Below, one piece after another: positions 1 through 64,000 of a stretch of DNA of 64,000 nt. The notes below the pieces were generated by a model. That model ran no database searches. It was given only the letters and a program-made list of their open reading frames with translations, and was not told the DNA's origin. Positions within the stretch are counted from its first letter, which is position 1. The number at the start of each line of letters is the position of its first letter. Where the stretch lies: positions 107,578 to 171,577 of the forward strand of contig JACPFF010000006.1 of NCBI GenBank assembly GCA_016183065.1, read 5' to 3'. A program made the translations under genes and the position numbers. The DNA comes from Deltaproteobacteria bacterium (GTDB lineage Bacteria > UBA10199 > GCA-002796325 > JACPFF01).

Positions 1-329
1 AAATAGGCAATCTGCGGCGCATGACTGGGGCCGTGTTGCCGGGCGTGCCATGTGGGGGCGTCCATATATTGTCGGAACCGTTCGTAGATCGCCGCGGCTT
101 CCACAAGATAGCTTTCGTTCTCGACGGCGGCATTTAGCGTCTCCTGCGGGAGCATGGAGAGCATGCGTACGGGGTTGGCATGGACCGATGTCCAGAGCTC
201 GGGATCGAGTTGCTCGAAGAGTTGGAGCACTTCGGGGGTCCAGGAAAAATAGAGATTGTAGGCCAGTTCATTCAGGCACTTCAGTTTTTCCGGTGTGTCG
301 GGCAAGACGACAAAACTCTCGATCTTCAT
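1..329 (-). CDS. glgP: alpha-glucan (glycogen/maltodextrin) phosphorylase, N-terminal fragment running off the left edge
   Basis: Not in the ORF track. My translation of the minus strand from ATG at 329 gives MKIESFVVLPDTPEKLKCLNELAYNLYFSWTPEVLQLFEQLDPELWTSVHANPVRML..., the conserved N-terminal region of alpha-glucan family phosphorylases. Lies 13 nt downstream of the GH57 stop on the same strand. Confidence 0.8.
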   Translation of the reverse strand, partial: MKIESFVVLPDTPEKLKCLNELAYNLYFSWTPEVLQLFEQLDPELWTSVHANPVRMLSMLPQETLNAAVENESYLVEAAAIYERFRQYMDAPTWHARQHGPSHAPQIAY

Positions 330-341
330 ACGTCCCATCCT

Positions 342-1556
342 CTAGCCGCACGCAATATGGCGCTGCCGCAGCCGCTCCCGAATGTCGTTGAGTACATTGG
401 TGTAGGTGACATAGGCTTGGTGCGGCGTGTCGTACGGGTTGAAATATTTGTGTACGTCGCCGTCGCTGAACCATTTCGTGCACATATAGTAATAATGGTC
501 GGAGGTCTGCAGTTTTCGCCAATCGTGGATGAGCGCCACATCATGCGAATCATGCACGGCCCGTTCCAGGCTATAGAGGTATTCCGCGGCGGAATCTTGC
601 ATCGGATTCCCCAACCATGCCGTTGTGTCACGCTCAATGTCTGCCCATGAAATCGTGTACGGTATATCAATTTTTGCGACGGGTGGATAGTACATAGCGA
701 CTTCGCGTGGCGTCCGAAAGACAAAATCCGGATGTTTCAGGATTTCCCCCGGCATATGGCGGAGAAACTCGAAGATCCCCGTGTCGGCCCACTGATGTTC
801 CCCGAACGTTTCATAATCCATGAAGAGATTGATTACCTCGCCATTCCCCGCGGTGGCCGTGATCCACCGCGCATATTTTTCTGCATTGAGGGGAAACTCA
901 TCCCAGTCCCGGTTGGAAAACCGGAACGCCACATCATCGGAGAGCTTGTAATTTTTGAGAAGGAGGCGGAGCCTGTACGACGGCGCGGGTTGATAGACAA
1001 AATTCGGGTTGCGCCAGCCGAGAATATGGTCCGCACCCTCAGTGAGAATCACCCGATATCCCAGTTGTTCAATCGCGGCGGCGAGGGCATTGTTGTAAAT
1101 CAACTCGGTATTCCGGAAGGTGTCGCACGGATCGACCGAAAAACATTCGCGGACTTTCTCGCGATGTGCCGCAACCTGCGCCCGGAATTCCTGCGGCGAA
1201 AAAAGAAAGGCGAGTGAATGATAATAGGTCTCCCCGAGCAGTTCAACGCACCCCGTGGCCACCAGGGCCTGAAAGGATTCAAGGACTTCGGGGGCATAGC
1301 GGGCGAATTGCTCCAGGGCCACGCCGCTCAGCGAATAACTGATGCGGAAGGCCCCCTCATGCCGGTCGATCAGCTCGCGCATGATCGCATTGGCCGGGAG
1401 GTAACACTTCGCGGCGACCTTTTGGATGATGGCGCGATTGGTGGCATCGTCGTCGTACTGGTGGTGGAGACCGATATCGAAAAACCGGTAATCCTTGCGG
1501 AGACGAAAGGGTTGATGGACCTGAAAGTAGCAACAGACCGCGATCATGGGCGACAC
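342..1556 (-). CDS. glycoside hydrolase family 57 protein (alpha-amylase / glucanotransferase type)
   Basis: 404-aa ORF. The N-terminus (CCYFQVHQPFRL...) and the later ETFGEHQW motif are typical of GH57. Embedded in a glycogen gene cluster. Confidence 0.8.
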   Translation of the reverse strand: MSPMIAVCCYFQVHQPFRLRKDYRFFDIGLHHQYDDDATNRAIIQKVAAKCYLPANAIMRELIDRHEGAFRISYSLSGVALEQFARYAPEVLESFQALVATGCVELLGETYYHSLAFLFSPQEFRAQVAAHREKVRECFSVDPCDTFRNTELIYNNALAAAIEQLGYRVILTEGADHILGWRNPNFVYQPAPSYRLRLLLKNYKLSDDVAFRFSNRDWDEFPLNAEKYARWITATAGNGEVINLFMDYETFGEHQWADTGIFEFLRHMPGEILKHPDFVFRTPREVAMYYPPVAKIDIPYTISWADIERDTTAWLGNPMQDSAAEYLYSLERAVHDSHDVALIHDWRKLQTSDHYYYMCTKWFSDGDVHKYFNPYDTPHQAYVTYTNVLNDIRERLRQRHIACG

Positions 1557-2845
1557 AGCTCCTCGTAGAGTCGGCGGCAGTGACCAGCGGCGCTATCCCA
1601 GCTGACCTGTTCCAGTTCCGCGGCTCCACGTCGCACCAATTCCCGACTGAATGTGCTGTCGGAGAGCACCTGGATGATCTTCGCGGCCAGCATCTGTATG
1701 TCCCAAAAATCGACCTTGATGGCGCTCTGCAGGACCTCGGCAATGCCGGACTGTTTCGAGACAATCGTCGGCACATGATAGAGCATGGCCTCGAACGGCG
1801 TCACGCCAAAGGGTTCGGAGACCGACGGCATGACATAGAGGTCGCTCATGGCATAGATCTGTTCAACCTCGCGTCCCTGCAGGAATCCCGTGAAATGAAA
1901 CGCCTTCTGCAGACGATAGGCTGCCACCCGCTCGATCAGCCGCGGCAACATGTCGCCGGTCCCGGCCATGACAAATCGGACATGGGGGAGCGCCTGGAGC
2001 ACCAGCCGGGCGGCCTCGACAAAATAGTCGGGACCCTTTTGCAGGGTGACGCGGCCAAGAAAGAGAACCAGTTGTTCCGAAAATCCCTTTTTGATCTGGT
2101 CCCGTTCCAGCTGTTTTTCCTTGCTGACGGCGTTGTGGATCACCGCAATTTTGTCGGGAGGAAGCCCGTAGCGCGCGATGAGCATCTCCCTGGTCCGGTG
2201 ACTGACGGCAATGATGCGGTCGGCCTGTTCCAGGCCATACCGTTCGATGTCGTAGATCTCCTGGTTCGGATGCTCGCCGGTACGGTCAAATTCGGTGGCA
2301 TGGACATGGCAGATCATCGGGCGTCCGCTGACACGCTTCGCCTCAATGGCCGCGGGAAAGGTGATCCAGTCATGGGCATGGATGATGTCGAACGTTTCCT
2401 GCAGTCCCAGGACGCTCCCGATGATGGCATACCGCCGGACTTCCTCCAACAGATCGCGGCCATATCCGCCATGCAACGCCAGCCGTTCTCCACGTCCCTG
2501 TTGCGCCGCCTGGTACTCCTGAATCCGTCGTGCCAGCGTGCGTACATGGAGGGAATAACTCTCGAGGGTGTCGTACGGTTGCAGTAGGCTGTCGATCCGG
2601 AGGAGCTTGAGCGTTTCCGGTGAGAGCCGTTCATAGAGATGGACGACACTGTTGGAGAGGGCGATTTCATTGGCGCCGATCAGCCGGAAGTGTGGAGAAA
2701 CGGGACGATTCCCATTCACACACGGCATGACAAAGAGAATGTCTATCCCCTGTCCGCTTAAGTGCGAGGTGAGGGCCTTGCAGACGGTGCCAAGACCGCC
2801 GCTCATCTGTGGGGGGAATTCCCAGCCAAACATCAGCGCCCTCAT
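1544..2845 (-). CDS. glycosyltransferase, glycogen-synthase-like (GT-B fold)
   Basis: ORF 1544..2902. The start MRALMFGWEFPPQMSGGLGTVC at 2845 forms an ATGA overlap with the upstream stop. C-terminal EPFG motif of GT4/GT5 enzymes. Confidence 0.8.
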   Translation of the reverse strand: MRALMFGWEFPPQMSGGLGTVCKALTSHLSGQGIDILFVMPCVNGNRPVSPHFRLIGANEIALSNSVVHLYERLSPETLKLLRIDSLLQPYDTLESYSLHVRTLARRIQEYQAAQQGRGERLALHGGYGRDLLEEVRRYAIIGSVLGLQETFDIIHAHDWITFPAAIEAKRVSGRPMICHVHATEFDRTGEHPNQEIYDIERYGLEQADRIIAVSHRTREMLIARYGLPPDKIAVIHNAVSKEKQLERDQIKKGFSEQLVLFLGRVTLQKGPDYFVEAARLVLQALPHVRFVMAGTGDMLPRLIERVAAYRLQKAFHFTGFLQGREVEQIYAMSDLYVMPSVSEPFGVTPFEAMLYHVPTIVSKQSGIAEVLQSAIKVDFWDIQMLAAKIIQVLSDSTFSRELVRRGAAELEQVSWDSAAGHCRRLYEELCRP

Positions 2846-4839
2846 GACCGCTCCGTTTGGTGCAATGCGTGCCAGGCCCGCAGTACTTCCGCCACGCTCC
2901 ACGCTTGGGCAATCGTCCCGCGTGGCCGATGTGGTGGTGCGGCATCAAACACTTCCGATACACTCCCCAAGCCGCGGATATAGGGATGTTCGAGGAAGAG
3001 GGGACGAAACTGCCGGAGGAGTGTCGTGCGCGTCGTCTCCCAATCTGTGGCCACACGTCGCTCGGCATCGACGTAGGCCCCGATCAGCCATGGCCAAATG
3101 GTCCCCTGGTGATAGGCCGCATCGCGTTCGGCCGGTCCTCCGACATAGGCCTTCCGGTAGGCCGGATGGTTCGGGGCCAGTGTCCGTAGGCCATAGGGGG
3201 TCACGAGATGCGTGCGGATTTGCTCCATGACCCCCTCTTGTTGATCCGCAGAGAGCGGTGACGCCGGAAGTGCGACGGCAAAGAGCTGGTTGGGTCGGAT
3301 GGCCGGATCTCCCCCGTGTTCATTGACGACATCCGCCAGAGCACGGGACTCCGCCAACCAAAACGTGGTGCCAAAACTGGTGTACATGGCATCAAGCGCC
3401 TGGGAGAGTCGTCCATCGATGGAAAGGCCCGCTTCAAGGGCGAGCGCCCGGTGAAAGAGGAGGGCATTGAACCAGAGGGCGTTGATTTCCACGGCGTATC
3501 CGTGCCGGGGCGTCACGGGGACCCCCTGGTCCTTGGCATCCATCCACGTCAACTGTGTGTCCGGGCTGCCGGTCCACAAGAGCCCCTGCGAATGGCACGC
3601 GACGTTGGGGACTGCGCCCGTGGCGTAGCTGTGCAACAGGTCCGTGATGAGCGGCAACCAGCGCTGCCGGAAGGCCGGGCGCTCCTTGGCGAGTGGCGCG
3701 AGTCGTTGCAGCGCCAAGATCATCCACAGGCTCGTATCGACGGCATTATAGGCATGATGCGATTCATCGATCGCCAAAAAATTGGGAATGACGCCGTGGT
3801 GTCGTCGCGACACAAAAGTCTGGAGGATCGGTTCGGCCATGGCTGCGAATCCGCAATGATAGGCCAGCCCGGGCACGGCGATCATGGCATCGCGACCCCA
3901 GGCATCGAACCACGGATAGCCGGCAAGAATGGCGGGTTCCCCGGAGGGATGGGTCATCACAAAGTCCTCGCCTTTCACCATAAGATGCCGGATGGGGAGC
4001 GGTGCATCCGTGAACGCATCCCACCGGGTCTCACGTCGGGTCACTTCGCGGGTCCATTGCTTTGCAATCGGCGCGTGTGGTTCTTGCAGTGTTGCGCGGA
4101 GAAAGAGCGTGTTTCCCCGGTGCAGGGTTGCCTCGAGGATGCCGGGGCAAAAGAGATCCTCTTGATAGGGAAATCCCCGCGCACGTTCCTTCAGATATTC
4201 GACGTTGTGGACCCAATAGGGCCCCGGATAGAAGACCGTTGCCGGCATGGTATCGAAAAAGAGTGGCGGCAACCCTTCGTAGGGGTGAATGGTATTGTAC
4301 GTGTCATGCACGAAGGTCCGGACGCGGAGCGCCATGTTTTGCCGCGTGAGCGCGTGAATGTTCCGGAAGGCGAGCCAGAGATGGAGTTGCAGCGTGACAG
4401 GAGACGAGGCCGACAAGACCTCGAAACGGAGGAGGAGCGTGTGTTCGCCGCGCACCAAGAGGAGCGCGCGGCGCAAACGGACGTCCCCGACCCGGTACGT
4501 GACTTCCGGATGGCAAAGAAATGCGGCCGATTCGATATATTGATGTCCGGTGGGATGAAAGACTCCCGGATATTTATTGGTGGAGAGGGGAAACGGTTTG
4601 CCGCCCAGCAGGAGGATCGGCTCGACTTTTGATACGAACAGTTGTCGCTCATTGACGGTCGCAACCGGGGCGCTGAGCAGACCATGGTATTTCCGCGTAT
4701 GACAATCGAGAATGGTACTCGAGGCATAGCCGCCACACCCGTCGGTTTCGAGCCACTCATGCCGGAGTGCGGACTCCAGATTGAGACACTCCTCCCGAGA
4801 AAAATTCGGCGGCTGCGATGTCGTCCGTTCCCCCTCCAT
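2842..4839 (-). CDS. glycogen debranching enzyme (amylo-alpha-1,6-glucosidase type)
   Basis: 665-aa ORF. The N-terminus (EWLETDGCGGYASSTILDCHTRKYHGLL) and the C-terminal GDE-like region (YHQGTIWPWL) are typical of bacterial/archaeal debranching enzymes. Confidence 0.8.
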   Translation of the reverse strand: MEGERTTSQPPNFSREECLNLESALRHEWLETDGCGGYASSTILDCHTRKYHGLLSAPVATVNERQLFVSKVEPILLLGGKPFPLSTNKYPGVFHPTGHQYIESAAFLCHPEVTYRVGDVRLRRALLLVRGEHTLLLRFEVLSASSPVTLQLHLWLAFRNIHALTRQNMALRVRTFVHDTYNTIHPYEGLPPLFFDTMPATVFYPGPYWVHNVEYLKERARGFPYQEDLFCPGILEATLHRGNTLFLRATLQEPHAPIAKQWTREVTRRETRWDAFTDAPLPIRHLMVKGEDFVMTHPSGEPAILAGYPWFDAWGRDAMIAVPGLAYHCGFAAMAEPILQTFVSRRHHGVIPNFLAIDESHHAYNAVDTSLWMILALQRLAPLAKERPAFRQRWLPLITDLLHSYATGAVPNVACHSQGLLWTGSPDTQLTWMDAKDQGVPVTPRHGYAVEINALWFNALLFHRALALEAGLSIDGRLSQALDAMYTSFGTTFWLAESRALADVVNEHGGDPAIRPNQLFAVALPASPLSADQQEGVMEQIRTHLVTPYGLRTLAPNHPAYRKAYVGGPAERDAAYHQGTIWPWLIGAYVDAERRVATDWETTRTTLLRQFRPLFLEHPYIRGLGSVSEVFDAAPPHRPRGTIAQAWSVAEVLRAWHALHQTERS

Positions 4840-4905
4840 ACTTCTTGCTCACTTCCGACAGCGCACGTTCATGATCATGCGCACGGCACGCGTTTTCCGC
4901 AATCA

Positions 4906-5118
4906 TCAATGGATCGACCGGTGGGCTTCCAGATAGAGACCGATTTCATCCCGGGCTTCCTGCGTGGTGACCCACTCTTGGAACCCCTGTAGTTCTAAAT
5001 TGTGCAGGAGCGAGAGCCATTCATCGTGATTCCAGCCACGGCGATCCCGTAGCCAGTCGTTCAGTTCTTTCTTCGGGAATCGTTTCCCTCCCCGTCGTTG
5101 TTGCAGTGCCAGTTGCAT
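4906..5118 (-). CDS. hypothetical small protein (70 aa)
   Basis: ORF 4906..5154. The internal ATG at 5118 is preceded by GGGAGGA at good spacing. No recognisable family. Confidence 0.45.
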   Translation of the reverse strand: MQLALQQRRGGKRFPKKELNDWLRDRRGWNHDEWLSLLHNLELQGFQEWVTTQEARDEIGLYLEAHRSIH

Positions 5119-5283
5119 CGGTTCCTCCCTCTTGGTGCGTGCGAGCCACGTCATCGTCTCCTCCTTAGGTGATCATGATAGTCAATCATTGTGTGGAATC
5201 GATCTTCATGCACCCGCACTCTATGCGCTGCTCTCCGTGCGATCGCAACAATATTTTGGTGAACTGTGGATCACGGTGTGCTG

Positions 5284-5916
5284 TTATGCGGCGAGAACCG
5301 GGAAGAGCATCTGGAGTCCCTCGGCAATAAATTCCACAGCAATGGCGGCCAGGATGAGTCCCATCACGCGGATGATGATGTTGAGGCCGGTCCGTCCGAG
5401 ACGACTGACGAGGGGGGTGGAAAAACGGAGCGAGAGAAAGACGATGGCCGCCACAAGGCAGATATTCCCGACCAAGATCAGATAGTCTTCCCAGGTATTG
5501 GCCTGGTGTCGATAGAGAATCACGGTGCTGATCGATCCCGGTCCTGCCAGGAGTGGAATGCCTAAGGGGACGACGGAAAATTCGGCCTTGTGTTGGACCT
5601 CCGCCCGTTCCTCCCGGGATTGCTTGGCGCCGGAGCGCCGTGCATGCAACATGGCAATGGCCATGAGGAGAATGAGAATGCCGCCGCCCACGCGAAACGA
5701 GGCAATACTGATCCCGAAAAAATGGAGAAGATGTTCGCCGGCAAAGGCCGCGATGAGCAAGACGACCACGACTGTGAGTGCCGTGGTCCTCGCGGCAATG
5801 GACCGCTCCCGGGATGGCAGGGCCTCCGAGAGCGAGGCAAAGATGGGAATCGCGCCCAACGGATTCAGGACCGCCACCAAGGCGGCAAAGAGTTTCAGAA
5901 AATGCGTGAATTCCAT
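5284..5916 (-). CDS. marC: MarC family (UPF0056) integral membrane protein
   Basis: 210 aa with multiple hydrophobic segments. The N-terminus (FAALVAVLNPLGAIPIF) is characteristic of MarC/UPF0056. Confidence 0.75.
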   Translation of the reverse strand: MEFTHFLKLFAALVAVLNPLGAIPIFASLSEALPSRERSIAARTTALTVVVVLLIAAFAGEHLLHFFGISIASFRVGGGILILLMAIAMLHARRSGAKQSREERAEVQHKAEFSVVPLGIPLLAGPGSISTVILYRHQANTWEDYLILVGNICLVAAIVFLSLRFSTPLVSRLGRTGLNIIIRVMGLILAAIAVEFIAEGLQMLFPVLAA

Positions 5917-6065
5917 GGACGTCCTTCTAGCCGATCATCATCGGGACGCAAGATAATAAAGGGATTCCATGGACACCTCGCGGCGTTGATGGGTGGTGGT
6001 CGTCTTCGCAGTGGTTCCGCTTCCCACCTTGACTTTACTCTCCGCGTTCGGCACGGTGCACGGCG

Positions 6066-7400
6066 ATGGAGAAGATCACCCTCGATATGACCGGTGTCTT
6101 GGCCGATGCCATCGGGGAGCCGCATGGTATCACCGCGCAGGAATGGGACGCCATGCTGCCGCGATTACGCACGGCGCAGCAGCGCCTTTGCGAACGGCAT
6201 GCCATGCATCAGCTCGGCTTTGCCGAACTCCCCTTTGATCAGGCGACGGTCGAGTCGATCCTGAAGGTTGCGCAGCAAGTCCGGTATCGCTTTGACCATG
6301 TGGTCGTTTTGGGCATTGGCGGATCGGCCTTAGGTCTGCGCGCCATGTTGGAGGCGTTGCTCAATCCGTCCGTTGTCATGCATGATAGCCTCGATCGGCG
6401 ATCGGTCCCGACGCTCTCCATTTTCGACAATGTCGATCCGGACGCCTTTGTCCCGGGTATTCAACAACTCGATTGGCGAATGACGTGCGTCAATGTCGTC
6501 AGCAAATCGGGAAAGACCGTGGAGACGGGGGCGCAATGGCTGATTGTGCGGGAGCTATTGCAGAAGCGATTCGGGTCGCAGCGATGGAAAGACCATGTCA
6601 TCGTGACGACAGATCCGGCCACCGGCCCGCTCCGGGCCATGGTGATTTGCGAAGGCCTCAGGAGTTTTGAGGTGCCACCCAATGTGGGGGGGCGATTTTC
6701 CGCATTGACGCCCGTGGCACTTTTTCCCGCCGCGTGTGCCGGCATTGATATTGCCGAGATGATCGCCGGCGCACAGGCCATGGCAGAGCGGTGTTTCAGC
6801 GAGGCCATCGAGGAAAACAGTGCCGCCCAGTTGGCCGGGATCCATTATCTCCTCGATACCGCGCACCAGAAGTCCATGGCGGTCATGATGCCGTATGCCC
6901 AGGCTCTGCGCCGTTTCACGGACTGGTATGTCCAGCTGCTGGCGGAGAGTCTGGGCAAGCAGGGGCTGGGGCAGACGCCGATCCCCGCCGTCGGGGCCAC
7001 GGACCAGCATTCTCAACTCCAGCTCTTTGTTGACGGGCCGAACAACAAGGTGGTCACCATCATGACTGTTGCCCATCACAATTGTGCGGTGACCATCCCG
7101 CACACGGATGAGCCGTCTTTTGCCTTTCTCGGCGGACACGACATGGCAACCTTGCTGCAGGGAGAGGCCATGGCCACGCGCCAGTCCCTGCAGGAGGCGC
7201 AGCGACCGACCCTCCATCTCCAGCTGCCGCGATTATCCCCGCACACCTTCGGTGCATTGCTCTTCTGCTATGAATGGCACGTTGCACTGTTGGGGGAGTT
7301 GTACGGGCTTAACGCGTTCGACCAGCCTGGCGTTGAACGCGGGAAACAGTTGACGCGCGAGCATCTCCGGCAGCAGCGACCAATGCCCTCCGTTGCGTGA
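6066..7400 (+). CDS. pgi: glucose-6-phosphate isomerase
   Basis: 444 aa. Motifs GIGGSALG, VSKSGKTVET, GGRFS and the C-terminal FDQPGVERGK are typical of PGI. Confidence 0.85.
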   Translation: MEKITLDMTGVLADAIGEPHGITAQEWDAMLPRLRTAQQRLCERHAMHQLGFAELPFDQATVESILKVAQQVRYRFDHVVVLGIGGSALGLRAMLEALLNPSVVMHDSLDRRSVPTLSIFDNVDPDAFVPGIQQLDWRMTCVNVVSKSGKTVETGAQWLIVRELLQKRFGSQRWKDHVIVTTDPATGPLRAMVICEGLRSFEVPPNVGGRFSALTPVALFPAACAGIDIAEMIAGAQAMAERCFSEAIEENSAAQLAGIHYLLDTAHQKSMAVMMPYAQALRRFTDWYVQLLAESLGKQGLGQTPIPAVGATDQHSQLQLFVDGPNNKVVTIMTVAHHNCAVTIPHTDEPSFAFLGGHDMATLLQGEAMATRQSLQEAQRPTLHLQLPRLSPHTFGALLFCYEWHVALLGELYGLNAFDQPGVERGKQLTREHLRQQRPMPSVA

Positions 7401-8265
7401 GTCCCTCCCCGACCATCTGCTGAATCGTCTGCCGGAGTTCCTCGGTGAGCGTATGAATCCGCAACGGATCCTGGAGGAGCTGTTGTGGCAGGCGGTCATA
7501 GCGGATCGGTTTTCCAAAGATCATGACCCATTGCGACGGGAGGGGGATGAGCCCCATTGGGCCGAGCCAGGGAAAGGTCGGGGTGATGGGAAGGAAGGGG
7601 AGGCCAAAAAGTTTTGCAAAGAGGTGGGTCTTCCACAGGATCGGATGGATCTCTTCTGCACCGACCACGGCGCACGGAATGATGGGGGTCCGCGTCCGGA
7701 TCGCCAACCGCACCACGCCACCCCGGCCGAAACGGGAGAGGCGATACCGGTCTTTGTACAGTTTGCTGATCCCCTTGACCCCCTCGGGAAATACCGTGAG
7801 GAGTTCGTCATGTTTGAGGAGGCGTTCCGCATTTTCCGGACAGGCGCGGACACCGCCGACCCGATTGAAGAACGTCCCGATGAACGGCAGATACTGGATC
7901 AAATCCTCGACCAGAAACCGGGTCATGCGATGCTGACGATGGTGCTTGAAGACGGCCATGTGAATCATCGCCCCGTCATAGGCGAGGGTGCCGGAGTGGT
8001 TGGCGACGATCAAGGCGCGTCCCTTGGCGGGAATATGATGCACCCCGCGGGCCTGGACCCGCCAATAGGTGTCATACATAAAATCGAACAGGGGACGGAC
8101 GCGTTCCATAAAGCCCAAGTCGCGGCCGAATTCGTCGACATCGTCATCCAGGGCGTTGGGCGCGGCAAACGAGTGCCAGGCGCGTGCGACATGCTCCAGC
8201 AATTCCAGTAACTGGGGATGGTCACGCACTGTCTGATGCAGCAGTGTCTTCAGTGGTGTCGTCAT
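7309..8265 (-). CDS. lysophospholipid / 1-acyl-sn-glycerol-3-phosphate acyltransferase family protein
   Basis: ORF 7309..8358. Carries the acyltransferase motifs ANHSG and FPEGVKG. Start chosen at MTTPLKTLL (8265). The 3' end overlaps pgi convergently by 92 nt. Confidence 0.7.
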   Translation of the reverse strand: MTTPLKTLLHQTVRDHPQLLELLEHVARAWHSFAAPNALDDDVDEFGRDLGFMERVRPLFDFMYDTYWRVQARGVHHIPAKGRALIVANHSGTLAYDGAMIHMAVFKHHRQHRMTRFLVEDLIQYLPFIGTFFNRVGGVRACPENAERLLKHDELLTVFPEGVKGISKLYKDRYRLSRFGRGGVVRLAIRTRTPIIPCAVVGAEEIHPILWKTHLFAKLFGLPFLPITPTFPWLGPMGLIPLPSQWVMIFGKPIRYDRLPQQLLQDPLRIHTLTEELRQTIQQMVGEGLTQRRALVAAAGDARASTVSRVQRQAGRTR

Positions 8266-9217
8266 GGCCTTGCCCTTCCTGAAAACTGAAGAGGACCTCC
8301 TGTAATGAATAGACGGGATGAAAGGCGAGCGCTTTTTTTGCCTTCTCCCCATCGGCAATGCAGGGATACTGCAAAAAATGGATGTGGGAGGGGGGCGTCG
8401 GTTGCAAATTCAGATGCCACAAGGTTTGAAAGGTGTTCCACAGCACGGCACGTGGCAGGGGAATCCGGACCTTGCCGACCGTGGCCAGTGCGCGGGAGAG
8501 TGGCAAGACGCCATCGCCGACGATATTGAATGCCCCGGCGGCATCTTTCTCAATCGCCAGGAGAAAGGCGCGCAGGACGTCGTTTTCGTGGACATATTGC
8601 ACCAGCGGATCAAAACCGAGCACGGTCGGAATGACCGGTTTTTTCAGCAGGTGTGTCTTGTAGTTGCGGATCTTGGGACCCAAGATCGTGCAGGGACGCA
8701 TGATGGTCACGACAGAGTGCGGATGCTGTCTGGCAAAGGTCGCGACCTGTTCCTCCACATCGATCTTGTCACGGAGAAACGCACTGAGACTGCCACCCCG
8801 CAGCGGATGCGTCTCCGACAGAAAGTTGGGATTGTCGGGAAAGGCGCCGTAGACTTCCGTCGTTGAACTCAGGATCACCTTGCGGATCTTGGCGGCATTC
8901 ACCGCGTGGAGCAGGTGCATGGTGCCGATCGACTGGAGTTCGTGCGAATATTCCTCGTGACGCTTCGGCTGGGAGTGGAGCGCGGCGTGGACCACGAGAT
9001 CGCACTGGTGCCGCCGCAGAATCTCCGCCAGGTGCTCGTTTGCGTATGGTGCCGTCAGGTCACAGTCGATACCTTCCACCCGCGGTGCGGTGATGGGCGG
9101 CGGCAGCCGGTCGATGGCGAGGCACCGCGGCCCCCGTTTGCGGCTCGACAAGGCCTCGAGGAGCATCTTGCCGATAAATCCGGTCGTGCCGGTGATGGCA
9201 ATGCTACGGTGCTTCAT
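8222..9217 (-). CDS. NAD-dependent epimerase/dehydratase (extended SDR)
   Basis: 331 aa with the N-terminal Rossmann motif ITGTTGFIGKML. Confidence 0.8.
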   Translation of the reverse strand: MKHRSIAITGTTGFIGKMLLEALSSRKRGPRCLAIDRLPPPITAPRVEGIDCDLTAPYANEHLAEILRRHQCDLVVHAALHSQPKRHEEYSHELQSIGTMHLLHAVNAAKIRKVILSSTTEVYGAFPDNPNFLSETHPLRGGSLSAFLRDKIDVEEQVATFARQHPHSVVTIMRPCTILGPKIRNYKTHLLKKPVIPTVLGFDPLVQYVHENDVLRAFLLAIEKDAAGAFNIVGDGVLPLSRALATVGKVRIPLPRAVLWNTFQTLWHLNLQPTPPSHIHFLQYPCIADGEKAKKALAFHPVYSLQEVLFSFQEGQGHDDTTEDTAASDSA

Positions 9218-9432
9218 GCGATGGCGGGGAGACTAGCATAGGGGCCATGGTCATCACAAGCAAACTGCGGGGGACATGAGAGTGAGATCGATGGGTTTTC
9301 ATCGAATAATTTTAGGTAGATCTAATGATGCTTCGTGGGCAAGGCTCTGTAGGTCCGCAAGACTCATTATCGGAAATGATATTGGCAATATTTAGTATTT
9401 ACAATTTCCGATATTACCGATATATTGCCAGT

Positions 9433-10752
9433 ATGGCAAAATTGACGATAGCGCAACTGGTGCAAGAAGGGGAAGGATACCTGGTCGAGTTTAAGGAATC
9501 TCCGGCACATCTCGAAAAGGAGATGACTGCATTTGCCAATGCCAATGGAGGAACGATTTATATCGGGATTTCCGATCGGGGAAAGATTGTGCCAATTGCC
9601 CTGACGAACCGACTTCGGGCACAGATACAGGCTGCGGCCCGAAGCTGTGAACCACCGCCGGGCGTCCAGCTCGGGAGCCATGGCCCCTTGATCGCAGTGC
9701 ATGTACAGGAAAGTTCCGACAAGCCCGTCCGCGCCCCCAACGGGTTCTTTCTCCGCATTGGTGCCAGTTCACAGAAACTCACCAGGAACGAAATCTTTGC
9801 CTTTGCTGTCAAAGAGGCGAAAATATTATTTGATACGCAACTGTATGTTGAACACCCCGCAAACGAACTCTTAAATATTCGGCAGCTTGAACATTTTCGT
9901 GATCAGGCCCGTCTTGAGATCAATGTCGACAATCTCACCTTGCTGGAAAATTTGGGCTGTCTGAAAAGACAGAAACAGACACCATATTTGACGTATGCAG
10001 GCATTTTACTTTTTTCACAGGATCCGCAGAAAATATTTCCCCATGCCATCATTACTATGCTGCATATGGAAGATGTGGCGACCATTGCCGAACAAAAAAT
10101 TTTCGGCGGTACCCTATTGCATCAGGTCGAACAGGCCTTCCGTTTCTTGACGACACATCTGCGGTCTCATCCCTCCATCGAGACGTTGCGCCGTTCGGAA
10201 CACTTAGAACTTCCCGAATCTGTATTGCGAGAGTTATTGGTCAATGCGGTGGTGCATCGAGATTATTTTGAGCGATCGGCGGATGTGACTGTGAAAATCC
10301 TTCCCGATTCCATTGAATTTTCAAATCCAGGCCGTGTCAGCGATCATATTCCTCTCGATGCCGTCTATGGGAAAAGCTATCGCCGCAATCCGATGATTGC
10401 GGACCTCTTTTACCGCGCGCGGTATATTGAACGTGCTGGGACCGGTCTGCTGCGCGTGAAAAAAGTGCTCAATGATCTCGGGCTTCCTGATTTGCGCATT
10501 GAGGAGGAGGGACCATTTGTCATTGCAACGTTGACTCGCCGCACGGGTGCCTTCATTCGAGCCGAACTCACAGACCGACAACAGCAGTTCATGCAAATGC
10601 CCTCGACATTCTTTCCGTTCTCCGCAGCGGCGTATGCCCGCCATTTTTGTATTAGTGAACGTGCAGCGCGCCTCGATATCAAATCATTAGTGCAGAAAAA
10701 AATACTGATTACGATTCGACATGGTCGACACATTCGTTATGCGTTGGCGTGA
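9433..10752 (+). CDS. AlbA_2 (Schlafen-type) domain / HATPase_c_4-like ATP-binding protein with C-terminal HTH
   Basis: ORF 9325..10752, start taken at MAKLTIAQL. EGEGYLVEFKES...AFANANGGTIYIGISD matches the AlbA_2 pattern. LRELLVNAVVHRDYF matches the 'RecG C-terminal-like' ATPase pattern. The gene is visibly AT-richer than its flanks. Confidence 0.7.
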   Translation: MAKLTIAQLVQEGEGYLVEFKESPAHLEKEMTAFANANGGTIYIGISDRGKIVPIALTNRLRAQIQAAARSCEPPPGVQLGSHGPLIAVHVQESSDKPVRAPNGFFLRIGASSQKLTRNEIFAFAVKEAKILFDTQLYVEHPANELLNIRQLEHFRDQARLEINVDNLTLLENLGCLKRQKQTPYLTYAGILLFSQDPQKIFPHAIITMLHMEDVATIAEQKIFGGTLLHQVEQAFRFLTTHLRSHPSIETLRRSEHLELPESVLRELLVNAVVHRDYFERSADVTVKILPDSIEFSNPGRVSDHIPLDAVYGKSYRRNPMIADLFYRARYIERAGTGLLRVKKVLNDLGLPDLRIEEEGPFVIATLTRRTGAFIRAELTDRQQQFMQMPSTFFPFSAAAYARHFCISERAARLDIKSLVQKKILITIRHGRHIRYALA

Positions 10753-10797
10753 GATTTGCGAGACGGCTGCAAAACAGCGCATACTGTGCAGAGGCCC

Positions 10798-12192
<1,395 letters not shown>

Positions 12193-13005
12193 TTATCCCG
12201 CGGCGACGAGCTGTTCCATGGGGCTGCTGGGACTGGCATGCAGGCGCACCGGCATGCGTCCCGCCAGATAGGCGAGGCGTCCGGCATCAATCGCGTACCG
12301 CATGGCCCGGGCCATGGTGATGGGATCCTCGGCCTCTGCCACCGCCGTATTCATCAAGACGGCCGTGCATCCGAGTTCCATGGCAATGGCCGCATCGGAC
12401 GCCGTTCCCACGCCCGCGTCGACAATGACGGGGATCTGGGCGCGTGCCACGATCAGCCGGATGTTGTGCGGATTCCGCACGCCCTGGCCTGAGCCGATCG
12501 GCGCTGCAAGCGGCATCACGGCCGCGCAGCCCACGTCTTCCAATTTTTTGCAGACGATGGGGTCGTCCGTACAATAGGGGAGGACCGTAAAGCCCTCTTT
12601 CACCAGTGACGCCGCGGCCTCGAGTGTTGCCTCGTTGTCGGGGAAGAGCGTCTCCGGGTCGCCGATCACCTCAATCTTGACGAGCGGGGTGTCGAGCAAC
12701 TCCCGCGCCAGATGGGCGGTGAAGAGCGCGTCCTTCACGCTATAGCACCCGGCGGTATTCGGGAGGATCGTATAGCGAGCCCGATCGAGGTGATGGAGCA
12801 GATTTTCCTCCGGCCGTCCATCGCGCTTGACGCGCCGAATGGCGACCGTGACCATCTCGGTGCCACTCGTCTCCAGGGCCTCGCGCATGTGCTCAAAGGA
12901 CGTATACTTACCTGTGCCAAGAATCAGTCGCGATGCCATGGTGTGACAACCAATGGTATACGTCATCTGCGGCTCCTTTTGTCGGTGTCTCTCTGCTATC
13001 GTCAT
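12193..13005 (-). CDS. thiG: thiazole synthase
   Basis: 270 aa. [10 protein letters not shown] and the later conserved ThiG blocks are present. Start could also be the internal Met at 12966. Confidence 0.9.
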
Positions 13006-13008
13006 GAC

Positions 13009-13209
13009 TTACCCTCCACCAACGGCCTGGACGACCTCAACATGATCCCCGTCGCTGAGACGGACGTCCGCATAGGTTGATCGTGGAATCACGCGATCGT
13101 TAATGGCCACGGCCATATGCCCATACATCCGCACGTGCTCTGCGAGCACCGCGGCCAGCGTTGCGGTGTCAGTGATGTCGAGTGTCCGGTCGTTGAGTGT
13201 GATCTGCAT
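13009..13209 (-). CDS. thiS: sulfur carrier protein ThiS
   Basis: 66 aa ending in VGGG (C-terminal Gly-Gly). Directly upstream of thiG. GGGAGGGA lies before the ATG. Confidence 0.85.
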   Translation of the reverse strand: MQITLNDRTLDITDTATLAAVLAEHVRMYGHMAVAINDRVIPRSTYADVRLSDGDHVEVVQAVGGG

Positions 13210-13212
13210 CGC

Positions 13213-13322
13213 TTCCCTCCCGCCAGTCGTGCTGGCGAGTCCGTCGGATTCAGAGACGGACGCTGGTGTCAGCCAGATCAGGTTCTAAGGGTTTTTCTCA
13301 GCCAGTATTGGCACCCCTAGCG
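13213..13322 (-). promoter_or_regulatory. TPP (THI-box) riboswitch controlling thiS-thiG-thiC
   Basis: Minus strand reads CTAGGGGTGCCAATACTGGCTGAGAAAAACCCTTAGAACCTGATCTGGCTGACACCAGCG. It contains the conserved GGGGUGC, CUGAGA, ACCCUU, GAACCUGAUCUGG and ACCAGCG elements. Two short hairpins and the thiS RBS follow. Confidence 0.85.
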
Positions 13323-13441
13323 ACGTCCACGTGCGTATCAGGGCCTCTCACGACTGTCAATTCTTCTGACCATGGGGGACCTCGAAAAACCGCCCATCTG
13401 CGTTGTTGCCCGCGCACTCGCCGTCTGGCCATGTCGTGGGG

Positions 13442-13522
13442 CCCAGCGCGCACCGCGCGCGAGAGGGGGGGACCCAACGGGCTTTGCCCGTTGGGGGGGC
13501 GACGTGAGCCCCTCCAATAGTC
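13442..13522 (-). repeat. GC-rich mosaic intergenic repeat, copy 1 (core unit, reverse orientation)
   Basis: Reverse complement reads CTATTGGAGGGGCTCACGTCGCCCCCCCAACGGGCAAAGCCCGTTGGGTCCCCCCCCTCTCGCGCGCGGTGCGCGCTGGG. Nearly identical to the units at 41639 and 56444. Starts 8 nt after the MBL hydrolase stop. Confidence 0.85.
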
Positions 13523-13529
13523 GCCCTGT

Positions 13530-14306
13530 TCACGCCGTCATGAACGGCACGTCGAGCCCCTCACCCGGCTCGACAATATGGAGCCGATGCTGCAGATTGC
13601 GCTGTGACGACAATCGTGCGAGGCGCTGGATCTCCCGCCGGCTGCCACCGAGTCCGTGAAAGGTCCCCCAGTGGATCGGCACGGCGTGCGCGGCCTGCAG
13701 GTCACTCATGGCCCGCAACCATTCTTCGGCGTTGATGGGGCGGGCAGGAGAGGCCCAACGCGGGAGAAATCCGCCCAAGGGGAGCAACGCGAGTGCCACA
13801 GGTCCCAGGTGTCCGACTTCGGCAAAGTGGGTGCCATAGCTCGAATCCGCGGCATAATAAAGGGCGTGGGATCCCCACTGGATTCGGTAGCCGTTCACCC
13901 CGCGAAAACGCCAGCCCGGAATCAGTCGTCCCCCATAATGTCGCACGGGAACCGGGGTAATCGTCAGTGTGGCTGTCAGGGGATGGGAGATCCAATGCGC
14001 GACTTCGAGCACGGGATTTTGGATGAACGGATGGAGTGCCGCTGCAGTGCCGGTAGGGACAATCATCGGGACGTCGCGCGGGAAATACTTGAATGCCGAG
14101 ATGTCGAGGTGATCATAATGCGTATGCGTAAGGAGGACCGCTGTGATCGGCGGCAGCATGGCGGGATCGACCGTGAGCGACTTGCATCGCCGCGCCCAGA
14201 GAACGCGGGTGCCAAAATGCGGGTCGGTGAGGAGTGCTTCGCCGGCCATCTCGATCAGGCATGTGGCATGACCAATGTAGGTAATATGTGCCGGTGCATC
14301 CCCCAT
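13530..14306 (-). CDS. MBL-fold metallo-hydrolase
   Basis: C-terminal 258 aa of the 615-aa ORF. Start at MGDAPAHITYIGHATCLIE. Carries the HTHYDH metal-binding motif. The upstream part of the ORF is antisense to alr and was discarded. Confidence 0.8.
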   Translation of the reverse strand: MGDAPAHITYIGHATCLIEMAGEALLTDPHFGTRVLWARRCKSLTVDPAMLPPITAVLLTHTHYDHLDISAFKYFPRDVPMIVPTGTAAALHPFIQNPVLEVAHWISHPLTATLTITPVPVRHYGGRLIPGWRFRGVNGYRIQWGSHALYYAADSSYGTHFAEVGHLGPVALALLPLGGFLPRWASPARPINAEEWLRAMSDLQAAHAVPIHWGTFHGLGGSRREIQRLARLSSQRNLQHRLHIVEPGEGLDVPFMTA

Positions 14307-14417
14307 CGCCGAACGGTTGTATGATTCAGACGTCGCGGATGGCAAGGAGAAAAGGACGACCACAAAAGGAGAAAAGGACGACTTGCACTTGTCTCCCGAC
14401 CGTTCTACAACGTCCCG

Positions 14418-15635
14418 ATGATCGACACCGTCGTGCACACGTCGAACATGGGACACCACCTTCGTCCGACATGGGTCGAAATTCATCAGTCCGCCTTGCA
14501 ACGGAATTTCCACGTGGTGCGTGAGAGTGTGGGCCAGGCGATCGGGATCATCGCCATGGTCAAGGCCGATGCCTATGGGCATGGGGCGGTCCCTGTTGCG
14601 CGCTGGTGTGTGGAGGCTGGTGCAGAGGCCCTGGGCGTTGCCACCTTGGAAGAGGGGATCGAACTGCGCGATGCCGGTCTGACCTGTCCGATTCTCGTCA
14701 TGTGTGGACTCGCAGGACAGGGGGCGGTGGCAGCGGACGTTGCTGTGGCACAGAATTTCACCTGCGTGGTCCATTCCGCAGAGACGCTCCGCCTCTTGGA
14801 CACGGCGGCAAAGCGCCGCAGCAGCGCGGCGTCGGTCCATCTCAAGATCGATACCGGGATGACCCGGATGGGGATGCGACCGGAATCCCTCATGCATCTG
14901 CTCGATGCGCTGGACCAGTCCCCCGCGGTCCGGGTCGCTGGGGTCATGACGCACTTGGCCCACGTGGTGGATCGGGAGAGTACAGCGCGGCAAGTGGCGT
15001 GCTTTACGGAAACGGCGGCGATCATTCGTCGCCATCTCCGCGGCCCCCTCGTGTGGCATCTCGGGAATAGCGCAGCGGTGTTGGAACGCCGTCTTGGACG
15101 GGAGGAGTGGTGTGCCCCGTTTGCCCTGGCCGCCGGGGATCGTTTCGCGGTACGCCCCGGGATTATGCTCTATGGCATTCTCCCGTTTTCCAAATATGCC
15201 GGTGGTACGCCGCTTGCACCGGTCATGTCGCTCAAGAGCCGCTGGATCCTGATCAAGCACGTCCCTGCGGACACGGCTGTGAGTTACAGCGGGACATGGC
15301 GTACGGCACGGCCGTCGCGACTGGCGGTGCTCCCCGTGGGCTATGCCGACGGCTATCCCTGGGGATTGGCCAATCACGGCGTGGTCCTCGCGTGCGGGCG
15401 TCGGCTGCCGGTGGTGGGACGCGTCACCATGGATATGACGATCTGCGATGTCACCGATCTTGCGCAGGCGCGCGTCGGTGACACCGTGACCCTGCTCGGT
15501 GCCGAGGGAAACGATGTGATGACGGCGGAAGAGATGGCCGAGCGGTGCCAGACGATTCCCTACGAGATTGTCTGCCGCATGTCGAAACGGGTCCCGCGCA
15601 TCTATCTCCCTGCTCTGTCATCGGAGGCCCCGTAA
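14418..15635 (+). CDS. alr: alanine racemase
   Basis: VKADAYGHG PLP-lysine motif plus a conserved C-terminal domain. Start may be the Met at 14448. Confidence 0.85.
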   Translation: MIDTVVHTSNMGHHLRPTWVEIHQSALQRNFHVVRESVGQAIGIIAMVKADAYGHGAVPVARWCVEAGAEALGVATLEEGIELRDAGLTCPILVMCGLAGQGAVAADVAVAQNFTCVVHSAETLRLLDTAAKRRSSAASVHLKIDTGMTRMGMRPESLMHLLDALDQSPAVRVAGVMTHLAHVVDRESTARQVACFTETAAIIRRHLRGPLVWHLGNSAAVLERRLGREEWCAPFALAAGDRFAVRPGIMLYGILPFSKYAGGTPLAPVMSLKSRWILIKHVPADTAVSYSGTWRTARPSRLAVLPVGYADGYPWGLANHGVVLACGRRLPVVGRVTMDMTICDVTDLAQARVGDTVTLLGAEGNDVMTAEEMAERCQTIPYEIVCRMSKRVPRIYLPALSSEAP

Positions 15636-16450
15636 TGGAACGGCTGCTGGGCCTGGTGCAACCAGTCGTGACGCCATTGGGCGAGGTCGTTGTCTTGACG
15701 CTCCGGGCCCTCGGACGCTGGTGTCTCTTTGCGCGGGAAGTGATCCGCTGGATGCCGCGACGACCACGGCGGTGGCATCTCTTTTTTGAATCGTGCGAAT
15801 TTGTCGGTGTGCAGTCGACGCCGATTATTGTGCTGACCGGGGTCTTTGTCGGGATGGTTTTTGCCTTGCAAACCGGGAAGGCCTTTGCCCTCTTCAATGC
15901 GGAAAATCTCGTGGGGGCGACCATCGGACTGTCGCTGACGCGGGAGATCGGGCCGGTCTTTACCGCCCTGATGGTCGTGGCACGGGCCTGTTCCTCCATG
16001 GCCGCCCAGATCGGGAGCATGCGCGTCACGGAACAGATCGATGCCCTGGAGACTCTGGCGGTGGATCCCATCCATTATCTGGCGGTGCCCCGGGTCGTGG
16101 CGACCACGATCATGACGCCGCTCCTCACGGCCCTCTTCAATTTTGTCGGCGTCATTGGCGGCTATATGGTCGCGGTCGGCATTCTGCAGATCGACGAGGG
16201 CCCCCTCCTCGATCGGCTCTATCATTATGTGGATATGGAAGACCTGTGGGGCGGTCTCTGCAAGGCCGCGTGCTTTGGATTTCTCATTTCGGTGATCAGT
16301 TGTTACAGTGGCTATACCACGCGGGGCGGCGCCCAGGGCGTTGGGCGGGCGACAACGCGCGCCGTGGTGATTTCCAGCGTCACGATTCTCGTCGTCGATT
16401 ACTTTCTGACCGCGTGGATTCTCGAATTTATTTCACCGCCGAGCATGTGA
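15635..16450 (+). CDS. mlaE: phospholipid/toluene-tolerance ABC transporter permease MlaE
   Basis: MERLLG start at 15635 gives a TAATG overlap with alr. The MlaE-type permease sequence includes REIGPVFTALMVVARACSSMAAQIGSMRVTEQIDAL. Confidence 0.85.
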   Translation: MERLLGLVQPVVTPLGEVVVLTLRALGRWCLFAREVIRWMPRRPRRWHLFFESCEFVGVQSTPIIVLTGVFVGMVFALQTGKAFALFNAENLVGATIGLSLTREIGPVFTALMVVARACSSMAAQIGSMRVTEQIDALETLAVDPIHYLAVPRVVATTIMTPLLTALFNFVGVIGGYMVAVGILQIDEGPLLDRLYHYVDMEDLWGGLCKAACFGFLISVISCYSGYTTRGGAQGVGRATTRAVVISSVTILVVDYFLTAWILEFISPPSM

Positions 16451-17217
16451 TGATCGAACTGGCAGAGGTCCATAAATCGTTTGGCCGGCAACATGTGTTG
16501 CGCGGGGTCACTCTGACCATTCCGCCGGGAAAGATCACCGTCATTATCGGGCCGAGCGGGACCGGCAAATCGGTCACCTTGCGTCATATGATCGGGCTGA
16601 CGCAGCCCGATCGTGGACGGGTGCTCGTGGACGGCATCAATGTCGCCACCCTCGATCGTCGTGGCCTGACGCAATTCCGCCGCCGGTTTGGCATGGTCTT
16701 TCAACATGCGGCACTCTTTGATTCCATGACGGTCTATGAGAACCTCGCGTTTCCACTCCGGGAAGATGGGGGGCATACCGAAGCCGCCATTCGCACGCGC
16801 GTCCGCGAGCGGTTACAGGCGGTGGGACTCTCCGGCATCGAGGAGAAAATGCCGTCGGAACTCTCCGGTGGCATGCGCAAACGGGTTGGCATTGCGCGCG
16901 CCCTGGTGTTGCAACCCGCCATCCTCTTATATGATGAGCCGACCACGGGTCTCGATCCACTCATGACCGATGCTATTGACAAGTTGATCATGGCCATGCA
17001 GCATGAGCGCCCGATCACATCGGTGGTGATCAGTCACGATGTGGAATCGACCTTTCGTATTGCCGATCAGATTGCGATGTTGAGCGGGGGGCGCATTGTG
17101 GAGGCCGGCGCGCCGGAGACTTTTCGGCGGTCGGGCCATCCGATCGTCCGCCGGTTTTTGGAAGGCCGGAGCGAGGGGACGCCCGGCGATCCCGCGATTG
17201 ATGAAACCATGAGATAG
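16450..17217 (+). CDS. mlaF: ABC transporter ATP-binding protein MlaF
   Basis: Start MIELAEV gives a TGATG overlap with mlaE. Walker A GPSGTGKS, signature LSGGMRKR, Walker B LLYDEPT. Confidence 0.9.
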   Translation: MIELAEVHKSFGRQHVLRGVTLTIPPGKITVIIGPSGTGKSVTLRHMIGLTQPDRGRVLVDGINVATLDRRGLTQFRRRFGMVFQHAALFDSMTVYENLAFPLREDGGHTEAAIRTRVRERLQAVGLSGIEEKMPSELSGGMRKRVGIARALVLQPAILLYDEPTTGLDPLMTDAIDKLIMAMQHERPITSVVISHDVESTFRIADQIAMLSGGRIVEAGAPETFRRSGHPIVRRFLEGRSEGTPGDPAIDETMR

Positions 17218-17232
17218 TGCTACGAGGGGCGC

Positions 17233-18606
17233 ATGCGGCATTGGCAGATTGAGGCAAAAGTCGGACTCTTTGCGGCAATTATCCTCATCATTGTGGCATT
17301 CTCGACCATTCGGATCAGTGAGGGGCCACTCTTTTTTGGCGGGGGCTATACCGTCTCCGTGGTGGTGGAGAGTGCGTTGGGGATCGACAACAAGACGAAG
17401 GTCGAGATTGCCGGAATCCGCGTCGGCCAAATCGAGGGTGTCCGTCTGGCCGAGGATGGCCGTCGCGCAATCGTCACCATCCATATCGATCGCAGTGACC
17501 TCCGGTTGCCCGAGGGGACCAAGGCGGTCGTACGTGCCAAGGGATTTCTTGGCGATACCTTTGTCGAGTTGGTGCCGGGGGACTCTGCCGACCATATTGC
17601 CCCGGGCGGGACCCTTGCATTTGGGGGTGTCGGTGGCGATGTCAACATGATGATCAGCCGGTTTAACGAGATTGCCGACGATATGAAGGTCGTGAGTGGG
17701 GTCATTCGCGAGATGATCGAGGCCGAAGATGCCCCCATTCGGAGTACCGTCGCCAACATGGAACAGTTCACCAAAACCATGAAGGATCTGGTGGAACGGA
17801 ACGAGCGGAATATCAACCGGATCACGGAAAACTTTGCGGTCTTGAGCGAACAATTGCGCTCCACGGTGGCCGAAGCGCGGCGCGATGCGGTGGAGTCCTT
17901 CTCCAATGTGGCGAGCATTACGCGCAAGATTGACGAGGGCGAAGGGACCGTCGGTCGATTGATCAACGACGAATCGACGGTCAACAAGGTCAACGACACG
18001 CTCGACTCGGTCAATGAGGCCATAGGGGGTTTTCGCACGCTGGAGACGGAACTCGGCTATCACTCGGAGTTTCTCGGTTCGACGAAAGATTTCAAACACT
18101 ACATCCACTTCGATCTCTGGCCGCGCCCTGACCAGGCCTTTCTCTTCGAGTTTGTGGAAGATCGGTCCCCCTCCGCCAATCGCGTGACGCGGACCACGAC
18201 CGTGACGTCCGGGGCGGCGACATCCACCGTGACCGCCGATACCGAGACCGTTGAGCGGAACCGCTTTCGTGTGTCCGCGCAGCTCGCCAAGAAGTTGTAC
18301 GACTTTACGCTGCGCGGCGGGATCATCGAATCCCGCGGCGGCGTGGGGCTCGATTATGACAAGGGTCCGGTGCGACTCTCCGCGAGTGCCTTTGATTTCA
18401 ATACGCAGCAGGGGAACAAGCCGCACCTGAAGTTGGCCGGGACGGTCCGGGTGACGCCTGCCATCTACCTCACGGGCGGTGCCGATGACCCGCTCAATCC
18501 CAATCAAAAGACCGATTGGTTTGTCGGCGCCGGGTTGCGTCTCCGTGACGACGATATCAAGTCACTCCTGAGCGCTGGGGGACTGGGAGCGGCCTTGCGA
18601 CGATGA
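17233..18606 (+). CDS. mlaD: MCE/MlaD family protein with long C-terminal extension
   Basis: N-terminal TM anchor plus an MCE domain (VEIAGIRVGQIEGVRL). About 190 extra C-terminal residues show alternating beta-like patterning. Confidence 0.75.
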   Translation: MRHWQIEAKVGLFAAIILIIVAFSTIRISEGPLFFGGGYTVSVVVESALGIDNKTKVEIAGIRVGQIEGVRLAEDGRRAIVTIHIDRSDLRLPEGTKAVVRAKGFLGDTFVELVPGDSADHIAPGGTLAFGGVGGDVNMMISRFNEIADDMKVVSGVIREMIEAEDAPIRSTVANMEQFTKTMKDLVERNERNINRITENFAVLSEQLRSTVAEARRDAVESFSNVASITRKIDEGEGTVGRLINDESTVNKVNDTLDSVNEAIGGFRTLETELGYHSEFLGSTKDFKHYIHFDLWPRPDQAFLFEFVEDRSPSANRVTRTTTVTSGAATSTVTADTETVERNRFRVSAQLAKKLYDFTLRGGIIESRGGVGLDYDKGPVRLSASAFDFNTQQGNKPHLKLAGTVRVTPAIYLTGGADDPLNPNQKTDWFVGAGLRLRDDDIKSLLSAGGLGAALRR

Positions 18607-20153
18607 TTTCCATCCGACGTGCACTCCTCAGTGTCTCTGACAAAACCGGACTGGGGGAACTGGGGCAGGGCCTCTCGGGCTTCGGCGTCGAACTCCTGGC
18701 GAGTGGGGGGACCGCGAGAACCTTACGCGATGCGGGATGTGCGGTCACCGAGGTGAGTGCATACACCGGGGCCTCCGAGATGCTGGGGGGACGCGTCAAG
18801 ACCCTCCATCCGAAGATTCATGGCGGTATTCTGGCGCGACGGCATGAGCCGGCAGACATGGCCGATCTTGCCGCCCACCAGATGGCACCGATCGATCTGG
18901 TCGTTGTCAACCTCTATCCATTTGAAGCCACCGTGGCGCGGGCTGGGACGACCCTTGAAGAGGCGATTGAGCAGATTGATATCGGCGGTCCGACACTTTT
19001 GCGGGCAGCGGCAAAAAATTTTCACGATGTCGTGGTACTCTCTGATTCTGCAGACTATGCGGAGTTGCTTGTCCAACTCCGCAACAACCGGGGGAGCATC
19101 GACCGACAGACGAGTCGTCGTCTGGCAGAGAAGGTTTTTGTGCGTGTCACCGCCTACGATGCCGCCATCAGTCATTATCTCGAACAGACGAGCGCCGGCC
19201 CGTTTCCGCAAGTCATGAGCGCGCAGTATCAGAAAGTCCTCGATCTGCGGTATGGAGAGAACCCCCATCAACAGGCGGCATGGTATCAGGTGGCAGGTGA
19301 GCCGCTCACCATCGGAGCGGCCATCCAGGGAAAACCACTCTCCTATAATAACCTCCTCGACATCGATGCCGCCATGGGTCTTGCACTCGACCTTCGTCCC
19401 CATCCTTTTGCCGCAGTCATTGTGAAACATGGGAATCCGTGCGGTGTCGGGGTGTCGACATCCTCCCTGCGCGAGGCCTTTCTCAAGGCGCGGGCCGGGG
19501 ACCCGGTATCGGCGTTTGGCGGCATTTTCGCCACATCGCAGCCGATCGATGGAGAGACCGCGGAGAGGATCGGGGAGACTTTCTTCGAGGTGGTGGTGGC
19601 TCCGGCGTTTTGTGATGAAGCGCGCACGATCTTTGCGAAGAAACAGAACCTTCGAGTGATTCCCATGCAGCCTGATGTGCAAGAGGTCATGCGTGTGCGG
19701 AGTGTGTGCGGGGGGCGTCTGGTGCAAACGGGGGATCGCGAATCGACAATGCCGGATCGCTGGACGGTCGTGACCGCGCGCACACCGACGGCCGAGGAGA
19801 TGGCCGCCCTTCGGTTTGCGTGGATCGTGGGAAAGCACACGCATTCGAATGCCATTGTTTTTGCCACTACCGATCGGACCCTCGGTGTCGGTGCCGGCCA
19901 GATGTCGCGGATCGATTCGGTGAAGATTGCCGAGATGAAAATGCGTGAGCATGGACATCGGGAGAGACGGCCATGCGTAGCCGCGTCCGACGCTTTTTTC
20001 CCGTTTCGCGATGGGATCGATGCGATTGCCGCTGCTGGCGTTACGGCGATTATCCAGCCCGGGGGCTCCGTGCGCGATGCCGAGGTCGTCGCAGCGGCAA
20101 ACGAGGCGGGTGTCGCGATGGTCGTCACGGGGGTGCGGCATTTCAGGCATTAA
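18603..20153 (+). CDS. purH: bifunctional AICAR transformylase / IMP cyclohydrolase
   Basis: 516 aa. The N-terminus (ALLSVSDKTGL...GGRVKTLHPKIHGGILARR) is classic PurH. Confidence 0.9.
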   Translation: MISIRRALLSVSDKTGLGELGQGLSGFGVELLASGGTARTLRDAGCAVTEVSAYTGASEMLGGRVKTLHPKIHGGILARRHEPADMADLAAHQMAPIDLVVVNLYPFEATVARAGTTLEEAIEQIDIGGPTLLRAAAKNFHDVVVLSDSADYAELLVQLRNNRGSIDRQTSRRLAEKVFVRVTAYDAAISHYLEQTSAGPFPQVMSAQYQKVLDLRYGENPHQQAAWYQVAGEPLTIGAAIQGKPLSYNNLLDIDAAMGLALDLRPHPFAAVIVKHGNPCGVGVSTSSLREAFLKARAGDPVSAFGGIFATSQPIDGETAERIGETFFEVVVAPAFCDEARTIFAKKQNLRVIPMQPDVQEVMRVRSVCGGRLVQTGDRESTMPDRWTVVTARTPTAEEMAALRFAWIVGKHTHSNAIVFATTDRTLGVGAGQMSRIDSVKIAEMKMREHGHRERRPCVAASDAFFPFRDGIDAIAAAGVTAIIQPGGSVRDAEVVAAANEAGVAMVVTGVRHFRH

Positions 20154-20174
20154 CCGCATCACAGGAGATGACCC

Positions 20175-20513
20175 ATGAAACGACGAAAGCGACCGCCTTC
20201 CTCCCTGACCGCCGTGGGAACGTTGCTTGAGCAGGTGCTGGGAGGGAAACCACGGACGGCGCAAAAGATTCGGCAGCACGCGTTGTGGCCCATCTGGGAA
20301 CAAGTGGTTGGTTCACAGATTGCCGCCCATGCACAGCCCGTCCGGATGCAGGGGACGGTCCTCATCCTTGCGGTGTCCAGCCCCTCCTGGGTCCAGGAAT
20401 TGACCATGATGCGGAGAGAGCTTTTGGCAAAGATCCATGAGCAGATCGATCCGCTCTTGATGACCGATATCCGCTGCGAATTGCGGTGGAGCACGAAGCC
20501 GATCGGTCCGTGA
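20175..20513 (+). CDS. DUF721 (DciA-like) domain protein
   Basis: 112 aa. The pattern WPIWEQVVGSQIAAHAQPVRMQGTVLILAVSSPSWVQEL is typical of DUF721. Confidence 0.65.
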   Translation: MKRRKRPPSSLTAVGTLLEQVLGGKPRTAQKIRQHALWPIWEQVVGSQIAAHAQPVRMQGTVLILAVSSPSWVQELTMMRRELLAKIHEQIDPLLMTDIRCELRWSTKPIGP

Positions 20514-20713
20514 ATTGAAGTCTCACAGGGAATGGACGGTAAAGTATACTGTGAGGGCTATAAAAAGAGTCCTACAAGGCATTGAAAATGAATGGCATTT
20601 TTTTTCATTGCCCCTGGAGTCCTTCTTCGCATATTTCCTTGGCTGTCAACGCAACTCTTGAACGGATTTGACGATAACTCGGCAACAGATGATGCACGAT
20701 GAAAGGATGTCCC

Positions 20714-23686
20714 ATGAAACGTACGCTCCTCTTGTGGTTCCTCGGTGTTGTCCCGATCCTGTTCACTCCTCTCATGGCCACTGCCACAACCATTTCCGTC
20801 ACCGCTGGACAGGAAGTGCCACCGCAGACCAACGGCAACTGTGCCCTGAACGAGGCCTTTCTGGCGGCCAACGATGATGTAGCCGTGGATGCGTGTCCTG
20901 CCGGATCCGGTGCCGACATCATCCAGCTCCAAGCTGGAACCACGTACACCTTGGCGAAACCGAATGGATGGACGCAACCCGGGCTCCCAATGGTGACGGC
21001 GCCCCTGACTGTTGAGGGGAATGGTGCCACGATTGTCCGAGAGTCCGAGACGAAATTTCAGCTCCTGCGGATCTATACTGATGGGGTGACACTGAAGGGA
21101 CTGACGTTGCGGAGTGGGCAAGCTATTCCAGGGTGGGGTGGTGCCATCCTCTTTGGCTCGCAAGGCCTCCTGACCCTGGTTGACGTGACGGTCGCCGATT
21201 CCTGGGCGGATCGCGGCGGGGCCATCTTTGCGCAGGGCGATCTCTCATTGACGCGCACGACGCTGACCGCAAACAAGGCGAACGTACGCGGTGGGGCGAT
21301 TCATCATCAAGGGACTTTGGTGATGAGTGACAGTACGATCGAGAGCAATGAGGTGGTTGGTTCAGATTTTGGCGGTGGCGGGGTGTATAGCGAGAATACA
21401 GTCATCATCACCGGTTCGATACTTGCCGGAAACAGTTCCGGAGGGACGGGTGGTGCCCTGACGTTCTGGCCGATCGCCCCGGGGAAGTCCTGCACGGTCA
21501 CCGGAAGTTCCGTGGTGGAGAATTTTGGCCAATCGGGTGGCGGCCTCTACCTGCGGCCGGGCGGGGGAACGGTGACGATCACGGAGAGCGATATCAGTGG
21601 CAATATTGTGCAGGGGGGTGGCGGAGGGATCAAGCTCTATGCACCGAGTCTTGCCGAAAATAATACCGTGACCATTGCAAATAGCACGATTGCTGGGAAC
21701 GTCGCTGCCGTTACCCAGACTGGTGGTGGGATCTTTAACGCGGGAGTGGCCGTGACGCTCATCAACGCCACGGTCACACAAAACCAGGCCGAGCTGGGTG
21801 CCGGTCTCTATCAGTCGGAGACGGAGGTCGCAAAATTCCACAATGTGCTCCTCCTGAACAATGTATTGTATACCGGGGTGAACGGTGATTGTTTCCAGGG
21901 TGGAGGGGGTGGCATCTTTTCGCTGGGACATAATCTCGTCGGGACCACATGTCAGGGATTCACTCCTGAGGCGTCCGACCAGGTCCCTGAGGATCCCTCG
22001 CTCGCCGGTGTCGGAAATTATTTCCCGAGTCCCGAGGCCGGAAAGGGGCATTGTCTCTTGGGGGATGCCAGCCTGGCGCTCAATGCCGGCGACACAACGC
22101 GCTGCACTGATGCTGGCGATCTGCAATTGTCGCACGACCAGATCGGGCAGGCACGCAATGGCGCGTGCGATATCGGTGCGATTGAGGCCGTGTGTGGCGA
22201 TGAAATCCTCCATGTGTCGCTCGGCGAGGTCTGCGACGATGGCAATGCCGTTGGCGGTGATGGGTGCAGCGGGGATTGCTCGAAATTCGAGGTCTGCGGC
22301 GATGACACGCTCGATGGCGGAGAGGCCTGCGATGACGGAAATACGGCTGGAGGCGATGGCTGCAGCGCCGACTGCCTCAAAATCGAAATTTGCGGCGACG
22401 CGTTCCCTGACACGGGAGAGATCTGCGATGATGGCAATACCATCAGTGGCGATGGGTGCCGTGCCGATTGTGCAAAGCTGGAAATCTGCGGCGATGCAGT
22501 GCTCGATGCGGGCGAGGCCTGCGACGACGGCAATCAAAAACTCGGCGATGGATGCAACAAACAATGCCAGTTGGAAATCTGTGGCGATGGAAAAATCGAT
22601 CGCGGCGAAAAATGCGATGACGGGAATACTGTGGGCGGGGATGGCTGTAGCGCCAATTGCAAGAAGATCGAGCTCTGCGGCGATAGCGTGATCGACATGG
22701 GCGAGGCGTGCGACGATGGCAATCAGGTCAATACCGATGCCTGTCCCAATAGTTGCCAATCGCCACAGTGTGGGGATGGCATTGTCCAACAAAATGGGAT
22801 CGAGGCGTGTGATGATGGCAATCAGGTCAATACCGATGCCTGCCTCAATAATTGTATCCTGGCCGCCTGTGGCGACGGGGTGTTGCAGTCAGGCGTGGAA
22901 ACGTGCGACGACGGGAATACGGTCAGTGGCGATGGCTGCCGCGCCGATTGCCTCAAGACGGAAGTATGTGGTGATGGCCTTCAGGACGCGGGTGAGGCGT
23001 GTGATGACGGCAATAGCGTCCAGGCGGATGCCTGCCTCAATAATTGTATCCTGGCCGCCTGTGGCGACGGCATCGTCCGTGCGGGCATTGAACAGTGTGA
23101 TGATGCCAACCCCGACAACACTGATCCATGCATCGACACTTGCAAAACGGCCGCCTGCGGGGATGGGTTCATTCAAAAGGGCGTGGAGTCGTGCGACGAC
23201 GGCAATGCCGACGATGGCGACGCCTGCCCGGGGAATTGTCTCCTTGACCAATGCGGTGACGGCGTCATCAGTGTGGGTGAGGCCTGCGACGACGGCAATG
23301 CCGCGCAGACCGATGCCTGTCTGAACAGTTGCGTGGCAGCGACCTGTGGCGATGGTGTGCTCCAAACCGGCGTGGAGAGCTGTGATGACGGGAACGTCGT
23401 GGGTGGCGATGGGTGTTCCAGTGCGTGTGTCACAGAAGGGGGAGCACCGACTCAGGAAGATGAGAACGGTACGGCAGGTGACGCGAGCACGGAGAATGGG
23501 GACGTCTCCGCCGGTGCCGATGAAACCGCAGGCGAAGCAGGTGCGGCAGCAAATGGAGACGGCACGACCGATGGTGAGACGGGCGGCGCGCCGACTGACG
23601 AAACCGGTACCACCACCACGCCTTCAGAGACATCGAGTAGCAGTGAAGGTGGGAGCGGCGGCGGTTGCAGCCTGATGGTGCGCTAG
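20714..23686 (+). CDS. secreted beta-helix protein with 13 tandem Cys-rich (CGDG...CDDGN...GDGC) repeats, acidic linker and [10 protein letters not shown]-terminus
   Basis: ORF 20699..23686. The ATG at 20714 is preceded by AAAGGA. Signal peptide [35 protein letters not shown] (CSLREA-like) is followed by GGAI/GGGI-type beta-helix rungs, then Myxococcus-type cysteine-rich repeats. Confidence 0.8.
22193..23432 (+). repeat. intragenic tandem array: 13 units of about 95 nt encoding the Cys-rich repeat
   Basis: 13 CGD-initiated units counted in the translation. Identical DNA blocks occur at 22715-22743 / 22814-22842 (29 nt) and at 22835-22878 / 23027-23070 (44 nt). Confidence 0.85.
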
Positions 23687-24321
23687 CCCTGCTGGAAGCA
23701 CTTGATGACATCATCCGAGGGGACCGCGCCCTCCCGGATAATCGCCATGGTTTCGTCCGCAATATCGATGACCGTCGAGCCGCGGCTCGCAATGCATTCG
23801 CCCCCGTCGACAATGCAATCAATCCGGTCCTGAAAATAGCGACGGACATGCCGGACCTCGAGTGATGGCGGATAGCCGGACAAGTTGGCCGAGGTCGTCG
23901 TCATCGGTCGTCCGAATTGGCGCACCATCGCCGTGGCAATGGGATGCGACGAGATCCGGATACCGATTTTCCCGGTGTTCGTGGTCAGGCTCCGCGAGAT
24001 CGTTTCCGCCGCGGAAAAACAGATCGTGAGGGGCCCGGGCCAGAATCGGCGCATCATCAGGCGGGCAGGGTCGGGAATGGCCGTCACGCAGTGTGCAAGC
24101 ATCGGCATGTCCGCCACCAGGAGCGCAATCGGCAGGCCCTGATCGCGCCGCTTCAATTCATAGAGTCGCTTGATGGCCCGCTCATTGCTAAAATCGACAC
24201 CCAGGCCGTAAAACGTCTCCGTCGGATACGCCACGACGTGGCCGTTGCGCAAAAAATCGACAGCCTGTTCAATGAGGTCCTCTTCTGGGGCACGCGGATG
24301 GATATGCAAGATCTCTGTCAT
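23683..24321 (-). CDS. tsaC: L-threonylcarbamoyladenylate synthase (YrdC/Sua5/TsaC family)
   Basis: 212 aa. Motifs [25 protein letters not shown] and SANLSG are present. Confidence 0.85.
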
Positions 24322-24324
24322 CGA

Positions 24325-24816
24325 TTATGCTCGGAGGGTACGATCTTTTTTTTCGATCTCTTCGACCAGTGATTGCCGATAGCGCCGCAGCCGTTCCGCC
24401 AATGCCGCATCGGAGAGCGCGAGGATCTGCGCCGCAAGATAGGCCGCATTTTTTGCCCCCGCCGTCCCGATGGTGACCGCAGCCACCGGGATGCCGGCAG
24501 GCATTTGGCTGATCGCCAGGAGGGCATCGAGCCCCTGCAATGACGACGTGTCGAGTGGAACGCCAATCACCGGGAGAATCGTCTGCGCGGCCAAGGCCCC
24601 ACCAAGGTGTGCGGCATACCCGGCGCCCGCGATAATGACCGCAATGCCGCGTGCATGCGCATCCCGTGCATAGGCCGCGGTTTTGTCCGGTGATCGGTGT
24701 GCCGAGGCAATGACGAATTCATACGGGATGCCGAGGGTGTGCAGGACCTCTCCCCCGGCGCGCATGATGTCGAGATCGGAATCCGATCCCATGACGATGC
24801 CAACACGTGCCTGCAT
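24325..24816 (-). CDS. purE: N5-carboxyaminoimidazole ribonucleotide mutase
   Basis: Start MQARVGIVMGSDSDL at 24816 with GGGAGGAAG upstream. SAHRSP motif. The longer ORF extension to 24930 overlaps purD. Confidence 0.9.
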   Translation of the reverse strand: MQARVGIVMGSDSDLDIMRAGGEVLHTLGIPYEFVIASAHRSPDKTAAYARDAHARGIAVIIAGAGYAAHLGGALAAQTILPVIGVPLDTSSLQGLDALLAISQMPAGIPVAAVTIGTAGAKNAAYLAAQILALSDAALAERLRRYRQSLVEEIEKKDRTLRA

Positions 24817-24859
24817 GGTCTTCCTCCCTTTCGACAATCTGTCGGGGTCGCACGGTCCC

Positions 24860-26128
24860 CTACAACTCCCGCCGACCAATATCGGTGCGGTAGTACGCGC
24901 CCTTCCACGTAATGTCGCGGAGCGCCGCATAGGCCCGCTGCTGGGCGTCGAGAAGGTCGCTCCCGAGTGCCGTCACACCGAGCACGCGACCGCCCTGCGT
25001 GACAAGGTGGCCCTCGCACAATGTGGTCCCGGCATGAAACACCATGACATCCGCATGGGATCCGGCGTTCTCCACCCCATGAATCACATCGCCCATCCGC
25101 GGGTTGTCCGGATATCCCGCGGCGGCCATGACCACACAACAACTACTCCGGGCATCCCAGACAAGTTCCTGTGCCCCCAGTTTTCCATCCGCGGCCGCAC
25201 GGACGATCGGTGCCAGATCGCTCCGCAGTCGGAAGAGGAGCGCCTGGGCCTCGGGATCTCCGAGACGGACATTAAATTCCAAGACATACGGCTTGCCGGC
25301 AATGATCATAAGGCCGGCGTAGAGGAATCCGGTGAACTGCCGTCCCTCGCGTCGCAGGCCGTCAATGGTCGGTTCCATGATCTCGCGCCGGATCCGTCCC
25401 TCAAGCTCCGGCGTCCAGAGGCGCGAAGGCGTGTATGCCCCCATCCCTCCCGTGTTCGGCCCAAGGTCCCCATCTCCGAGTGCCTTATGATCACGGGCAC
25501 CCTCCAGCAACAGATACCGCTCGCCGTCAACCATGGCGATGCAGGAGATTTCCTCGCCCTGGAGAAATTCCTCGATGACGATGCGACGGCCTGCATCGCC
25601 ATAGGCCTGGCCGCCCAACATGGCATTGATGGTGGATTCGGCCTCTGCACGGGTGTGGGCGATGACGACGCCCTTACCGGCTGCGAGCCCATCGGCCTTG
25701 ATGACGATCGGGTACGTCTCGCGGGCCAGAAAGGCGTGGGCGTCGCGAGCGGCGGTAAAAATACCGTAGTGGGCCGTGGGAATGCCGTGTTGTTGCAGGA
25801 AGGTCTTGGCAAAGGCCTTACTCGACTCCAGTTCGGCGGCGCGCTGCGAGGGGCCAAAGATCCGGCATCCTTCGCGATGAAAGAGGTCGACAATACCGGC
25901 AGCAAGCGGGGCCTCGGGACCCACCACGGTCAAATCAATTGCTTCCCGTTGCGCCAGTGCGAGCAGGCCGGTCAGATCCGTGGCGCTCACCGCGTGACAT
26001 CGCGCACAACGTGCCATGCCCGGATTGCCTGGGGCACAATGGACCTCGGTCACCAGAGGGCTTTTGCCGAGCTTCCATGCCAGGGCGTGTTCACGACCAC
26101 CACTCCCAATGACGAGAATTTTCATCAC
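24860..26128 (-). CDS. purD: phosphoribosylamine-glycine ligase
   Basis: 422 aa. MKILVIGSGGREHALAWKL and ATP-grasp blocks are present. Confidence 0.9.
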   Translation of the reverse strand: MMKILVIGSGGREHALAWKLGKSPLVTEVHCAPGNPGMARCARCHAVSATDLTGLLALAQREAIDLTVVGPEAPLAAGIVDLFHREGCRIFGPSQRAAELESSKAFAKTFLQQHGIPTAHYGIFTAARDAHAFLARETYPIVIKADGLAAGKGVVIAHTRAEAESTINAMLGGQAYGDAGRRIVIEEFLQGEEISCIAMVDGERYLLLEGARDHKALGDGDLGPNTGGMGAYTPSRLWTPELEGRIRREIMEPTIDGLRREGRQFTGFLYAGLMIIAGKPYVLEFNVRLGDPEAQALLFRLRSDLAPIVRAAADGKLGAQELVWDARSSCCVVMAAAGYPDNPRMGDVIHGVENAGSHADVMVFHAGTTLCEGHLVTQGGRVLGVTALGSDLLDAQQRAYAALRDITWKGAYYRTDIGRREL

Positions 26129-26200
26129 AAATTCTCATAATCGGCCCTTCTGGAAAAAGTCAATTGACAACTCGGAGGGGATGGAAAACAATAAAGGGCT

Positions 26201-26566
26201 ATGAATAAAAAGGATCTAAAACGATTCGAAAAAATTTTGCAGGAGCGGAAGTCGCAACTGATGCAGGCGGCGGACAACACGCGTGAAGAGGGCCTCGGCG
26301 TGGATCAGGACGAATTGCACGATGAAGTCGATCAGGCCTCAACCGAGTCGGGCCAGCAATTACGACTCCGATTGCGCGATCGCGAAAGCGTGTTGCTGCG
26401 GAAAATCGAGAAGGCCCTGCAAAAGATCACGGCGGGTGAATATGGGGTGTGCGAAATCTGCGAGGAAGAGATCGGGATCAAGCGCCTGGAGGCCCGTCCG
26501 GTGACCGAACTCTGCATCCGGTGCAAAGAGGAACAGGAACAACAGGAACGCGGTTACGCCACGTAA
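26201..26566 (+). CDS. dksA: DksA/TraR family C4-type zinc-finger protein
   Basis: 121 aa. CEICEEEI...CIRC four-Cys finger after a coiled-coil region. Confidence 0.85.
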   Translation: MNKKDLKRFEKILQERKSQLMQAADNTREEGLGVDQDELHDEVDQASTESGQQLRLRLRDRESVLLRKIEKALQKITAGEYGVCEICEEEIGIKRLEARPVTELCIRCKEEQEQQERGYAT

Positions 26567-28959
26567 GTGCCGTACACGGTCCGTATCTGTCGGCGGACCG
26601 CATGAATCCGAGCAATGGCCTCTGCGGTCGATCCCAGCGACAACGCACGCACAACTTGCGCGAAGGTCTCCCCGGTCACATCAATCCGGGTCGTCGTGGC
26701 GTTGCTCGCCACGCGATAATGGGCCAGCAGCCGCTTCAACCACGCATAGGCATCGGACAATTGTTGCGCAGTCTCGTGCGGGAGTATCCTCAGCGCTCCC
26801 AAGTGTTGCAAGGCACTCCAGGTATTCCCGACGCGCAGTGGCCGATGGGTCTCTCCATGGCGGAGTTGGAGCATCTGCACCAGACATTCGATGTCGGCAT
26901 AGCCGCCGGGCCCGAATTTCACATCGACACTCTCGGGAGATTCCTCTCCCCGTTCCTGTGCCATCCGTTCTCGCAGTCGCCGAATTTCCGCGGTCCCTTC
27001 CGTCGGGAACGGCACGGCAAATGGCAGTTCTGGCAATACCGTGGCCAGGCTCGTGAGAAAGGCACTCTCTCCCGCGATCGGGCGCGCGCGTAAAAAAGCC
27101 TGACGCTCCCAGAGGGCCGCATCATCCCGATGGTATCGGCAAAAGGCCTCGTATGGTGTGACCAACACACCGCACTCCCCGGACGGGCGGAGCGTGGTAT
27201 CGACGGCATAGAGGCGGCCATACCGATGTCGTATGGTCAGCAACGAGAGGATTTTCTGGGCCAGCCGGGAAAAAAACTCGGCAGCGGGCACCACGTGTGC
27301 GCCATCCGTTTCCCCGGCGTCCCGGTAGAGAAAGAGGAGATCCAGATCCGATCCATAATCCATTTCAAAGGCCCCGCAACTTCCCAGCGCAATAATGGCA
27401 AAGGGGATTTCTTCCCCCCGCGGTGTGCGTGGCACGCCATAGCGGGCCTGGCACATGATGGTCGTCATCTGCAGGACGGCTTCGACACACGCCTCGGCCA
27501 AGAGTGTCAGTCGCTGTGTCACCTCCGGAAACGGGAGTGTCTCTTCCAGATCGGCGGTCAAAATCTGTGTGACGACACTCCGTTTGCTCCAGGTGAGTCC
27601 GTCGATTTTCTCTTCAAGGGTGTTGCAGGTATGGAGATTGGTATCGAGGATTTCTGTCACGGCAATTTTTTCATAGGGGAGCGCAAACATCATCCGAAAC
27701 ACGCCGTGAATGTGCGCCATGTGTCGTGTCAGCAGATCGGTGACCTCCCCAACCGGATCGTCGGTGCCGGGCGCCATCGCGGTGGCAAGATGTTCCATGG
27801 TCGGGCGATCGGCAGGGAGCGTATGTGTCTGCTGCTCCCGGATGAGCTGCAGACGGTTCTCGAGATGGCGGAGATACGCATAGCCTTCGAGTAGTCCGGT
27901 GCCGTGGGTGCGTGGAAGGAGGCGTGCAGCGACGAGGTGACGGAGGGCATCGAATGTCGAATGGGTCTGCACGGCGGGATGTTTTCCGCCGTGCAGGACG
28001 AGGAGGGCATGGGTGATAAATTCCACCTCCCGAATGCCACCTTGACCGAATTTGAGATGCAGGGCCGTCGGTTGATAGGCTGCCGAGATCTCCTGTTTCA
28101 TGGAGTGCAGTGCATCCACGATGCTGCTGCTGGTGTACCGGGGATAGATGAAGGCGTGCAGCGTCTTGAGCAGTGCGTGGCCGATGGCCAGATTGCCGGC
28201 GATCGGTCGTGCGCGGATCAGCATGACGCGTTCCCAATCGCTCCCGCGTGCTTCATAGTATTGCATGGCGGCAGCAGTGGAGATGCCGGGCGGGCCACCG
28301 GCCCCTTCGGGACGGAGGTCCCAGTCAACACGGAAGACAAACCCGTCGGCAGTCTGCTGTTGCAGGAGTCGCGTGAAGTCTCTGACGAGGGGTGGCATAT
28401 GTGACGCAAGTCGTTCCGTCACGCTCTCATCGAAACAGAGCATGAGATCGATATCGGAGCTGATATTGAGTTCCGTGGCCCCCAGTTTTCCCAGTGCAAG
28501 GAGAACGACATGCTGGTGGAGCGGCTCGCCGAAGTGAAGCGTGTGCGTCAGCGTGTGGCAGACCTGGTGGAATGCGTGGGCAATGGCCACTTCTGCGACC
28601 AGTGTCCAATCCGCCAGGAGCGGTTCGACGGCCGTCTCTGCGTTGAGATCGCGCCAGGCAATGCGGATCAGTTCGTAATATTTAAACCACCGCAGACCTT
28701 GCGCCAGATCCTGCGCGTGGTGGCACCAGCCGGCACATTCCCGTTCCAGCTGTTCGCGCGGTTTTGCTGACGTAGTGTACGGGTCGTTCTCAAGCGTCTG
28801 CATCCATTCCGGATGCACCTGCAGGCGACTGCCAAGCAACGGGCTATAGTCTATAAGCCGCTGGAGCGGTTCGTGCGGCGCCGGCATGCTCCGAGTATAG
28901 CGTAGTGTGCATCGGAGTGGGAGAAAAAACCCCCGTTGGGCAGACCAACGGGGGTGCAT
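26554..28959 (-). CDS. glnE: bifunctional glutamine synthetase adenylyltransferase/adenylyl-removing enzyme
   Basis: 801 aa with two nucleotidyltransferase halves (LALGKLGATELNISSDIDLM and ALGSCGAFEMDYGSDLDLLF). Start uncertain: 28959 or the Met at 28887. Confidence 0.85.
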   Translation of the reverse strand: MHPRWSAQRGFFLPLRCTLRYTRSMPAPHEPLQRLIDYSPLLGSRLQVHPEWMQTLENDPYTTSAKPREQLERECAGWCHHAQDLAQGLRWFKYYELIRIAWRDLNAETAVEPLLADWTLVAEVAIAHAFHQVCHTLTHTLHFGEPLHQHVVLLALGKLGATELNISSDIDLMLCFDESVTERLASHMPPLVRDFTRLLQQQTADGFVFRVDWDLRPEGAGGPPGISTAAAMQYYEARGSDWERVMLIRARPIAGNLAIGHALLKTLHAFIYPRYTSSSIVDALHSMKQEISAAYQPTALHLKFGQGGIREVEFITHALLVLHGGKHPAVQTHSTFDALRHLVAARLLPRTHGTGLLEGYAYLRHLENRLQLIREQQTHTLPADRPTMEHLATAMAPGTDDPVGEVTDLLTRHMAHIHGVFRMMFALPYEKIAVTEILDTNLHTCNTLEEKIDGLTWSKRSVVTQILTADLEETLPFPEVTQRLTLLAEACVEAVLQMTTIMCQARYGVPRTPRGEEIPFAIIALGSCGAFEMDYGSDLDLLFLYRDAGETDGAHVVPAAEFFSRLAQKILSLLTIRHRYGRLYAVDTTLRPSGECGVLVTPYEAFCRYHRDDAALWERQAFLRARPIAGESAFLTSLATVLPELPFAVPFPTEGTAEIRRLRERMAQERGEESPESVDVKFGPGGYADIECLVQMLQLRHGETHRPLRVGNTWSALQHLGALRILPHETAQQLSDAYAWLKRLLAHYRVASNATTTRIDVTGETFAQVVRALSLGSTAEAIARIHAVRRQIRTVYGTYVA

Positions 28960-28986
28960 ATTGACAGGCGATGTGGTGTGGTCTCC

Positions 28987-29208
28987 TTATCCCTTCATGA
29001 CATTCTGCGCCTGGGGACCTTTTGTGCCATCGACCAAGTCGAAGGTCACGGTCTCTCCTTCGGTCAGGGTCTTGTAGCCTTCCCCCTGAATGGCGGAGTA
29101 ATGGACGAAGACATCAGGGCCTTCCTCACGTTCAATAAACCCATAGCCTTTATGGTCGTTGAACCATTTGACCCGCCCCTGATGTTGTCCGGTCGGCGCC
29201 GTCGCCAT
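28987..29208 (-). CDS. cspA: cold-shock protein (CSD)
   Basis: Start [25 protein letters not shown] at 29208. RNP1/RNP2 motifs (KGYGFI, VFVHYS). About 280 nt of upstream untranslated region. Confidence 0.9.
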
Positions 29209-29492
29209 GTTCTGGCCACTGGCTGGTGCCTCCGTGAGGCATTCCTCTCCTTCGTGAACGACTTGTGTCACAAAAACCCTCCTTACCATGGTGCCCTTGC
29301 TCTACGCACCTGCACCTCCGAGGGGGCTCCAGAGCAAACGGTGCACCGTTCATTTCACGGCAGATCCTCGGAGTGTGCGGACCGTAGTATGGGGCCTTGC
29401 AGGGTGTCAATCTGGATATCGGCACGTGGAGATCGCATCGTCTCGGCGGTCCCGATCTCACCCGCCGGTCTCACGCGATGAGGCATCCATCC

Positions 29493-30977
29493 TCAACCCT
29501 TGAGCTGATGCCATGTAAGAATCGGTGAGCGCGCCGCCATGACTTCATCGAGTCGCCGTCGAAACGTATGGTGCGGGGCCTCGGTCAGCGTCGCCGGGGT
29601 ATGCTGCGCCTCTTTGGCAATGGCCCGCATGGCCGCAATGAACTGGTCGCAGCTCTCTTTGCTTTCTGTCTCGGTCGGTTCGATCATCATGGCCCCGGCG
29701 ACGAGCAGGGGAAAGTAGATCGTCGGGGGATGAAAGCCGTAATCCATGAGCCGTTTGGCAATATCGAGCGTTTTGACGCCTCCCGGTTGTTGCCATTTGT
29801 CGGTCAGGACACATTCATGGAGGGCTGGCGTTGCATACGGAAGATGATACGAGGCGGTGAGCTGTGCCCGGATATAATTGGCATTGAGTACGGCGTATTC
29901 ACTGGCATGTCGGAGGCCGGGTGCACCCATTTCGCGAATGTACGTATAGGCGCGGACCAGCATGCCGAAGTTGCCGTAAAAGGCCTTGATACGGCCAATC
30001 GATTTGGGGGCCGATGCATCCCACCCATAGCCCGCCGCGGTTTTAACCACGCGGGGAATGGGGAGATAGGGGGCGAGCGGTTGGCGGACACCAATGGGAC
30101 CCGCTCCGGGTCCGCCGCCACCATGCGGCGTGGTAAAAGTCTTGTGGAGATTGAAGTGCATGACATCGACTCCCATCTCCCCGATCTGTGCAATGCCCAT
30201 GAGGGCGTTGAGGTTGGCCCCGTCGCAATAGACAAGGCCCCCGCGTGCATGCACAATATCGCAAATTTCGCGGATGTTCCGTTCAAAGATGCCAAGGGTG
30301 TTCGGATTGGTCACCATGATCGCGGCCACATCGTCGGACATGGCGTTCGCCACAGTACTCGGTTCCAGCAGGCCGTCAGGCCCGGAGGGAATCTGTGTCA
30401 CGCGATATCCGCAAATGGCCGCAGAGGCCGGATTGGTGCCATGGGCGCTGTCGGGAATCAACACGCGCGACCGCGGATCGCCCCGGTCCTGCAAATAGGC
30501 ACGGATGACCATGAGTCCTGTCAGTTCCCCATGCGATCCGGCGGCCGGACAGGTCGAGATGGCCTCCATGCCACTGATGGCCTTCAGCGCCTCTTCGAGG
30601 GCGGCAATGAGCGCCAGTGCCCCCTGCGCCGTGCCGGAATCCTGGTACGGATGGAGGTACGCAAAGCCGGGAAGGGCGGCCACGGCCTCGTTTGTCCGGG
30701 GATTGTGTTTCATCGTGCAGGAGCCGAGGGGAAAAAATCCGGCATCCTTGCAGTAATTCCAGCTCGAGAGGCGGGTGAAATGCCGTACCAGATCGGCCTC
30801 GGAGATCTCCGGCAAGGCTGCCGGCGTCTGGCGGAGTAGCGCTGCCGGCAACGTGGCTTCCGGAGCGCGTGTCGGGACATCGTTGGCGTGCGGGAGCGAA
30901 CAACTCTGCCGCCCGGGCCGGCTCAACTCACAGAGCAACGGTTCTTCCAGGACGAGCCCCGTGCTTCCGGGCGTCAT
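29493..30977 (-). CDS. gcvPB: glycine dehydrogenase (decarboxylating) subunit 2
   Basis: The canonical N-terminus (LVLEEPLLCELSRPGR) begins at the Met at 30977. The ORF stays open upstream through the repeat to 31139. Confidence 0.9.
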   Translation of the reverse strand: MTPGSTGLVLEEPLLCELSRPGRQSCSLPHANDVPTRAPEATLPAALLRQTPAALPEISEADLVRHFTRLSSWNYCKDAGFFPLGSCTMKHNPRTNEAVAALPGFAYLHPYQDSGTAQGALALIAALEEALKAISGMEAISTCPAAGSHGELTGLMVIRAYLQDRGDPRSRVLIPDSAHGTNPASAAICGYRVTQIPSGPDGLLEPSTVANAMSDDVAAIMVTNPNTLGIFERNIREICDIVHARGGLVYCDGANLNALMGIAQIGEMGVDVMHFNLHKTFTTPHGGGGPGAGPIGVRQPLAPYLPIPRVVKTAAGYGWDASAPKSIGRIKAFYGNFGMLVRAYTYIREMGAPGLRHASEYAVLNANYIRAQLTASYHLPYATPALHECVLTDKWQQPGGVKTLDIAKRLMDYGFHPPTIYFPLLVAGAMMIEPTETESKESCDQFIAAMRAIAKEAQHTPATLTEAPHHTFRRRLDEVMAARSPILTWHQLKG

Positions 30978-31015
30978 GGGCACCTCTGGGGGATGCTTCG
31001 TCACAGGTTTCTCCG

Positions 31016-31105
31016 CTATTGGAGGGGCTCGCGTCGCCCCCTCCAGCGGCAAAGCCGCTGGAGCCTCCCCCTCAACGCCGCGGTGCGGCTGGGTCGTGGG
31101 GCTCA
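31016..31105 (+). repeat. GC-rich mosaic intergenic repeat, copy 2 (variant-B hairpin)
   Basis: CTATTGGAGGGGCTCGCGTCGCCCCCTCCAGCGGCAAAGCCGCTGGAGCCTCCCCCTCAACGCCGCGGTGCGGCTGGGTCGTGGGGC, located between gcvPA and gcvPB. Confidence 0.85.
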
Positions 31106-31135
31106 CCCTCTGGGGCACTGGTTGACCCATCATCG

Positions 31136-32491
31136 TCATCCTCTGATATGCCGCTCCACGGCGGCCACAAACCGGTCGATCTCCTCGCGGGTATTCTCTT
31201 CGGTGACGCAGACGAGCAAGGCATTGGGGAGGTCATCGTACCAGCGGGAGAGCGCAATACCCCCGAATATCCGGTCTTCCTGCAATGCCGCAAGCAGTGA
31301 TGCGGCCGGGCATGGCAGGGTGATGACACACTCATGAAAGGTCGGTGCCGAAAACGTCGCGCGGACGCCGGCAAGACGTGTCAGTTCCTCGCGTGCGTAC
31401 TCGGCCTTCTCCCAGTTGATCCGAGCCAGTCGGCGGAATCCCTCCTTGCCAAGCCACGCGGTGTAGATCGTTGTGGCCAAGGCGCAGAGTTGCTGGTTGG
31501 TGCAGAGGTTCGATGTCGCCCGCTCCCGCCGGATATGTTGTTCACGGGTGGTCAACGTTAACACAAAACTGCGACGCCCGAGGACGTCGCTCGTGACACC
31601 GGTCAGACGACCCGGCATCTGCCGGACATAGGCTGTGCGTGTCGCGAAGATGCCGACATAGGGGCCGCCATAGCTGGTCGGGTTCCCGAGGGCCTGGCCT
31701 TCGGCCACGACAATGTCGGCCCCCATGGTCCCCGGGGCCTCGATGAGGCCCATGGCAATGGGATCGGGCACAGCCACGATCAGGAGAGCCCCTGCGGCGT
31801 GCACGGCATCGGCGATCGGGCGCAGATCTTCTATTGTCCCGAAGAAACTCGGATATTGCACCACGCATGCGCTGCAGGTCGGTCTCAGTACACACTGTAA
31901 CGCTGCCAGATCGACGGTCCCTGCGCGGGTGTATGGTACCAGTGTCGCCTGCGCTGCCGGATTGAGCCCGACGATCGTCCGGGTTACGGCCCGGATCTCC
32001 GGATGGACGTTCTGCATCACACAATACTCCGAGCGCCGCGTGATCCGCTGTGCCATGAAGACCGCTTCCACGATGCCGGTCGACAGGTCGTAGGTGGACG
32101 CATTGGCGATATCGAGTCCAAACAGCTCGCACATCATTGATTGATATTCGAAGATCGCTTGCAGTGTTCCCTGACTCAGTTCGGGTTGATACGGCGTATA
32201 TGGAGTGAGGAATTCACCGCGTGACACGAGTTGCCAGACCACGGCCGGGATGAAATGCCGATAACTTCCGCCCCCAAGAAAACTCGCCCATCTCTGTGGC
32301 GTGGCGTTCTGTTCCGCCAGTCCCTGCAGGGCGCGCCACAATTCGGGTTCGCTGCACGCCGGCGGCAGCGCCAACGGCCCTTTCAGCCGCAAGGCGTCGG
32401 GGATGCTCTGAAAGAGGGCGTCGATCGAGGCGGCGCCGATCGTTCGCAACATGGCATCGATGTCGTCCGGCGTATGCGGGAGATAGCGCAT
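31136..32491 (-). CDS. gcvPA: glycine dehydrogenase (decarboxylating) subunit 1
   Basis: Start MRYLPHTPDDIDAML at 32491 with a GGAGG-like RBS. Conserved GcvPA blocks throughout. Confidence 0.9.
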   Translation of the reverse strand: MRYLPHTPDDIDAMLRTIGAASIDALFQSIPDALRLKGPLALPPACSEPELWRALQGLAEQNATPQRWASFLGGGSYRHFIPAVVWQLVSRGEFLTPYTPYQPELSQGTLQAIFEYQSMMCELFGLDIANASTYDLSTGIVEAVFMAQRITRRSEYCVMQNVHPEIRAVTRTIVGLNPAAQATLVPYTRAGTVDLAALQCVLRPTCSACVVQYPSFFGTIEDLRPIADAVHAAGALLIVAVPDPIAMGLIEAPGTMGADIVVAEGQALGNPTSYGGPYVGIFATRTAYVRQMPGRLTGVTSDVLGRRSFVLTLTTREQHIRRERATSNLCTNQQLCALATTIYTAWLGKEGFRRLARINWEKAEYAREELTRLAGVRATFSAPTFHECVITLPCPAASLLAALQEDRIFGGIALSRWYDDLPNALLVCVTEENTREEIDRFVAAVERHIRG

Positions 32492-32501
32492 GCAGGAGGC
32501 C

Positions 32502-32891
32502 TTATCCGTGCTCGGCCGCAACAAAGGTCGCGTAGTCATCGGGAGACATGAGGTCCTCGAGCTCATCGATATTGGACATTTCAATGCGGACCATCCAGCC
32601 TTCCCCATAACAATCGGCATTGACCTGCTCGGGCTGATCCTTCAAGGGGCTGTTCGCCGCGATGATCTCGCCGCTCACCGGGGCAAAGATGTCACTCACG
32701 GCCTTCACCGATTCCACCACCCCGAGCGATTCGCCCTTGGTGACGGTGTCGCCCTCGTCGGGGAGTTCCACAAAGACCACATCGCCCAACTGCGTCTGCG
32801 CATAATCGGTAATGCCGACCGTCACGACATTGTCTTCCAAACGGATCCACTCATGTTCTTTGGTGAACTTGCATTCCTTGTCGATCTCCAT
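32502..32891 (-). CDS. gcvH: glycine cleavage system H protein
   Basis: 129 aa with the lipoyl-lysine context VESVKAVSD. Confidence 0.9.
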   Translation of the reverse strand: MEIDKECKFTKEHEWIRLEDNVVTVGITDYAQTQLGDVVFVELPDEGDTVTKGESLGVVESVKAVSDIFAPVSGEIIAANSPLKDQPEQVNADCYGEGWMVRIEMSNIDELEDLMSPDDYATFVAAEHG

Positions 32892-32898
32892 AGGGCCC

Positions 32899-33984
32899 CT
32901 ATTGTGTGTGGTAAAAGGGTAATTGGACGACCTCTGCTAGGCGTTCGGTTCCACGAATGTCAACGGAAAATTTGGTATGCGGTTGCGCAATGTTTTTCGG
33001 AAGAAATCCCAGCCCAATGCCGACCCGTAAAGAGGGGGACATCGTGCCGCTCGTGACATAGCCGACCGGTTTGTGATGCGTGATGAGCGGATATCCAGCG
33101 CGCGGAATCCCGGGATCGACCATGGTGAACCCCACCAGCTGGCGTTCCCATCCCGCGGCCTTTTGCGCAGAGAGCGCGTCACGGCCGATGAAATCCCCCT
33201 TGTCGAGTTTCACGACCCAGCTGAGCCGCGTCTCCCAGGGGGTCGTCTTGATGGTGATTTCATGTCCATGCAATGGGTAGCCCATTTCCAGACGCAACGT
33301 GTCGCGCGCGCCCAGCCCGCACGGGATCAGGCCATGCGGCTTTCCGGCAGCGAGGAGGGTCCGCCAGATCAGCGCGGCATCCTTTGCCGGGATGAACATT
33401 TCATAGCCGGGTTCACCGGTATATCCCGTGCGTGCGAGCAACATCGGAATGCCGTGCAGGTGTGTCGGCGCAATCCCGAATCGCCGGATGGTCCCCAGCG
33501 GCATCGTCGTGAGAGGCTGGAGAATGGTATCGGCCTTTGGCCCCTGCAACGCGAGGAGGGCATACTCCTCACTCCGATTGACGAGCTGGGCATCCTCCCG
33601 CTGATGCGCCATCAACCAGTGCCAATCGGTCTCCGCGTTGCCGGCATTCACCACCAGCAGATACTGGTCGACGGCCAGGCAATAGACGATGATGTCATCG
33701 ATGATGCCGCCATGCTCATTGAGGAGCAAGGAATACTGTGCGTCGCCGACGGCCAGCGACTCCACGTCATTCACCGTCATTTTCTGGAGAAAGGCCGTGG
33801 CGCCAGGACCGGCAATTTCAAATTCACCCATGTGGCTGACATCGAAGAGACCGGCGGCGGTCCGGACGGTCGCATGTTCGACCAACGTCCCGGTTGGGTA
33901 TTGCACCGGCATGGCCCAGTGGGCGAATTCCACGATGCGCGCATCGTGCTCCGTATGTTCATGGAACAAGGGGGTCTGTTTCAT
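32899..33984 (-). CDS. gcvT: aminomethyltransferase (glycine cleavage T protein)
   Basis: 361 aa. MKQTPLFHEH...FAHWAMPVQY...LFDVSHMGE is typical of GcvT. Confidence 0.9.
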   Translation of the reverse strand: MKQTPLFHEHTEHDARIVEFAHWAMPVQYPTGTLVEHATVRTAAGLFDVSHMGEFEIAGPGATAFLQKMTVNDVESLAVGDAQYSLLLNEHGGIIDDIIVYCLAVDQYLLVVNAGNAETDWHWLMAHQREDAQLVNRSEEYALLALQGPKADTILQPLTTMPLGTIRRFGIAPTHLHGIPMLLARTGYTGEPGYEMFIPAKDAALIWRTLLAAGKPHGLIPCGLGARDTLRLEMGYPLHGHEITIKTTPWETRLSWVVKLDKGDFIGRDALSAQKAAGWERQLVGFTMVDPGIPRAGYPLITHHKPVGYVTSGTMSPSLRVGIGLGFLPKNIAQPHTKFSVDIRGTERLAEVVQLPFYHTQ

Positions 33985-34826
33985 TGCAGGCGCTGCTTAG
34001 CAAGCATGACACAATTTTGCAACACCATGGCGATGGTCATGGGGCCGACGCCGCCGGGGACTGGTGTGATATGCCCGGCATGTGCTGCGGTCGCGCGGTC
34101 GACATCCCCGACGATCGTGCCGTCCGGCTGCCGATTGATCCCCACATCGATGACGATCGCGCCCGGTTTGATCCACGTGCCCTGCACGTATTGCGGTCGG
34201 CCAATGGCCGCCACCACAATATCAGCGGTGCGCACATGGTCCGCGAGAGCCCGGGTCTTGGAGTGGCACATGGTCACGGTGACATCGGCGTTAATCAACA
34301 GCTGGGCGATCGGTTTTCCCACAATGGCGCTTCGGCCCACCACGGTGGCGGTGGCCCCCGGCAGCGGCACCCCGGTCGTTTCGAGGAGGGCCATGATCCC
34401 GAGCGGAGTACACGGACGGGGGCCGGGGAGGCCGAGCATGAGGCGCCCGACATTGACCGGATGAAAACCATCGACATCTTTGGAGGGATCGATTGCGGCA
34501 ATCACCTGTTCCGTGCGGATCTGCGGTGGCAAGGGGAGTTGTACGAGGATGGCGTCGATGGCCTCGCGCTCGTTGAGTTGCGCAATGAGGGTTAACACCG
34601 CGCTCTCTGTAGCATCCGACGGGAGAAGGTGTTGTTCATGACGCACGCCGACCCGCTGGCAGGCGCGGGTTTTATTCCGCACGTAGAGCAGTGATGCGGG
34701 ATTTTCGCCCACGAGAATGACCGCCAATGTCGGCGTGTGTCCTCCATGCGTCAATGCGGCAACGCTCGCGGAAAGTCGTGCACACTGTTGGTCCGCACAG
34801 GCGTTCCCGTCGATGAGGTGTGCCAT
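33981..34826 (-). CDS. folD: bifunctional methylenetetrahydrofolate dehydrogenase/cyclohydrolase
   Basis: Start MAHLIDGNA at 34826. The stop overlaps the gcvT start (ATGA). Conserved ILVQLPLP and PGGVGPMT motifs. Confidence 0.9.
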   Translation of the reverse strand: MAHLIDGNACADQQCARLSASVAALTHGGHTPTLAVILVGENPASLLYVRNKTRACQRVGVRHEQHLLPSDATESAVLTLIAQLNEREAIDAILVQLPLPPQIRTEQVIAAIDPSKDVDGFHPVNVGRLMLGLPGPRPCTPLGIMALLETTGVPLPGATATVVGRSAIVGKPIAQLLINADVTVTMCHSKTRALADHVRTADIVVAAIGRPQYVQGTWIKPGAIVIDVGINRQPDGTIVGDVDRATAAHAGHITPVPGGVGPMTIAMVLQNCVMLAKQRLQ

Positions 34827-34851
34827 ACGTATATCGCGGCCTGTCAGTATA

Positions 34852-35020
34852 CTATTGGAGGGGCTCACGTCGCCCCCTCCAGCGGCAAAGCCGCTGGAGC
34901 CTCCCCTTCAACGCCGCGGTGCGGATGGGTCGTGGGGCCCCGGACGTTAGTCCGGGGTGTGTCGTGCTCCGGCGAAGCCTCCTCCCAGGGTGCCACGGGC
35001 GTGAGCCCGTGGGGCCCCAC
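34852..35020 (+). repeat. GC-rich mosaic intergenic repeat, copy 3 (variant-B hairpin plus extra hairpin modules)
   Basis: The same left end and the CTCCAGCGGCAAAGCCGCTGGAG hairpin as copy 2, followed by CCCCGGACgttaGTCCGGGG and CCACGGGCgtgaGCCCGTGG hairpins. Fills the rpsI-folD spacer. Confidence 0.8.
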
Positions 35021-35031
35021 CATCGGAGTGA

Positions 35032-35433
35032 CTATCGCTTGGAGTATTGGAAACTCTTGCGCGCCTTTTTATGGCCGTACTTTTTCCGCTCTTTGGCCCG
35101 CGGATCGCGCGTGAGATAGCCCGCGCCTTTGAGTCCCTTCCGGAATTCGGGATTCACCAAGAGGAGTGCCCGCGCAATACCGTGACGAATCGCCTCGGCC
35201 TGTCCCGATGGGCCACCACCAGAGACCTTCACGGCCGCATCAAATTGTTTTTCGGTCTGTGTCACCCCAAACGGCTGCTGAACGACAATGGGGAGCGTGG
35301 CCCGTCCAAAATATTCTTCCAGCGCCTTGTGATTGACGACAATCGCGCCGCTCCCTTTCCGGAGTCGCACGCGCGCAATGGCGGTCTTCCGTTTTCCTGT
35401 GGCAGCAAACTCTTCCTGTCCCTTCTGTGCCAT
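35032..35433 (-). CDS. rpsI: 30S ribosomal protein S9
   Basis: [10 protein letters not shown] ... C-terminal [12 protein letters not shown]. Start at the Met at 35433. Confidence 0.9.
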
Positions 35434-35461
35434 ACGACGTGGTGTCCCTTCTTGCCGTTCG

Positions 35462-35896
35462 TTATACCGCGGCGATCGGTTGCTGCGCCTGATGCGGATG
35501 CTCTTGACCCGCATAGATCTTCAGTTTGGTGATCAAGAGATCCGAGAGCCGGTTCTTCGGCAGCATCCCTGCAACCGCCTTCCGCAAGATTCTCTCCGGA
35601 TGCTTTGCCCGCATCTCTTTGGCCGAGATCCCCTTAATACCGCCTGGATATCCGGAATGGGACCAGTAGATCTTTTGGCGCCATTTGTCCCCGGTCAACG
35701 TGATCTTTTCCACGTTGATGGCGATGACAAAATCGCCGGTGTCTTGATGCGGGGTAAAACTCGGCCGATGTTTCCCCCGGAGGATGTCCGCAATACGGGT
35801 GGCAAGCCGGCCCACGGGTTGATCCGTGCAATCGACCAGGAGCCACTCCTTTTTCGTCGCCTTTTCGAGATTCATGGGAGTGCTTTTTGTCGCCAT
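35462..35896 (-). CDS. rplM: 50S ribosomal protein L13
   Basis: [33 protein letters not shown] is classic L13. Start at 35896 (alternative 35917). Confidence 0.9.
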
Positions 35897-36627
35897 AGGG
35901 TGCTTGCGACTAGTCATGGAGAGCTGGAAAGTCAACGGAAAACAGGGGATTTGCGGATTCCACTTTTCGACCATAGGGGAGGTGTGATACTATTATACGC
36001 CATTATGGGCCGTTCACCGAGGGAAGAAGTTGGGGAGAAAGACCGCGGAAGGCGCTCGTCGGGGTCGAATCCGTCCGCGCAGACGGATGAATCGGCACGT
36101 TCTGAGCCGTCTTTTCACTCTGTTGAAATCATCGATTTTTTTCGTGATGCGCACGGCAAAGAGACCCTTCTTGACGGGTGTCATCGCTTTCTCCGACGCT
36201 CTTTTCGGACGATTATCATTTTTGCGGTGACCCCCCAAGGACTCCGTTGGCTGGCCGGAGCAGGTCCCAACATGAAACCGCCCCAGAAGCGGGTCATTCC
36301 GTGGCGGCATAGCCCCCTGCTGCGGCGCGTGGCCCACCAACGACACCCCTACGTGGGACCGATCCCCGCAGATCCGGATGAGCGCGGCATCTTGATCCAC
36401 CATCTCCATGCCCGTCCGGAGCGGTGTTGGCTCTATCCCGCCGCAGTCGGGGAACAGGTCGATTGTCTCATCTATGCAGATACCCCTCTCTTTGCGCCCG
36501 ATCTCGCCGCTCGGCATCTCGATTTTGTGACACGCCGCATGATCTTGGCCCTTCGGCGTTCCCTGATCGAGCGATTACTCCTGACGTCCCGGTAGCAGGC
36601 CATTGTGATCGCCCTCCGACGACGTCT

Positions 36628-37788
36628 CTACGAACGCCGCGGTGGGGCGAGTCGGCGGCGTGTGGCGACGATGGCGGGGAGTTGTTCGAGGAGCGCATCG
36701 ATGTCGGAATTCGTGGTGTAGCGACTGATGCTCAAACGGAGCGTCCCGCGGATCTCGGCGTTGGAGAACCCCATGGCCCGCAGGACATGCGAGGGCTCGA
36801 TCGAACCGGCGGCACAGGCCGAGCCGGTCGATGCGGCAATGCCTCCCTCACTGAGGGCCAGGATCATCCCTTCCCCATCGACGCCTTCCATCCGGACACT
36901 CGTCGTATTGGCCACGCGCAGCGTCCGGTGCCCGTTGATCGCCATGTCGGGGATCCGTGTCAGCAGGGCATGCTCCATCCGATCGCGCAGCGCACGGACC
37001 GCGGTGTCTACGGTCGACAGATGCGTCCGCGCCAGTGTGGCCGCCACGCCCAGGCCGACGATCTGCGCAACGTTCTCCGTCCCCGCGCGCCGACCCTGTT
37101 CCTGCCCGCCGCCCCGAAACATCGGTCGGAAGGGCGTCCCCGGTCGGAGGTAGAGGGCACCGACTCCCTTTGGTGCATGGAACTTGTGCCCAGAAAGGGA
37201 GAGGGCCGCAATCGGGTGGCGACATAAGTCAATCGAAACTTTCCCAATGGCCTGGACTGCGTCGCAGTGGAACGGAACTCCCCGCTCTTCACAGATGGCC
37301 GCGATCTGCTCGATGGGGAAGAGGACCCCGGTCTCATTGTTGGCCCACATCAGTGACACACAGGCGGTCTCCGGCGTGCAGACGTCCGCGACCTGCTGCG
37401 GATCGAGCGTCCCGTCGGCAGCGACCGGGAGGCGGGTGATCGTGTAGCCTTGCTCTTCGAGGAGGGCGCAATAATTGCGGACCGCCGCGTGTTCGACCGT
37501 GCTGGTGACCAGATGCCGTTTCGTCGGTTGGGCGGCACAGAGTCCGAAGAGGGCGAGGTTATCGGCCTCGGTCCCGGAACTCGTAAAGATCACGCTACTC
37601 GCTCGTGGGGCGCCGATCAACGTGGCCACGGCCTGACGGGCCGCATCGAGATCGGTCGCGACTTCGCGCCCAAACTGGTGCAGGCTGGAGGGATTTCCCC
37701 AGCGTGTGGCATAGGAGGGTTGCATGGCCTCGACGACTTCCGGCGCGGGCTGTGTGGTGGCATTGTTGTCGAAATAGTGGAGGGGCAT
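36628..37788 (-). CDS. cysteine desulfurase (NifS/IscS class)
   Basis: 386 aa. YFDNNATT, the SGHKFHAPKG PLP-lysine motif and the active-site STGSACA are present. Confidence 0.85.
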   Translation of the reverse strand: MPLHYFDNNATTQPAPEVVEAMQPSYATRWGNPSSLHQFGREVATDLDAARQAVATLIGAPRASSVIFTSSGTEADNLALFGLCAAQPTKRHLVTSTVEHAAVRNYCALLEEQGYTITRLPVAADGTLDPQQVADVCTPETACVSLMWANNETGVLFPIEQIAAICEERGVPFHCDAVQAIGKVSIDLCRHPIAALSLSGHKFHAPKGVGALYLRPGTPFRPMFRGGGQEQGRRAGTENVAQIVGLGVAATLARTHLSTVDTAVRALRDRMEHALLTRIPDMAINGHRTLRVANTTSVRMEGVDGEGMILALSEGGIAASTGSACAAGSIEPSHVLRAMGFSNAEIRGTLRLSISRYTTNSDIDALLEQLPAIVATRRRLAPPRRS

Positions 37789-37940
37789 CTTTCGGTGGTC
37801 ATAATGAATGTGCCCGGAGACGGAAAGGGGGAAATGCCCCCATCTCTTCCCCCGAGCTCCCCGAGCGGCTTGACATCTGGTCGGAATTTGTTATCCCGAC
37901 ACGCCCTGAAGCAGACGGATTGTGAAGGGGAGGAGGCTGT

Positions 37941-38156
37941 ATGGCACGAGTGACTGTCGAAGACTGTTTGGAAGAGGCCGATAACCGCTTTGTCTTGGTC
38001 CATTTGGCCGCCAAGCGCGCCAAGGAATTGCTCAAGGGGGCACCGGCGGTACATCGGTGCAAGAATCGCGAGGTCGTCACCGCGTTGCGCGAAATTGCCG
38101 ATCTCAAGGTCCACCCCGTCATCCCAGACACAGTCGCGCCAGACGCCAAACAGTAG
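37941..38156 (+). CDS. rpoZ: DNA-directed RNA polymerase subunit omega
   Basis: 71 aa. [30 protein letters not shown] is typical of RpoZ. GGGGAGGAGG RBS. Confidence 0.85.
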
Positions 38157-38164
38157 GCTGGTTT

Positions 38165-38248
38165 GCCGGGATGGCGGAACTGGCAGACGCGCCAGACTCA
38201 AAATCTGGTGGAGGCAACTCCGTGGGGGTTCGACCCCCCCTCCCGGCA
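38165..38248 (+). tRNA. tRNA-Leu (anticodon CAA), type II with long variable arm
   Basis: Folded by hand. Acceptor GCCGGGA/TCCCGGC, D stem GCG/CGC, anticodon stem CCAGA/TCTGG with loop CTCAAAA, variable arm GGAG/CTCC, T arm GGGGG-TTCGACC-CCCCC, discriminator A. No encoded CCA. Confidence 0.9.
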
Positions 38249-38295
38249 CAACAGGCGGTCCTGCAGGCCTGTCTGTTCGAATTGTACATTACATG

Positions 38296-38565
38296 TTAGC
38301 CGTTCTTCCGGCGCGGTTTTTTCCAGGTGGTATATTTGCCGGAAGAGATCTCTTTTTCGGTCCTGCGCAGCTTGGCCAAAATTTCGGGCTCCGTTTCCAA
38401 AATGTCGAGTGTCTCGAGGAGCGCCTCATATTCCTCAAACGGGAGCAAAGCGCTCACCGGTTCTCCATCTTTGAGAATGATGAACGATTCGCCAAGTTCC
38501 TGATTGCGACGTGCCAACTCAAGAAACTTTTGCTTTGCCTTTGTGATCGGTAATAATTGGGCCAT
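38296..38565 (-). CDS. type II antitoxin, Phd/YefM family
   Basis: 89 aa. The pattern ITKAKQKFLELAR...FIILKDGEPVSALLPFEEYEALLETLDIL is typical of Phd/YefM. Lies 6 nt downstream of the toxin gene. Confidence 0.8.
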   Translation of the reverse strand: MAQLLPITKAKQKFLELARRNQELGESFIILKDGEPVSALLPFEEYEALLETLDILETEPEILAKLRRTEKEISSGKYTTWKKPRRKNG

Positions 38566-38570
38566 AGTGG

Positions 38571-38834
38571 TTACCTCCGGAATTTTTCATAGACTTCCTT
38601 ACGATGGTGAATGCGCAGGACCTCGACAATGATCTCCTGCCGCCGGATCACGTAGATGATCCGATACACGCCAACACGATATGACCAGTAGCCGCGCAAT
38701 TCGCCCCGCAACGATTTGCCGAGATGCGGGTTTTCCACCAAGCGATCCAGCCCATGTGCCATCTGTATCTGGTGTTTCCCGCTCAGCGAGGAGTAAAAAC
38801 GTTGCGCCTGTTCCGATAATCGTAACGTCCACAT
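38571..38834 (-). CDS. type II toxin, RelE/ParE family
   Basis: 87 aa. GELRGYWSYRVGVYRIIYVIRRQEIIVEVLRIHHRKEVY matches the ParE/RelE toxin signature. Confidence 0.8.
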   Translation of the reverse strand: MWTLRLSEQAQRFYSSLSGKHQIQMAHGLDRLVENPHLGKSLRGELRGYWSYRVGVYRIIYVIRRQEIIVEVLRIHHRKEVYEKFRR

Positions 38835-38842
38835 CTATGGAC

Positions 38843-38871
38843 ATTATAATGGACTTATATAATGCTGTCAA
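38843..38871 (-). promoter_or_regulatory. sigma70-type consensus promoter of the toxin-antitoxin operon
   Basis: Minus strand reads TTGACA (38871-38866), a 17-nt spacer, TATAAT (38848-38843), then 8 nt before the toxin ATG at 38834. This implies a leaderless or near-leaderless transcript. The ATGGAC(A)TTATA motif is duplicated across it. Confidence 0.55.
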
Positions 38872-38981
38872 CATATGGCGCCAGCAACGGATGCATGACC
38901 TGCCCGATACGCAGTATGTCGGTGCCCGATTGTTAGGACTTCATGGTTGTCATGGTGAGTGGAAAGGGTTAAAGAGCAGGT

Positions 38982-39350
38982 ATGCCCGAAAATGCCCAGG
39001 AAAAATCCCAACGTGTGGCCGGTCAGATAGCTGCGATTGCTGCGCAGGTGAAGGCGGAAGAGATCCGGATCCTCGATCTCCGCGGTCTCACGAGTTTTAC
39101 CGACTTTTTTGTCATCTGCACCGGCCGCTCGAATCGCCAGGTGCAGGCGATTGCCGATGCGATGTATCGTGACATCCGCGCCAAGGGGACGACGCCGTTG
39201 GGGATGGAGGGTTATGACACGGCCCAGTGGATATTGATCGACTTGGGTGATGTGGTCGCGCACATCTTCTATCCCGAGGCCCGCGTCTACTATCAAATTG
39301 AAAAGATGTGGGCCGATGCCCCGGAAATTCCGTACGCCGAAGCCTCGTAA
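38982..39350 (+). CDS. rsfS: ribosome silencing factor RsfS (Iojap)
   Basis: 122 aa. TDFFVICTGRSNRQVQAIAD...WILIDLGDVVAHIF is typical of RsfS. Confidence 0.85.
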   Translation: MPENAQEKSQRVAGQIAAIAAQVKAEEIRILDLRGLTSFTDFFVICTGRSNRQVQAIADAMYRDIRAKGTTPLGMEGYDTAQWILIDLGDVVAHIFYPEARVYYQIEKMWADAPEIPYAEAS

Positions 39351-39389
39351 TCCTTGTACAGATTGGTGTGCGGAGGGAGGGGAGTGCCG

Positions 39390-40946
39390 ATGAAACCGGT
39401 CGCATTGATCATTCTCGATGGATGGGGATGGCGCGAGGCCCGCGAGGCCAATACCGTGCGCCTTGCGCAGACCCCGAATTTTGACCGGTATTGGGCCACA
39501 TTTCCACAGACACTCCTGACGACCTCGGGTGCGGCCGTGGGGCTCCCCGACGGCGTCATGGGGAATTCCGAGGTCGGCCATCTCAACATCGGCGCGGGGC
39601 GGATCGTCTATCAAGATCTGACGCGCATCCATCGGGCGATTGCGTCGGGGGAGTTAAGAGATTCACCACGATTGCAGACGTTTTTTCAACAGGTCATGCA
39701 ATCGAAGGGGACGTTGCACGTCATGGGGCTTCTCTCCGATGGTGGCGTTCATAGTCACATCGATCACCTCTTGGCCTTGCTCGACTATGCAAAGGCCGCA
39801 GGGGTGCAGCGCGTGGTCCTCCATCCTTTTCTCGATGGTCGCGACACCTCGCCAACGGGTGGGGTCGAGTATCTGCGCACGCTCCAAACCGCGTGCGATC
39901 GCCTCGGCAATGCCCGGATCGGGACGCTCAGCGGGCGGTATTATGCCATGGACCGCGATCGTCGTTGGGACCGCACGGAGCGCGCCTACCGGGCCATTGC
40001 CGAGGGGATAGGGCCGAGAGTCACTGATCCGCACGGAGCCATGACACAATCGTATACCGGGCAGGTGACCGACGAATTCATCCCACCCATGGTCGTTGCG
40101 GTCGATGGAAAGCCGGTCGGACGTCTGACCGCCAAAGACTTCATCCTTTTCTTTAACTTTCGTGGCGACCGTGCCCGCCAGATTATTCGGGCAGTTGCTG
40201 ATGCAGAGTTCAACGAATTTCCACGCTCGGTCGTCCTCCCGACCGGGCAGGTCCTCTGCATGCGAAGCTACCACGATGACTTCACCTTTCCGATCCTTTT
40301 TCCCCCAGTGCTTTTGCACGATATTTTCGGTGAAGTCGTCAGTCGCGCCGGCATGCGGCAACTCCGTATTGCCGAGACCGAGAAATATGCCCACGTGACG
40401 TTCTTTTTCAATGGCGGTCGCGATCACGTGTCAGACGGGGAAGATCATTGCCTCATCCAATCGCCCAAGGAGGTGGCCACCTATGATCTGAAACCCGAGA
40501 TGAGTGCCGTGGAAGTGACCGACGTCGTGCTCGGTTGTATCGAGCGCGATGACTACGATGTCATCATTCTCAATTTTGCCAATCCCGATATGGTGGGACA
40601 CACCGGTGTCATCGACGCCGCTATCAGGGCCGTGGAGACCACCGACGCCTGCATGGGGCGTGTGGTGGAGGCCATTGTGGCGCGCGGCGGATGCGTGCTC
40701 GTCACGGCCGACCACGGCAATTGCGAGGAAATGCGTACGGCCGAGGGGAAACCCCATACGGCGCACACGACGAATCCCGTCCCCTGTATGCTGATCGGCG
40801 CACATGTTGAGAGATATCGGCTGCGCGACGGCGGGATCCTGGCCGACCTTGCGCCGACGCTCCTCACGTTGATGGGACTGGGTCAACCGGCGGCGATGAC
40901 GGGCCGATCTCTCTTGGTCGATCAAGAATCGGAGTGCGATGCGTGA
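39390..40946 (+). CDS. gpmI: 2,3-bisphosphoglycerate-independent phosphoglycerate mutase
   Basis: Start MKPVALIILDGWG at 39390 after GGAGGGAGGGGAG. GNSEVGHLNIGAGR and ADHGN motifs. Confidence 0.9.
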   Translation: MKPVALIILDGWGWREAREANTVRLAQTPNFDRYWATFPQTLLTTSGAAVGLPDGVMGNSEVGHLNIGAGRIVYQDLTRIHRAIASGELRDSPRLQTFFQQVMQSKGTLHVMGLLSDGGVHSHIDHLLALLDYAKAAGVQRVVLHPFLDGRDTSPTGGVEYLRTLQTACDRLGNARIGTLSGRYYAMDRDRRWDRTERAYRAIAEGIGPRVTDPHGAMTQSYTGQVTDEFIPPMVVAVDGKPVGRLTAKDFILFFNFRGDRARQIIRAVADAEFNEFPRSVVLPTGQVLCMRSYHDDFTFPILFPPVLLHDIFGEVVSRAGMRQLRIAETEKYAHVTFFFNGGRDHVSDGEDHCLIQSPKEVATYDLKPEMSAVEVTDVVLGCIERDDYDVIILNFANPDMVGHTGVIDAAIRAVETTDACMGRVVEAIVARGGCVLVTADHGNCEEMRTAEGKPHTAHTTNPVPCMLIGAHVERYRLRDGGILADLAPTLLTLMGLGQPAAMTGRSLLVDQESECDA

Positions 40947-41635
40947 AACGTTTTCCACGCAGGTGGCGACAATGGTGGCGTGTGGCGCAGACCTGGTGTG
41001 CGGACCTCTGCTATCCACGGCGGTGTTGTTGTTGTGATCAGGTCCTTGCAGCCGACCCGCTAGCCGTGCTCTGTTCATCGTGTTGCGCGGGGATTCAGTG
41101 GATCAATGGTCGCGTCACACGCGCGGCGTTTCCCGCGCCGAAATGGGAACGCCTGCTGGCGGTGAGTCGTTTCGATGGTCCGATCGTCGATGCCCTCCAT
41201 CGGTTGAAATATGAACGTCGCCTCGATCTGGCGCCCTCGCTGGCCCGCCTGATGATGCCACTGGTGTCGGCCCGCGGGGAGATCGATCTGATCGTCCCCG
41301 TGCCGCTTTCTGCCGAGCGGTTACGACAGCGCGGATATAATCAGGCACAACAGATCGCGCAGACTATCGGCGAGACGTGGCACTCTCCGGTCCGTACCGG
41401 CCTGCTGGTGCGCCGGCGGGCGACGCCGCCGCAGGTTGGGCTCTCATCGACCGCGCGGTTGGAGAATGTCCGCAATGCCTTTGCCCTCACGCCGCGCGGC
41501 ATCACCGTGGTGCCGAAGCAGCAAGTGCTCCTCCTCGACGATGTCATGACGACCGGCGCCACGTTGCACGAATGCGCGACCGTGCTCGTGCGGCACGGTG
41601 CGGTTGTGACGGCCATGGCCGTTGCCGTGGCATAG
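40934..41635 (+). CDS. comF: ComF family protein (phosphoribosyltransferase domain)
   Basis: GTG start. N-terminal Cys clusters, then YNQAQ and the PRTase motif VLLLDDVMTTGAT. Confidence 0.8.
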   Translation: MRCVKRFPRRWRQWWRVAQTWCADLCYPRRCCCCDQVLAADPLAVLCSSCCAGIQWINGRVTRAAFPAPKWERLLAVSRFDGPIVDALHRLKYERRLDLAPSLARLMMPLVSARGEIDLIVPVPLSAERLRQRGYNQAQQIAQTIGETWHSPVRTGLLVRRRATPPQVGLSSTARLENVRNAFALTPRGITVVPKQQVLLLDDVMTTGATLHECATVLVRHGAVVTAMAVAVA

Positions 41636-41638
41636 TGA

Positions 41639-41905
41639 CTATTGGAGGGGCTCACGTCGCCCCCCCAACGGGCAAAGCCCGTTGGGTCCCCCCCTCTCGC
41701 GCGCGGTGCGCGCTGGGGAACGGCTCCCACGGGGCTCACGGTCCCCGGACTCGGTCGTCGCCACTGCCCCCCCAACGGGCAAAGCCGGGTCAAGGCCCAG
41801 CTTTGCTGGGCCGCGAAGCAGAGTCGAAGACTTTGCGGAGTGTAATAGGTCCCCCCCCCTCTCGCGCGCGGTGCGGCTGGGTGGTAGGGCCCCACGTCCC
41901 AGGGA
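41639..41905 (+). repeat. GC-rich mosaic intergenic repeat, copy 4 (composite: full unit + linker + second unit carrying a 63-nt module)
   Basis: Starts 4 nt after the comF stop and ends 16 nt before the convergent Rieske gene stop. Contains hairpin CCCAACGGGCAAAGCCCGTTGGG (41664-41686). A second left arm at 41771 is followed by the 63-nt module (41787-41849). Confidence 0.85.
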
Positions 41906-41920
41906 CTGTCAGCATCGCGA

Positions 41921-42232
41921 TCAGTCATCGAGATGGATCCACACGCGGTCGTCTTCCACGGTCACGCGGAAGGTGCGGATGCGGCATGACGTGTCGCCGC
42001 GGAGGCATTGGCCGGTGCGGAGATCAAACATCCAACTATGGCCAGGGCACACGACCTGTTCTCCCTCCACGCGGCCACGACTGAAGGCATCGCCCGCATG
42101 GGGGCATCGATCCTTCACGGCAAAGAACGCTGTGCCGTGCCGAAACAGCGCGATGCGTACCTGCCGATAGTGGTGCACGGAGATGCTGTTGGTTGAAAAA
42201 TCCCCCACGCGACCGACGCACATTTTTGTCAT
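41921..42232 (-). CDS. Rieske [2Fe-2S] domain protein (NirD-like small subunit type)
   Basis: CPHAGDAF...VCPGHSWMFDLRTGQC Rieske motifs. The start at 42232 forms an ATGA overlap with the upstream gene. Confidence 0.65.
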   Translation of the reverse strand: MTKMCVGRVGDFSTNSISVHHYRQVRIALFRHGTAFFAVKDRCPHAGDAFSRGRVEGEQVVCPGHSWMFDLRTGQCLRGDTSCRIRTFRVTVEDDRVWIHLDD

Positions 42233-42621
42233 CCGCGACTCGATGCGCGTTCCTTTCGTCGGAGGAGATCGAGACAGGCCCCGCCCCACAGTACGAGGAG
42301 AGCAAGGCCGCCGATGAAGATCGATGTCCGATGCATGTTCCACGCCGTGCGCAATCCCGCCCATATGATGCCCGAGGTGGGCGCCATCGTTGAGAACATC
42401 ACGTCCATGCTCTGGCGGAGCGTGCGCGTGAATTGCGCCAGGGGATAGAGAAACGCCACGGTCGTGAGGGCCGCAATCAGACCGCCGAGTTGACGATGCC
42501 CGAGATGCCAGTGCCCCAGTCCAGGAAAGACGAGCAGCGTCAAGAGGAGTGCCGCGCGTCGTGAGCCTGATTTACGCGTTTTCACCGGCCTTCGCCTCCT
42601 CCCAGAGGGTGTTCCATTCAT
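42229..42621 (-). CDS. small integral membrane protein, unknown function
   Basis: Basic N-terminus followed by about 3 hydrophobic segments (AALLLTLLVFPGLGHW..., IAALTTVAFLY, IFIGGLALLVLWGGA). Start uncertain: ATG at 42621 or GTG at 42585. Overlaps the mazG 3' end. Confidence 0.5.
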   Translation of the reverse strand: MNGTPSGRRRRPVKTRKSGSRRAALLLTLLVFPGLGHWHLGHRQLGGLIAALTTVAFLYPLAQFTRTLRQSMDVMFSTMAPTSGIIWAGLRTAWNMHRTSIFIGGLALLVLWGGACLDLLRRKERASSRG

Positions 42622-43396
42622 CAGCAGAGAGGGATGCCGGTTCTCGCTGCATCGCCTGCAGGCGTTGTTCCATGGCCTGAAACCGCGTGGTAAAGCGGGT
42701 GTTCGCACGGCGGAGCGCCCCTTCCGGGTCGAGGTCCATCCAGCGGGCGACCTGGGCCAGTGCAAAAAGGAGATCGCCCAATTCGTCTTCACAGGCCGAC
42801 GAGTTGCCCGTTCCCTGCGATTGCCGAAGCTCCGTCACCTCTTCGATCACCTTGTCGAGCACGCCGTCGATCGTTCCCCAATCGAATTGTACGCGGCTCG
42901 CCTTTTGTCCCAAACGAAAGGCACGCAACAACGACGGAAGCTGCCGCGGAATCCCCTCCAGCATCGAGCGTCGCTCCGGCTTCTCCTCCCGCTTGATCGT
43001 TTCCCAGTGTGCAAGGACTTCGGCACTATCTTTGACCACGGTCTCATCAAAGACGTGCGGGTGGCGGCGGATCAGCTTCTCCGAGATTGCTTCGACGACA
43101 TCGGTGATGGTAAACGCGGCCGTCGTGTCGGCGACCAGTTGCGTCTGGAAGAGGACTTGGAGGAGGAGATCCCCCAGTTCCTCACAGACCGTGTGCGGCT
43201 CGGCATGATCGATGGCCTCTGCGGCCTCAAAGGCCTCTTCAAGGAGGTAGGGAAGTGCCGAGTGTGGGGTTTGTTCACGATCCCATGGACACCCCCCGGG
43301 GGCGCGGAGGCGCGCGACGATCTCTACGAGTCGGGTAAAGGCCTCTGCCGGGGTTGACATGGCGAGGGCCATAATCAACAGGGGCGGATCTGTCAA
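42572..43396 (-). CDS. mazG: nucleoside triphosphate pyrophosphohydrolase MazG
   Basis: 274 aa. The GGCPWDREQT motif and two MazG EEVxE-type halves are present. Confidence 0.85.
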   Translation of the reverse strand: MTDPPLLIMALAMSTPAEAFTRLVEIVARLRAPGGCPWDREQTPHSALPYLLEEAFEAAEAIDHAEPHTVCEELGDLLLQVLFQTQLVADTTAAFTITDVVEAISEKLIRRHPHVFDETVVKDSAEVLAHWETIKREEKPERRSMLEGIPRQLPSLLRAFRLGQKASRVQFDWGTIDGVLDKVIEEVTELRQSQGTGNSSACEDELGDLLFALAQVARWMDLDPEGALRRANTRFTTRFQAMEQRLQAMQREPASLSADEWNTLWEEAKAGENA

Positions 43397-43414
43397 TGGA
43401 ACCGCCTCGGTGCG

Positions 43415-45721
43415 CTACAGGATGAGGCTGCAGCCACCGCCATTTGCGGTCGGGGCGGCGGGTGGATCCGGTATTGGCTCCGGCTCCGTACCCGGATCGA
43501 TGGGTCCCTCCGGCGTTTGGGGGGTCGTGGGGTCGGGTGCCGTGAACGACGGCGCGTCGGCGATTGGATCAGCGCTGGTGAGGCCACCCTCCGGCTCGTC
43601 CGCTGCCAAGAGTAGCTCTTGCGCCGTCACCACGGGGTCATTGCCGACGTCTTCTTCCTCTCCAGGGACCCCGTCCTTCGGATAGGTATTGGTGATGATG
43701 TTCTCCAAGTTCGGAAAAATCGGTGCGGTGAACGACGGCACTTCGCCCGCCCGTTGATAGGAGAGTATGACGGCGGCGAAAGGCTCCGGGCCTCCGCCTC
43801 CTAGTGTCCAGATGTCACAAGAAATTTTGTCGGACTGGTACTCACAGGACGTCATCAGAGGGAAAAATTTTTGCTCAGGCCCATCGGTTCGACCATACGA
43901 CTGGAGACGCTCATGATCATTATCATCCAGATTCGTCCCCGTGGGGCGCGGCACACTGAAGACGAGATCTGCCCTTGTTATCTTTCCCGACTCTCCCGAG
44001 ACTTTCTGGGACACTGTTGGTGAAAACCCTCCCATGTCAATAGCCGGAGAACGTGCTATTCCCCCCCCCTTTGCGATCAGGGACGAGCCATGCTTTGACT
44101 CTGACGTGATCTGGTCGGCACGGAAGGTCAATCGACTGAAGACGGAGCTTATGTTTGACGTTCCGAATTGAGGCGGCGGCGCAAAAAACAGAATCCCCCC
44201 CTTGGCGTTCCCACCGACATAGATCTCCCCCTTGGGGTCCCAAGGATCGGCCGTCTGCGACCCCACCACATGAAACCCGTCGGCCCCTCCTGACACGTAG
44301 ATACCGTAGCCGGTGTTGTCGATGGCCGCACCACTCACCGCCACATTCTCTCCCGTGACGAGCATGCCATGGCCCACGGTCTTCGTCGTCCCGTTCTGGC
44401 TGGTGTGTAGATAGCGGAGTGCAACATTCGACCCGCTGACACAGAGACCGGTGGTGGGAAAGCTGTGGACCATGAGGCCTTCAATCGTCGTGTGATCCTG
44501 TGCAATCTCCACGGCACATTGATGATTGTCGGAATAATCTGCCGCGGGTCGCACGATGAGCCGCCGAATGCTGTCTCCCTGTTCGGGCAGGTCGATCGAC
44601 AAGGCGGCGGCGTTTTTGCTCTCAATGCGCAGTGGGTGATGTAGCTCGACGACGATCGGGGCGTTCGCACTCTCTAGAGGAGTGAGAGACTGGGCGGTCA
44701 CAAACTGCAAGACCGCGGCGTCCGCACAGGTCTTCAGGACGAGTTCAAGCTCCCATTGATCGATCTGCAACGTGTCTCCAACTTGAACCACAGTGACCCT
44801 GCAGGCGTGCTCGTCGTCAATATTCACCCGTGGAATCATTTTTTTCGCTGTCGCATTCCAATGACAATAATAATACTCGGCCGTGCCAAGGTCCTTATCC
44901 TCATCCTCAAATGGGAGCGAACATAACTGGGATTTCGTGACGAAGTCCCTCACACACGCCTTGAATCCGCCATCGCACAAGCCACTGACAACGGGCTGAC
45001 ACTCTTTGTTTGTGAGGTCCCATCCGTCGTTAGAGCGAACATAGCATTTCGCCTTCTGGGTCCTCTGACAAACAATGCCGATCGAATCGACGCGCTCCCC
45101 CGCGTGTCCGTAGACGCCTGTCATCACACTGCCAGATGGGCACTCTATACTGCTATCAGAAAGGTACGTAGGACCATCAGCGTCACACTCTGATTTTCCG
45201 ACGCTCTTCTTCGGAAATTCTATCCCATTACCGAAGGGCCATATCTGACCCAGAACCGGCTTCCCATTGCCAGTATAATCACATCGCTTCGCCCCAATAC
45301 CGGTGAAAAACTTCACACCCGTGTCGCTCGTAAGTGAGTATTTTTCTCCACCCTCCCCGCCCGTATCGCCGGGACCCGTGACGGGATACTCATACAGTAT
45401 TTGAACTCCCAGTGGGTTGAGCGGACTGCAATAGATACTGTCGATGCGATCAATATTATCGCCGGCGTGTACCGCTAACCCCGCGACCGCCATCGGCATA
45501 CCTTGGGGGCCGATCGGACACTTTCTGAAAAAGAGGGTCGGATCGCCGCCATCCGACCCGATGAGACACTCGGTGAAGGATCCCTTACAGGGGAATCCAT
45601 CAAGTATAGGAAAGACCTGCTCACCTAACACCTGATAGGCGTGACCTGCCGTTCCCCACAGGACCATAACCAGCCAACAGGCTATTGCTGTGCCCCGCCG
45701 TGTTATCGAAGCCGTCTTCAT
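43415..45721 (-). CDS. secreted Cys-rich orphan protein with beta-helix-like core, acidic/Pro-rich linker and GGGCSLIL C-terminus
   Basis: ORF 43415..45736. The ATG at 45721 follows GGAGGAGG. Signal peptide MKTASITRRGTAIACWLVMVLWGTAGHA. Duplicated HAG(D/E)..D.I..C motif. C-terminal PDPTTPQTPEGPIDPGTEPEPIPDPPAAPTANGGGCSLIL. Confidence 0.75.
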   Translation of the reverse strand: MKTASITRRGTAIACWLVMVLWGTAGHAYQVLGEQVFPILDGFPCKGSFTECLIGSDGGDPTLFFRKCPIGPQGMPMAVAGLAVHAGDNIDRIDSIYCSPLNPLGVQILYEYPVTGPGDTGGEGGEKYSLTSDTGVKFFTGIGAKRCDYTGNGKPVLGQIWPFGNGIEFPKKSVGKSECDADGPTYLSDSSIECPSGSVMTGVYGHAGERVDSIGIVCQRTQKAKCYVRSNDGWDLTNKECQPVVSGLCDGGFKACVRDFVTKSQLCSLPFEDEDKDLGTAEYYYCHWNATAKKMIPRVNIDDEHACRVTVVQVGDTLQIDQWELELVLKTCADAAVLQFVTAQSLTPLESANAPIVVELHHPLRIESKNAAALSIDLPEQGDSIRRLIVRPAADYSDNHQCAVEIAQDHTTIEGLMVHSFPTTGLCVSGSNVALRYLHTSQNGTTKTVGHGMLVTGENVAVSGAAIDNTGYGIYVSGGADGFHVVGSQTADPWDPKGEIYVGGNAKGGILFFAPPPQFGTSNISSVFSRLTFRADQITSESKHGSSLIAKGGGIARSPAIDMGGFSPTVSQKVSGESGKITRADLVFSVPRPTGTNLDDNDHERLQSYGRTDGPEQKFFPLMTSCEYQSDKISCDIWTLGGGGPEPFAAVILSYQRAGEVPSFTAPIFPNLENIITNTYPKDGVPGEEEDVGNDPVVTAQELLLAADEPEGGLTSADPIADAPSFTAPDPTTPQTPEGPIDPGTEPEPIPDPPAAPTANGGGCSLIL

Positions 45722-46188
45722 CACAACCTCCTCCATAGGCTCACGTGCCCCATGGCGTCATAAAAATCAGCAAATCCTATGCCAAGAGAAACAGACGCCG
45801 GATCGACACGTTATACGAACTCAATGGCCAGGCATGGGATATACGGACGCCAATGGCGGGAACTCAGGACCTCAGCCGGGATGTGGTGTGTCCACATAGG
45901 GAATGCAGGACTATCGAGCTATCGGGCGAACTATCGGGGACGTTTCTCCCCATCTCAAGGAACTACAATCACTATGGTTTCTGATGGTGCTGACGATTTT
46001 CATCTGTTGCAAACCCGGTCGCATGGGGCAAGCAGATCGAGGAGTGCATGGGGGGAGAACCGTCTTCGAGAACACTCGGCAACTTTTTTGCCACTTTTGC
46101 CCATCTCCTTGCTAAGAGCCTCCCGTGATCGATTTCCTTGCACTGAAACCGTTGGCGGGAGGGGTGAGCCTCTTGTCGGAGTGTTTGC

Positions 46189-46235
46189 GATCGCCGCCAC
46201 TGTCCCCCAACGGGCACCGCTGGTGGGGCCCCAAA
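46189..46235 (+). repeat. GC-rich mosaic repeat, copy 5 (fragment)
   Basis: GATCGCCGCCACTGTCCCCCAACGGGCACCGCTGG resembles the linker plus left hairpin arm of copy 4 (GGTCGTCGCCACTGCCCCCCCAACGGGCAAAGCC). Confidence 0.5.
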
Positions 46236-46240
46236 ATCCG

Positions 46241-47749
46241 CTACGTCGTGACTTCCCGATAGAGGCCCTCAGCGGCGTTTCTCCATAACCACTGCTCGAC
46301 TTGCCGCACGAAGGGGGACACGCGCAACTCCCATCGTTCGCACAACACACCGAGCCCACAGGTCATGAGGAGCGTGCGTTGTTGCTCCTGGCCCGGAGAC
46401 AAAGTGAATAGCATACCCCGCTGCTTCGCTTGGTAGACGAACTCAAACCAGGCCGTCGCCCCCCAGCCGGCGTCGACTTCCGCCATCCACTCGAGCGTGG
46501 GGATCATCGTGCTGACGCAGTCGTAGTACGCCCTCTTGGCATATTGATACAACTCGTCGGGGACCTGCAGGACAGCCATCGTCTTGATGATTTTGGGCAA
46601 CAGGTCTTGCTTCGACATCCCCTTTTGGATCAGTAGTTCCACCCGATCCTCCGGTTGAGGAATGGCCCATGGGAGAGCCCAACCGAGCTTTTTGAGTATA
46701 GTAGGGGTGGCATAGCTCATGGTGGTGGGTTGCACTATGGCGGAATCGTCGTGCAAACGAAAGGTCACCTGTCCCAGGTATTCCGGCCGCAGGAGGTGAT
46801 TGGCCAGCGAGGGAGCAATCAACCATGTGGCGCGAACCACTGCATGGACATCCTCAGCCGATCGCACATCTCCGGTCAACAGCCGTTGAATGCGTTGCGC
46901 CTCGTTTTCGGATACGAGGGCGAGTCGCCGTTTATGTGCATACATTCCCTGCGCCCAACGCCGAAAACGATCCACTTGCCGGTCGAATACCGTGATGGGC
47001 AAACCGGGACGCCGTCCTCGATCAGGGGGGCTCCACGGAGGCACCTCGGCGACAACATCAACAAATTGAGGCGCCTGCTTGCGGAAGGCACGACCGACGG
47101 CCTGCAGATCGTCCATTTTCATGAACGCGGAATATTGGGCCGCAACACCGGCCAATCCCTCGGTGCGCAAGAGATGGAAGAGGGCCAACTCCGTTGGGGT
47201 CAGCCGAAACAGATCCTGCATCTCGACCTGATCCATCTCCAACGCCACTTGAAAGAGAAAGGAGGCCCCGAACGCCGATTGCCAGGCAAACCGTTGCCAC
47301 AAGGCGGCCTCCACGGCATTCGCCGATGGCAGCATCTGTATCGGCGGAAGTTCGACTCCCGTCGGCAGGGGGACCCACGGGGCAATGACACGCAGCAGGT
47401 CGGCAAGGTAGACGCCCAGGGCCACACCGTCCGGAAGCACCAAGTACCTGCCGCCCGGACCATGGAAAAATTGCGGGGATGCCGCAGGTGTTCCGAATTG
47501 TATCGGAATCTGTTCTTCGGTGGCCCCTAACAAACGGGACACCACGGGGCACAGCATGGGGAGAAAGTCGCGCGCCGCAGCGAACGCCTCGATGATGTGT
47601 GCGGCAGTAGGGCCTTGGCGACCGACATTGCCCAAAAAAAGGTCTCTGCAAGTCTTCTCCGGCACGGGAGGGAGGTGCAGCGGGTCATAGTGTCCGTACC
47701 ACCAATTGCGCGCTACCGCGTTGCCGACGACCATAGCATCTTTTCCCAT
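46241..47749 (-). CDS. hypothetical cytoplasmic protein (502 aa), no recognisable domain
   Basis: Long ORF with protein-like composition. No signal peptide, TM segment or motif that I recognise. Confidence 0.65.
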   Translation of the reverse strand: MGKDAMVVGNAVARNWWYGHYDPLHLPPVPEKTCRDLFLGNVGRQGPTAAHIIEAFAAARDFLPMLCPVVSRLLGATEEQIPIQFGTPAASPQFFHGPGGRYLVLPDGVALGVYLADLLRVIAPWVPLPTGVELPPIQMLPSANAVEAALWQRFAWQSAFGASFLFQVALEMDQVEMQDLFRLTPTELALFHLLRTEGLAGVAAQYSAFMKMDDLQAVGRAFRKQAPQFVDVVAEVPPWSPPDRGRRPGLPITVFDRQVDRFRRWAQGMYAHKRRLALVSENEAQRIQRLLTGDVRSAEDVHAVVRATWLIAPSLANHLLRPEYLGQVTFRLHDDSAIVQPTTMSYATPTILKKLGWALPWAIPQPEDRVELLIQKGMSKQDLLPKIIKTMAVLQVPDELYQYAKRAYYDCVSTMIPTLEWMAEVDAGWGATAWFEFVYQAKQRGMLFTLSPGQEQQRTLLMTCGLGVLCERWELRVSPFVRQVEQWLWRNAAEGLYREVTT

Positions 47750-47862
47750 GCGTCAATGTGAGGGCGAAAGATCCCAACAATTGACTCTGCTGTAAATCTT
47801 GCACCGACCGAGACGACGACGACCACCGACCGAGACGACATAGTGAAACAATCTCGGAGCGC

Positions 47863-47877
47863 ATTGACAACTTGTCA
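47863..47877. promoter_or_regulatory. 15-bp palindrome TTGACAAcTTGTCAA in a divergent promoter region (candidate operator)
   Basis: Perfect inverted repeat read directly from the sequence. It lies between the 502-aa gene and the lipoprotein gene. Preceded by two copies of CACCGACCGAGACGAC (47801-47816, 47823-47838). Confidence 0.4.
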
Positions 47878-47998
47878 ACAATATTATTGACGCAACGCTT
47901 TCTTGCAACCATCGATGTCGTCTTGGCAGGAGGGCCGTAGTGAGGAGGGGCGATTTTTTTCGTGCAGAGCGGGGGATAGAGTTGCTACACTGACAGTT

Positions 47999-48568
47999 GT
48001 GCGAAAGCGGCGGGTGCGCGCGGGCGGTCTCTTCTGGTTGGTACTCGTGGGGTTGGTCGGCTGTAAGGGGCCGTCACTCACCTTGGAAGAGGCCGGACTG
48101 ACGGGACCGACGCAGGTTTCTGTCGGCCAAAAAGCGGAGTATCAGTTCATCGTCAAACCGTCGGGGGAGTCTTTCTGCGCCTATTCGACGTTGTTGTATG
48201 TCTACGAAGATCACCCCCCATGTCCACCCGCTCCCCTCTCGAACGCCACCGGAGGGGATTTTTCCACCAATTTTACGCACCAAGTAGCACTCTCCGCCAA
48301 ACCGGCAGGGAGTACGGCGGTGGTCGCGTCGCAATTTGTTGAAGCGTACGACGAGTCGACGAACGCCGGCACCTTGCAAATCACATTCGCGTTCACACCG
48401 GACGTGCCGGGGACCTACACGTTCACCATCACGGCCGGAGGCACCCTGGACGATGACGGTCAAACCATCCAAGCCACACTGACAAAACAACTGACCGTGG
48501 TTGCAACGGCCGCTGCCCCATCGTCATATAGTATTTCAACGTTTAATGAGTACAAATGTGCTCATTAA
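47999..48568 (+). CDS. putative lipoprotein, beta-sandwich-like, unknown function
   Basis: ORF 47903..48568. An in-frame GTG at 47999 gives the signal VRKRRVRAGGLFWLVLVGLVGC with lipobox LVGC. Start not certain because the RBS is weak. Confidence 0.55.
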   Translation: MRKRRVRAGGLFWLVLVGLVGCKGPSLTLEEAGLTGPTQVSVGQKAEYQFIVKPSGESFCAYSTLLYVYEDHPPCPPAPLSNATGGDFSTNFTHQVALSAKPAGSTAVVASQFVEAYDESTNAGTLQITFAFTPDVPGTYTFTITAGGTLDDDGQTIQATLTKQLTVVATAAAPSSYSISTFNEYKCAH

Positions 48569-48573
48569 ACGTT
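48538..48573. other. perfect 13-bp AT-rich inverted repeat spanning the lipoprotein stop codon
   Basis: AACGTTTAATGAG (48538-48550), a 10-nt loop, then CTCATTAAACGTT (48561-48573). The stop TAA at 48566-48568 lies in the right arm. No T-tract follows. Confidence 0.6.
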
Positions 48574-49230
48574 AGAAATACTTATGGTACCGTAAGACGC
48601 ATGTGCTCAGGAAAAGTTAACGCACCATAAAGCCCCTGAAAGCGCTTTCCGTGGACCTCACCGCTCGTCAGTGTCCGACGGATGGTGTAAAGTGTTTGCC
48701 TCACGCAACTTCTGCCGTTGTCTGCCGACAAGGTGTGGGAGAGAAACCATGCACGGAAAACGACCAGACGCCCATCACCGCATACGACATTGCGTTTGCG
48801 CGCCACGCAACCGCTCCCGGTGCTCATACGACAGATGGCCCCGGTGACAACCTCTGCGGGACGCTATTCACTCGCTGTAGAGCGCGTTGCCCGCGCTGGT
48901 GTTGGGGTAGCAATGCCCCGAAAGTCCACCGACGCCGGTGCAAGATCTGGGAAATGATGAATGCGAAAGCCGCGGCGCGGTCGACGAATCTCACCGAGCA
49001 CCTCTGGGGACGCTCCACGAAAGACGATCCGCAAATCAGGGATCATATCATGTCCCGTCCCCGATCGGGACAACACATCAACCACGGCCAATTCGCCTTG
49101 CGCGCCTTGCCGCATCTCTCGGAGACAATCGCATCGAAGACATGGGACTGCCCGGTCCGCCACGCGCGGCGCAACACTTCTTCGGACACGGTCCTACGTG
49201 GGGTATCGATACCCCAACCACATTTGATGA

Positions 49231-49430
49231 CTATTCGCGCCTTCCAAAGGGGGCGAGCAAGCCGCACCCCCCGCCCGGACTCGGTCGTCGCCACCCCCCT
49301 CCAGCGGCAAAGCCGGGTCAAGGACCAGTTGTGCTGGGCCGCGAAGCACAGTCGAAGACTTTGAGGAGTGTAATAGAACCTCCCCCTTGAGCGCCTCGGT
49401 GCGGCTGGGGCGTGCGGGCCCTGGATGACG
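49231..49430 (+). repeat. GC-rich mosaic intergenic repeat, copy 6 (variant-B left arm + 63-nt module)
   Basis: CCCGGACTCGGTCGTCGCCAC linker, CTCCAGCGGCAAAGCC, then the module at 49315-49377, then CGGTGCGGCTGGGG. Confidence 0.8.
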
Positions 49431-49548
49431 CGGGGTTTACAACTAGGATATCACACTGTCGTGGCGTTTGCCTCGCGACATGTAGTTGCGAGTGTCCCGC
49501 TTTTTCTCGATTGTCACACCCTATGATCTACGCTATGTTTTCATCTTT

Positions 49549-50004
49549 ATGATATTTCAGAAGAAATATTATATTGATACCACGGAGGGGGTCGACTGTG
49601 TTGCCGTGACCCACGAGGTCCACTATGCCATCCGTGATGCGGTGGCAGATCTCGGGATGGTCACGGTCCTCATCCCCCATGCGGGTGCCGGAGTCCTGAC
49701 AGGGGAATCCCTCCCGGAAGTCCTGGCGGCACTGCGACAGGTGGTGGCACAGTGGTCTGCTGGCGGTGAGGCCGAGGTCCGCGATGCCAAACAACGATCC
49801 GTCACCGTGGCCGCAAGTCTCGCCGGAATGCTGATTGGACGGAGCTGCACCATCCCCTTTGCCCAAGGGCGTCTCCTCTTGGATCCCTACAGCGATCTCC
49901 TGGTCTGCGACTTCACGTCGAAGGCCCAGCGGCGGGAATTCGTGGTCCATGTGCAGAGTGTCCCGCCGCCAGCGGCCAAAACACCGCCACCCGAGGAACC
50001 ATGA
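49549..50004 (+). CDS. YjbQ/UPF0047-like protein
   Basis: Start MIFQKKYYIDTTEG. VTVLIPHAGAGVLTGE and the later TIPFAQGRLLL loosely match YjbQ family blocks. Confidence 0.55.
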   Translation: MIFQKKYYIDTTEGVDCVAVTHEVHYAIRDAVADLGMVTVLIPHAGAGVLTGESLPEVLAALRQVVAQWSAGGEAEVRDAKQRSVTVAASLAGMLIGRSCTIPFAQGRLLLDPYSDLLVCDFTSKAQRREFVVHVQSVPPPAAKTPPPEEP

Positions 50005-52370
50005 GACACGTCTCCTCCCTTCAGATTCGCGTGAGAGAATGGGCGCACCGGCTGGGGGTCCTCCGCGCGGTGCATTGGTGGCCCATGGTGGTGTCCGTTC
50101 TCGGTTTGACGTGGTTGATCGGTTTTTCCATTGGAGAGATCCCGGACGAAATTGCCGTTGGGATGGTGGCCCCGTACGATATCCGTGCCGACCGGCAATA
50201 TGCTGTTGTCGATGAGGCGGCCACAGAAGAACGCCGGATTGAGGCCCTCCAGCAGGCCCGACCCGTGTATGACTACGATACGGAAGCCGCGGTGATGCAG
50301 ATCACCCATCTCTCCGAGGCCTTCACCAATGCGAGGTTGGCATGGGCGGGGGCGCAGGCGAGTGCGGGGGGAGAGGAGAGCACGGAATGGCTTGCCAACC
50401 TCCGGCGTCGTTTTGAAGAACAACTCGGACAACGGGTCTCCGATGCCCAGTGGGAGGCCTTTGTGGCCCTCCAGTGGGGATATGAAGTGGAGCGGGCCAT
50501 CACGGCGGTCATCGAGCAGCTGACAGCGGGACCCGTGGTGGCCAATGTGGAACCCTTGCAGCAGGAGCGCGAGCACGGCATCCTCCTGCGCACGGTGACC
50601 GTGGTCGACGGCAAGCGGCAGATGGCGGAAGAGACCATTCAGGGTGCGGCGCTCGATCGTTTCACAGGAGTCGATCCACTCCGAACAGAGATGAAGATGG
50701 AGGGACTCGGTCGGCAGTCAAAACCGATCCGGGAATTTGTCGCCTCCCTCTTGCAGCCCAACTGTTCCATCAATTTGTTGGAGACCGAGGCCCGCCGGAG
50801 CAAGATTGTCCAATCCATCTCCCTCGTGACGGAAACGGTGAAGGCCGGCGAGATGATCGTCCGACGCTACGAACCCTACACCGAACATCAGGTCCACCTC
50901 CTCCGTTCCATTCAGGCCCAAAAGGAGGCGGGCCGATGGCCCATACGGTCGATGGGACATCTCCTCTATATCGCGCTCGTTCTTTTGTTACTCCATCATT
51001 TTGGGAGCTTGCACCTTCATGCCTATCGACCCGTGCGCCGCGATCTCGTGTTTCTCGGGGCCTTCTTGCTCGTCGCGGTCCTGATCCTCCGCGCGGGAGG
51101 CTTGCTGAGCGAGGCCTTGGCCACCGGGCTTCCGCTCGCCATTCCCCGCGGGGCCTATTACTACCTCATCCCGCTCGCCACAGGGGGGATGATGGTCCGG
51201 TTTCTCCTCAATGCGGAGATCGCCGTGATGGTGTCGCTTGCCATTGCGGCCTTTGCCGGCATCCTGTTTTCGCATGATTCCAGTTTTACGGCCTATGTCT
51301 TCCTGGTCAATATCGCGGGCGCCGCCACCATGGGGCATGTGGACAAGCGCTCATCGATGATTCGGGCCGGAGGGATGACGGGAGCGGTGGCCATTGTGGC
51401 GGTCGCGGCCATCCATCTCATGCGCGCAGGGACCCTCGGTGAGCCGCTCTCGGTGCACACGCTGGTCTGGCACATGGTCTTGGCCTTTGGCGGGGCGGTC
51501 TTTTCCGCGTTTGTGGTCATGGCATTGACCCCCGCGGCGGAGACGCTCTTTGACTACACGAGCGATATCAAATTACTGGAGCTCGCCAATCTCAATCATC
51601 CCCTCTTGCGTGAGCTCGTGATCCGGGCGCCGGGGACCTATCATCATTCACATTTGGTCGGCATTTTGGCGGAGGCCGGGGCGGCGGTGATTGGAGCGCA
51701 TGCGCTCCTCGCGCGGGTCAGTGCCTATTACCATGATATAGGAAAAATCCGGAAGTCGATGTACTTTACCGAAAACCAGAAGGGGATATCGCCGCACGAT
51801 CGACTCAGTCCGCATATGTCGGCATTGATTATTGCATCACATGTCAAAGAGGGGATCGAGTTGGCCAGGACGTACAAACTGCCCCGCGTCATTATCGACA
51901 TGATTCCGCAGCACCATGGGACGAAACGGATCGGCTATTTCTATGAGCGTGCCAAGGAATTGGCCGATCCGGCGTTGGAAATCATTGATGAAAAGGCCTT
52001 CCGGTATGCGGGCCCAAAACCCCAGACCCGTGAGGCGGGTTTATTGCTTCTGGCCGACGGGATTGAGGGGGCGGTGCGGGCATTGAAAGAAAAGACGCCG
52101 ATTCGTATCCAGCAGACGGTACAGAGTATGCTCAATAAGAGTTTTGCGGAAGGCCAGCTCGACGAATGCGAACTGACACTCCAGAATCTCCACGACATCG
52201 GCAAGTCATTTTCCCGCATTCTGCTGGGGATCTATCATCAGCGGGTCGAATATCCACGGGAAGTGATGCAACTCAAGGACACAGATATTTCGGTGGTCGA
52301 TCCGCAGGAGTCTGATGAAACCCTTGAAGATCCAAATCCACCCCGCGCTCCACATGCGCGCTCCACGTAA
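50001..52370 (+). CDS. 7TM receptor with intracellular HD/HDIG phosphohydrolase domain (PgpH/YqfF-like)
   Basis: 789 aa. Extracellular N-domain, multi-TM block, then GTYHHSHLVG...YYHDIGK HD-domain motifs. Confidence 0.8.
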   Translation: MRHVSSLQIRVREWAHRLGVLRAVHWWPMVVSVLGLTWLIGFSIGEIPDEIAVGMVAPYDIRADRQYAVVDEAATEERRIEALQQARPVYDYDTEAAVMQITHLSEAFTNARLAWAGAQASAGGEESTEWLANLRRRFEEQLGQRVSDAQWEAFVALQWGYEVERAITAVIEQLTAGPVVANVEPLQQEREHGILLRTVTVVDGKRQMAEETIQGAALDRFTGVDPLRTEMKMEGLGRQSKPIREFVASLLQPNCSINLLETEARRSKIVQSISLVTETVKAGEMIVRRYEPYTEHQVHLLRSIQAQKEAGRWPIRSMGHLLYIALVLLLLHHFGSLHLHAYRPVRRDLVFLGAFLLVAVLILRAGGLLSEALATGLPLAIPRGAYYYLIPLATGGMMVRFLLNAEIAVMVSLAIAAFAGILFSHDSSFTAYVFLVNIAGAATMGHVDKRSSMIRAGGMTGAVAIVAVAAIHLMRAGTLGEPLSVHTLVWHMVLAFGGAVFSAFVVMALTPAAETLFDYTSDIKLLELANLNHPLLRELVIRAPGTYHHSHLVGILAEAGAAVIGAHALLARVSAYYHDIGKIRKSMYFTENQKGISPHDRLSPHMSALIIASHVKEGIELARTYKLPRVIIDMIPQHHGTKRIGYFYERAKELADPALEIIDEKAFRYAGPKPQTREAGLLLLADGIEGAVRALKEKTPIRIQQTVQSMLNKSFAEGQLDECELTLQNLHDIGKSFSRILLGIYHQRVEYPREVMQLKDTDISVVDPQESDETLEDPNPPRAPHARST

Positions 52371-52770
52371 GCTGTCGTGGCAACTCCAGCGGGCATGGCG
52401 CTCGCTCGATGGCCGTGCCGTGGATCTCACGCTCCGGTTGACGACGGATGAGGAGATGACGGTGCTGAACGGCCGATTCCGCCACCAATGGCGCGTGACC
52501 GATGTGCTGACATTTCCCTATAGCACAGTGGGAGTCCTCTGCGCTGGCGATATCGTGATTGCCGTCCGTCGGGCAGGGCGCCAGGCCAGAGAGCGGAAGA
52601 CCCCACTGGCCACGGAGCTCCTCCGGTTGGCGGTCCACGGACTGGCCCATCTGGCGGGACATGACCATCATACCGCAAAGACCTTTGTGGCGATGCGTCA
52701 GGGAGAATGCCGGGCGTTGCTTGCGGCCTTGATGACGGAGGCTCGAAAAAAGTGCCTCGCCAGCTCCTGA
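52315..52770 (+). CDS. ybeY: rRNA maturation endoribonuclease YbeY
   Basis: HGLAHLAGHDH zinc motif and TDVLTFPY. Overlaps the preceding gene by 56 nt. Confidence 0.8.
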   Translation: MKPLKIQIHPALHMRAPRKLSWQLQRAWRSLDGRAVDLTLRLTTDEEMTVLNGRFRHQWRVTDVLTFPYSTVGVLCAGDIVIAVRRAGRQARERKTPLATELLRLAVHGLAHLAGHDHHTAKTFVAMRQGECRALLAALMTEARKKCLASS

Positions 52771-52776
52771 AGTAAA

Positions 52777-52804
52777 TTGACATTTCTGTTTCCCTCAATA
52801 GAAT
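52777..52804 (+). promoter_or_regulatory. candidate sigma70 promoter for the OmpA-family gene
   Basis: TTGACA (52777-52782), a 16-nt spacer, TAGAAT (52799-52804). A second AATTGACAT box lies at 52818-52826. Confidence 0.4.
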
Positions 52805-52854
52805 GCCCACCAGCATTCAATTGACATGACAGCGACAACGGCGAAGGGGGCGGT

Positions 52855-54177
52855 ATGCGCGGATTACACGGCGGGTGGAAATGGGTTGCAGCGGTGGTGA
52901 TGTCGGCCATCGGGATCTCGGCTGCGCATGCGCTGGATAAACGGCCGGATATGTCGCTCCTCGATCCCACCACCGACGGGGGTCGATACATGAGCGTGCA
53001 CGACGCCGAGACCTTTTTACAGGGTCGTTGGAGCGTCGGTTTTTATCTCGATTATGCCCGCAAGCCGCTCGAACTGCGCAATCTGACCACCAATCAGCGG
53101 TTCGATATCGTCCGCGACGCCCTGAACGTTCATTTCACCGGTGCCTATGGCATTACCGACTGGGTGAGTGTCGGGGCCGCGGTCCCGGTGACCCTGTGGC
53201 AGGTCTTTTTTGATCCGAACCAGCAGCGCATTACGCTCGGCAATGCCCCGAAACAGCAAAAGGCGGGGCTGGGGGATATTCGTCTGGAGTCGAAGTTCCG
53301 ACTCCTCGATATTGAACGATACAACATTGGCGTGGCGGTCATTCCGCACATGATCTTTCCTTCGGGGCGCAAGGGGACATTCATCAGCGGGGAACGGTGG
53401 ACCCCTGGCGTGAAGTTCGCCGTGGAAGGGAATGTCCGGGATAAATTTTTTGTTGGCGGGAATATTGGCTATCAATATGTGAACAAGTCGAACCAGTTTT
53501 TTGCCGGGAATCCCAATGCGATCATCAACGATCTCATTACCCTCGGACTCGGCGCGCGCGTCCAGGTGACCGATGAGTGGGCGATTCTCGGAGAGGTCCT
53601 CTCGGAAACCCTGGCGAAGAGTTTCTATAAGCACGCCACACAGAGCCCCACGGAAATCCTCGGTGGTGTCCAATATGCGCCGCAACGTGGGGCCGCGCGC
53701 GGACTGGCCATGACCCTGATGGGTGGTGGCGGTATCACCCGTGGTGTGGGCGCGCCCCAGGCCCACGTCATTCTCGGCGTGACCTATCCGACGCCGAAGA
53801 TTGTCAAGGAGTATGAACCAAAGGTGCAGGTGCAAGAGAAGATCGTGATTACGCAGAAGATCCACTTTGCCTTTGACTCGGCAGTCATTCGACCGATTTC
53901 GTATCCCATTCTGGACGATGTGGCACAGATTCTCCGGACAAATGCCCACATTGCCCATGTCCAGGTTGAGGGACATACCGACTTTATCGGAGGCGACGAA
54001 TACAATCTGTCGCTGTCGCGACGGCGGGCGGCGTCGGTCGTCGACTATCTGGTCAAGGCCGGCATTGAGCGGCACCGGTTGGAACCCGTCGGTTATGGCG
54101 AGTCTCGTCCCATCGCTGATAATCGGACCGATGAAGGTCGGGCAAGAAATCGGCGGACGGAATTCACCATCCAGTAG
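52855..54177 (+). CDS. OmpA-family outer-membrane protein (N-terminal beta-barrel + C-terminal OmpA domain)
   Basis: Signal peptide, beta-rich N-domain and a C-terminal OmpA_C sequence (FAFDSAVI...NLSLSRRRAASV...NRRTEFTI). Confidence 0.85.
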   Translation: MRGLHGGWKWVAAVVMSAIGISAAHALDKRPDMSLLDPTTDGGRYMSVHDAETFLQGRWSVGFYLDYARKPLELRNLTTNQRFDIVRDALNVHFTGAYGITDWVSVGAAVPVTLWQVFFDPNQQRITLGNAPKQQKAGLGDIRLESKFRLLDIERYNIGVAVIPHMIFPSGRKGTFISGERWTPGVKFAVEGNVRDKFFVGGNIGYQYVNKSNQFFAGNPNAIINDLITLGLGARVQVTDEWAILGEVLSETLAKSFYKHATQSPTEILGGVQYAPQRGAARGLAMTLMGGGGITRGVGAPQAHVILGVTYPTPKIVKEYEPKVQVQEKIVITQKIHFAFDSAVIRPISYPILDDVAQILRTNAHIAHVQVEGHTDFIGGDEYNLSLSRRRAASVVDYLVKAGIERHRLEPVGYGESRPIADNRTDEGRARNRRTEFTIQ

Positions 54178-54190
54178 TACAGCGACGATT

Positions 54191-56250
54191 ATGCCACCAG
54201 CCGTTGCGGCATCACCTGAAGAGACGCTCGTTCAATATGTCAAGGGGGTCGGTCCGCGACTTGGCAATCTGCTCAAAAAATTGGGCATTGTCACGGTTGC
54301 CGATCTCCTCTGGCATCTGCCAGCCCGGTATCTCGATTTTCGTGCCATCAGCCGTACCGGGATGCTCAGGCCAGGACAACATCAGATCGTCATCGGGACC
54401 ATTGTCACCGGGGGGATCGGCGTTCTGGGACGTCGCCGGCGGCGCATCTTCGAGATGATCGTGGATGATGGTTCGGGTCCGATCGCGGCAAAATGGTTTC
54501 ATTTTCATCAGGCCTATCTCAAGGCCTTCTGTGTGCCGGGGAGCACGGTCATGTTGAGCGGCGATGTCTCCGAGTTTGCGGGCGTGCCGCAATTTGTCCA
54601 TCCAGAGATCGAGGTGTGGGATGAAGAACGTGCGCCGACCTCGGCTGCACGCTTGGTCGCGCTCTATCCCGCGACCGAAGGGGTGACACAACGGACGCTG
54701 CGTCGCGTGATGCATAACGCGCTGGCGCAATATGGTGCCGCGTTGGCGACCATTCTCCCCGCGGCGCTGTTGCACGCGCATCAACTCCTTCCCCGCGCAG
54801 CAGCGGTACAGATCGTGCATGATCCACCGCCGGAGACCGATCTGGAGGCCCTCCAGGCGCGGCGCAGTGCCGCCCATCGGACGCTCATTTTTGAAGAGGT
54901 CTTTCTCCTCGAATTGGGGCTCGCCGTGCGGCGGGCCATGACCGCGCGCGAGCTGGGCATTGCGTTTGCGCACGATCACGGAGCGGTTGTCCGTTTGCGC
55001 GCGGCACTCCCCTTTGCCCTGACTGAGGCGCAGGATCGGGTCGTGTGCGATGTCATTCGTGACATGGCGCGTCCGACACCGATGCGGCGGATGGTCCAGG
55101 GCGATGTGGGGAGCGGGAAGACAGTCATTGCCGCCATGGCGGCTGCACAGGCGATCATGGCCGGGTATCAAGTGGCCGTGATGGCGCCTACGGAGATCCT
55201 GGCCGAGCAACATTTTGCCACGATGACGCCCTGGTTTTCCGCCCTCGGCATCCCGTTGGGATTCCTCAGTGGTGGCGTGCGTAGCGCAGACCGTCGCACG
55301 ATGCTTCGACAACTCGCACAGGGAGAATTGCCGCTGGTGGTGGGTACCCATGCCCTGCTTGAAGCCGATGTCCACTTTCGACAATTGGGACTGGTGGTCG
55401 TCGATGAACAGCACCGCTTTGGGGTCGAACAACGGTTGGCATTACGCCATAAAGGGACGGAGTGCCCGGATATGTTGATTTTGACCGCAACTCCCATTCC
55501 ACGCACACTGGCCATGACGGCGTATGGGGATCTCGATCTCTCGGTCATTGATATGATGCCACCCGGTCGGAAACCGGTCGTGACCAAGCACTACCGCGAA
55601 TCGCAACGAGACCAGTTGTATGCCGGGATGCGGAAAGAACTCTCGCGGGGGCACCAGATCTATGGCGTCTATCCCCTCGTGGCCGAGAGTGAAAAAGTGG
55701 ATCTGAAGAATGCGACGGATATGGCGTGCCATCTGGCGGGCGTCTTTGGTCCCACCTATCCGGTAGCCCTCCTCCATGGTCAGATGCCGGGACGCGAGAA
55801 AGAGGCCATCATGCGACGGTTTGTCACGGGCGACGTAAAAATTCTGGTGACCACGTCGGTCGTGGAAGTCGGGGTCGATGTGCCGAACGCCTCCGTCATG
55901 GTGATCGAACATGCCGATCGTTTCGGGCTGGCACAATTGCATCAATTACGCGGACGGGTGGGGCGGGGCTGCAGCGTATCCGGCTCATGACCGAGACCCA
56001 CGACGGATTTCGCCTGGCCGAGGAAGACCTCAAGATGCGCGGTCCCGGCGAGTTCATGGGGACGCGACAGTCCGGGCTGCCGGAGCTCCGCATCGCGCGT
56101 CTGGGCGAAGATGCCCCGATCATTGCCGAGGCCCGTCAGGCGGCCTTTGCCCTCATTGACGAAGATGCCCGTCTGACCCGTCATCCAGCCCTTCGGCAAG
56201 CGGTGCTGGCGCGGTGGGGGCACAAGTTGCAACTGTCGCTCATTGGGTGA
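54191..56250 (+). pseudogene. recG: ATP-dependent DNA helicase RecG, interrupted after motif VI (frameshift plus missing segment near 55967-55990)
   Basis: Frame A (start MPPAVAASPEETLVQYVKGVGPRL at 54191) carries the wedge and helicase motifs up to QLRGRVGRG, then stops after CSVSGS at 55990. The conserved RecG C-terminus (RLMTETHDGFRLAEEDLKMRGPGEFMGTRQSG...) continues in another frame from about 55969 to 56250. Confidence 0.7.
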
Positions 56251-56301
56251 AGGTTCTCCGCCGCAACAGCGGGGCAATGCGATGTCGATAATAGATTGAG
56301 C

Positions 56302-56444
56302 GGGGGACGTGGGCCCCACGTCCCAGCCGCACCGCGGCGTTGAGGGCGACGACCGAGTCCGGGCACCCAGCGCGCCCCGCGCGCGAGAGGGGGGGACCCA
56401 ACGGGCTTTGCCCGTTGGGGGGGCGACGTGAGCCCCTCCAATAG
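56302..56444 (-). repeat. GC-rich mosaic intergenic repeat, copy 7 (core unit + linker + terminal hairpin, reverse orientation)
   Basis: Reverse complement equals the core unit with hairpin CCCAACGGGCAAAGCCCGTTGGG (56397-56419), then CCCGGACTCGGTCGTCGCC and GGGACGTGGggcCCACGTCCC (56304-56324). Confidence 0.85.
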
Positions 56445-56480
56445 TGTCGCTACATGATGACACCACGTGAGGCATCTGGT

Positions 56481-57062
56481 ATGCTGAAATATGTGAAGAC
56501 ATGGACACGCATCTCCCTGATTGTTCTGCTTGGCTGGTCCGCTGGGGCCCATTCGGTCCATGCCACTTCGCTCCTCCCGGCACCCGCTGATCGCCTGGTC
56601 CGCGACGCTGACATCATCCTGATTGGCGAGTGCGCCAAGGTCACGAGCGTCCCCTATACCTCACCATTGGGATTTTCGCGGCAGATCGATACCTGGACCT
56701 TTCATCTGCAGGACGTCTTGAAAGGGGATCTCACCCCCGGCGATTTTTCCTGGAAGCAGATGGGCGATCGCTACGAGATCGGCAAGAGCTATCTCCTCTT
56801 TCTCTCACGGCTGCACGATGTCCACGACCTGATGTCGCCGGTGGGGAAGATGCAGGGGAGTTTTGAAGTCCGGGCCGACGGATCTGTCGTGAATCGGCTC
56901 GGCAACCAATTTTTACTCCAGGGCATTGAAGAACGGGTGCCACCAGCGCAGGCCGGGGTGGCCAAAGGGATCCGCGTGGAAATGGATCAGCGCCAGGGGG
57001 CGATCTCACTTGAGAGCATGAAGGCACTGATCCGTTCGCTGAAGGATCGTGTGACACCATGA
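56481..57062 (+). CDS. secreted hypothetical protein (193 aa), co-transcribed with the metalloprotease
   Basis: Start MLKYVKTWTRISLIVLLGWSAGAHSVHA (signal peptide). ATGA overlap with the next gene. Confidence 0.6.
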   Translation: MLKYVKTWTRISLIVLLGWSAGAHSVHATSLLPAPADRLVRDADIILIGECAKVTSVPYTSPLGFSRQIDTWTFHLQDVLKGDLTPGDFSWKQMGDRYEIGKSYLLFLSRLHDVHDLMSPVGKMQGSFEVRADGSVVNRLGNQFLLQGIEERVPPAQAGVAKGIRVEMDQRQGAISLESMKALIRSLKDRVTP

Positions 57063-58369
57063 GACATCTTGTGCGGATGACAATGCTCGGGTGCGTGTGT
57101 GGATGTTTCCTACTCCTCCCGCGCCTTCTCCACGCCGGTGGGCCGTGGTTTGTCGATGAAAAGGGGAGTGGTGTGCCGTACACATGGGCCGGAGGGACCA
57201 TCATCTGGTATGCGGATGCGGGTGGGCTTGGGGCCTTTTCTGGTGCGGAGATTATTGATCAGGTCAAGAAGGCCTTCGATGTCTGGATGAACGCGGGTCT
57301 CCATCTTCCAGGCATGGTGAAGGTGAATACCGTCCAGGTGAGTGCGGTCCTCGGGGGGATATTGAAAGAGAAGCTGACCCCCGAGAATCTGATGAAACAC
57401 CTGAACAAGACCCTGATTATCTACGATGAAGACGGGTCGATTCTCACAGGAGAGGGGGTCAACCCTCAGGATGTTGCCGCGGTCACATTTTTGGGGGCGA
57501 AGATGGATCCGACAACGCTCCATCATTTGGCGGGCGTCACGGTATTGAACGGCCTTTTTTTACAGGACGTCGATCCGGCGAATCCGGGTGGCAGCAAGTA
57601 TGCCCGGTTCTTGGCCACCTTGGTCCATGAGTTTGGCCATCTCTTTAATCTCGATCACTCGGCCCTCAATTGGGAAAATATCAACGAGATCGTCTCCGAT
57701 ATCGGGGCCTTTGGAAAGGCCCTGCCGACAATGTATCCGGTCATTGTCGAAGGGGGCGGGCAGGAGACGCTCCATGTCGATGATGTCGTCGCGATTTCCA
57801 CCCTCTATCCCCGCGCAGATTTTACCAGCAAGTTTTGCGCGTTTGCCGGGGTATTGGTCGGGAGCGACAGCCTCGGATTCCAGGGGGCGCATGTGGTGGC
57901 CCGGCCGGTCAAAGACCCGATGACGTTTGCCATTTCGGCGGTCTCTGGCAATGCCTTGCCGCAGGGGGCCGCGGATGGAAGCTACATCGTGCGCGGCATT
58001 CTCCCGGGCGAAAAATACACCCTCTCATATGGAAAAATTAATCCGGCCTTTGTCATGGAGTCATCGTTGCAACCGTATGGCGATGAAGAGGGAGAAACAC
58101 CGCGCAGCGGATTCGAGAACGCCCCGATTACGGCCGGGAATGGGAAGGCCACAACGGTCTTGTGCAATGCGCCTGGAGAGACGGTGATGATGGATACCAT
58201 TCAACTGGAAATCCCGAGCGGTGGAACATTTCAGGCGAAAAATCCCCTTGTTTCCGCCAGCACGCCGATGGCGCCTCCGGCCACGGCAACCGGCGGATCG
58301 CCAGGCGGTGACCCCGAGACCAAGGCGGGTGCAAAAAAGACCTTTGGCTGCACGTTCGTGCTTCCGTGA
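57059..58369 (+). CDS. secreted zinc metalloprotease (metzincin-type HEFGHLFNLDH) with Gly/Pro/Thr linker and FGCTFVLP C-terminus
   Basis: Signal peptide MRHLVRMTMLGCVCGCFLLLPRLLHA. HExxHxxxxxH motif. C-terminal PPATATGGSPGGDPETKAGAKKTFGCTFVLP. Confidence 0.75.
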   Translation: MRHLVRMTMLGCVCGCFLLLPRLLHAGGPWFVDEKGSGVPYTWAGGTIIWYADAGGLGAFSGAEIIDQVKKAFDVWMNAGLHLPGMVKVNTVQVSAVLGGILKEKLTPENLMKHLNKTLIIYDEDGSILTGEGVNPQDVAAVTFLGAKMDPTTLHHLAGVTVLNGLFLQDVDPANPGGSKYARFLATLVHEFGHLFNLDHSALNWENINEIVSDIGAFGKALPTMYPVIVEGGGQETLHVDDVVAISTLYPRADFTSKFCAFAGVLVGSDSLGFQGAHVVARPVKDPMTFAISAVSGNALPQGAADGSYIVRGILPGEKYTLSYGKINPAFVMESSLQPYGDEEGETPRSGFENAPITAGNGKATTVLCNAPGETVMMDTIQLEIPSGGTFQAKNPLVSASTPMAPPATATGGSPGGDPETKAGAKKTFGCTFVLP

Positions 58370-58411
58370 TCAGCTTGTTTTCACCAGCGAGATCTGCTAG
58401 AGCTGCGGACC

Positions 58412-59866
58412 ATGAATCGGCAATCCTGGTGGGTCGGTGTGTTGCTCGGTGTGGTGGGGTGTGCATTGCTGCGAGGGGGGATCTCCGCCGAGGAGACCGC
58501 CACCCAGAAGACGCCGCCCCGTGTGGTCTACACGCTCACCATTGCCGATGAGATCATCACTCCGACCATTGCCGAATATATTGCGCACGGTCTTGCCGAG
58601 GCGCATGCGCATCATGCGGAAGCGGTGATCCTCATCCTCGATACGCCGGGAGGCCTGCTCGAGTCGACACAACGGATCGTCCGTGATCTGATGAATGCCG
58701 AACTCCCGGTGGTGGTCTATGTGGCGCCCTCTGGCGGGCGGGCCGCCTCTGCCGGAATGTTCATCACGCTGGCGGCCCACGTGGCCGCCATGGCCCCATC
58801 GACGCGTATTGGCGCAGCCCATCCGGTGACGATCGGTGGGGCATCGCCAGGCGGGGAGCGTCCATCAGAGATGGCACCATCCCCTCCAACGTCCGCCGCA
58901 GAGAAAAAACGCCGTGGTACGAAGAAAAAGTCCGACCGGTCTCAGCACGATTCGACTTCCGCACCCGATCTGCATGCCGCCGCAGATCCCATGGGGGATA
59001 AAATCATGCAGGATACCGTGGCCTGGGTGAAGGGCATTGCCACGGGGCGCGGCCGCAATGTGCCGTGGGCCATATCCGCGGTGACCGAAAGTCGTTCCGC
59101 CACCACAGACGAGGCGAAACGGTTGGGAGTGATCGATCTCGTGGCGACCTCTGTGGAGGATCTGCTGCAGCAGCTCCATGGTCGCAACGTCGCGGTGGGG
59201 TCCACGACGCAGACCTTGCAGACCGACGGGGCAACAGTGATGGCCATTGCCATGACCGTGCGTCAGCAGCTCCTGCAGGTGATTTCGAATCCCAATATCG
59301 CCTACATCCTGATGATGCTCGGTTTCTACGGTCTCCTCTTTGAGATCACCCATCCGGGAGGATGGATCCCGGGGATCGCCGGGACGATCTGTCTCCTCCT
59401 CGCCTTTTATGCCCTGCACACATTACCGACCAATTATGCGGGGATCGCCTTTATTGTCCTGGGGGTGCTCCTCTTTTTGGTGGAGCTGAAAGTGACGTCG
59501 TACGGGTTTTTGACGGCGGCCGGGATCGGCTGTCTCGCTTTTGGGTCGATGATCCTGATCGATTCACCCGCGGAGTTTCTCCAAATCTCGCTTTCCGTGA
59601 TTATCCCCGTGGTGGTGGCCACGGCCATGGTGGCGCTCCTGCTCGGTTATCTCGTGATCCGGGCGCAACGTGGCCACGTGGCCGTGGGGATCGAAGGGAT
59701 GACCGGCCGGATCGCCGTGGTCGACCGGCCGTTCACCCCGCGGGGCAAAGTCACGATCGATGGCGAAATCTGGGATGCCGAGGGAGAAACCTCTGCCCAG
59801 GTGGGTGAAGAGGTCGATGTCGTGCGTGTCGAAGGGATGCGTCTGATCGTGCGTCGGCGGACATAA
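58412..59866 (+). CDS. nfeD: NfeD family membrane-bound ClpP-class serine protease
   Basis: ClpP-like N-domain ([11 protein letters not shown]), multi-TM middle and a C-terminal OB-fold ([12 protein letters not shown]). Contains a roughly 45-aa low-complexity basic insertion. Confidence 0.85.
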
Positions 59867-59907
59867 TCGATGCACCAACACATGAGGAAAGCACAAGGGA
59901 GGGGAAT

Positions 59908-60666
59908 ATGCCATTACCATTGTCACCCATCGGGATACTAATCGTCATGGTGGCGTTTTATCTGCTCAGTTGTATCAAGGTTTTGCGGGAGTATGAACGT
60001 GGGGTCATTTTTCGGCTCGGCCGTGCCCTGCGCCGTTGCAAGGGACCGGGGATTATTTTTGTCTTCTATCCGATCGATCGAATGATCCGCGTCTCCCTCC
60101 GGACCGTGGTCCTCGATGTCCCTCCGCAGGATGTCATTACGCGGGACAACGTCTCGGTGAAAGTGAACGCCGTAACCTATTTTCGCGTGCTCGATCCGAA
60201 TCGCGCGATTTTGCAGGTCGAAAATTATCTCTATGCCTCGTCGCAAGTCTGTCAGACGACACTGCGGAGTGTCCTCGGGGAAGTGGAGCTCGATGAATTG
60301 TTGTCGGAGCGGGAAAAAATCAATCATCGACTGCAGGAGATCATTGATCGGCAGACCGATCCCTGGGGGATCAAAGTGAGCATGGTGGAGGTCAAGCATG
60401 TCGATCTGCCGGTCGAGATGCAACGGGCCATGGCGCGACAGGCCGAGGCAGAACGTGAACGACGGGCCAAGGTCATTGCGGCGGAAGGAGAATTCCAGGC
60501 CGCAGCCCGGTTGCTGGAAGCCGCCCAGCTGATGGGCCAGCACCCGGTGACCCTGCAGCTCCGCTATTTGCAAACGTTGGTCGAGATTGCGGGTGACAAG
60601 AATTCCACCACGGTCTTTCCGCTGCCGATCGATTTGCTCCGTGCATTCCTTCCCGCTAAAACGTGA
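59908..60666 (+). CDS. SPFH/band-7 (stomatin-like) protein
   Basis: 252 aa. [15 protein letters not shown] and a conserved SPFH core. Canonical NfeD partner. Confidence 0.9.
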
Positions 60667-61390
60667 CCGTGCCGCCGGCAAAGGCGCCCCAGTCGTTGGC
60701 GTCTTTGGTGATCCCGACCTCGCCACCGAGGTCGAGCGTGAAGCGTTTTCCGAGGAGGAGTTCGATGCCGCCCAGACCGCTGACGACTTCATTTTTGCCG
60801 TTCTTCTGGAAATCGGTGTACCCGAGAATTTCGGAAAAGGCGCCGAACCGTTCCCAGACGTATTGAAAACCGGCACCGTATCGCATCATCTCATCGCCAT
60901 GCGTTTGAATCACGCTGCCGGCATTGAGCGTGAATGTCGAGTGTTCAGTCGCCTGCGTCAGGAGGAGATTATTCGTGAATTGATAATTGTCTTTTCCCAC
61001 GCGGCTCTCGGGAGAGGTCGGCAATCGAACCGTCGTAAACCCTCCGACGAGTGTTCGGCCATTGTGCGATGCGGTGAGGGCCCCGACCTTGTGAAGGATC
61101 ACGACGTCGCCGAAACCGGCATGATTTCCACCCGTCTGTTGGACGCGCCATGGCACGACCAGGTCGACCTGCTGGTTCCCGGCAACTCCTTGGGTCAGCG
61201 TAAGCTGTTGGCGATTTTCTTTCAGCCCGCTCGTCGGTTGCTGGAACTGGTGGCCAAACTCGACCATGAGATGATTCGGCGGTGTGACCGCGGCCGATTC
61301 GATGCGCGGGGCGCGCAATGCCCACACCGTCTGGCTCGCACAGAGGAGGGCGATGCTACAGAAGAGGCCGGAAACGAGACGGATTTTCAT
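60656..61390 (-). CDS. outer-membrane beta-barrel protein (transporter/MetA-like family)
   Basis: Start [24 protein letters not shown] (signal peptide). Alternating beta pattern. C-terminal ...FAGGTVTF ends in an aromatic residue. Confidence 0.65.
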
Positions 61391-61516
61391 CGGGGGTATA
61401 GTGGCTCCCTGCTGGTGAGATGTCAAGCCTCGATCCATGGGCTCGATCCATCATTGATAAGAGATCTGTTATCGTGATACACTCTACGGATGCAATCTCG
61501 GGGGAGAGACGGAGGA

Positions 61517-61948
61517 ATGATGCATCGGATCTGCACATGGAGCTGTATCGGAGTGCTTTGTAGTATAGGATTGTGGAGTCTGGCGGGGAGTGCCGGTACA
61601 CCACAGGCTGGTCTGCAACAGGGGAGCAGGGCGGCGGCTGGGCAAACGCGTACGCCGGGAAGTCTGAGCCTTTTTTCTGCGGTGGCGCCGTGCCCCTGTC
61701 CCGGCGGGGTATTGGACACCTCGTGTATGCGGCGGGCGGCGGAGACGATCCAGGTCGGGCAGGGACTCCTCCAGACGTCGGCGTCCGGTGGCGCTGGTAC
61801 GCTGACCGTGGTGGTCTCAGGCCAATCCCGTCAGGGACGTGCCTTATGTACAAAGAAGGTCGAGGAGATCCTCCGCAAAGCCGGAGTGACCTATTTCCAG
61901 ACCAAGGAAATCGCAGGGCCGTGGCAGGTCCGATTCGGGGGGGAATAG
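61517..61948 (+). CDS. hypothetical secreted protein
   Basis: MMHRICTWSCIGVLCSIGLWSLAGSAG signal-like N-terminus with GGGGAGAGA upstream. No family recognised. Confidence 0.4.
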   Translation: MMHRICTWSCIGVLCSIGLWSLAGSAGTPQAGLQQGSRAAAGQTRTPGSLSLFSAVAPCPCPGGVLDTSCMRRAAETIQVGQGLLQTSASGGAGTLTVVVSGQSRQGRALCTKKVEEILRKAGVTYFQTKEIAGPWQVRFGGE

Positions 61949-62171
61949 GATCTGACGAGGGAAGAATCCGTCGCCCATAGCCGTGATGTGGCCAACAGTT
62001 GACCCTGCCAATAGTACTTGCCTTCCCTATTTCAATCGTGTTAGCCGTCCCGGCGAACTTCGCACACTCGCTTTTCCTTTTGGTCCAGCGAAGATAATGA
62101 GTGATTACGCTGGTTTGGGTTGCCGTGTGGTGCCCCATTGCGAGTGGAGGCCAACCGAAAGGAGTTTCGTC

Positions 62172-63134
62172 ATGGCGGAAGTCACACTCCAGTCTCTTCT
62201 GGAGGCCGGTGTCCATTTTGGGCATCAGGTCTCCCGATGGAATCCGAAAATGAAGCCGTATCTTTTTACGGCACGCAACGGGATTCATATCATCGATCTC
62301 GAAAAGACGCTCCCGATGCTGCATCGGGCCTATCATTTTGTGCTCGATCAAGTCGCGCATGGCGGCATGGTCCTCTTCGTCGGCACGAAACCTCAGGCCC
62401 AGCCGGTGATCGAGGAGGAGGCGAAGCGGTGCGAGATGCACTATGTCAATCATCGGTGGCTTGGCGGCATGTTGACCAATTTCCGCACCATCAAGCAGAG
62501 TATCGACCGATTAACGTCCTACTACGACCGAAAAGAGCAGGGAGAGTTGGCGAATCTGCGCAAGAAGGAGCAGCTGTTGATGGCGCGTGAGGCCGCGAAA
62601 ATGGAACGTTCGCTCGGCGGCATTCGGACCATGGAGCAGCTCCCGGCAGTGGTGATCACGGTCGATCCCAATCGCGAACGGATTGTGTTGCGTGAGGCCA
62701 ATCGTCTCCGTATTCCGGTCGTGGCATTGGCCGATTCGAATTGTGATCCGGAGGGGATCGATTTTCTCCTCCCCGGAAACGATGATGCCATGCGCTCGAT
62801 TCGCCTGGTGATACAGCATCTGGCCGATGGCTGTCTTGCGGGCCTTGCCAAGCGACGGGAAGTCATTGAACGGGAGATGGCTGCCAAGACAGAAGCCGAC
62901 CAGAAAAAACGCCCGATCAAGGCTGCGGAGGAACGGAAGATCGGTGGCCGCGGTCGGGCCTATGTGTCAAAAGATCGCAACGACCCCACGGATAAACCGG
63001 GGCGACGCGAGGGGAAATCCTCGACGGCTGTGCCACAGGGAAAAGGGGGCGCGGTCACCGTGCCGGACGCCACGGGGAAGGCGCCCGAGACCGTTGTGGA
63101 ATCCAAGCACGTCGGGGGAGGGAGTGCCACATGA
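62172..63134 (+). CDS. rpsB: 30S ribosomal protein S2 with a roughly 90-aa charged C-terminal extension
   Basis: Start MAEVTLQSLLEAGVHFGHQVSRWNPKM at 62172. The upstream part of the ORF was discarded. Confidence 0.9.
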   Translation: MAEVTLQSLLEAGVHFGHQVSRWNPKMKPYLFTARNGIHIIDLEKTLPMLHRAYHFVLDQVAHGGMVLFVGTKPQAQPVIEEEAKRCEMHYVNHRWLGGMLTNFRTIKQSIDRLTSYYDRKEQGELANLRKKEQLLMAREAAKMERSLGGIRTMEQLPAVVITVDPNRERIVLREANRLRIPVVALADSNCDPEGIDFLLPGNDDAMRSIRLVIQHLADGCLAGLAKRREVIEREMAAKTEADQKKRPIKAAEERKIGGRGRAYVSKDRNDPTDKPGRREGKSSTAVPQGKGGAVTVPDATGKAPETVVESKHVGGGSAT

Positions 63135-63985
63135 CGATTCGGGCATCAGTCGTGAGGGAGTTGCGGGAACGGACCGGGGCAGGGATGATGGAATGTAAAA
63201 AGGCCCTGCTCGAGACGAATGGCGACATGGATGCGGCCATTGCCTGGTTGCGGAAGCATGGCCTCTCAAAGGCCGCCAAGAAGGCGGAGCGCGTTGCCAA
63301 AGAGGGGACCATTGCCGTCTATATCGGACCGAACGACGCGTCGATGACACTCGTCGAGGTCCATTGTGAAACGGACTTCGTGGCAAAGAACGAACAGTTT
63401 CAACAATTCGCGTCGACCGTTGCACAAATCATTGGTGAGCATGATTTTTCCGACGTGGCTGCCGTCCAGGGGGCCATGCTGGATGGAGAAACGGTGTTGC
63501 AACACCAGACGCAGCTGACGATGACCATCGGCGAGAATATCGGTGTGGGTCGGTTTGCCAAACGGGTCGTGCAGAAACCCTCAGAGCGGCTCATCCATTA
63601 CATTCATGCGGGGAGCAAGATCGGCGTGATTGTCCAGTTTGATGACCCCCGGCAACAACTCTCCGACGACGTGGCCCGTGATATCGCCATGCACGTGGCC
63701 GCGATGAATCCACCATATGTGACGCGCACTGCCGTGCCGGCACCACTGATCGAGAAAGAGGAGGAGATTCTCCGTGCGCAGCTCGCGGATGACAAGAAAC
63801 CCGCGGAGATTGTCGAGAAGATTTTGCAGGGACGTCTCAATAAATTTTTTGCCGAGATCTGTCTCGACGAGCAGGTTTTTGTCAAGGACCCGCAGGGAAA
63901 GCGGTCCGTGCAGCAGATATTGCATTCCGTGGGGGATGCGATCCGGGTGAAGGATATGGTCCGTTTACAAGTCGGGACCGAATAA
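63131..63985 (+). CDS. tsf: translation elongation factor Ts
   Basis: ATGA overlap with rpsB. The N-terminal UBA-like region VRELRERTGAGMMECKKALLETNGDMDAAIAWLRK is present. Confidence 0.9.
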   Translation: MTIRASVVRELRERTGAGMMECKKALLETNGDMDAAIAWLRKHGLSKAAKKAERVAKEGTIAVYIGPNDASMTLVEVHCETDFVAKNEQFQQFASTVAQIIGEHDFSDVAAVQGAMLDGETVLQHQTQLTMTIGENIGVGRFAKRVVQKPSERLIHYIHAGSKIGVIVQFDDPRQQLSDDVARDIAMHVAAMNPPYVTRTAVPAPLIEKEEEILRAQLADDKKPAEIVEKILQGRLNKFFAEICLDEQVFVKDPQGKRSVQQILHSVGDAIRVKDMVRLQVGTE

Positions 63986-64000
63986 TCACCATGAAAGTGC

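Follow-up and report, generated by a model that had tools for sequence, protein, structure and literature searches.

Three exported proteins encoded within a single 64-kb window (i.e. the whole stretch of DNA analyzed) end in a short cysteine-containing tag that is conserved at the protein level, specific to C-termini, restricted to proteins with signal peptides, present in at least seven families and interchangeable with tripartite Cys signals. To our knowledge, every prokaryotic C-terminal sorting signal so far described is tripartite, consisting of a motif, a membrane helix and a basic cluster; of these three elements the short tag has the motif alone. The most probable reading is that the tag represents a helix-less form, not previously described, of the Cys + helix + Arg sorting signal. 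The literature on MYXO-CTERM, myxosortase, bacterial periplasmic CaaX-like signals and the literal tag peptides contained no description of the tag, and NCBIfam scans revealed no curated model that describes it.

Three tag-bearing genes and their products

The preliminary description of this DNA had reported three signal-peptide proteins with nearly identical ends. The three open reading frames (ORFs) were confirmed, and all three products carry Sec-type signal peptides, with predicted cleavage before TT in gene 1, between MKTASITRRGTAIACWLVMVLWGT and AGHA in gene 2, and between MRHLVRMTMLGCVCGCFLLLPRLLHA and GGPW in gene 3 (Table 1). In gene 1, the product of which corresponds to NCBI MBI2343086.1, a beta-helix / CSLREA-like region at the N-terminus is followed by 13 DUF4215 (myxo_disulf_rpt) repeats, the spacer and finally the tag, with profile matches to TIGR02232 (3.7e-92, with 13 stretches) and PF13948 (7.1e-55). 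Gene 2 has a weak beta-helix match followed by spacer and tag, ends in PPAAPTANGGGCSLIL and is annotated by NCBI only as a 512-aa version without signal peptide. A homologue search with gene 2 returned nothing but gene 2 itself, so the conservation of its tag has no comparison. The tag of gene 3 is the most divergent of the three, with Phe at both -2 and +2 relative to the Cys.

Table 1. Positions of the tag-bearing genes, their spacers and tags, and the partner gene in the window.
Feature	Positions	Strand	Description	Remarks
Gene 1	20714..23686	+	990-aa exported protein	Alternative ATG at 20699
Gene 1 signal peptide	20714..20785	+	Read from sequence	Passes crude signal-peptide test
Gene 1 DUF4215 array	22193..23428	+	13 Cys-rich acidic repeats	
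Gene 1 spacer	23438..23656	+	73 aa, low complexity, G/T/E/D/A/S-rich	
Gene 1 short Cys tag	23657..23686	+	GGGCSLMVR + stop	Cys codon TGC at 23666-23668
Gene 2	43415..45721	-	768-aa exported orphan protein	Alternative ATG at 45736
Gene 2 spacer	43442..43693	-	84 aa, P/E/D/T/A-rich	81% D/E/T/P/G/S/A/N
Gene 2 short Cys tag	43415..43441	-	GGGCSLIL + stop	
Gene 3	57059..58369	+	436-aa exported HExxH (matrixin-like) metalloprotease	Ends in GAKKTFGCTFVLP
Gene 3 spacer	58229..58342	+	38 aa	76% D/E/T/P/G/S/A/N
Gene 3 short Cys tag	58343..58369	+	FGCTFVLP + stop	
Partner gene	56454..57062	+	202-aa secreted protein, no Pfam match	Stop overlaps gene 3 start by 4 nt

A disordered D/E/T/P/G-rich spacer of 40-90 aa had been proposed ahead of each tag, and spacers of 73, 84 and 38 aa were measured in genes 1, 2 and 3, respectively. 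The spacer of gene 1 is 97% D/E/T/P/G/S/A/N with a single hydrophobic residue; the start of 23434 originally given for this region was one base out of frame, and spacer and tag together occupy 23438-23686. In an AF2 model of gene 3 (8 sequences), which was of low confidence overall (mean pLDDT of 56.7), the last 46 residues (391-436) had pLDDT values of 22-33 and are predicted to be disordered. The partner gene was found upstream of short-tag and tripartite-tag orthologues of gene 3 alike at the loci compared (alignment A2), and it is part of the protease operon rather than of the tag.

Chance expectation and genomic context

Of the 208 six-frame ORFs in the window with a length of 100 aa or more, 3 had the core GC[ST][LF][ILVM] among their last 12 residues, compared to 0.0115 expected, with no internal occurrence in 47,864 residues. 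None of 2000 composition-matched shuffles reached three C-terminal matches. The tag observation is real and far beyond chance.

No helix with a basic cluster is encoded in any frame downstream of the three genes, and readthrough or frameshift into a helix is ruled out on these grounds. Furthermore, each tag gene abuts the next gene, leaving no hidden membrane helix. A convergent TsaC-like gene (23683-24321, minus strand) has its 3' end across the stop of gene 1, so that a helix could not fit there, and mazG and nfeD begin 18 nt past gene 2 and 42 nt past gene 3, respectively. The preliminary description had considered that corrected assemblies might continue into a membrane helix and a basic cluster; many independent assemblies agree that the genes do not.

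Pfam scans of the window ORFs detected no CPBP, rhomboid or sortase gene, in agreement with the earlier statement that no sortase-like or CPBP gene is visible here. The multi-helix ORFs of the window are limited to MarC, MlaE and NfeD, plus a 7TMR-HD-type protein identified by synteny with locus L003. Pfam scans likewise revealed no CPBP gene among the multi-helix ORFs of 20-odd related loci, and those of the window and related loci taken together encode MarC, MlaE, NfeD, TauE, EamA, MntP, MFS, cytochrome b and ion-channel proteins. A rhomboid gene is located 7 kb downstream in L007/L096 and is limited to one lineage. A 907-aa PDZ + S41 protease gene, also present in one lineage only, is divergent from and adjoins the partner-protease operon in L091. 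Approximately 156 kb of sequence flanking 10 short-tag genes elsewhere yielded no further gene of this kind, and the number per genome is consequently uncertain.

Conservation of the short tag

The consensus kept by orthologues is [SG]-G-G-C-[ST]-L-[IVLM]-x(1-3)-COOH. Conservation of the C-terminus among orthologues, on which the preliminary description had made its proposal depend, was found for both gene 1 and gene 3, orthologues of which keep the tag at 28-49% identity and in genomes of 38-62% GC, with different codons and a diverging spacer. The tag codons vary across genomes (TGC/TGT; AGC/AGT/TCT/TCA/TCG; CTG/CTC/CTA/TTA), and this synonymous variation indicates protein-level selection on the tag. 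A DNA-level repeat as the source of the tag is ruled out by the differing codons.

The Cys tag was kept in all eight gene 3 orthologues at 34-49% identity, with ends such as GCSLILQ, GCSLITP, SCSLIVR, GCSLLKP, GCTLIPQ and GCSLMR. Cys431 does not vary in the family alignment (A1), in contrast to the unconserved spacer, and the only other invariant Cys residues of the protease family are C260 and C369. More distant homologues of gene 3 (28-32% identity), originating from one Pseudobdellovibrionaceae MAG and two 'Pseudomonadota' MAGs, end in SSGCSLIVR, GGCSLIRQP and GGGCSLVQ. The closest homologues of gene 1 end in GGCSLVR, GGGCSLIIR and GGGGCNLLMPE, and a more distant DUF4215 homologue has a MYXO-CTERM-like tripartite tail that falls below the NCBIfam cut-off.

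Across 39 non-redundant short tails, Cys was present in all 39, Gly at -1 in 38, Ser or Thr at +1 in 33, Leu at +2 in 37 and an aliphatic residue at +3 in 36. Position -2 is Gly or Ser, and position -3 is S, G, A or K. The stop follows 4-6 residues after the Cys in 33 of the 39 tails, with four residues in 11, five in 17, six in 5, seven to ten in 6 and three in none, and the final residue varies (R, P, Q, L, Y, E, D, N, H, S or F). The earlier proposal of few residues after the Cys and no helix is thus upheld, and the suggested CaaX box fails by strict criteria, with the Cys never three residues from the end and Ser or Thr at +1.

Exchange with tripartite tails in the metalloprotease family

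Among the best 150 representatives of the protease family, approximately 31 end in the short tag, and a tail of C, helix and R/K is present in 46-49. The tripartite tails often contain the same C-S-L core as the short tag, e.g. KKGWCSLIP followed by a helix and RRKR, or KKGWCSLIPGSSSGFAPIFFLIPAILIALLRRKRSF. Their matches to NCBIfam sorting models were sub-threshold only (MYXO, JDVT, Synerg and PGF; JDVT-CTERM at 15.5 bits vs a cut-off of 27). An NJ tree, constructed without support values, contained one deep short-tag clade of 18 leaves, and in the same tree short-tag leaves also occurred at no fewer than six separate places among tripartite leaves, e.g. GGCQLILP next to KKGWCQLERT with a helix. 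The 18 representatives of the deep clade share at most 50% identity and keep the motif. Both tail types occur in tandem paralogues at L011, and L091 (short) and L093 (tripartite) have the common synteny partner-protease-(IspG)-ProS-PyrF. Other gene 3 homologues have GlyGly-CTERM-like, T9SS-like or dockerin-like tails at the same position, as assigned by eye and unscored against models. The repeated replacement of the short tag by the tripartite signal and vice versa supports the reading of the tag as a sorting signal, following the 'choice of anchor' logic by which such signals are recognized.

The two tail types differ at the residue preceding the Cys: nearly all short tags have Gly there and most of the family's tripartite tails have Trp, Phe or Lys, suggesting that different enzymes may read them. 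Both the -1 Gly and the +2 Leu are better conserved in short tags than in tripartite tails.

Occurrence across metagenomes and protein families

A collection-wide DNA scan of metagenomes was performed with the pattern GGCSL[IVM][R/S]-stop, codon-restricted to TGC AGC CTN, which captures no more than a few per cent of tags and is biased to GC-rich genomes. The scan yielded 52 true-stop matches, 13 of which (11-12 distinct genes) end long ORFs, compared to approximately 0.3-0.4 expected. This represents an enrichment of about 30-fold at gene ends, as had been anticipated for a genuine signal. A restriction to signal-peptide proteins had also been anticipated; 43 of 44 proteins passed the crude signal-peptide test, the 44th visibly has a signal peptide too, and every scan-recovered ORF with a complete N-terminus carries one.

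The carriers of the tag belong to at least seven unrelated families. Those in the scan included a beta-helix + TSP3 protein (over 2181 aa), DUF4215 proteins, an ABC-type periplasmic binding protein (L134/L138), an NHL propeller and two families without Pfam match, in addition to the protease. The ABC substrate-binding carrier fits membrane tethering, not obligatory export to the cell surface. Five of the scan matches originated from one metagenome and four from another. The tag was independently recovered in dozens of assemblies from NCBI, ENA, JGI and Logan, and the lineages are mostly uncultivated diderms, i.e. MAGs labelled 'Deltaproteobacteria', Bdellovibrionota and 'Pseudomonadota'. Tag carriers include the MAGs GCA_040960315.1, GCA_016210045.1, GCA_041643055.1 and GCA_052033505.1. 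Consistent with the operational criteria for a sorting signal (Haft), one motif is found on many unrelated signal-peptide proteins, several of which occur together (three in the window, two adjacent in L120 and five in one metagenome), and it is replaceable in homologues.

Proposed function of the tag and alternative explanations

On balance, we lean towards the view that the tail is a genuine general-purpose sorting/anchoring tag of Sec-exported proteins, namely a helix-less motif of the MYXO-CTERM / JDVT-CTERM class that is lipidated on its Cys and trimmed by a CPBP/Rce1-type enzyme. CPBP myxosortases cleave tripartite signals of the Cys type, presumably once the Cys has been lipidated, and the CPBP superfamily also handles the short CaaX signal in eukaryotes (Haft 2023, 10.1101/2023.06.07.544157; Guo, Haft & Wall 2025, PMC11980579). 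By analogy, Cys lipidation followed by CPBP/Rce1-like trimming, as for CaaX, is probably the fate of the short tag. After Sec export and removal of the signal peptide, the invariant Cys would be S-lipidated at the periplasmic face of the inner membrane; Lgt is the leading candidate for MYXO-CTERM lipidation (PMC11980579). The small Gly residues before the Cys resemble lipobox positions -1/-2, and the Leu-hydrophobic patch would act as the 'aaX'. A glutamic intramembrane protease of the CPBP/Rce1 type (myxosortase-like), encoded elsewhere in the genome, would then remove the 4-6 residues past the Cys, and the protein would be tethered to the membrane or cell surface via its C-terminal lipid-Cys on a spacer of 40-90 aa. 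The missing helix counts against lipidation and trimming, as presenting a soluble periplasmic substrate to membrane-embedded enzymes is a difficulty. The lack of a CPBP gene in the window and in the flanks read at related loci also weighs against this mechanism.

The conserved Cys might instead function without lipid, by bonding through a disulfide or thioether either to a second copy of the protein or to a partner anchored in the membrane or wall, thereby tethering or multimerizing its carrier. The flanking G-G and S-L-hydrophobic residues would form a docking site and proteolysis would be unnecessary. An invariant Cys that is the odd one out beside C260 and C369 in the protease family, its exposure on a spacer predicted by AF2 to be disordered, and the lack of a processing enzyme in the window and flanks are all compatible with such a role. 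Nevertheless, we consider it unlikely, given that the tag and tripartite Cys + helix + Arg signals, relatives of which are cleaved by CPBP proteases (PMC11980579), take each other's place, and that the residues past the Cys are strongly conserved with a stop always within 10 residues, which has the appearance of enzyme recognition and a leaving group. The interleaving of short and tripartite forms on the tree could alternatively reflect released isoforms, the short tails being truncated, non-anchoring tripartite signals on soluble or secreted proteins and the motif being vestigial or kept for a shared step, e.g. secretion-system recognition; the tandem paralogues at L011 would suit an anchored and released pair. 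A vestige would decay, yet the deep clade keeps its motif at 50% identity or less, the short form conserves -1 Gly and +2 Leu more strictly than the tripartite form does, and the tag recurs in unrelated families with strong enrichment at gene ends, making released isoforms distinctly improbable.

A hydrophobic motif near the C-terminus could also be bound by a protease or PDZ domain that recognizes C-termini (Prc/CtpA-type S41 tail-specific, or DegS-like) and is involved in C-terminal processing or quality control, and in L091 a gene for a PDZ + S41 protease adjoins the operon. This neighbor is found at one locus only, and the same motif is internal, ahead of the helix, in tripartite relatives. 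The last residues vary widely and the Cys-to-end distance ranges from 4 to 10, so conservation is anchored on the Cys, not on the carboxylate, and a ligand of this kind is very unlikely. Matrix metalloproteases use a Cys switch, and since gene 3 encodes an HExxH metalloprotease, its C-terminal Cys could conceivably fold onto the catalytic zinc to maintain latency. This idea is highly implausible and is largely refuted by the distribution across families, as the tag is also present on non-proteases (DUF4215/beta-helix, orphan, binding protein, NHL propeller and TSP3 giant), and no tail packing was seen in the low-confidence AF2 model. Lastly, the motif was defined post hoc from three sequences and the gene 3 tag is divergent, which might indicate chance resemblance or an artefact of assembly or annotation, e.g. 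truncated genes. Such a reading has next to no probability and is refuted by the chance statistics (three matches where 0.0115 were expected), the lack of a downstream helix in any frame, independent recovery of the tag in dozens of assemblies and synonymous-codon variation.

Beyond a lipidated and trimmed sorting tag, it is tentatively proposed, as a serious but doubtful possibility, that bacteria have a native extracytoplasmic CaaX counterpart, in which an 8-residue G-G-C-S/T-L-hydrophobic-x-x tag is lipidated and trimmed by an orphan CPBP/Rce1-type protease, resulting in C-terminally lipid-anchored surface or periplasmic proteins. If true, this would make the tag the first short substrate of natural origin for the CPBP proteases of prokaryotes and an evolutionary bridge between tripartite MYXO-CTERM-type signals and CaaX. 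A conserved tag comprised of the Cys motif only would mean that the helix is dispensable for the Cys-type sorting class, and orphan bacterial CPBP/'CAAX protease' homologues would gain a plausible natural substrate. The question of the lipidating enzyme would be sharpened as well, an 8-residue peptide being a far easier test substrate than a membrane-embedded one. With a profile of the tag, many proteins now called 'hypothetical' in uncultivated deltaproteobacterial and Bdellovibrionota lineages would be re-annotated as tethered to the surface or a membrane, and the short tag could serve display or lipidation engineering.

Comparison with known sorting and lipidation signals

Scans against the NCBIfam sorting domains returned no match at E <=1 on the full proteins and none at E <=10 on isolated tails, including TIGR03901 (MYXO-CTERM; no match at E <=10, cut-off of 20 bits). 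The short tag nevertheless resembles MYXO-CTERM in its C-terminal position on Sec-exported proteins beyond a disordered spacer, in its invariant Cys, usually preceded by Gly, and in its occurrence on numerous unrelated proteins of a genome, DUF4215 (myxo_disulf_rpt) proteins among them. In MYXO-CTERM systems the sorting enzyme (myxosortases MrtX/MrtC/MrtP) is likewise not encoded beside its clients, and linkage of myxosortase genes to their clients is not expected (10.1101/2023.06.07.544157). The short tag differs in lacking the membrane helix and Arg cluster, with 4-10 (mostly 4-6) residues past the Cys, and in having S/T-L-aliphatic after the Cys, compared to G-C/S-G in MYXO-CTERM. As far as record names tell, the short-tag lineages lie outside cultivated Myxococcota/Bradymonadales. 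JDVT-CTERM and CGP similarly have an invariant Cys within a short signature motif, but both are tripartite, their motifs are DP before the helix (JDVT) and C-G-P (CGP), and neither reaches its curated cut-off here.

GlyGly-CTERM (rhombosortase) is also a C-terminal tag on secreted enzymes, including proteases, and some gammaproteobacterial gene 3 homologues have a GlyGly-CTERM-like tail, identified by eye, at the same position; in contrast to the short tag, it has no Cys, requires a helix and is attached via a new C-terminus instead of a side chain. The lipobox (Lgt/LspA; [LVI][ASTVI][GAS]C at the end of an N-terminal signal peptide) shares an invariant Cys after small residues (-1 Gly in 38 of 39 short tags; -2 Gly/Ser) and a hydrophobic stretch adjoining the Cys, while the short tag is C-terminal and outside the signal peptide, with its hydrophobic residues after rather than before the Cys and no Leu at -3. 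Compared to the eukaryotic CaaX box, the Cys of the short tag is located 4-10 residues from the end, never three, with Ser/Thr at +1 and aliphatic residues at +2/+3. Short-tag proteins are also exported through Sec, so modification would take place outside the cytoplasm, where cytosolic prenyltransferases are not expected to act; in the CaaX pathway, prenylation in the cytosol precedes Rce1 cleavage and methylation. The two are alike in being short, helix-less C-terminal Cys motifs followed by a few mostly aliphatic residues, and the CaaX-trimming protease superfamily (Rce1, CPBP) also cleaves bacterial sorting signals of the Cys type.

Tagged proteins of the window

The three ORFs that the preliminary description had singled out for near-identical tails are present as described and, as it had proposed, are unrelated, encoding a DUF4215/beta-helix protein (gene 1), an orphan (gene 2) and a metalloprotease (gene 3). 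Each carries a Sec-type signal peptide and a low-complexity spacer preceding the tail. Three of the 208 six-frame ORFs of the window have the core GC[ST][LF][ILVM] among their last 12 residues, against 0.0115 expected; there was no internal occurrence in their 47,864 residues, and none of 2000 shuffles reached three C-terminal matches. Since the genes are closely packed against their neighbors and no downstream frame encodes a helix plus basic cluster, truncated MYXO-CTERM domains, a possibility raised at the outset, were ruled out.

The source MAG, with HYV02_ locus tags, was deposited under the name 'Deltaproteobacteria bacterium'; it is from a diderm, given its MlaE, MlaD and OmpA genes. 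The deposited start of gene 2 is probably wrong, since an ATG 256-261 codons upstream of it in the same ORF precedes an evident signal peptide.

Tagged genes, partner genes and related loci (L numbers, related loci or contigs; positions in the window are numbered within it)
Feature	Sequence	Coordinates	Strand	Description
Gene 1	window	20714-23686	+	990 aa; beta-helix protein with 13 DUF4215/myxo_disulf_rpt repeats; 73-residue spacer; C-terminus GGGCSLMVR
Gene 2	window	43415-45721	-	768 aa; orphan, weak beta-helix match; 84-residue spacer; C-terminus TANGGGCSLIL
Gene 2, ORF from upstream ATG	window	43415-45736	-	annotated by NCBI as 512 aa from internal GTG (MRDFVTK...), which lacks the signal peptide
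Gene 3	window	57059-58369	+	436 aa; HExxH, matrixin-like metalloprotease; 38-residue spacer; C-terminus KKTFGCTFVLP
Conserved gene order	window	52855-63985		OmpA-like, recG, partner, protease, nfeD, band-7, two small Pfam-less genes, rpsB, tsf
Partner gene	window	56454-57062	+	upstream of gene 3
Partner copy	L003	9420-10004
Partner copy	L007	2361-2981
Partner copy	L091	9414-10004
Partner copy	L094	4692-5327
Partner copy	L011	7894-8511
Partner copy	L093	6370-7098
Tripartite protease	L011	8508-9962
Tripartite protease	L093	7091-8572
PDZ + S41 tail-specific protease	L091	6544-9267	-	907 aa; divergent
Rhomboid	L007	10990-12123	+
Rhomboid	L096	8585-9700	+
Short-tag DUF4215 gene	L120	585-2264	+
Short-tag DUF4215 gene	L120	3761-5557	+
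LivJ-type binding protein	L134	41-1270	+	Peripla_BP_6, E = 1e-90
LivJ-type binding protein	L138	2100-3329	-	identical to L134 copy

Conservation of the short tag

Orthologs were found to keep the tag, the lack of a conserved C-terminus having been named beforehand as evidence against a signal. All eight gene 3 homologues at 34-49% identity carry it at the C-terminus (endings GCSLILQ, GCSLITP, SCSLIVR, GCSLLKP, GCTLIPQ, GCTLVIGHRGS and GCSLMR); the tail Cys is invariant in the family alignment, and the 30-40 residues before it are not alignable. Among distant protease homologues (28-32% identity), the endings are SSGCSLIVR, GGCSLIRQP and GGGCSLVQ (a Pseudobdellovibrionaceae MAG and two 'Pseudomonadota' MAGs), and the closest gene 1 homologues have GGCSLVR, GGGCSLIIR and GGGGCNLLMPE in this place. 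The consensus from 39 non-redundant short tails was [SG]-G-G-C-[ST]-L-[IVLM]-x(1-3)-COOH, with Gly at -1 relative to the Cys in 38, Leu at +2 in 37, an aliphatic residue at +3 in 36 and the stop 4-6 residues past the Cys in 33. Synonymous codons of the motif vary among genomes of 38-62% GC, so it is selection on the peptide, not the DNA, that keeps the tag.

Many beta-helix homologues of gene 1 (P0017, P0018, P0027, P0041, P0050, P0060, P0083, P0106 and P0129) have R-P-Q-G-x-x-C-D-[IL]-G-A-x-E a few residues before the stop, and are labelled Chloroflexota where the source names them. This motif, seemingly the end of a choice-of-anchor-Q domain, differs from and is unrelated to the short tag.

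Exchange of short and tripartite tails in the protease family

A profile of the gene 3 protease family was searched against 1.84 billion representative proteins, and C-termini were read for the 150 best matches. Two kinds dominated: the short tag (about 31 representatives) and a tripartite tail (46-49 representatives) built of an invariant Cys, a hydrophobic helix of 15-25 residues and an Arg/Lys cluster, very often with the same C-S-L core (e.g. KKGWCSLIPGSSSGFAPIFFLIPAILIALLRRKRSF, KSCSLIPDS...RRKR and PKGCSLLPSS...). The complete short endings GGGCSLIP, SGCSLIPY and GGCSLIPR stop roughly where the motif-helix spacer of the long form starts. In a neighbor-joining tree of catalytic domains, 18 short-tag proteins, including that of the window, formed one deep clade, and short tags also occurred at no fewer than six separate positions inside tripartite clades, an approximate count as the tree lacks support values. 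There, a protein ending in GGCQLILP neighbors one with KKGWCQLERT-helix, the unusual Gln being common to both. Tandem paralogues in L011 behind one partner gene carry a tripartite KKGWCMSVGAP...RRRLK and a short GGCSLIRQP tail, and the order partner-protease-(IspG)-ProS-PyrF is common to L091 (short tag) and L093 (tripartite). In more remote homologues, tails in the same place resemble by eye GlyGly-CTERM, T9SS and dockerin-type signals, and one DUF4215 homologue of gene 1 has a MYXO-CTERM-like tail scoring below cut-off. The short tag is equivalent to a tripartite Cys signal and under selective constraint, and the exchange follows the 'choice-of-anchor' pattern used to recognize C-terminal sorting signals.

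Short tags almost invariably have Gly at -1, whereas Trp, Phe or Lys mostly takes that place in the family's tripartite tails, and separate recognition is therefore possible. Tails of the form K-K-G-W-C-[S/M]-[L/S]-x-[P/A]-G plus helix and R/K cluster were seen in homologues P0140-P0258 and in L011 and L093. The family's tripartite tails scored below the cut-offs of all NCBIfam sorting-domain models (best, JDVT-CTERM at 15.5 bits, cut-off 27; MYXO-CTERM at 8-11 bits, cut-off 20), and may be a further undescribed flavor of Cys-type tripartite signal.

The partner gene encodes a secreted protein (about 200 aa) without Pfam match and directly precedes the metalloprotease gene at every tabulated locus, with short-tag and tripartite proteases alike. 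In the window, L003, L007, L011, L091 and L094, the loci checked for this, the partner and protease genes share 4 nt. The seven partner copies show 21-39% identity, and roles as inhibitor, chaperone or pro-domain-like partner are conceivable for the product. The gene order around gene 3 is kept in L003, a 1.0-Mb contig of GCA_040960315.1 with an extra MIP/AhpC insertion; the protease locus therefore belongs to the vertically inherited core genome and is not an island. Past the window end, that contig continues with pyrH, frr, uppS and cdsA, the first two also present in L001.

Occurrence in metagenomes

The enrichment proposed earlier for a single proteome was examined instead in metagenome DNA, where it held. 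The JGI collection was scanned with a codon-restricted pattern for G-G-C-S-L-[IVM]-[R/S] followed by TRR, yielding 71 matches, 52 with a true stop. Most of the latter lay in open frames of <100 codons, as random matches would. Thirteen (11-12 distinct genes) end ORFs of 195 to >2181 codons, against roughly 0.3-0.4 gene ends expected by chance, a figure given both by amino-acid frequencies and, as an independent estimate, by the number of internal matches that Trp follows. A control scan of viral contigs gave a single match, not at a gene end. The anticipated restriction to signal-peptide proteins was borne out in every long-ORF carrier with a complete N-terminus, and most have a G/T/S/D/E-rich spacer. 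Carriers comprise a beta-helix protein of >2181 aa with thrombospondin-type-3 repeats, several DUF4215 proteins (including a neighboring pair in L120), a LivJ-like periplasmic binding protein, an NHL-repeat propeller, two families without Pfam match and a member of the protease family. One metagenome supplied five of the long-ORF matches and another four despite the narrow pattern, which implies many carriers in a population. Five independent contigs of metagenome Ga0247727 (L115, L124, L142, L148 and L166) each have a short-tag gene; together with the adjacent L120 pair, they suggest that single genomes contain large sets of paralogues.

The LivJ-type carrier, an ABC substrate-binding protein, ends in PENEGGCSLVR, almost without spacer; in L138, some 7 kb separate its gene from one for a branched-chain amino-acid permease. 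Were the tag to serve as a lipid anchor, this binding protein would be tethered by its C-terminus, in what is probably a diderm. A carrier of this kind suggests tethering to a membrane in the periplasm rather than display at the surface.

Proposed processing and alternative explanations

Cys-type tripartite signals pair with CPBP/Rce1-type glutamic intramembrane proteases, and Cys-dependent cleavage of MYXO-CTERM by MrtX has been demonstrated experimentally; the Cys is thought to be lipidated by a separate enzyme, with Lgt the leading candidate, before the proteins get to the surface via T2SS (10.1101/2023.06.07.544157; PMC11980579). According to Haft, one protease superfamily serves both long (MYXO-CTERM) and short (CaaX) signals (10.1101/2023.06.07.544157). 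The short tag retains the Cys and its immediate context and lacks the helix and basic cluster, and the most economical reading, by analogy, is entry into a pathway of this kind. We infer lipidation, cleavage, enzyme and final location as follows: the protein would be exported by Sec, the tag Cys S-lipidated, the 4-6 distal residues taken off by a CPBP protease encoded elsewhere, and the protein tethered through the C-terminal lipid-Cys that its long flexible spacer carries. A point of friction is that nothing obvious would keep a substrate lacking a helix at the membrane until it is modified.

A lipid-free tether, formed by a disulfide or another covalent bond of the Cys, is an unlikely but credible alternative. 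That the tag marks a released isoform whose motif is vestigial is slightly less probable, being contradicted by the deep conservation and sharpened consensus. Reading by a tail-specific PDZ/S41 protease is improbable, as conservation centers on the Cys rather than the last residues. A PDZ + S41 gene does adjoin the partner-protease operon in L091, and in L007 and L096 a rhomboid is encoded roughly 7 kb downstream; either gene was found in a single lineage only, and these neighbors are probably coincidental. A protease cysteine switch is very improbable and, as a general explanation, excluded by the non-protease carriers, while chance or artefact is effectively excluded.

Comparison with known signals

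No description of the short tag was found in the literature searched, coverage of which was incomplete, and an earlier account elsewhere is possible. By its defining criteria a CaaX box is not present, as the Cys never occupies position -4, Ser or Thr follows it at +1, and the carriers are exported proteins. Nor does the short tag qualify as MYXO-CTERM, since it has neither helix nor Arg cluster and gives no HMM hit; no NCBIfam model (release of June 2026) matches it, yet it appears to function like a Cys-type sorting signal.
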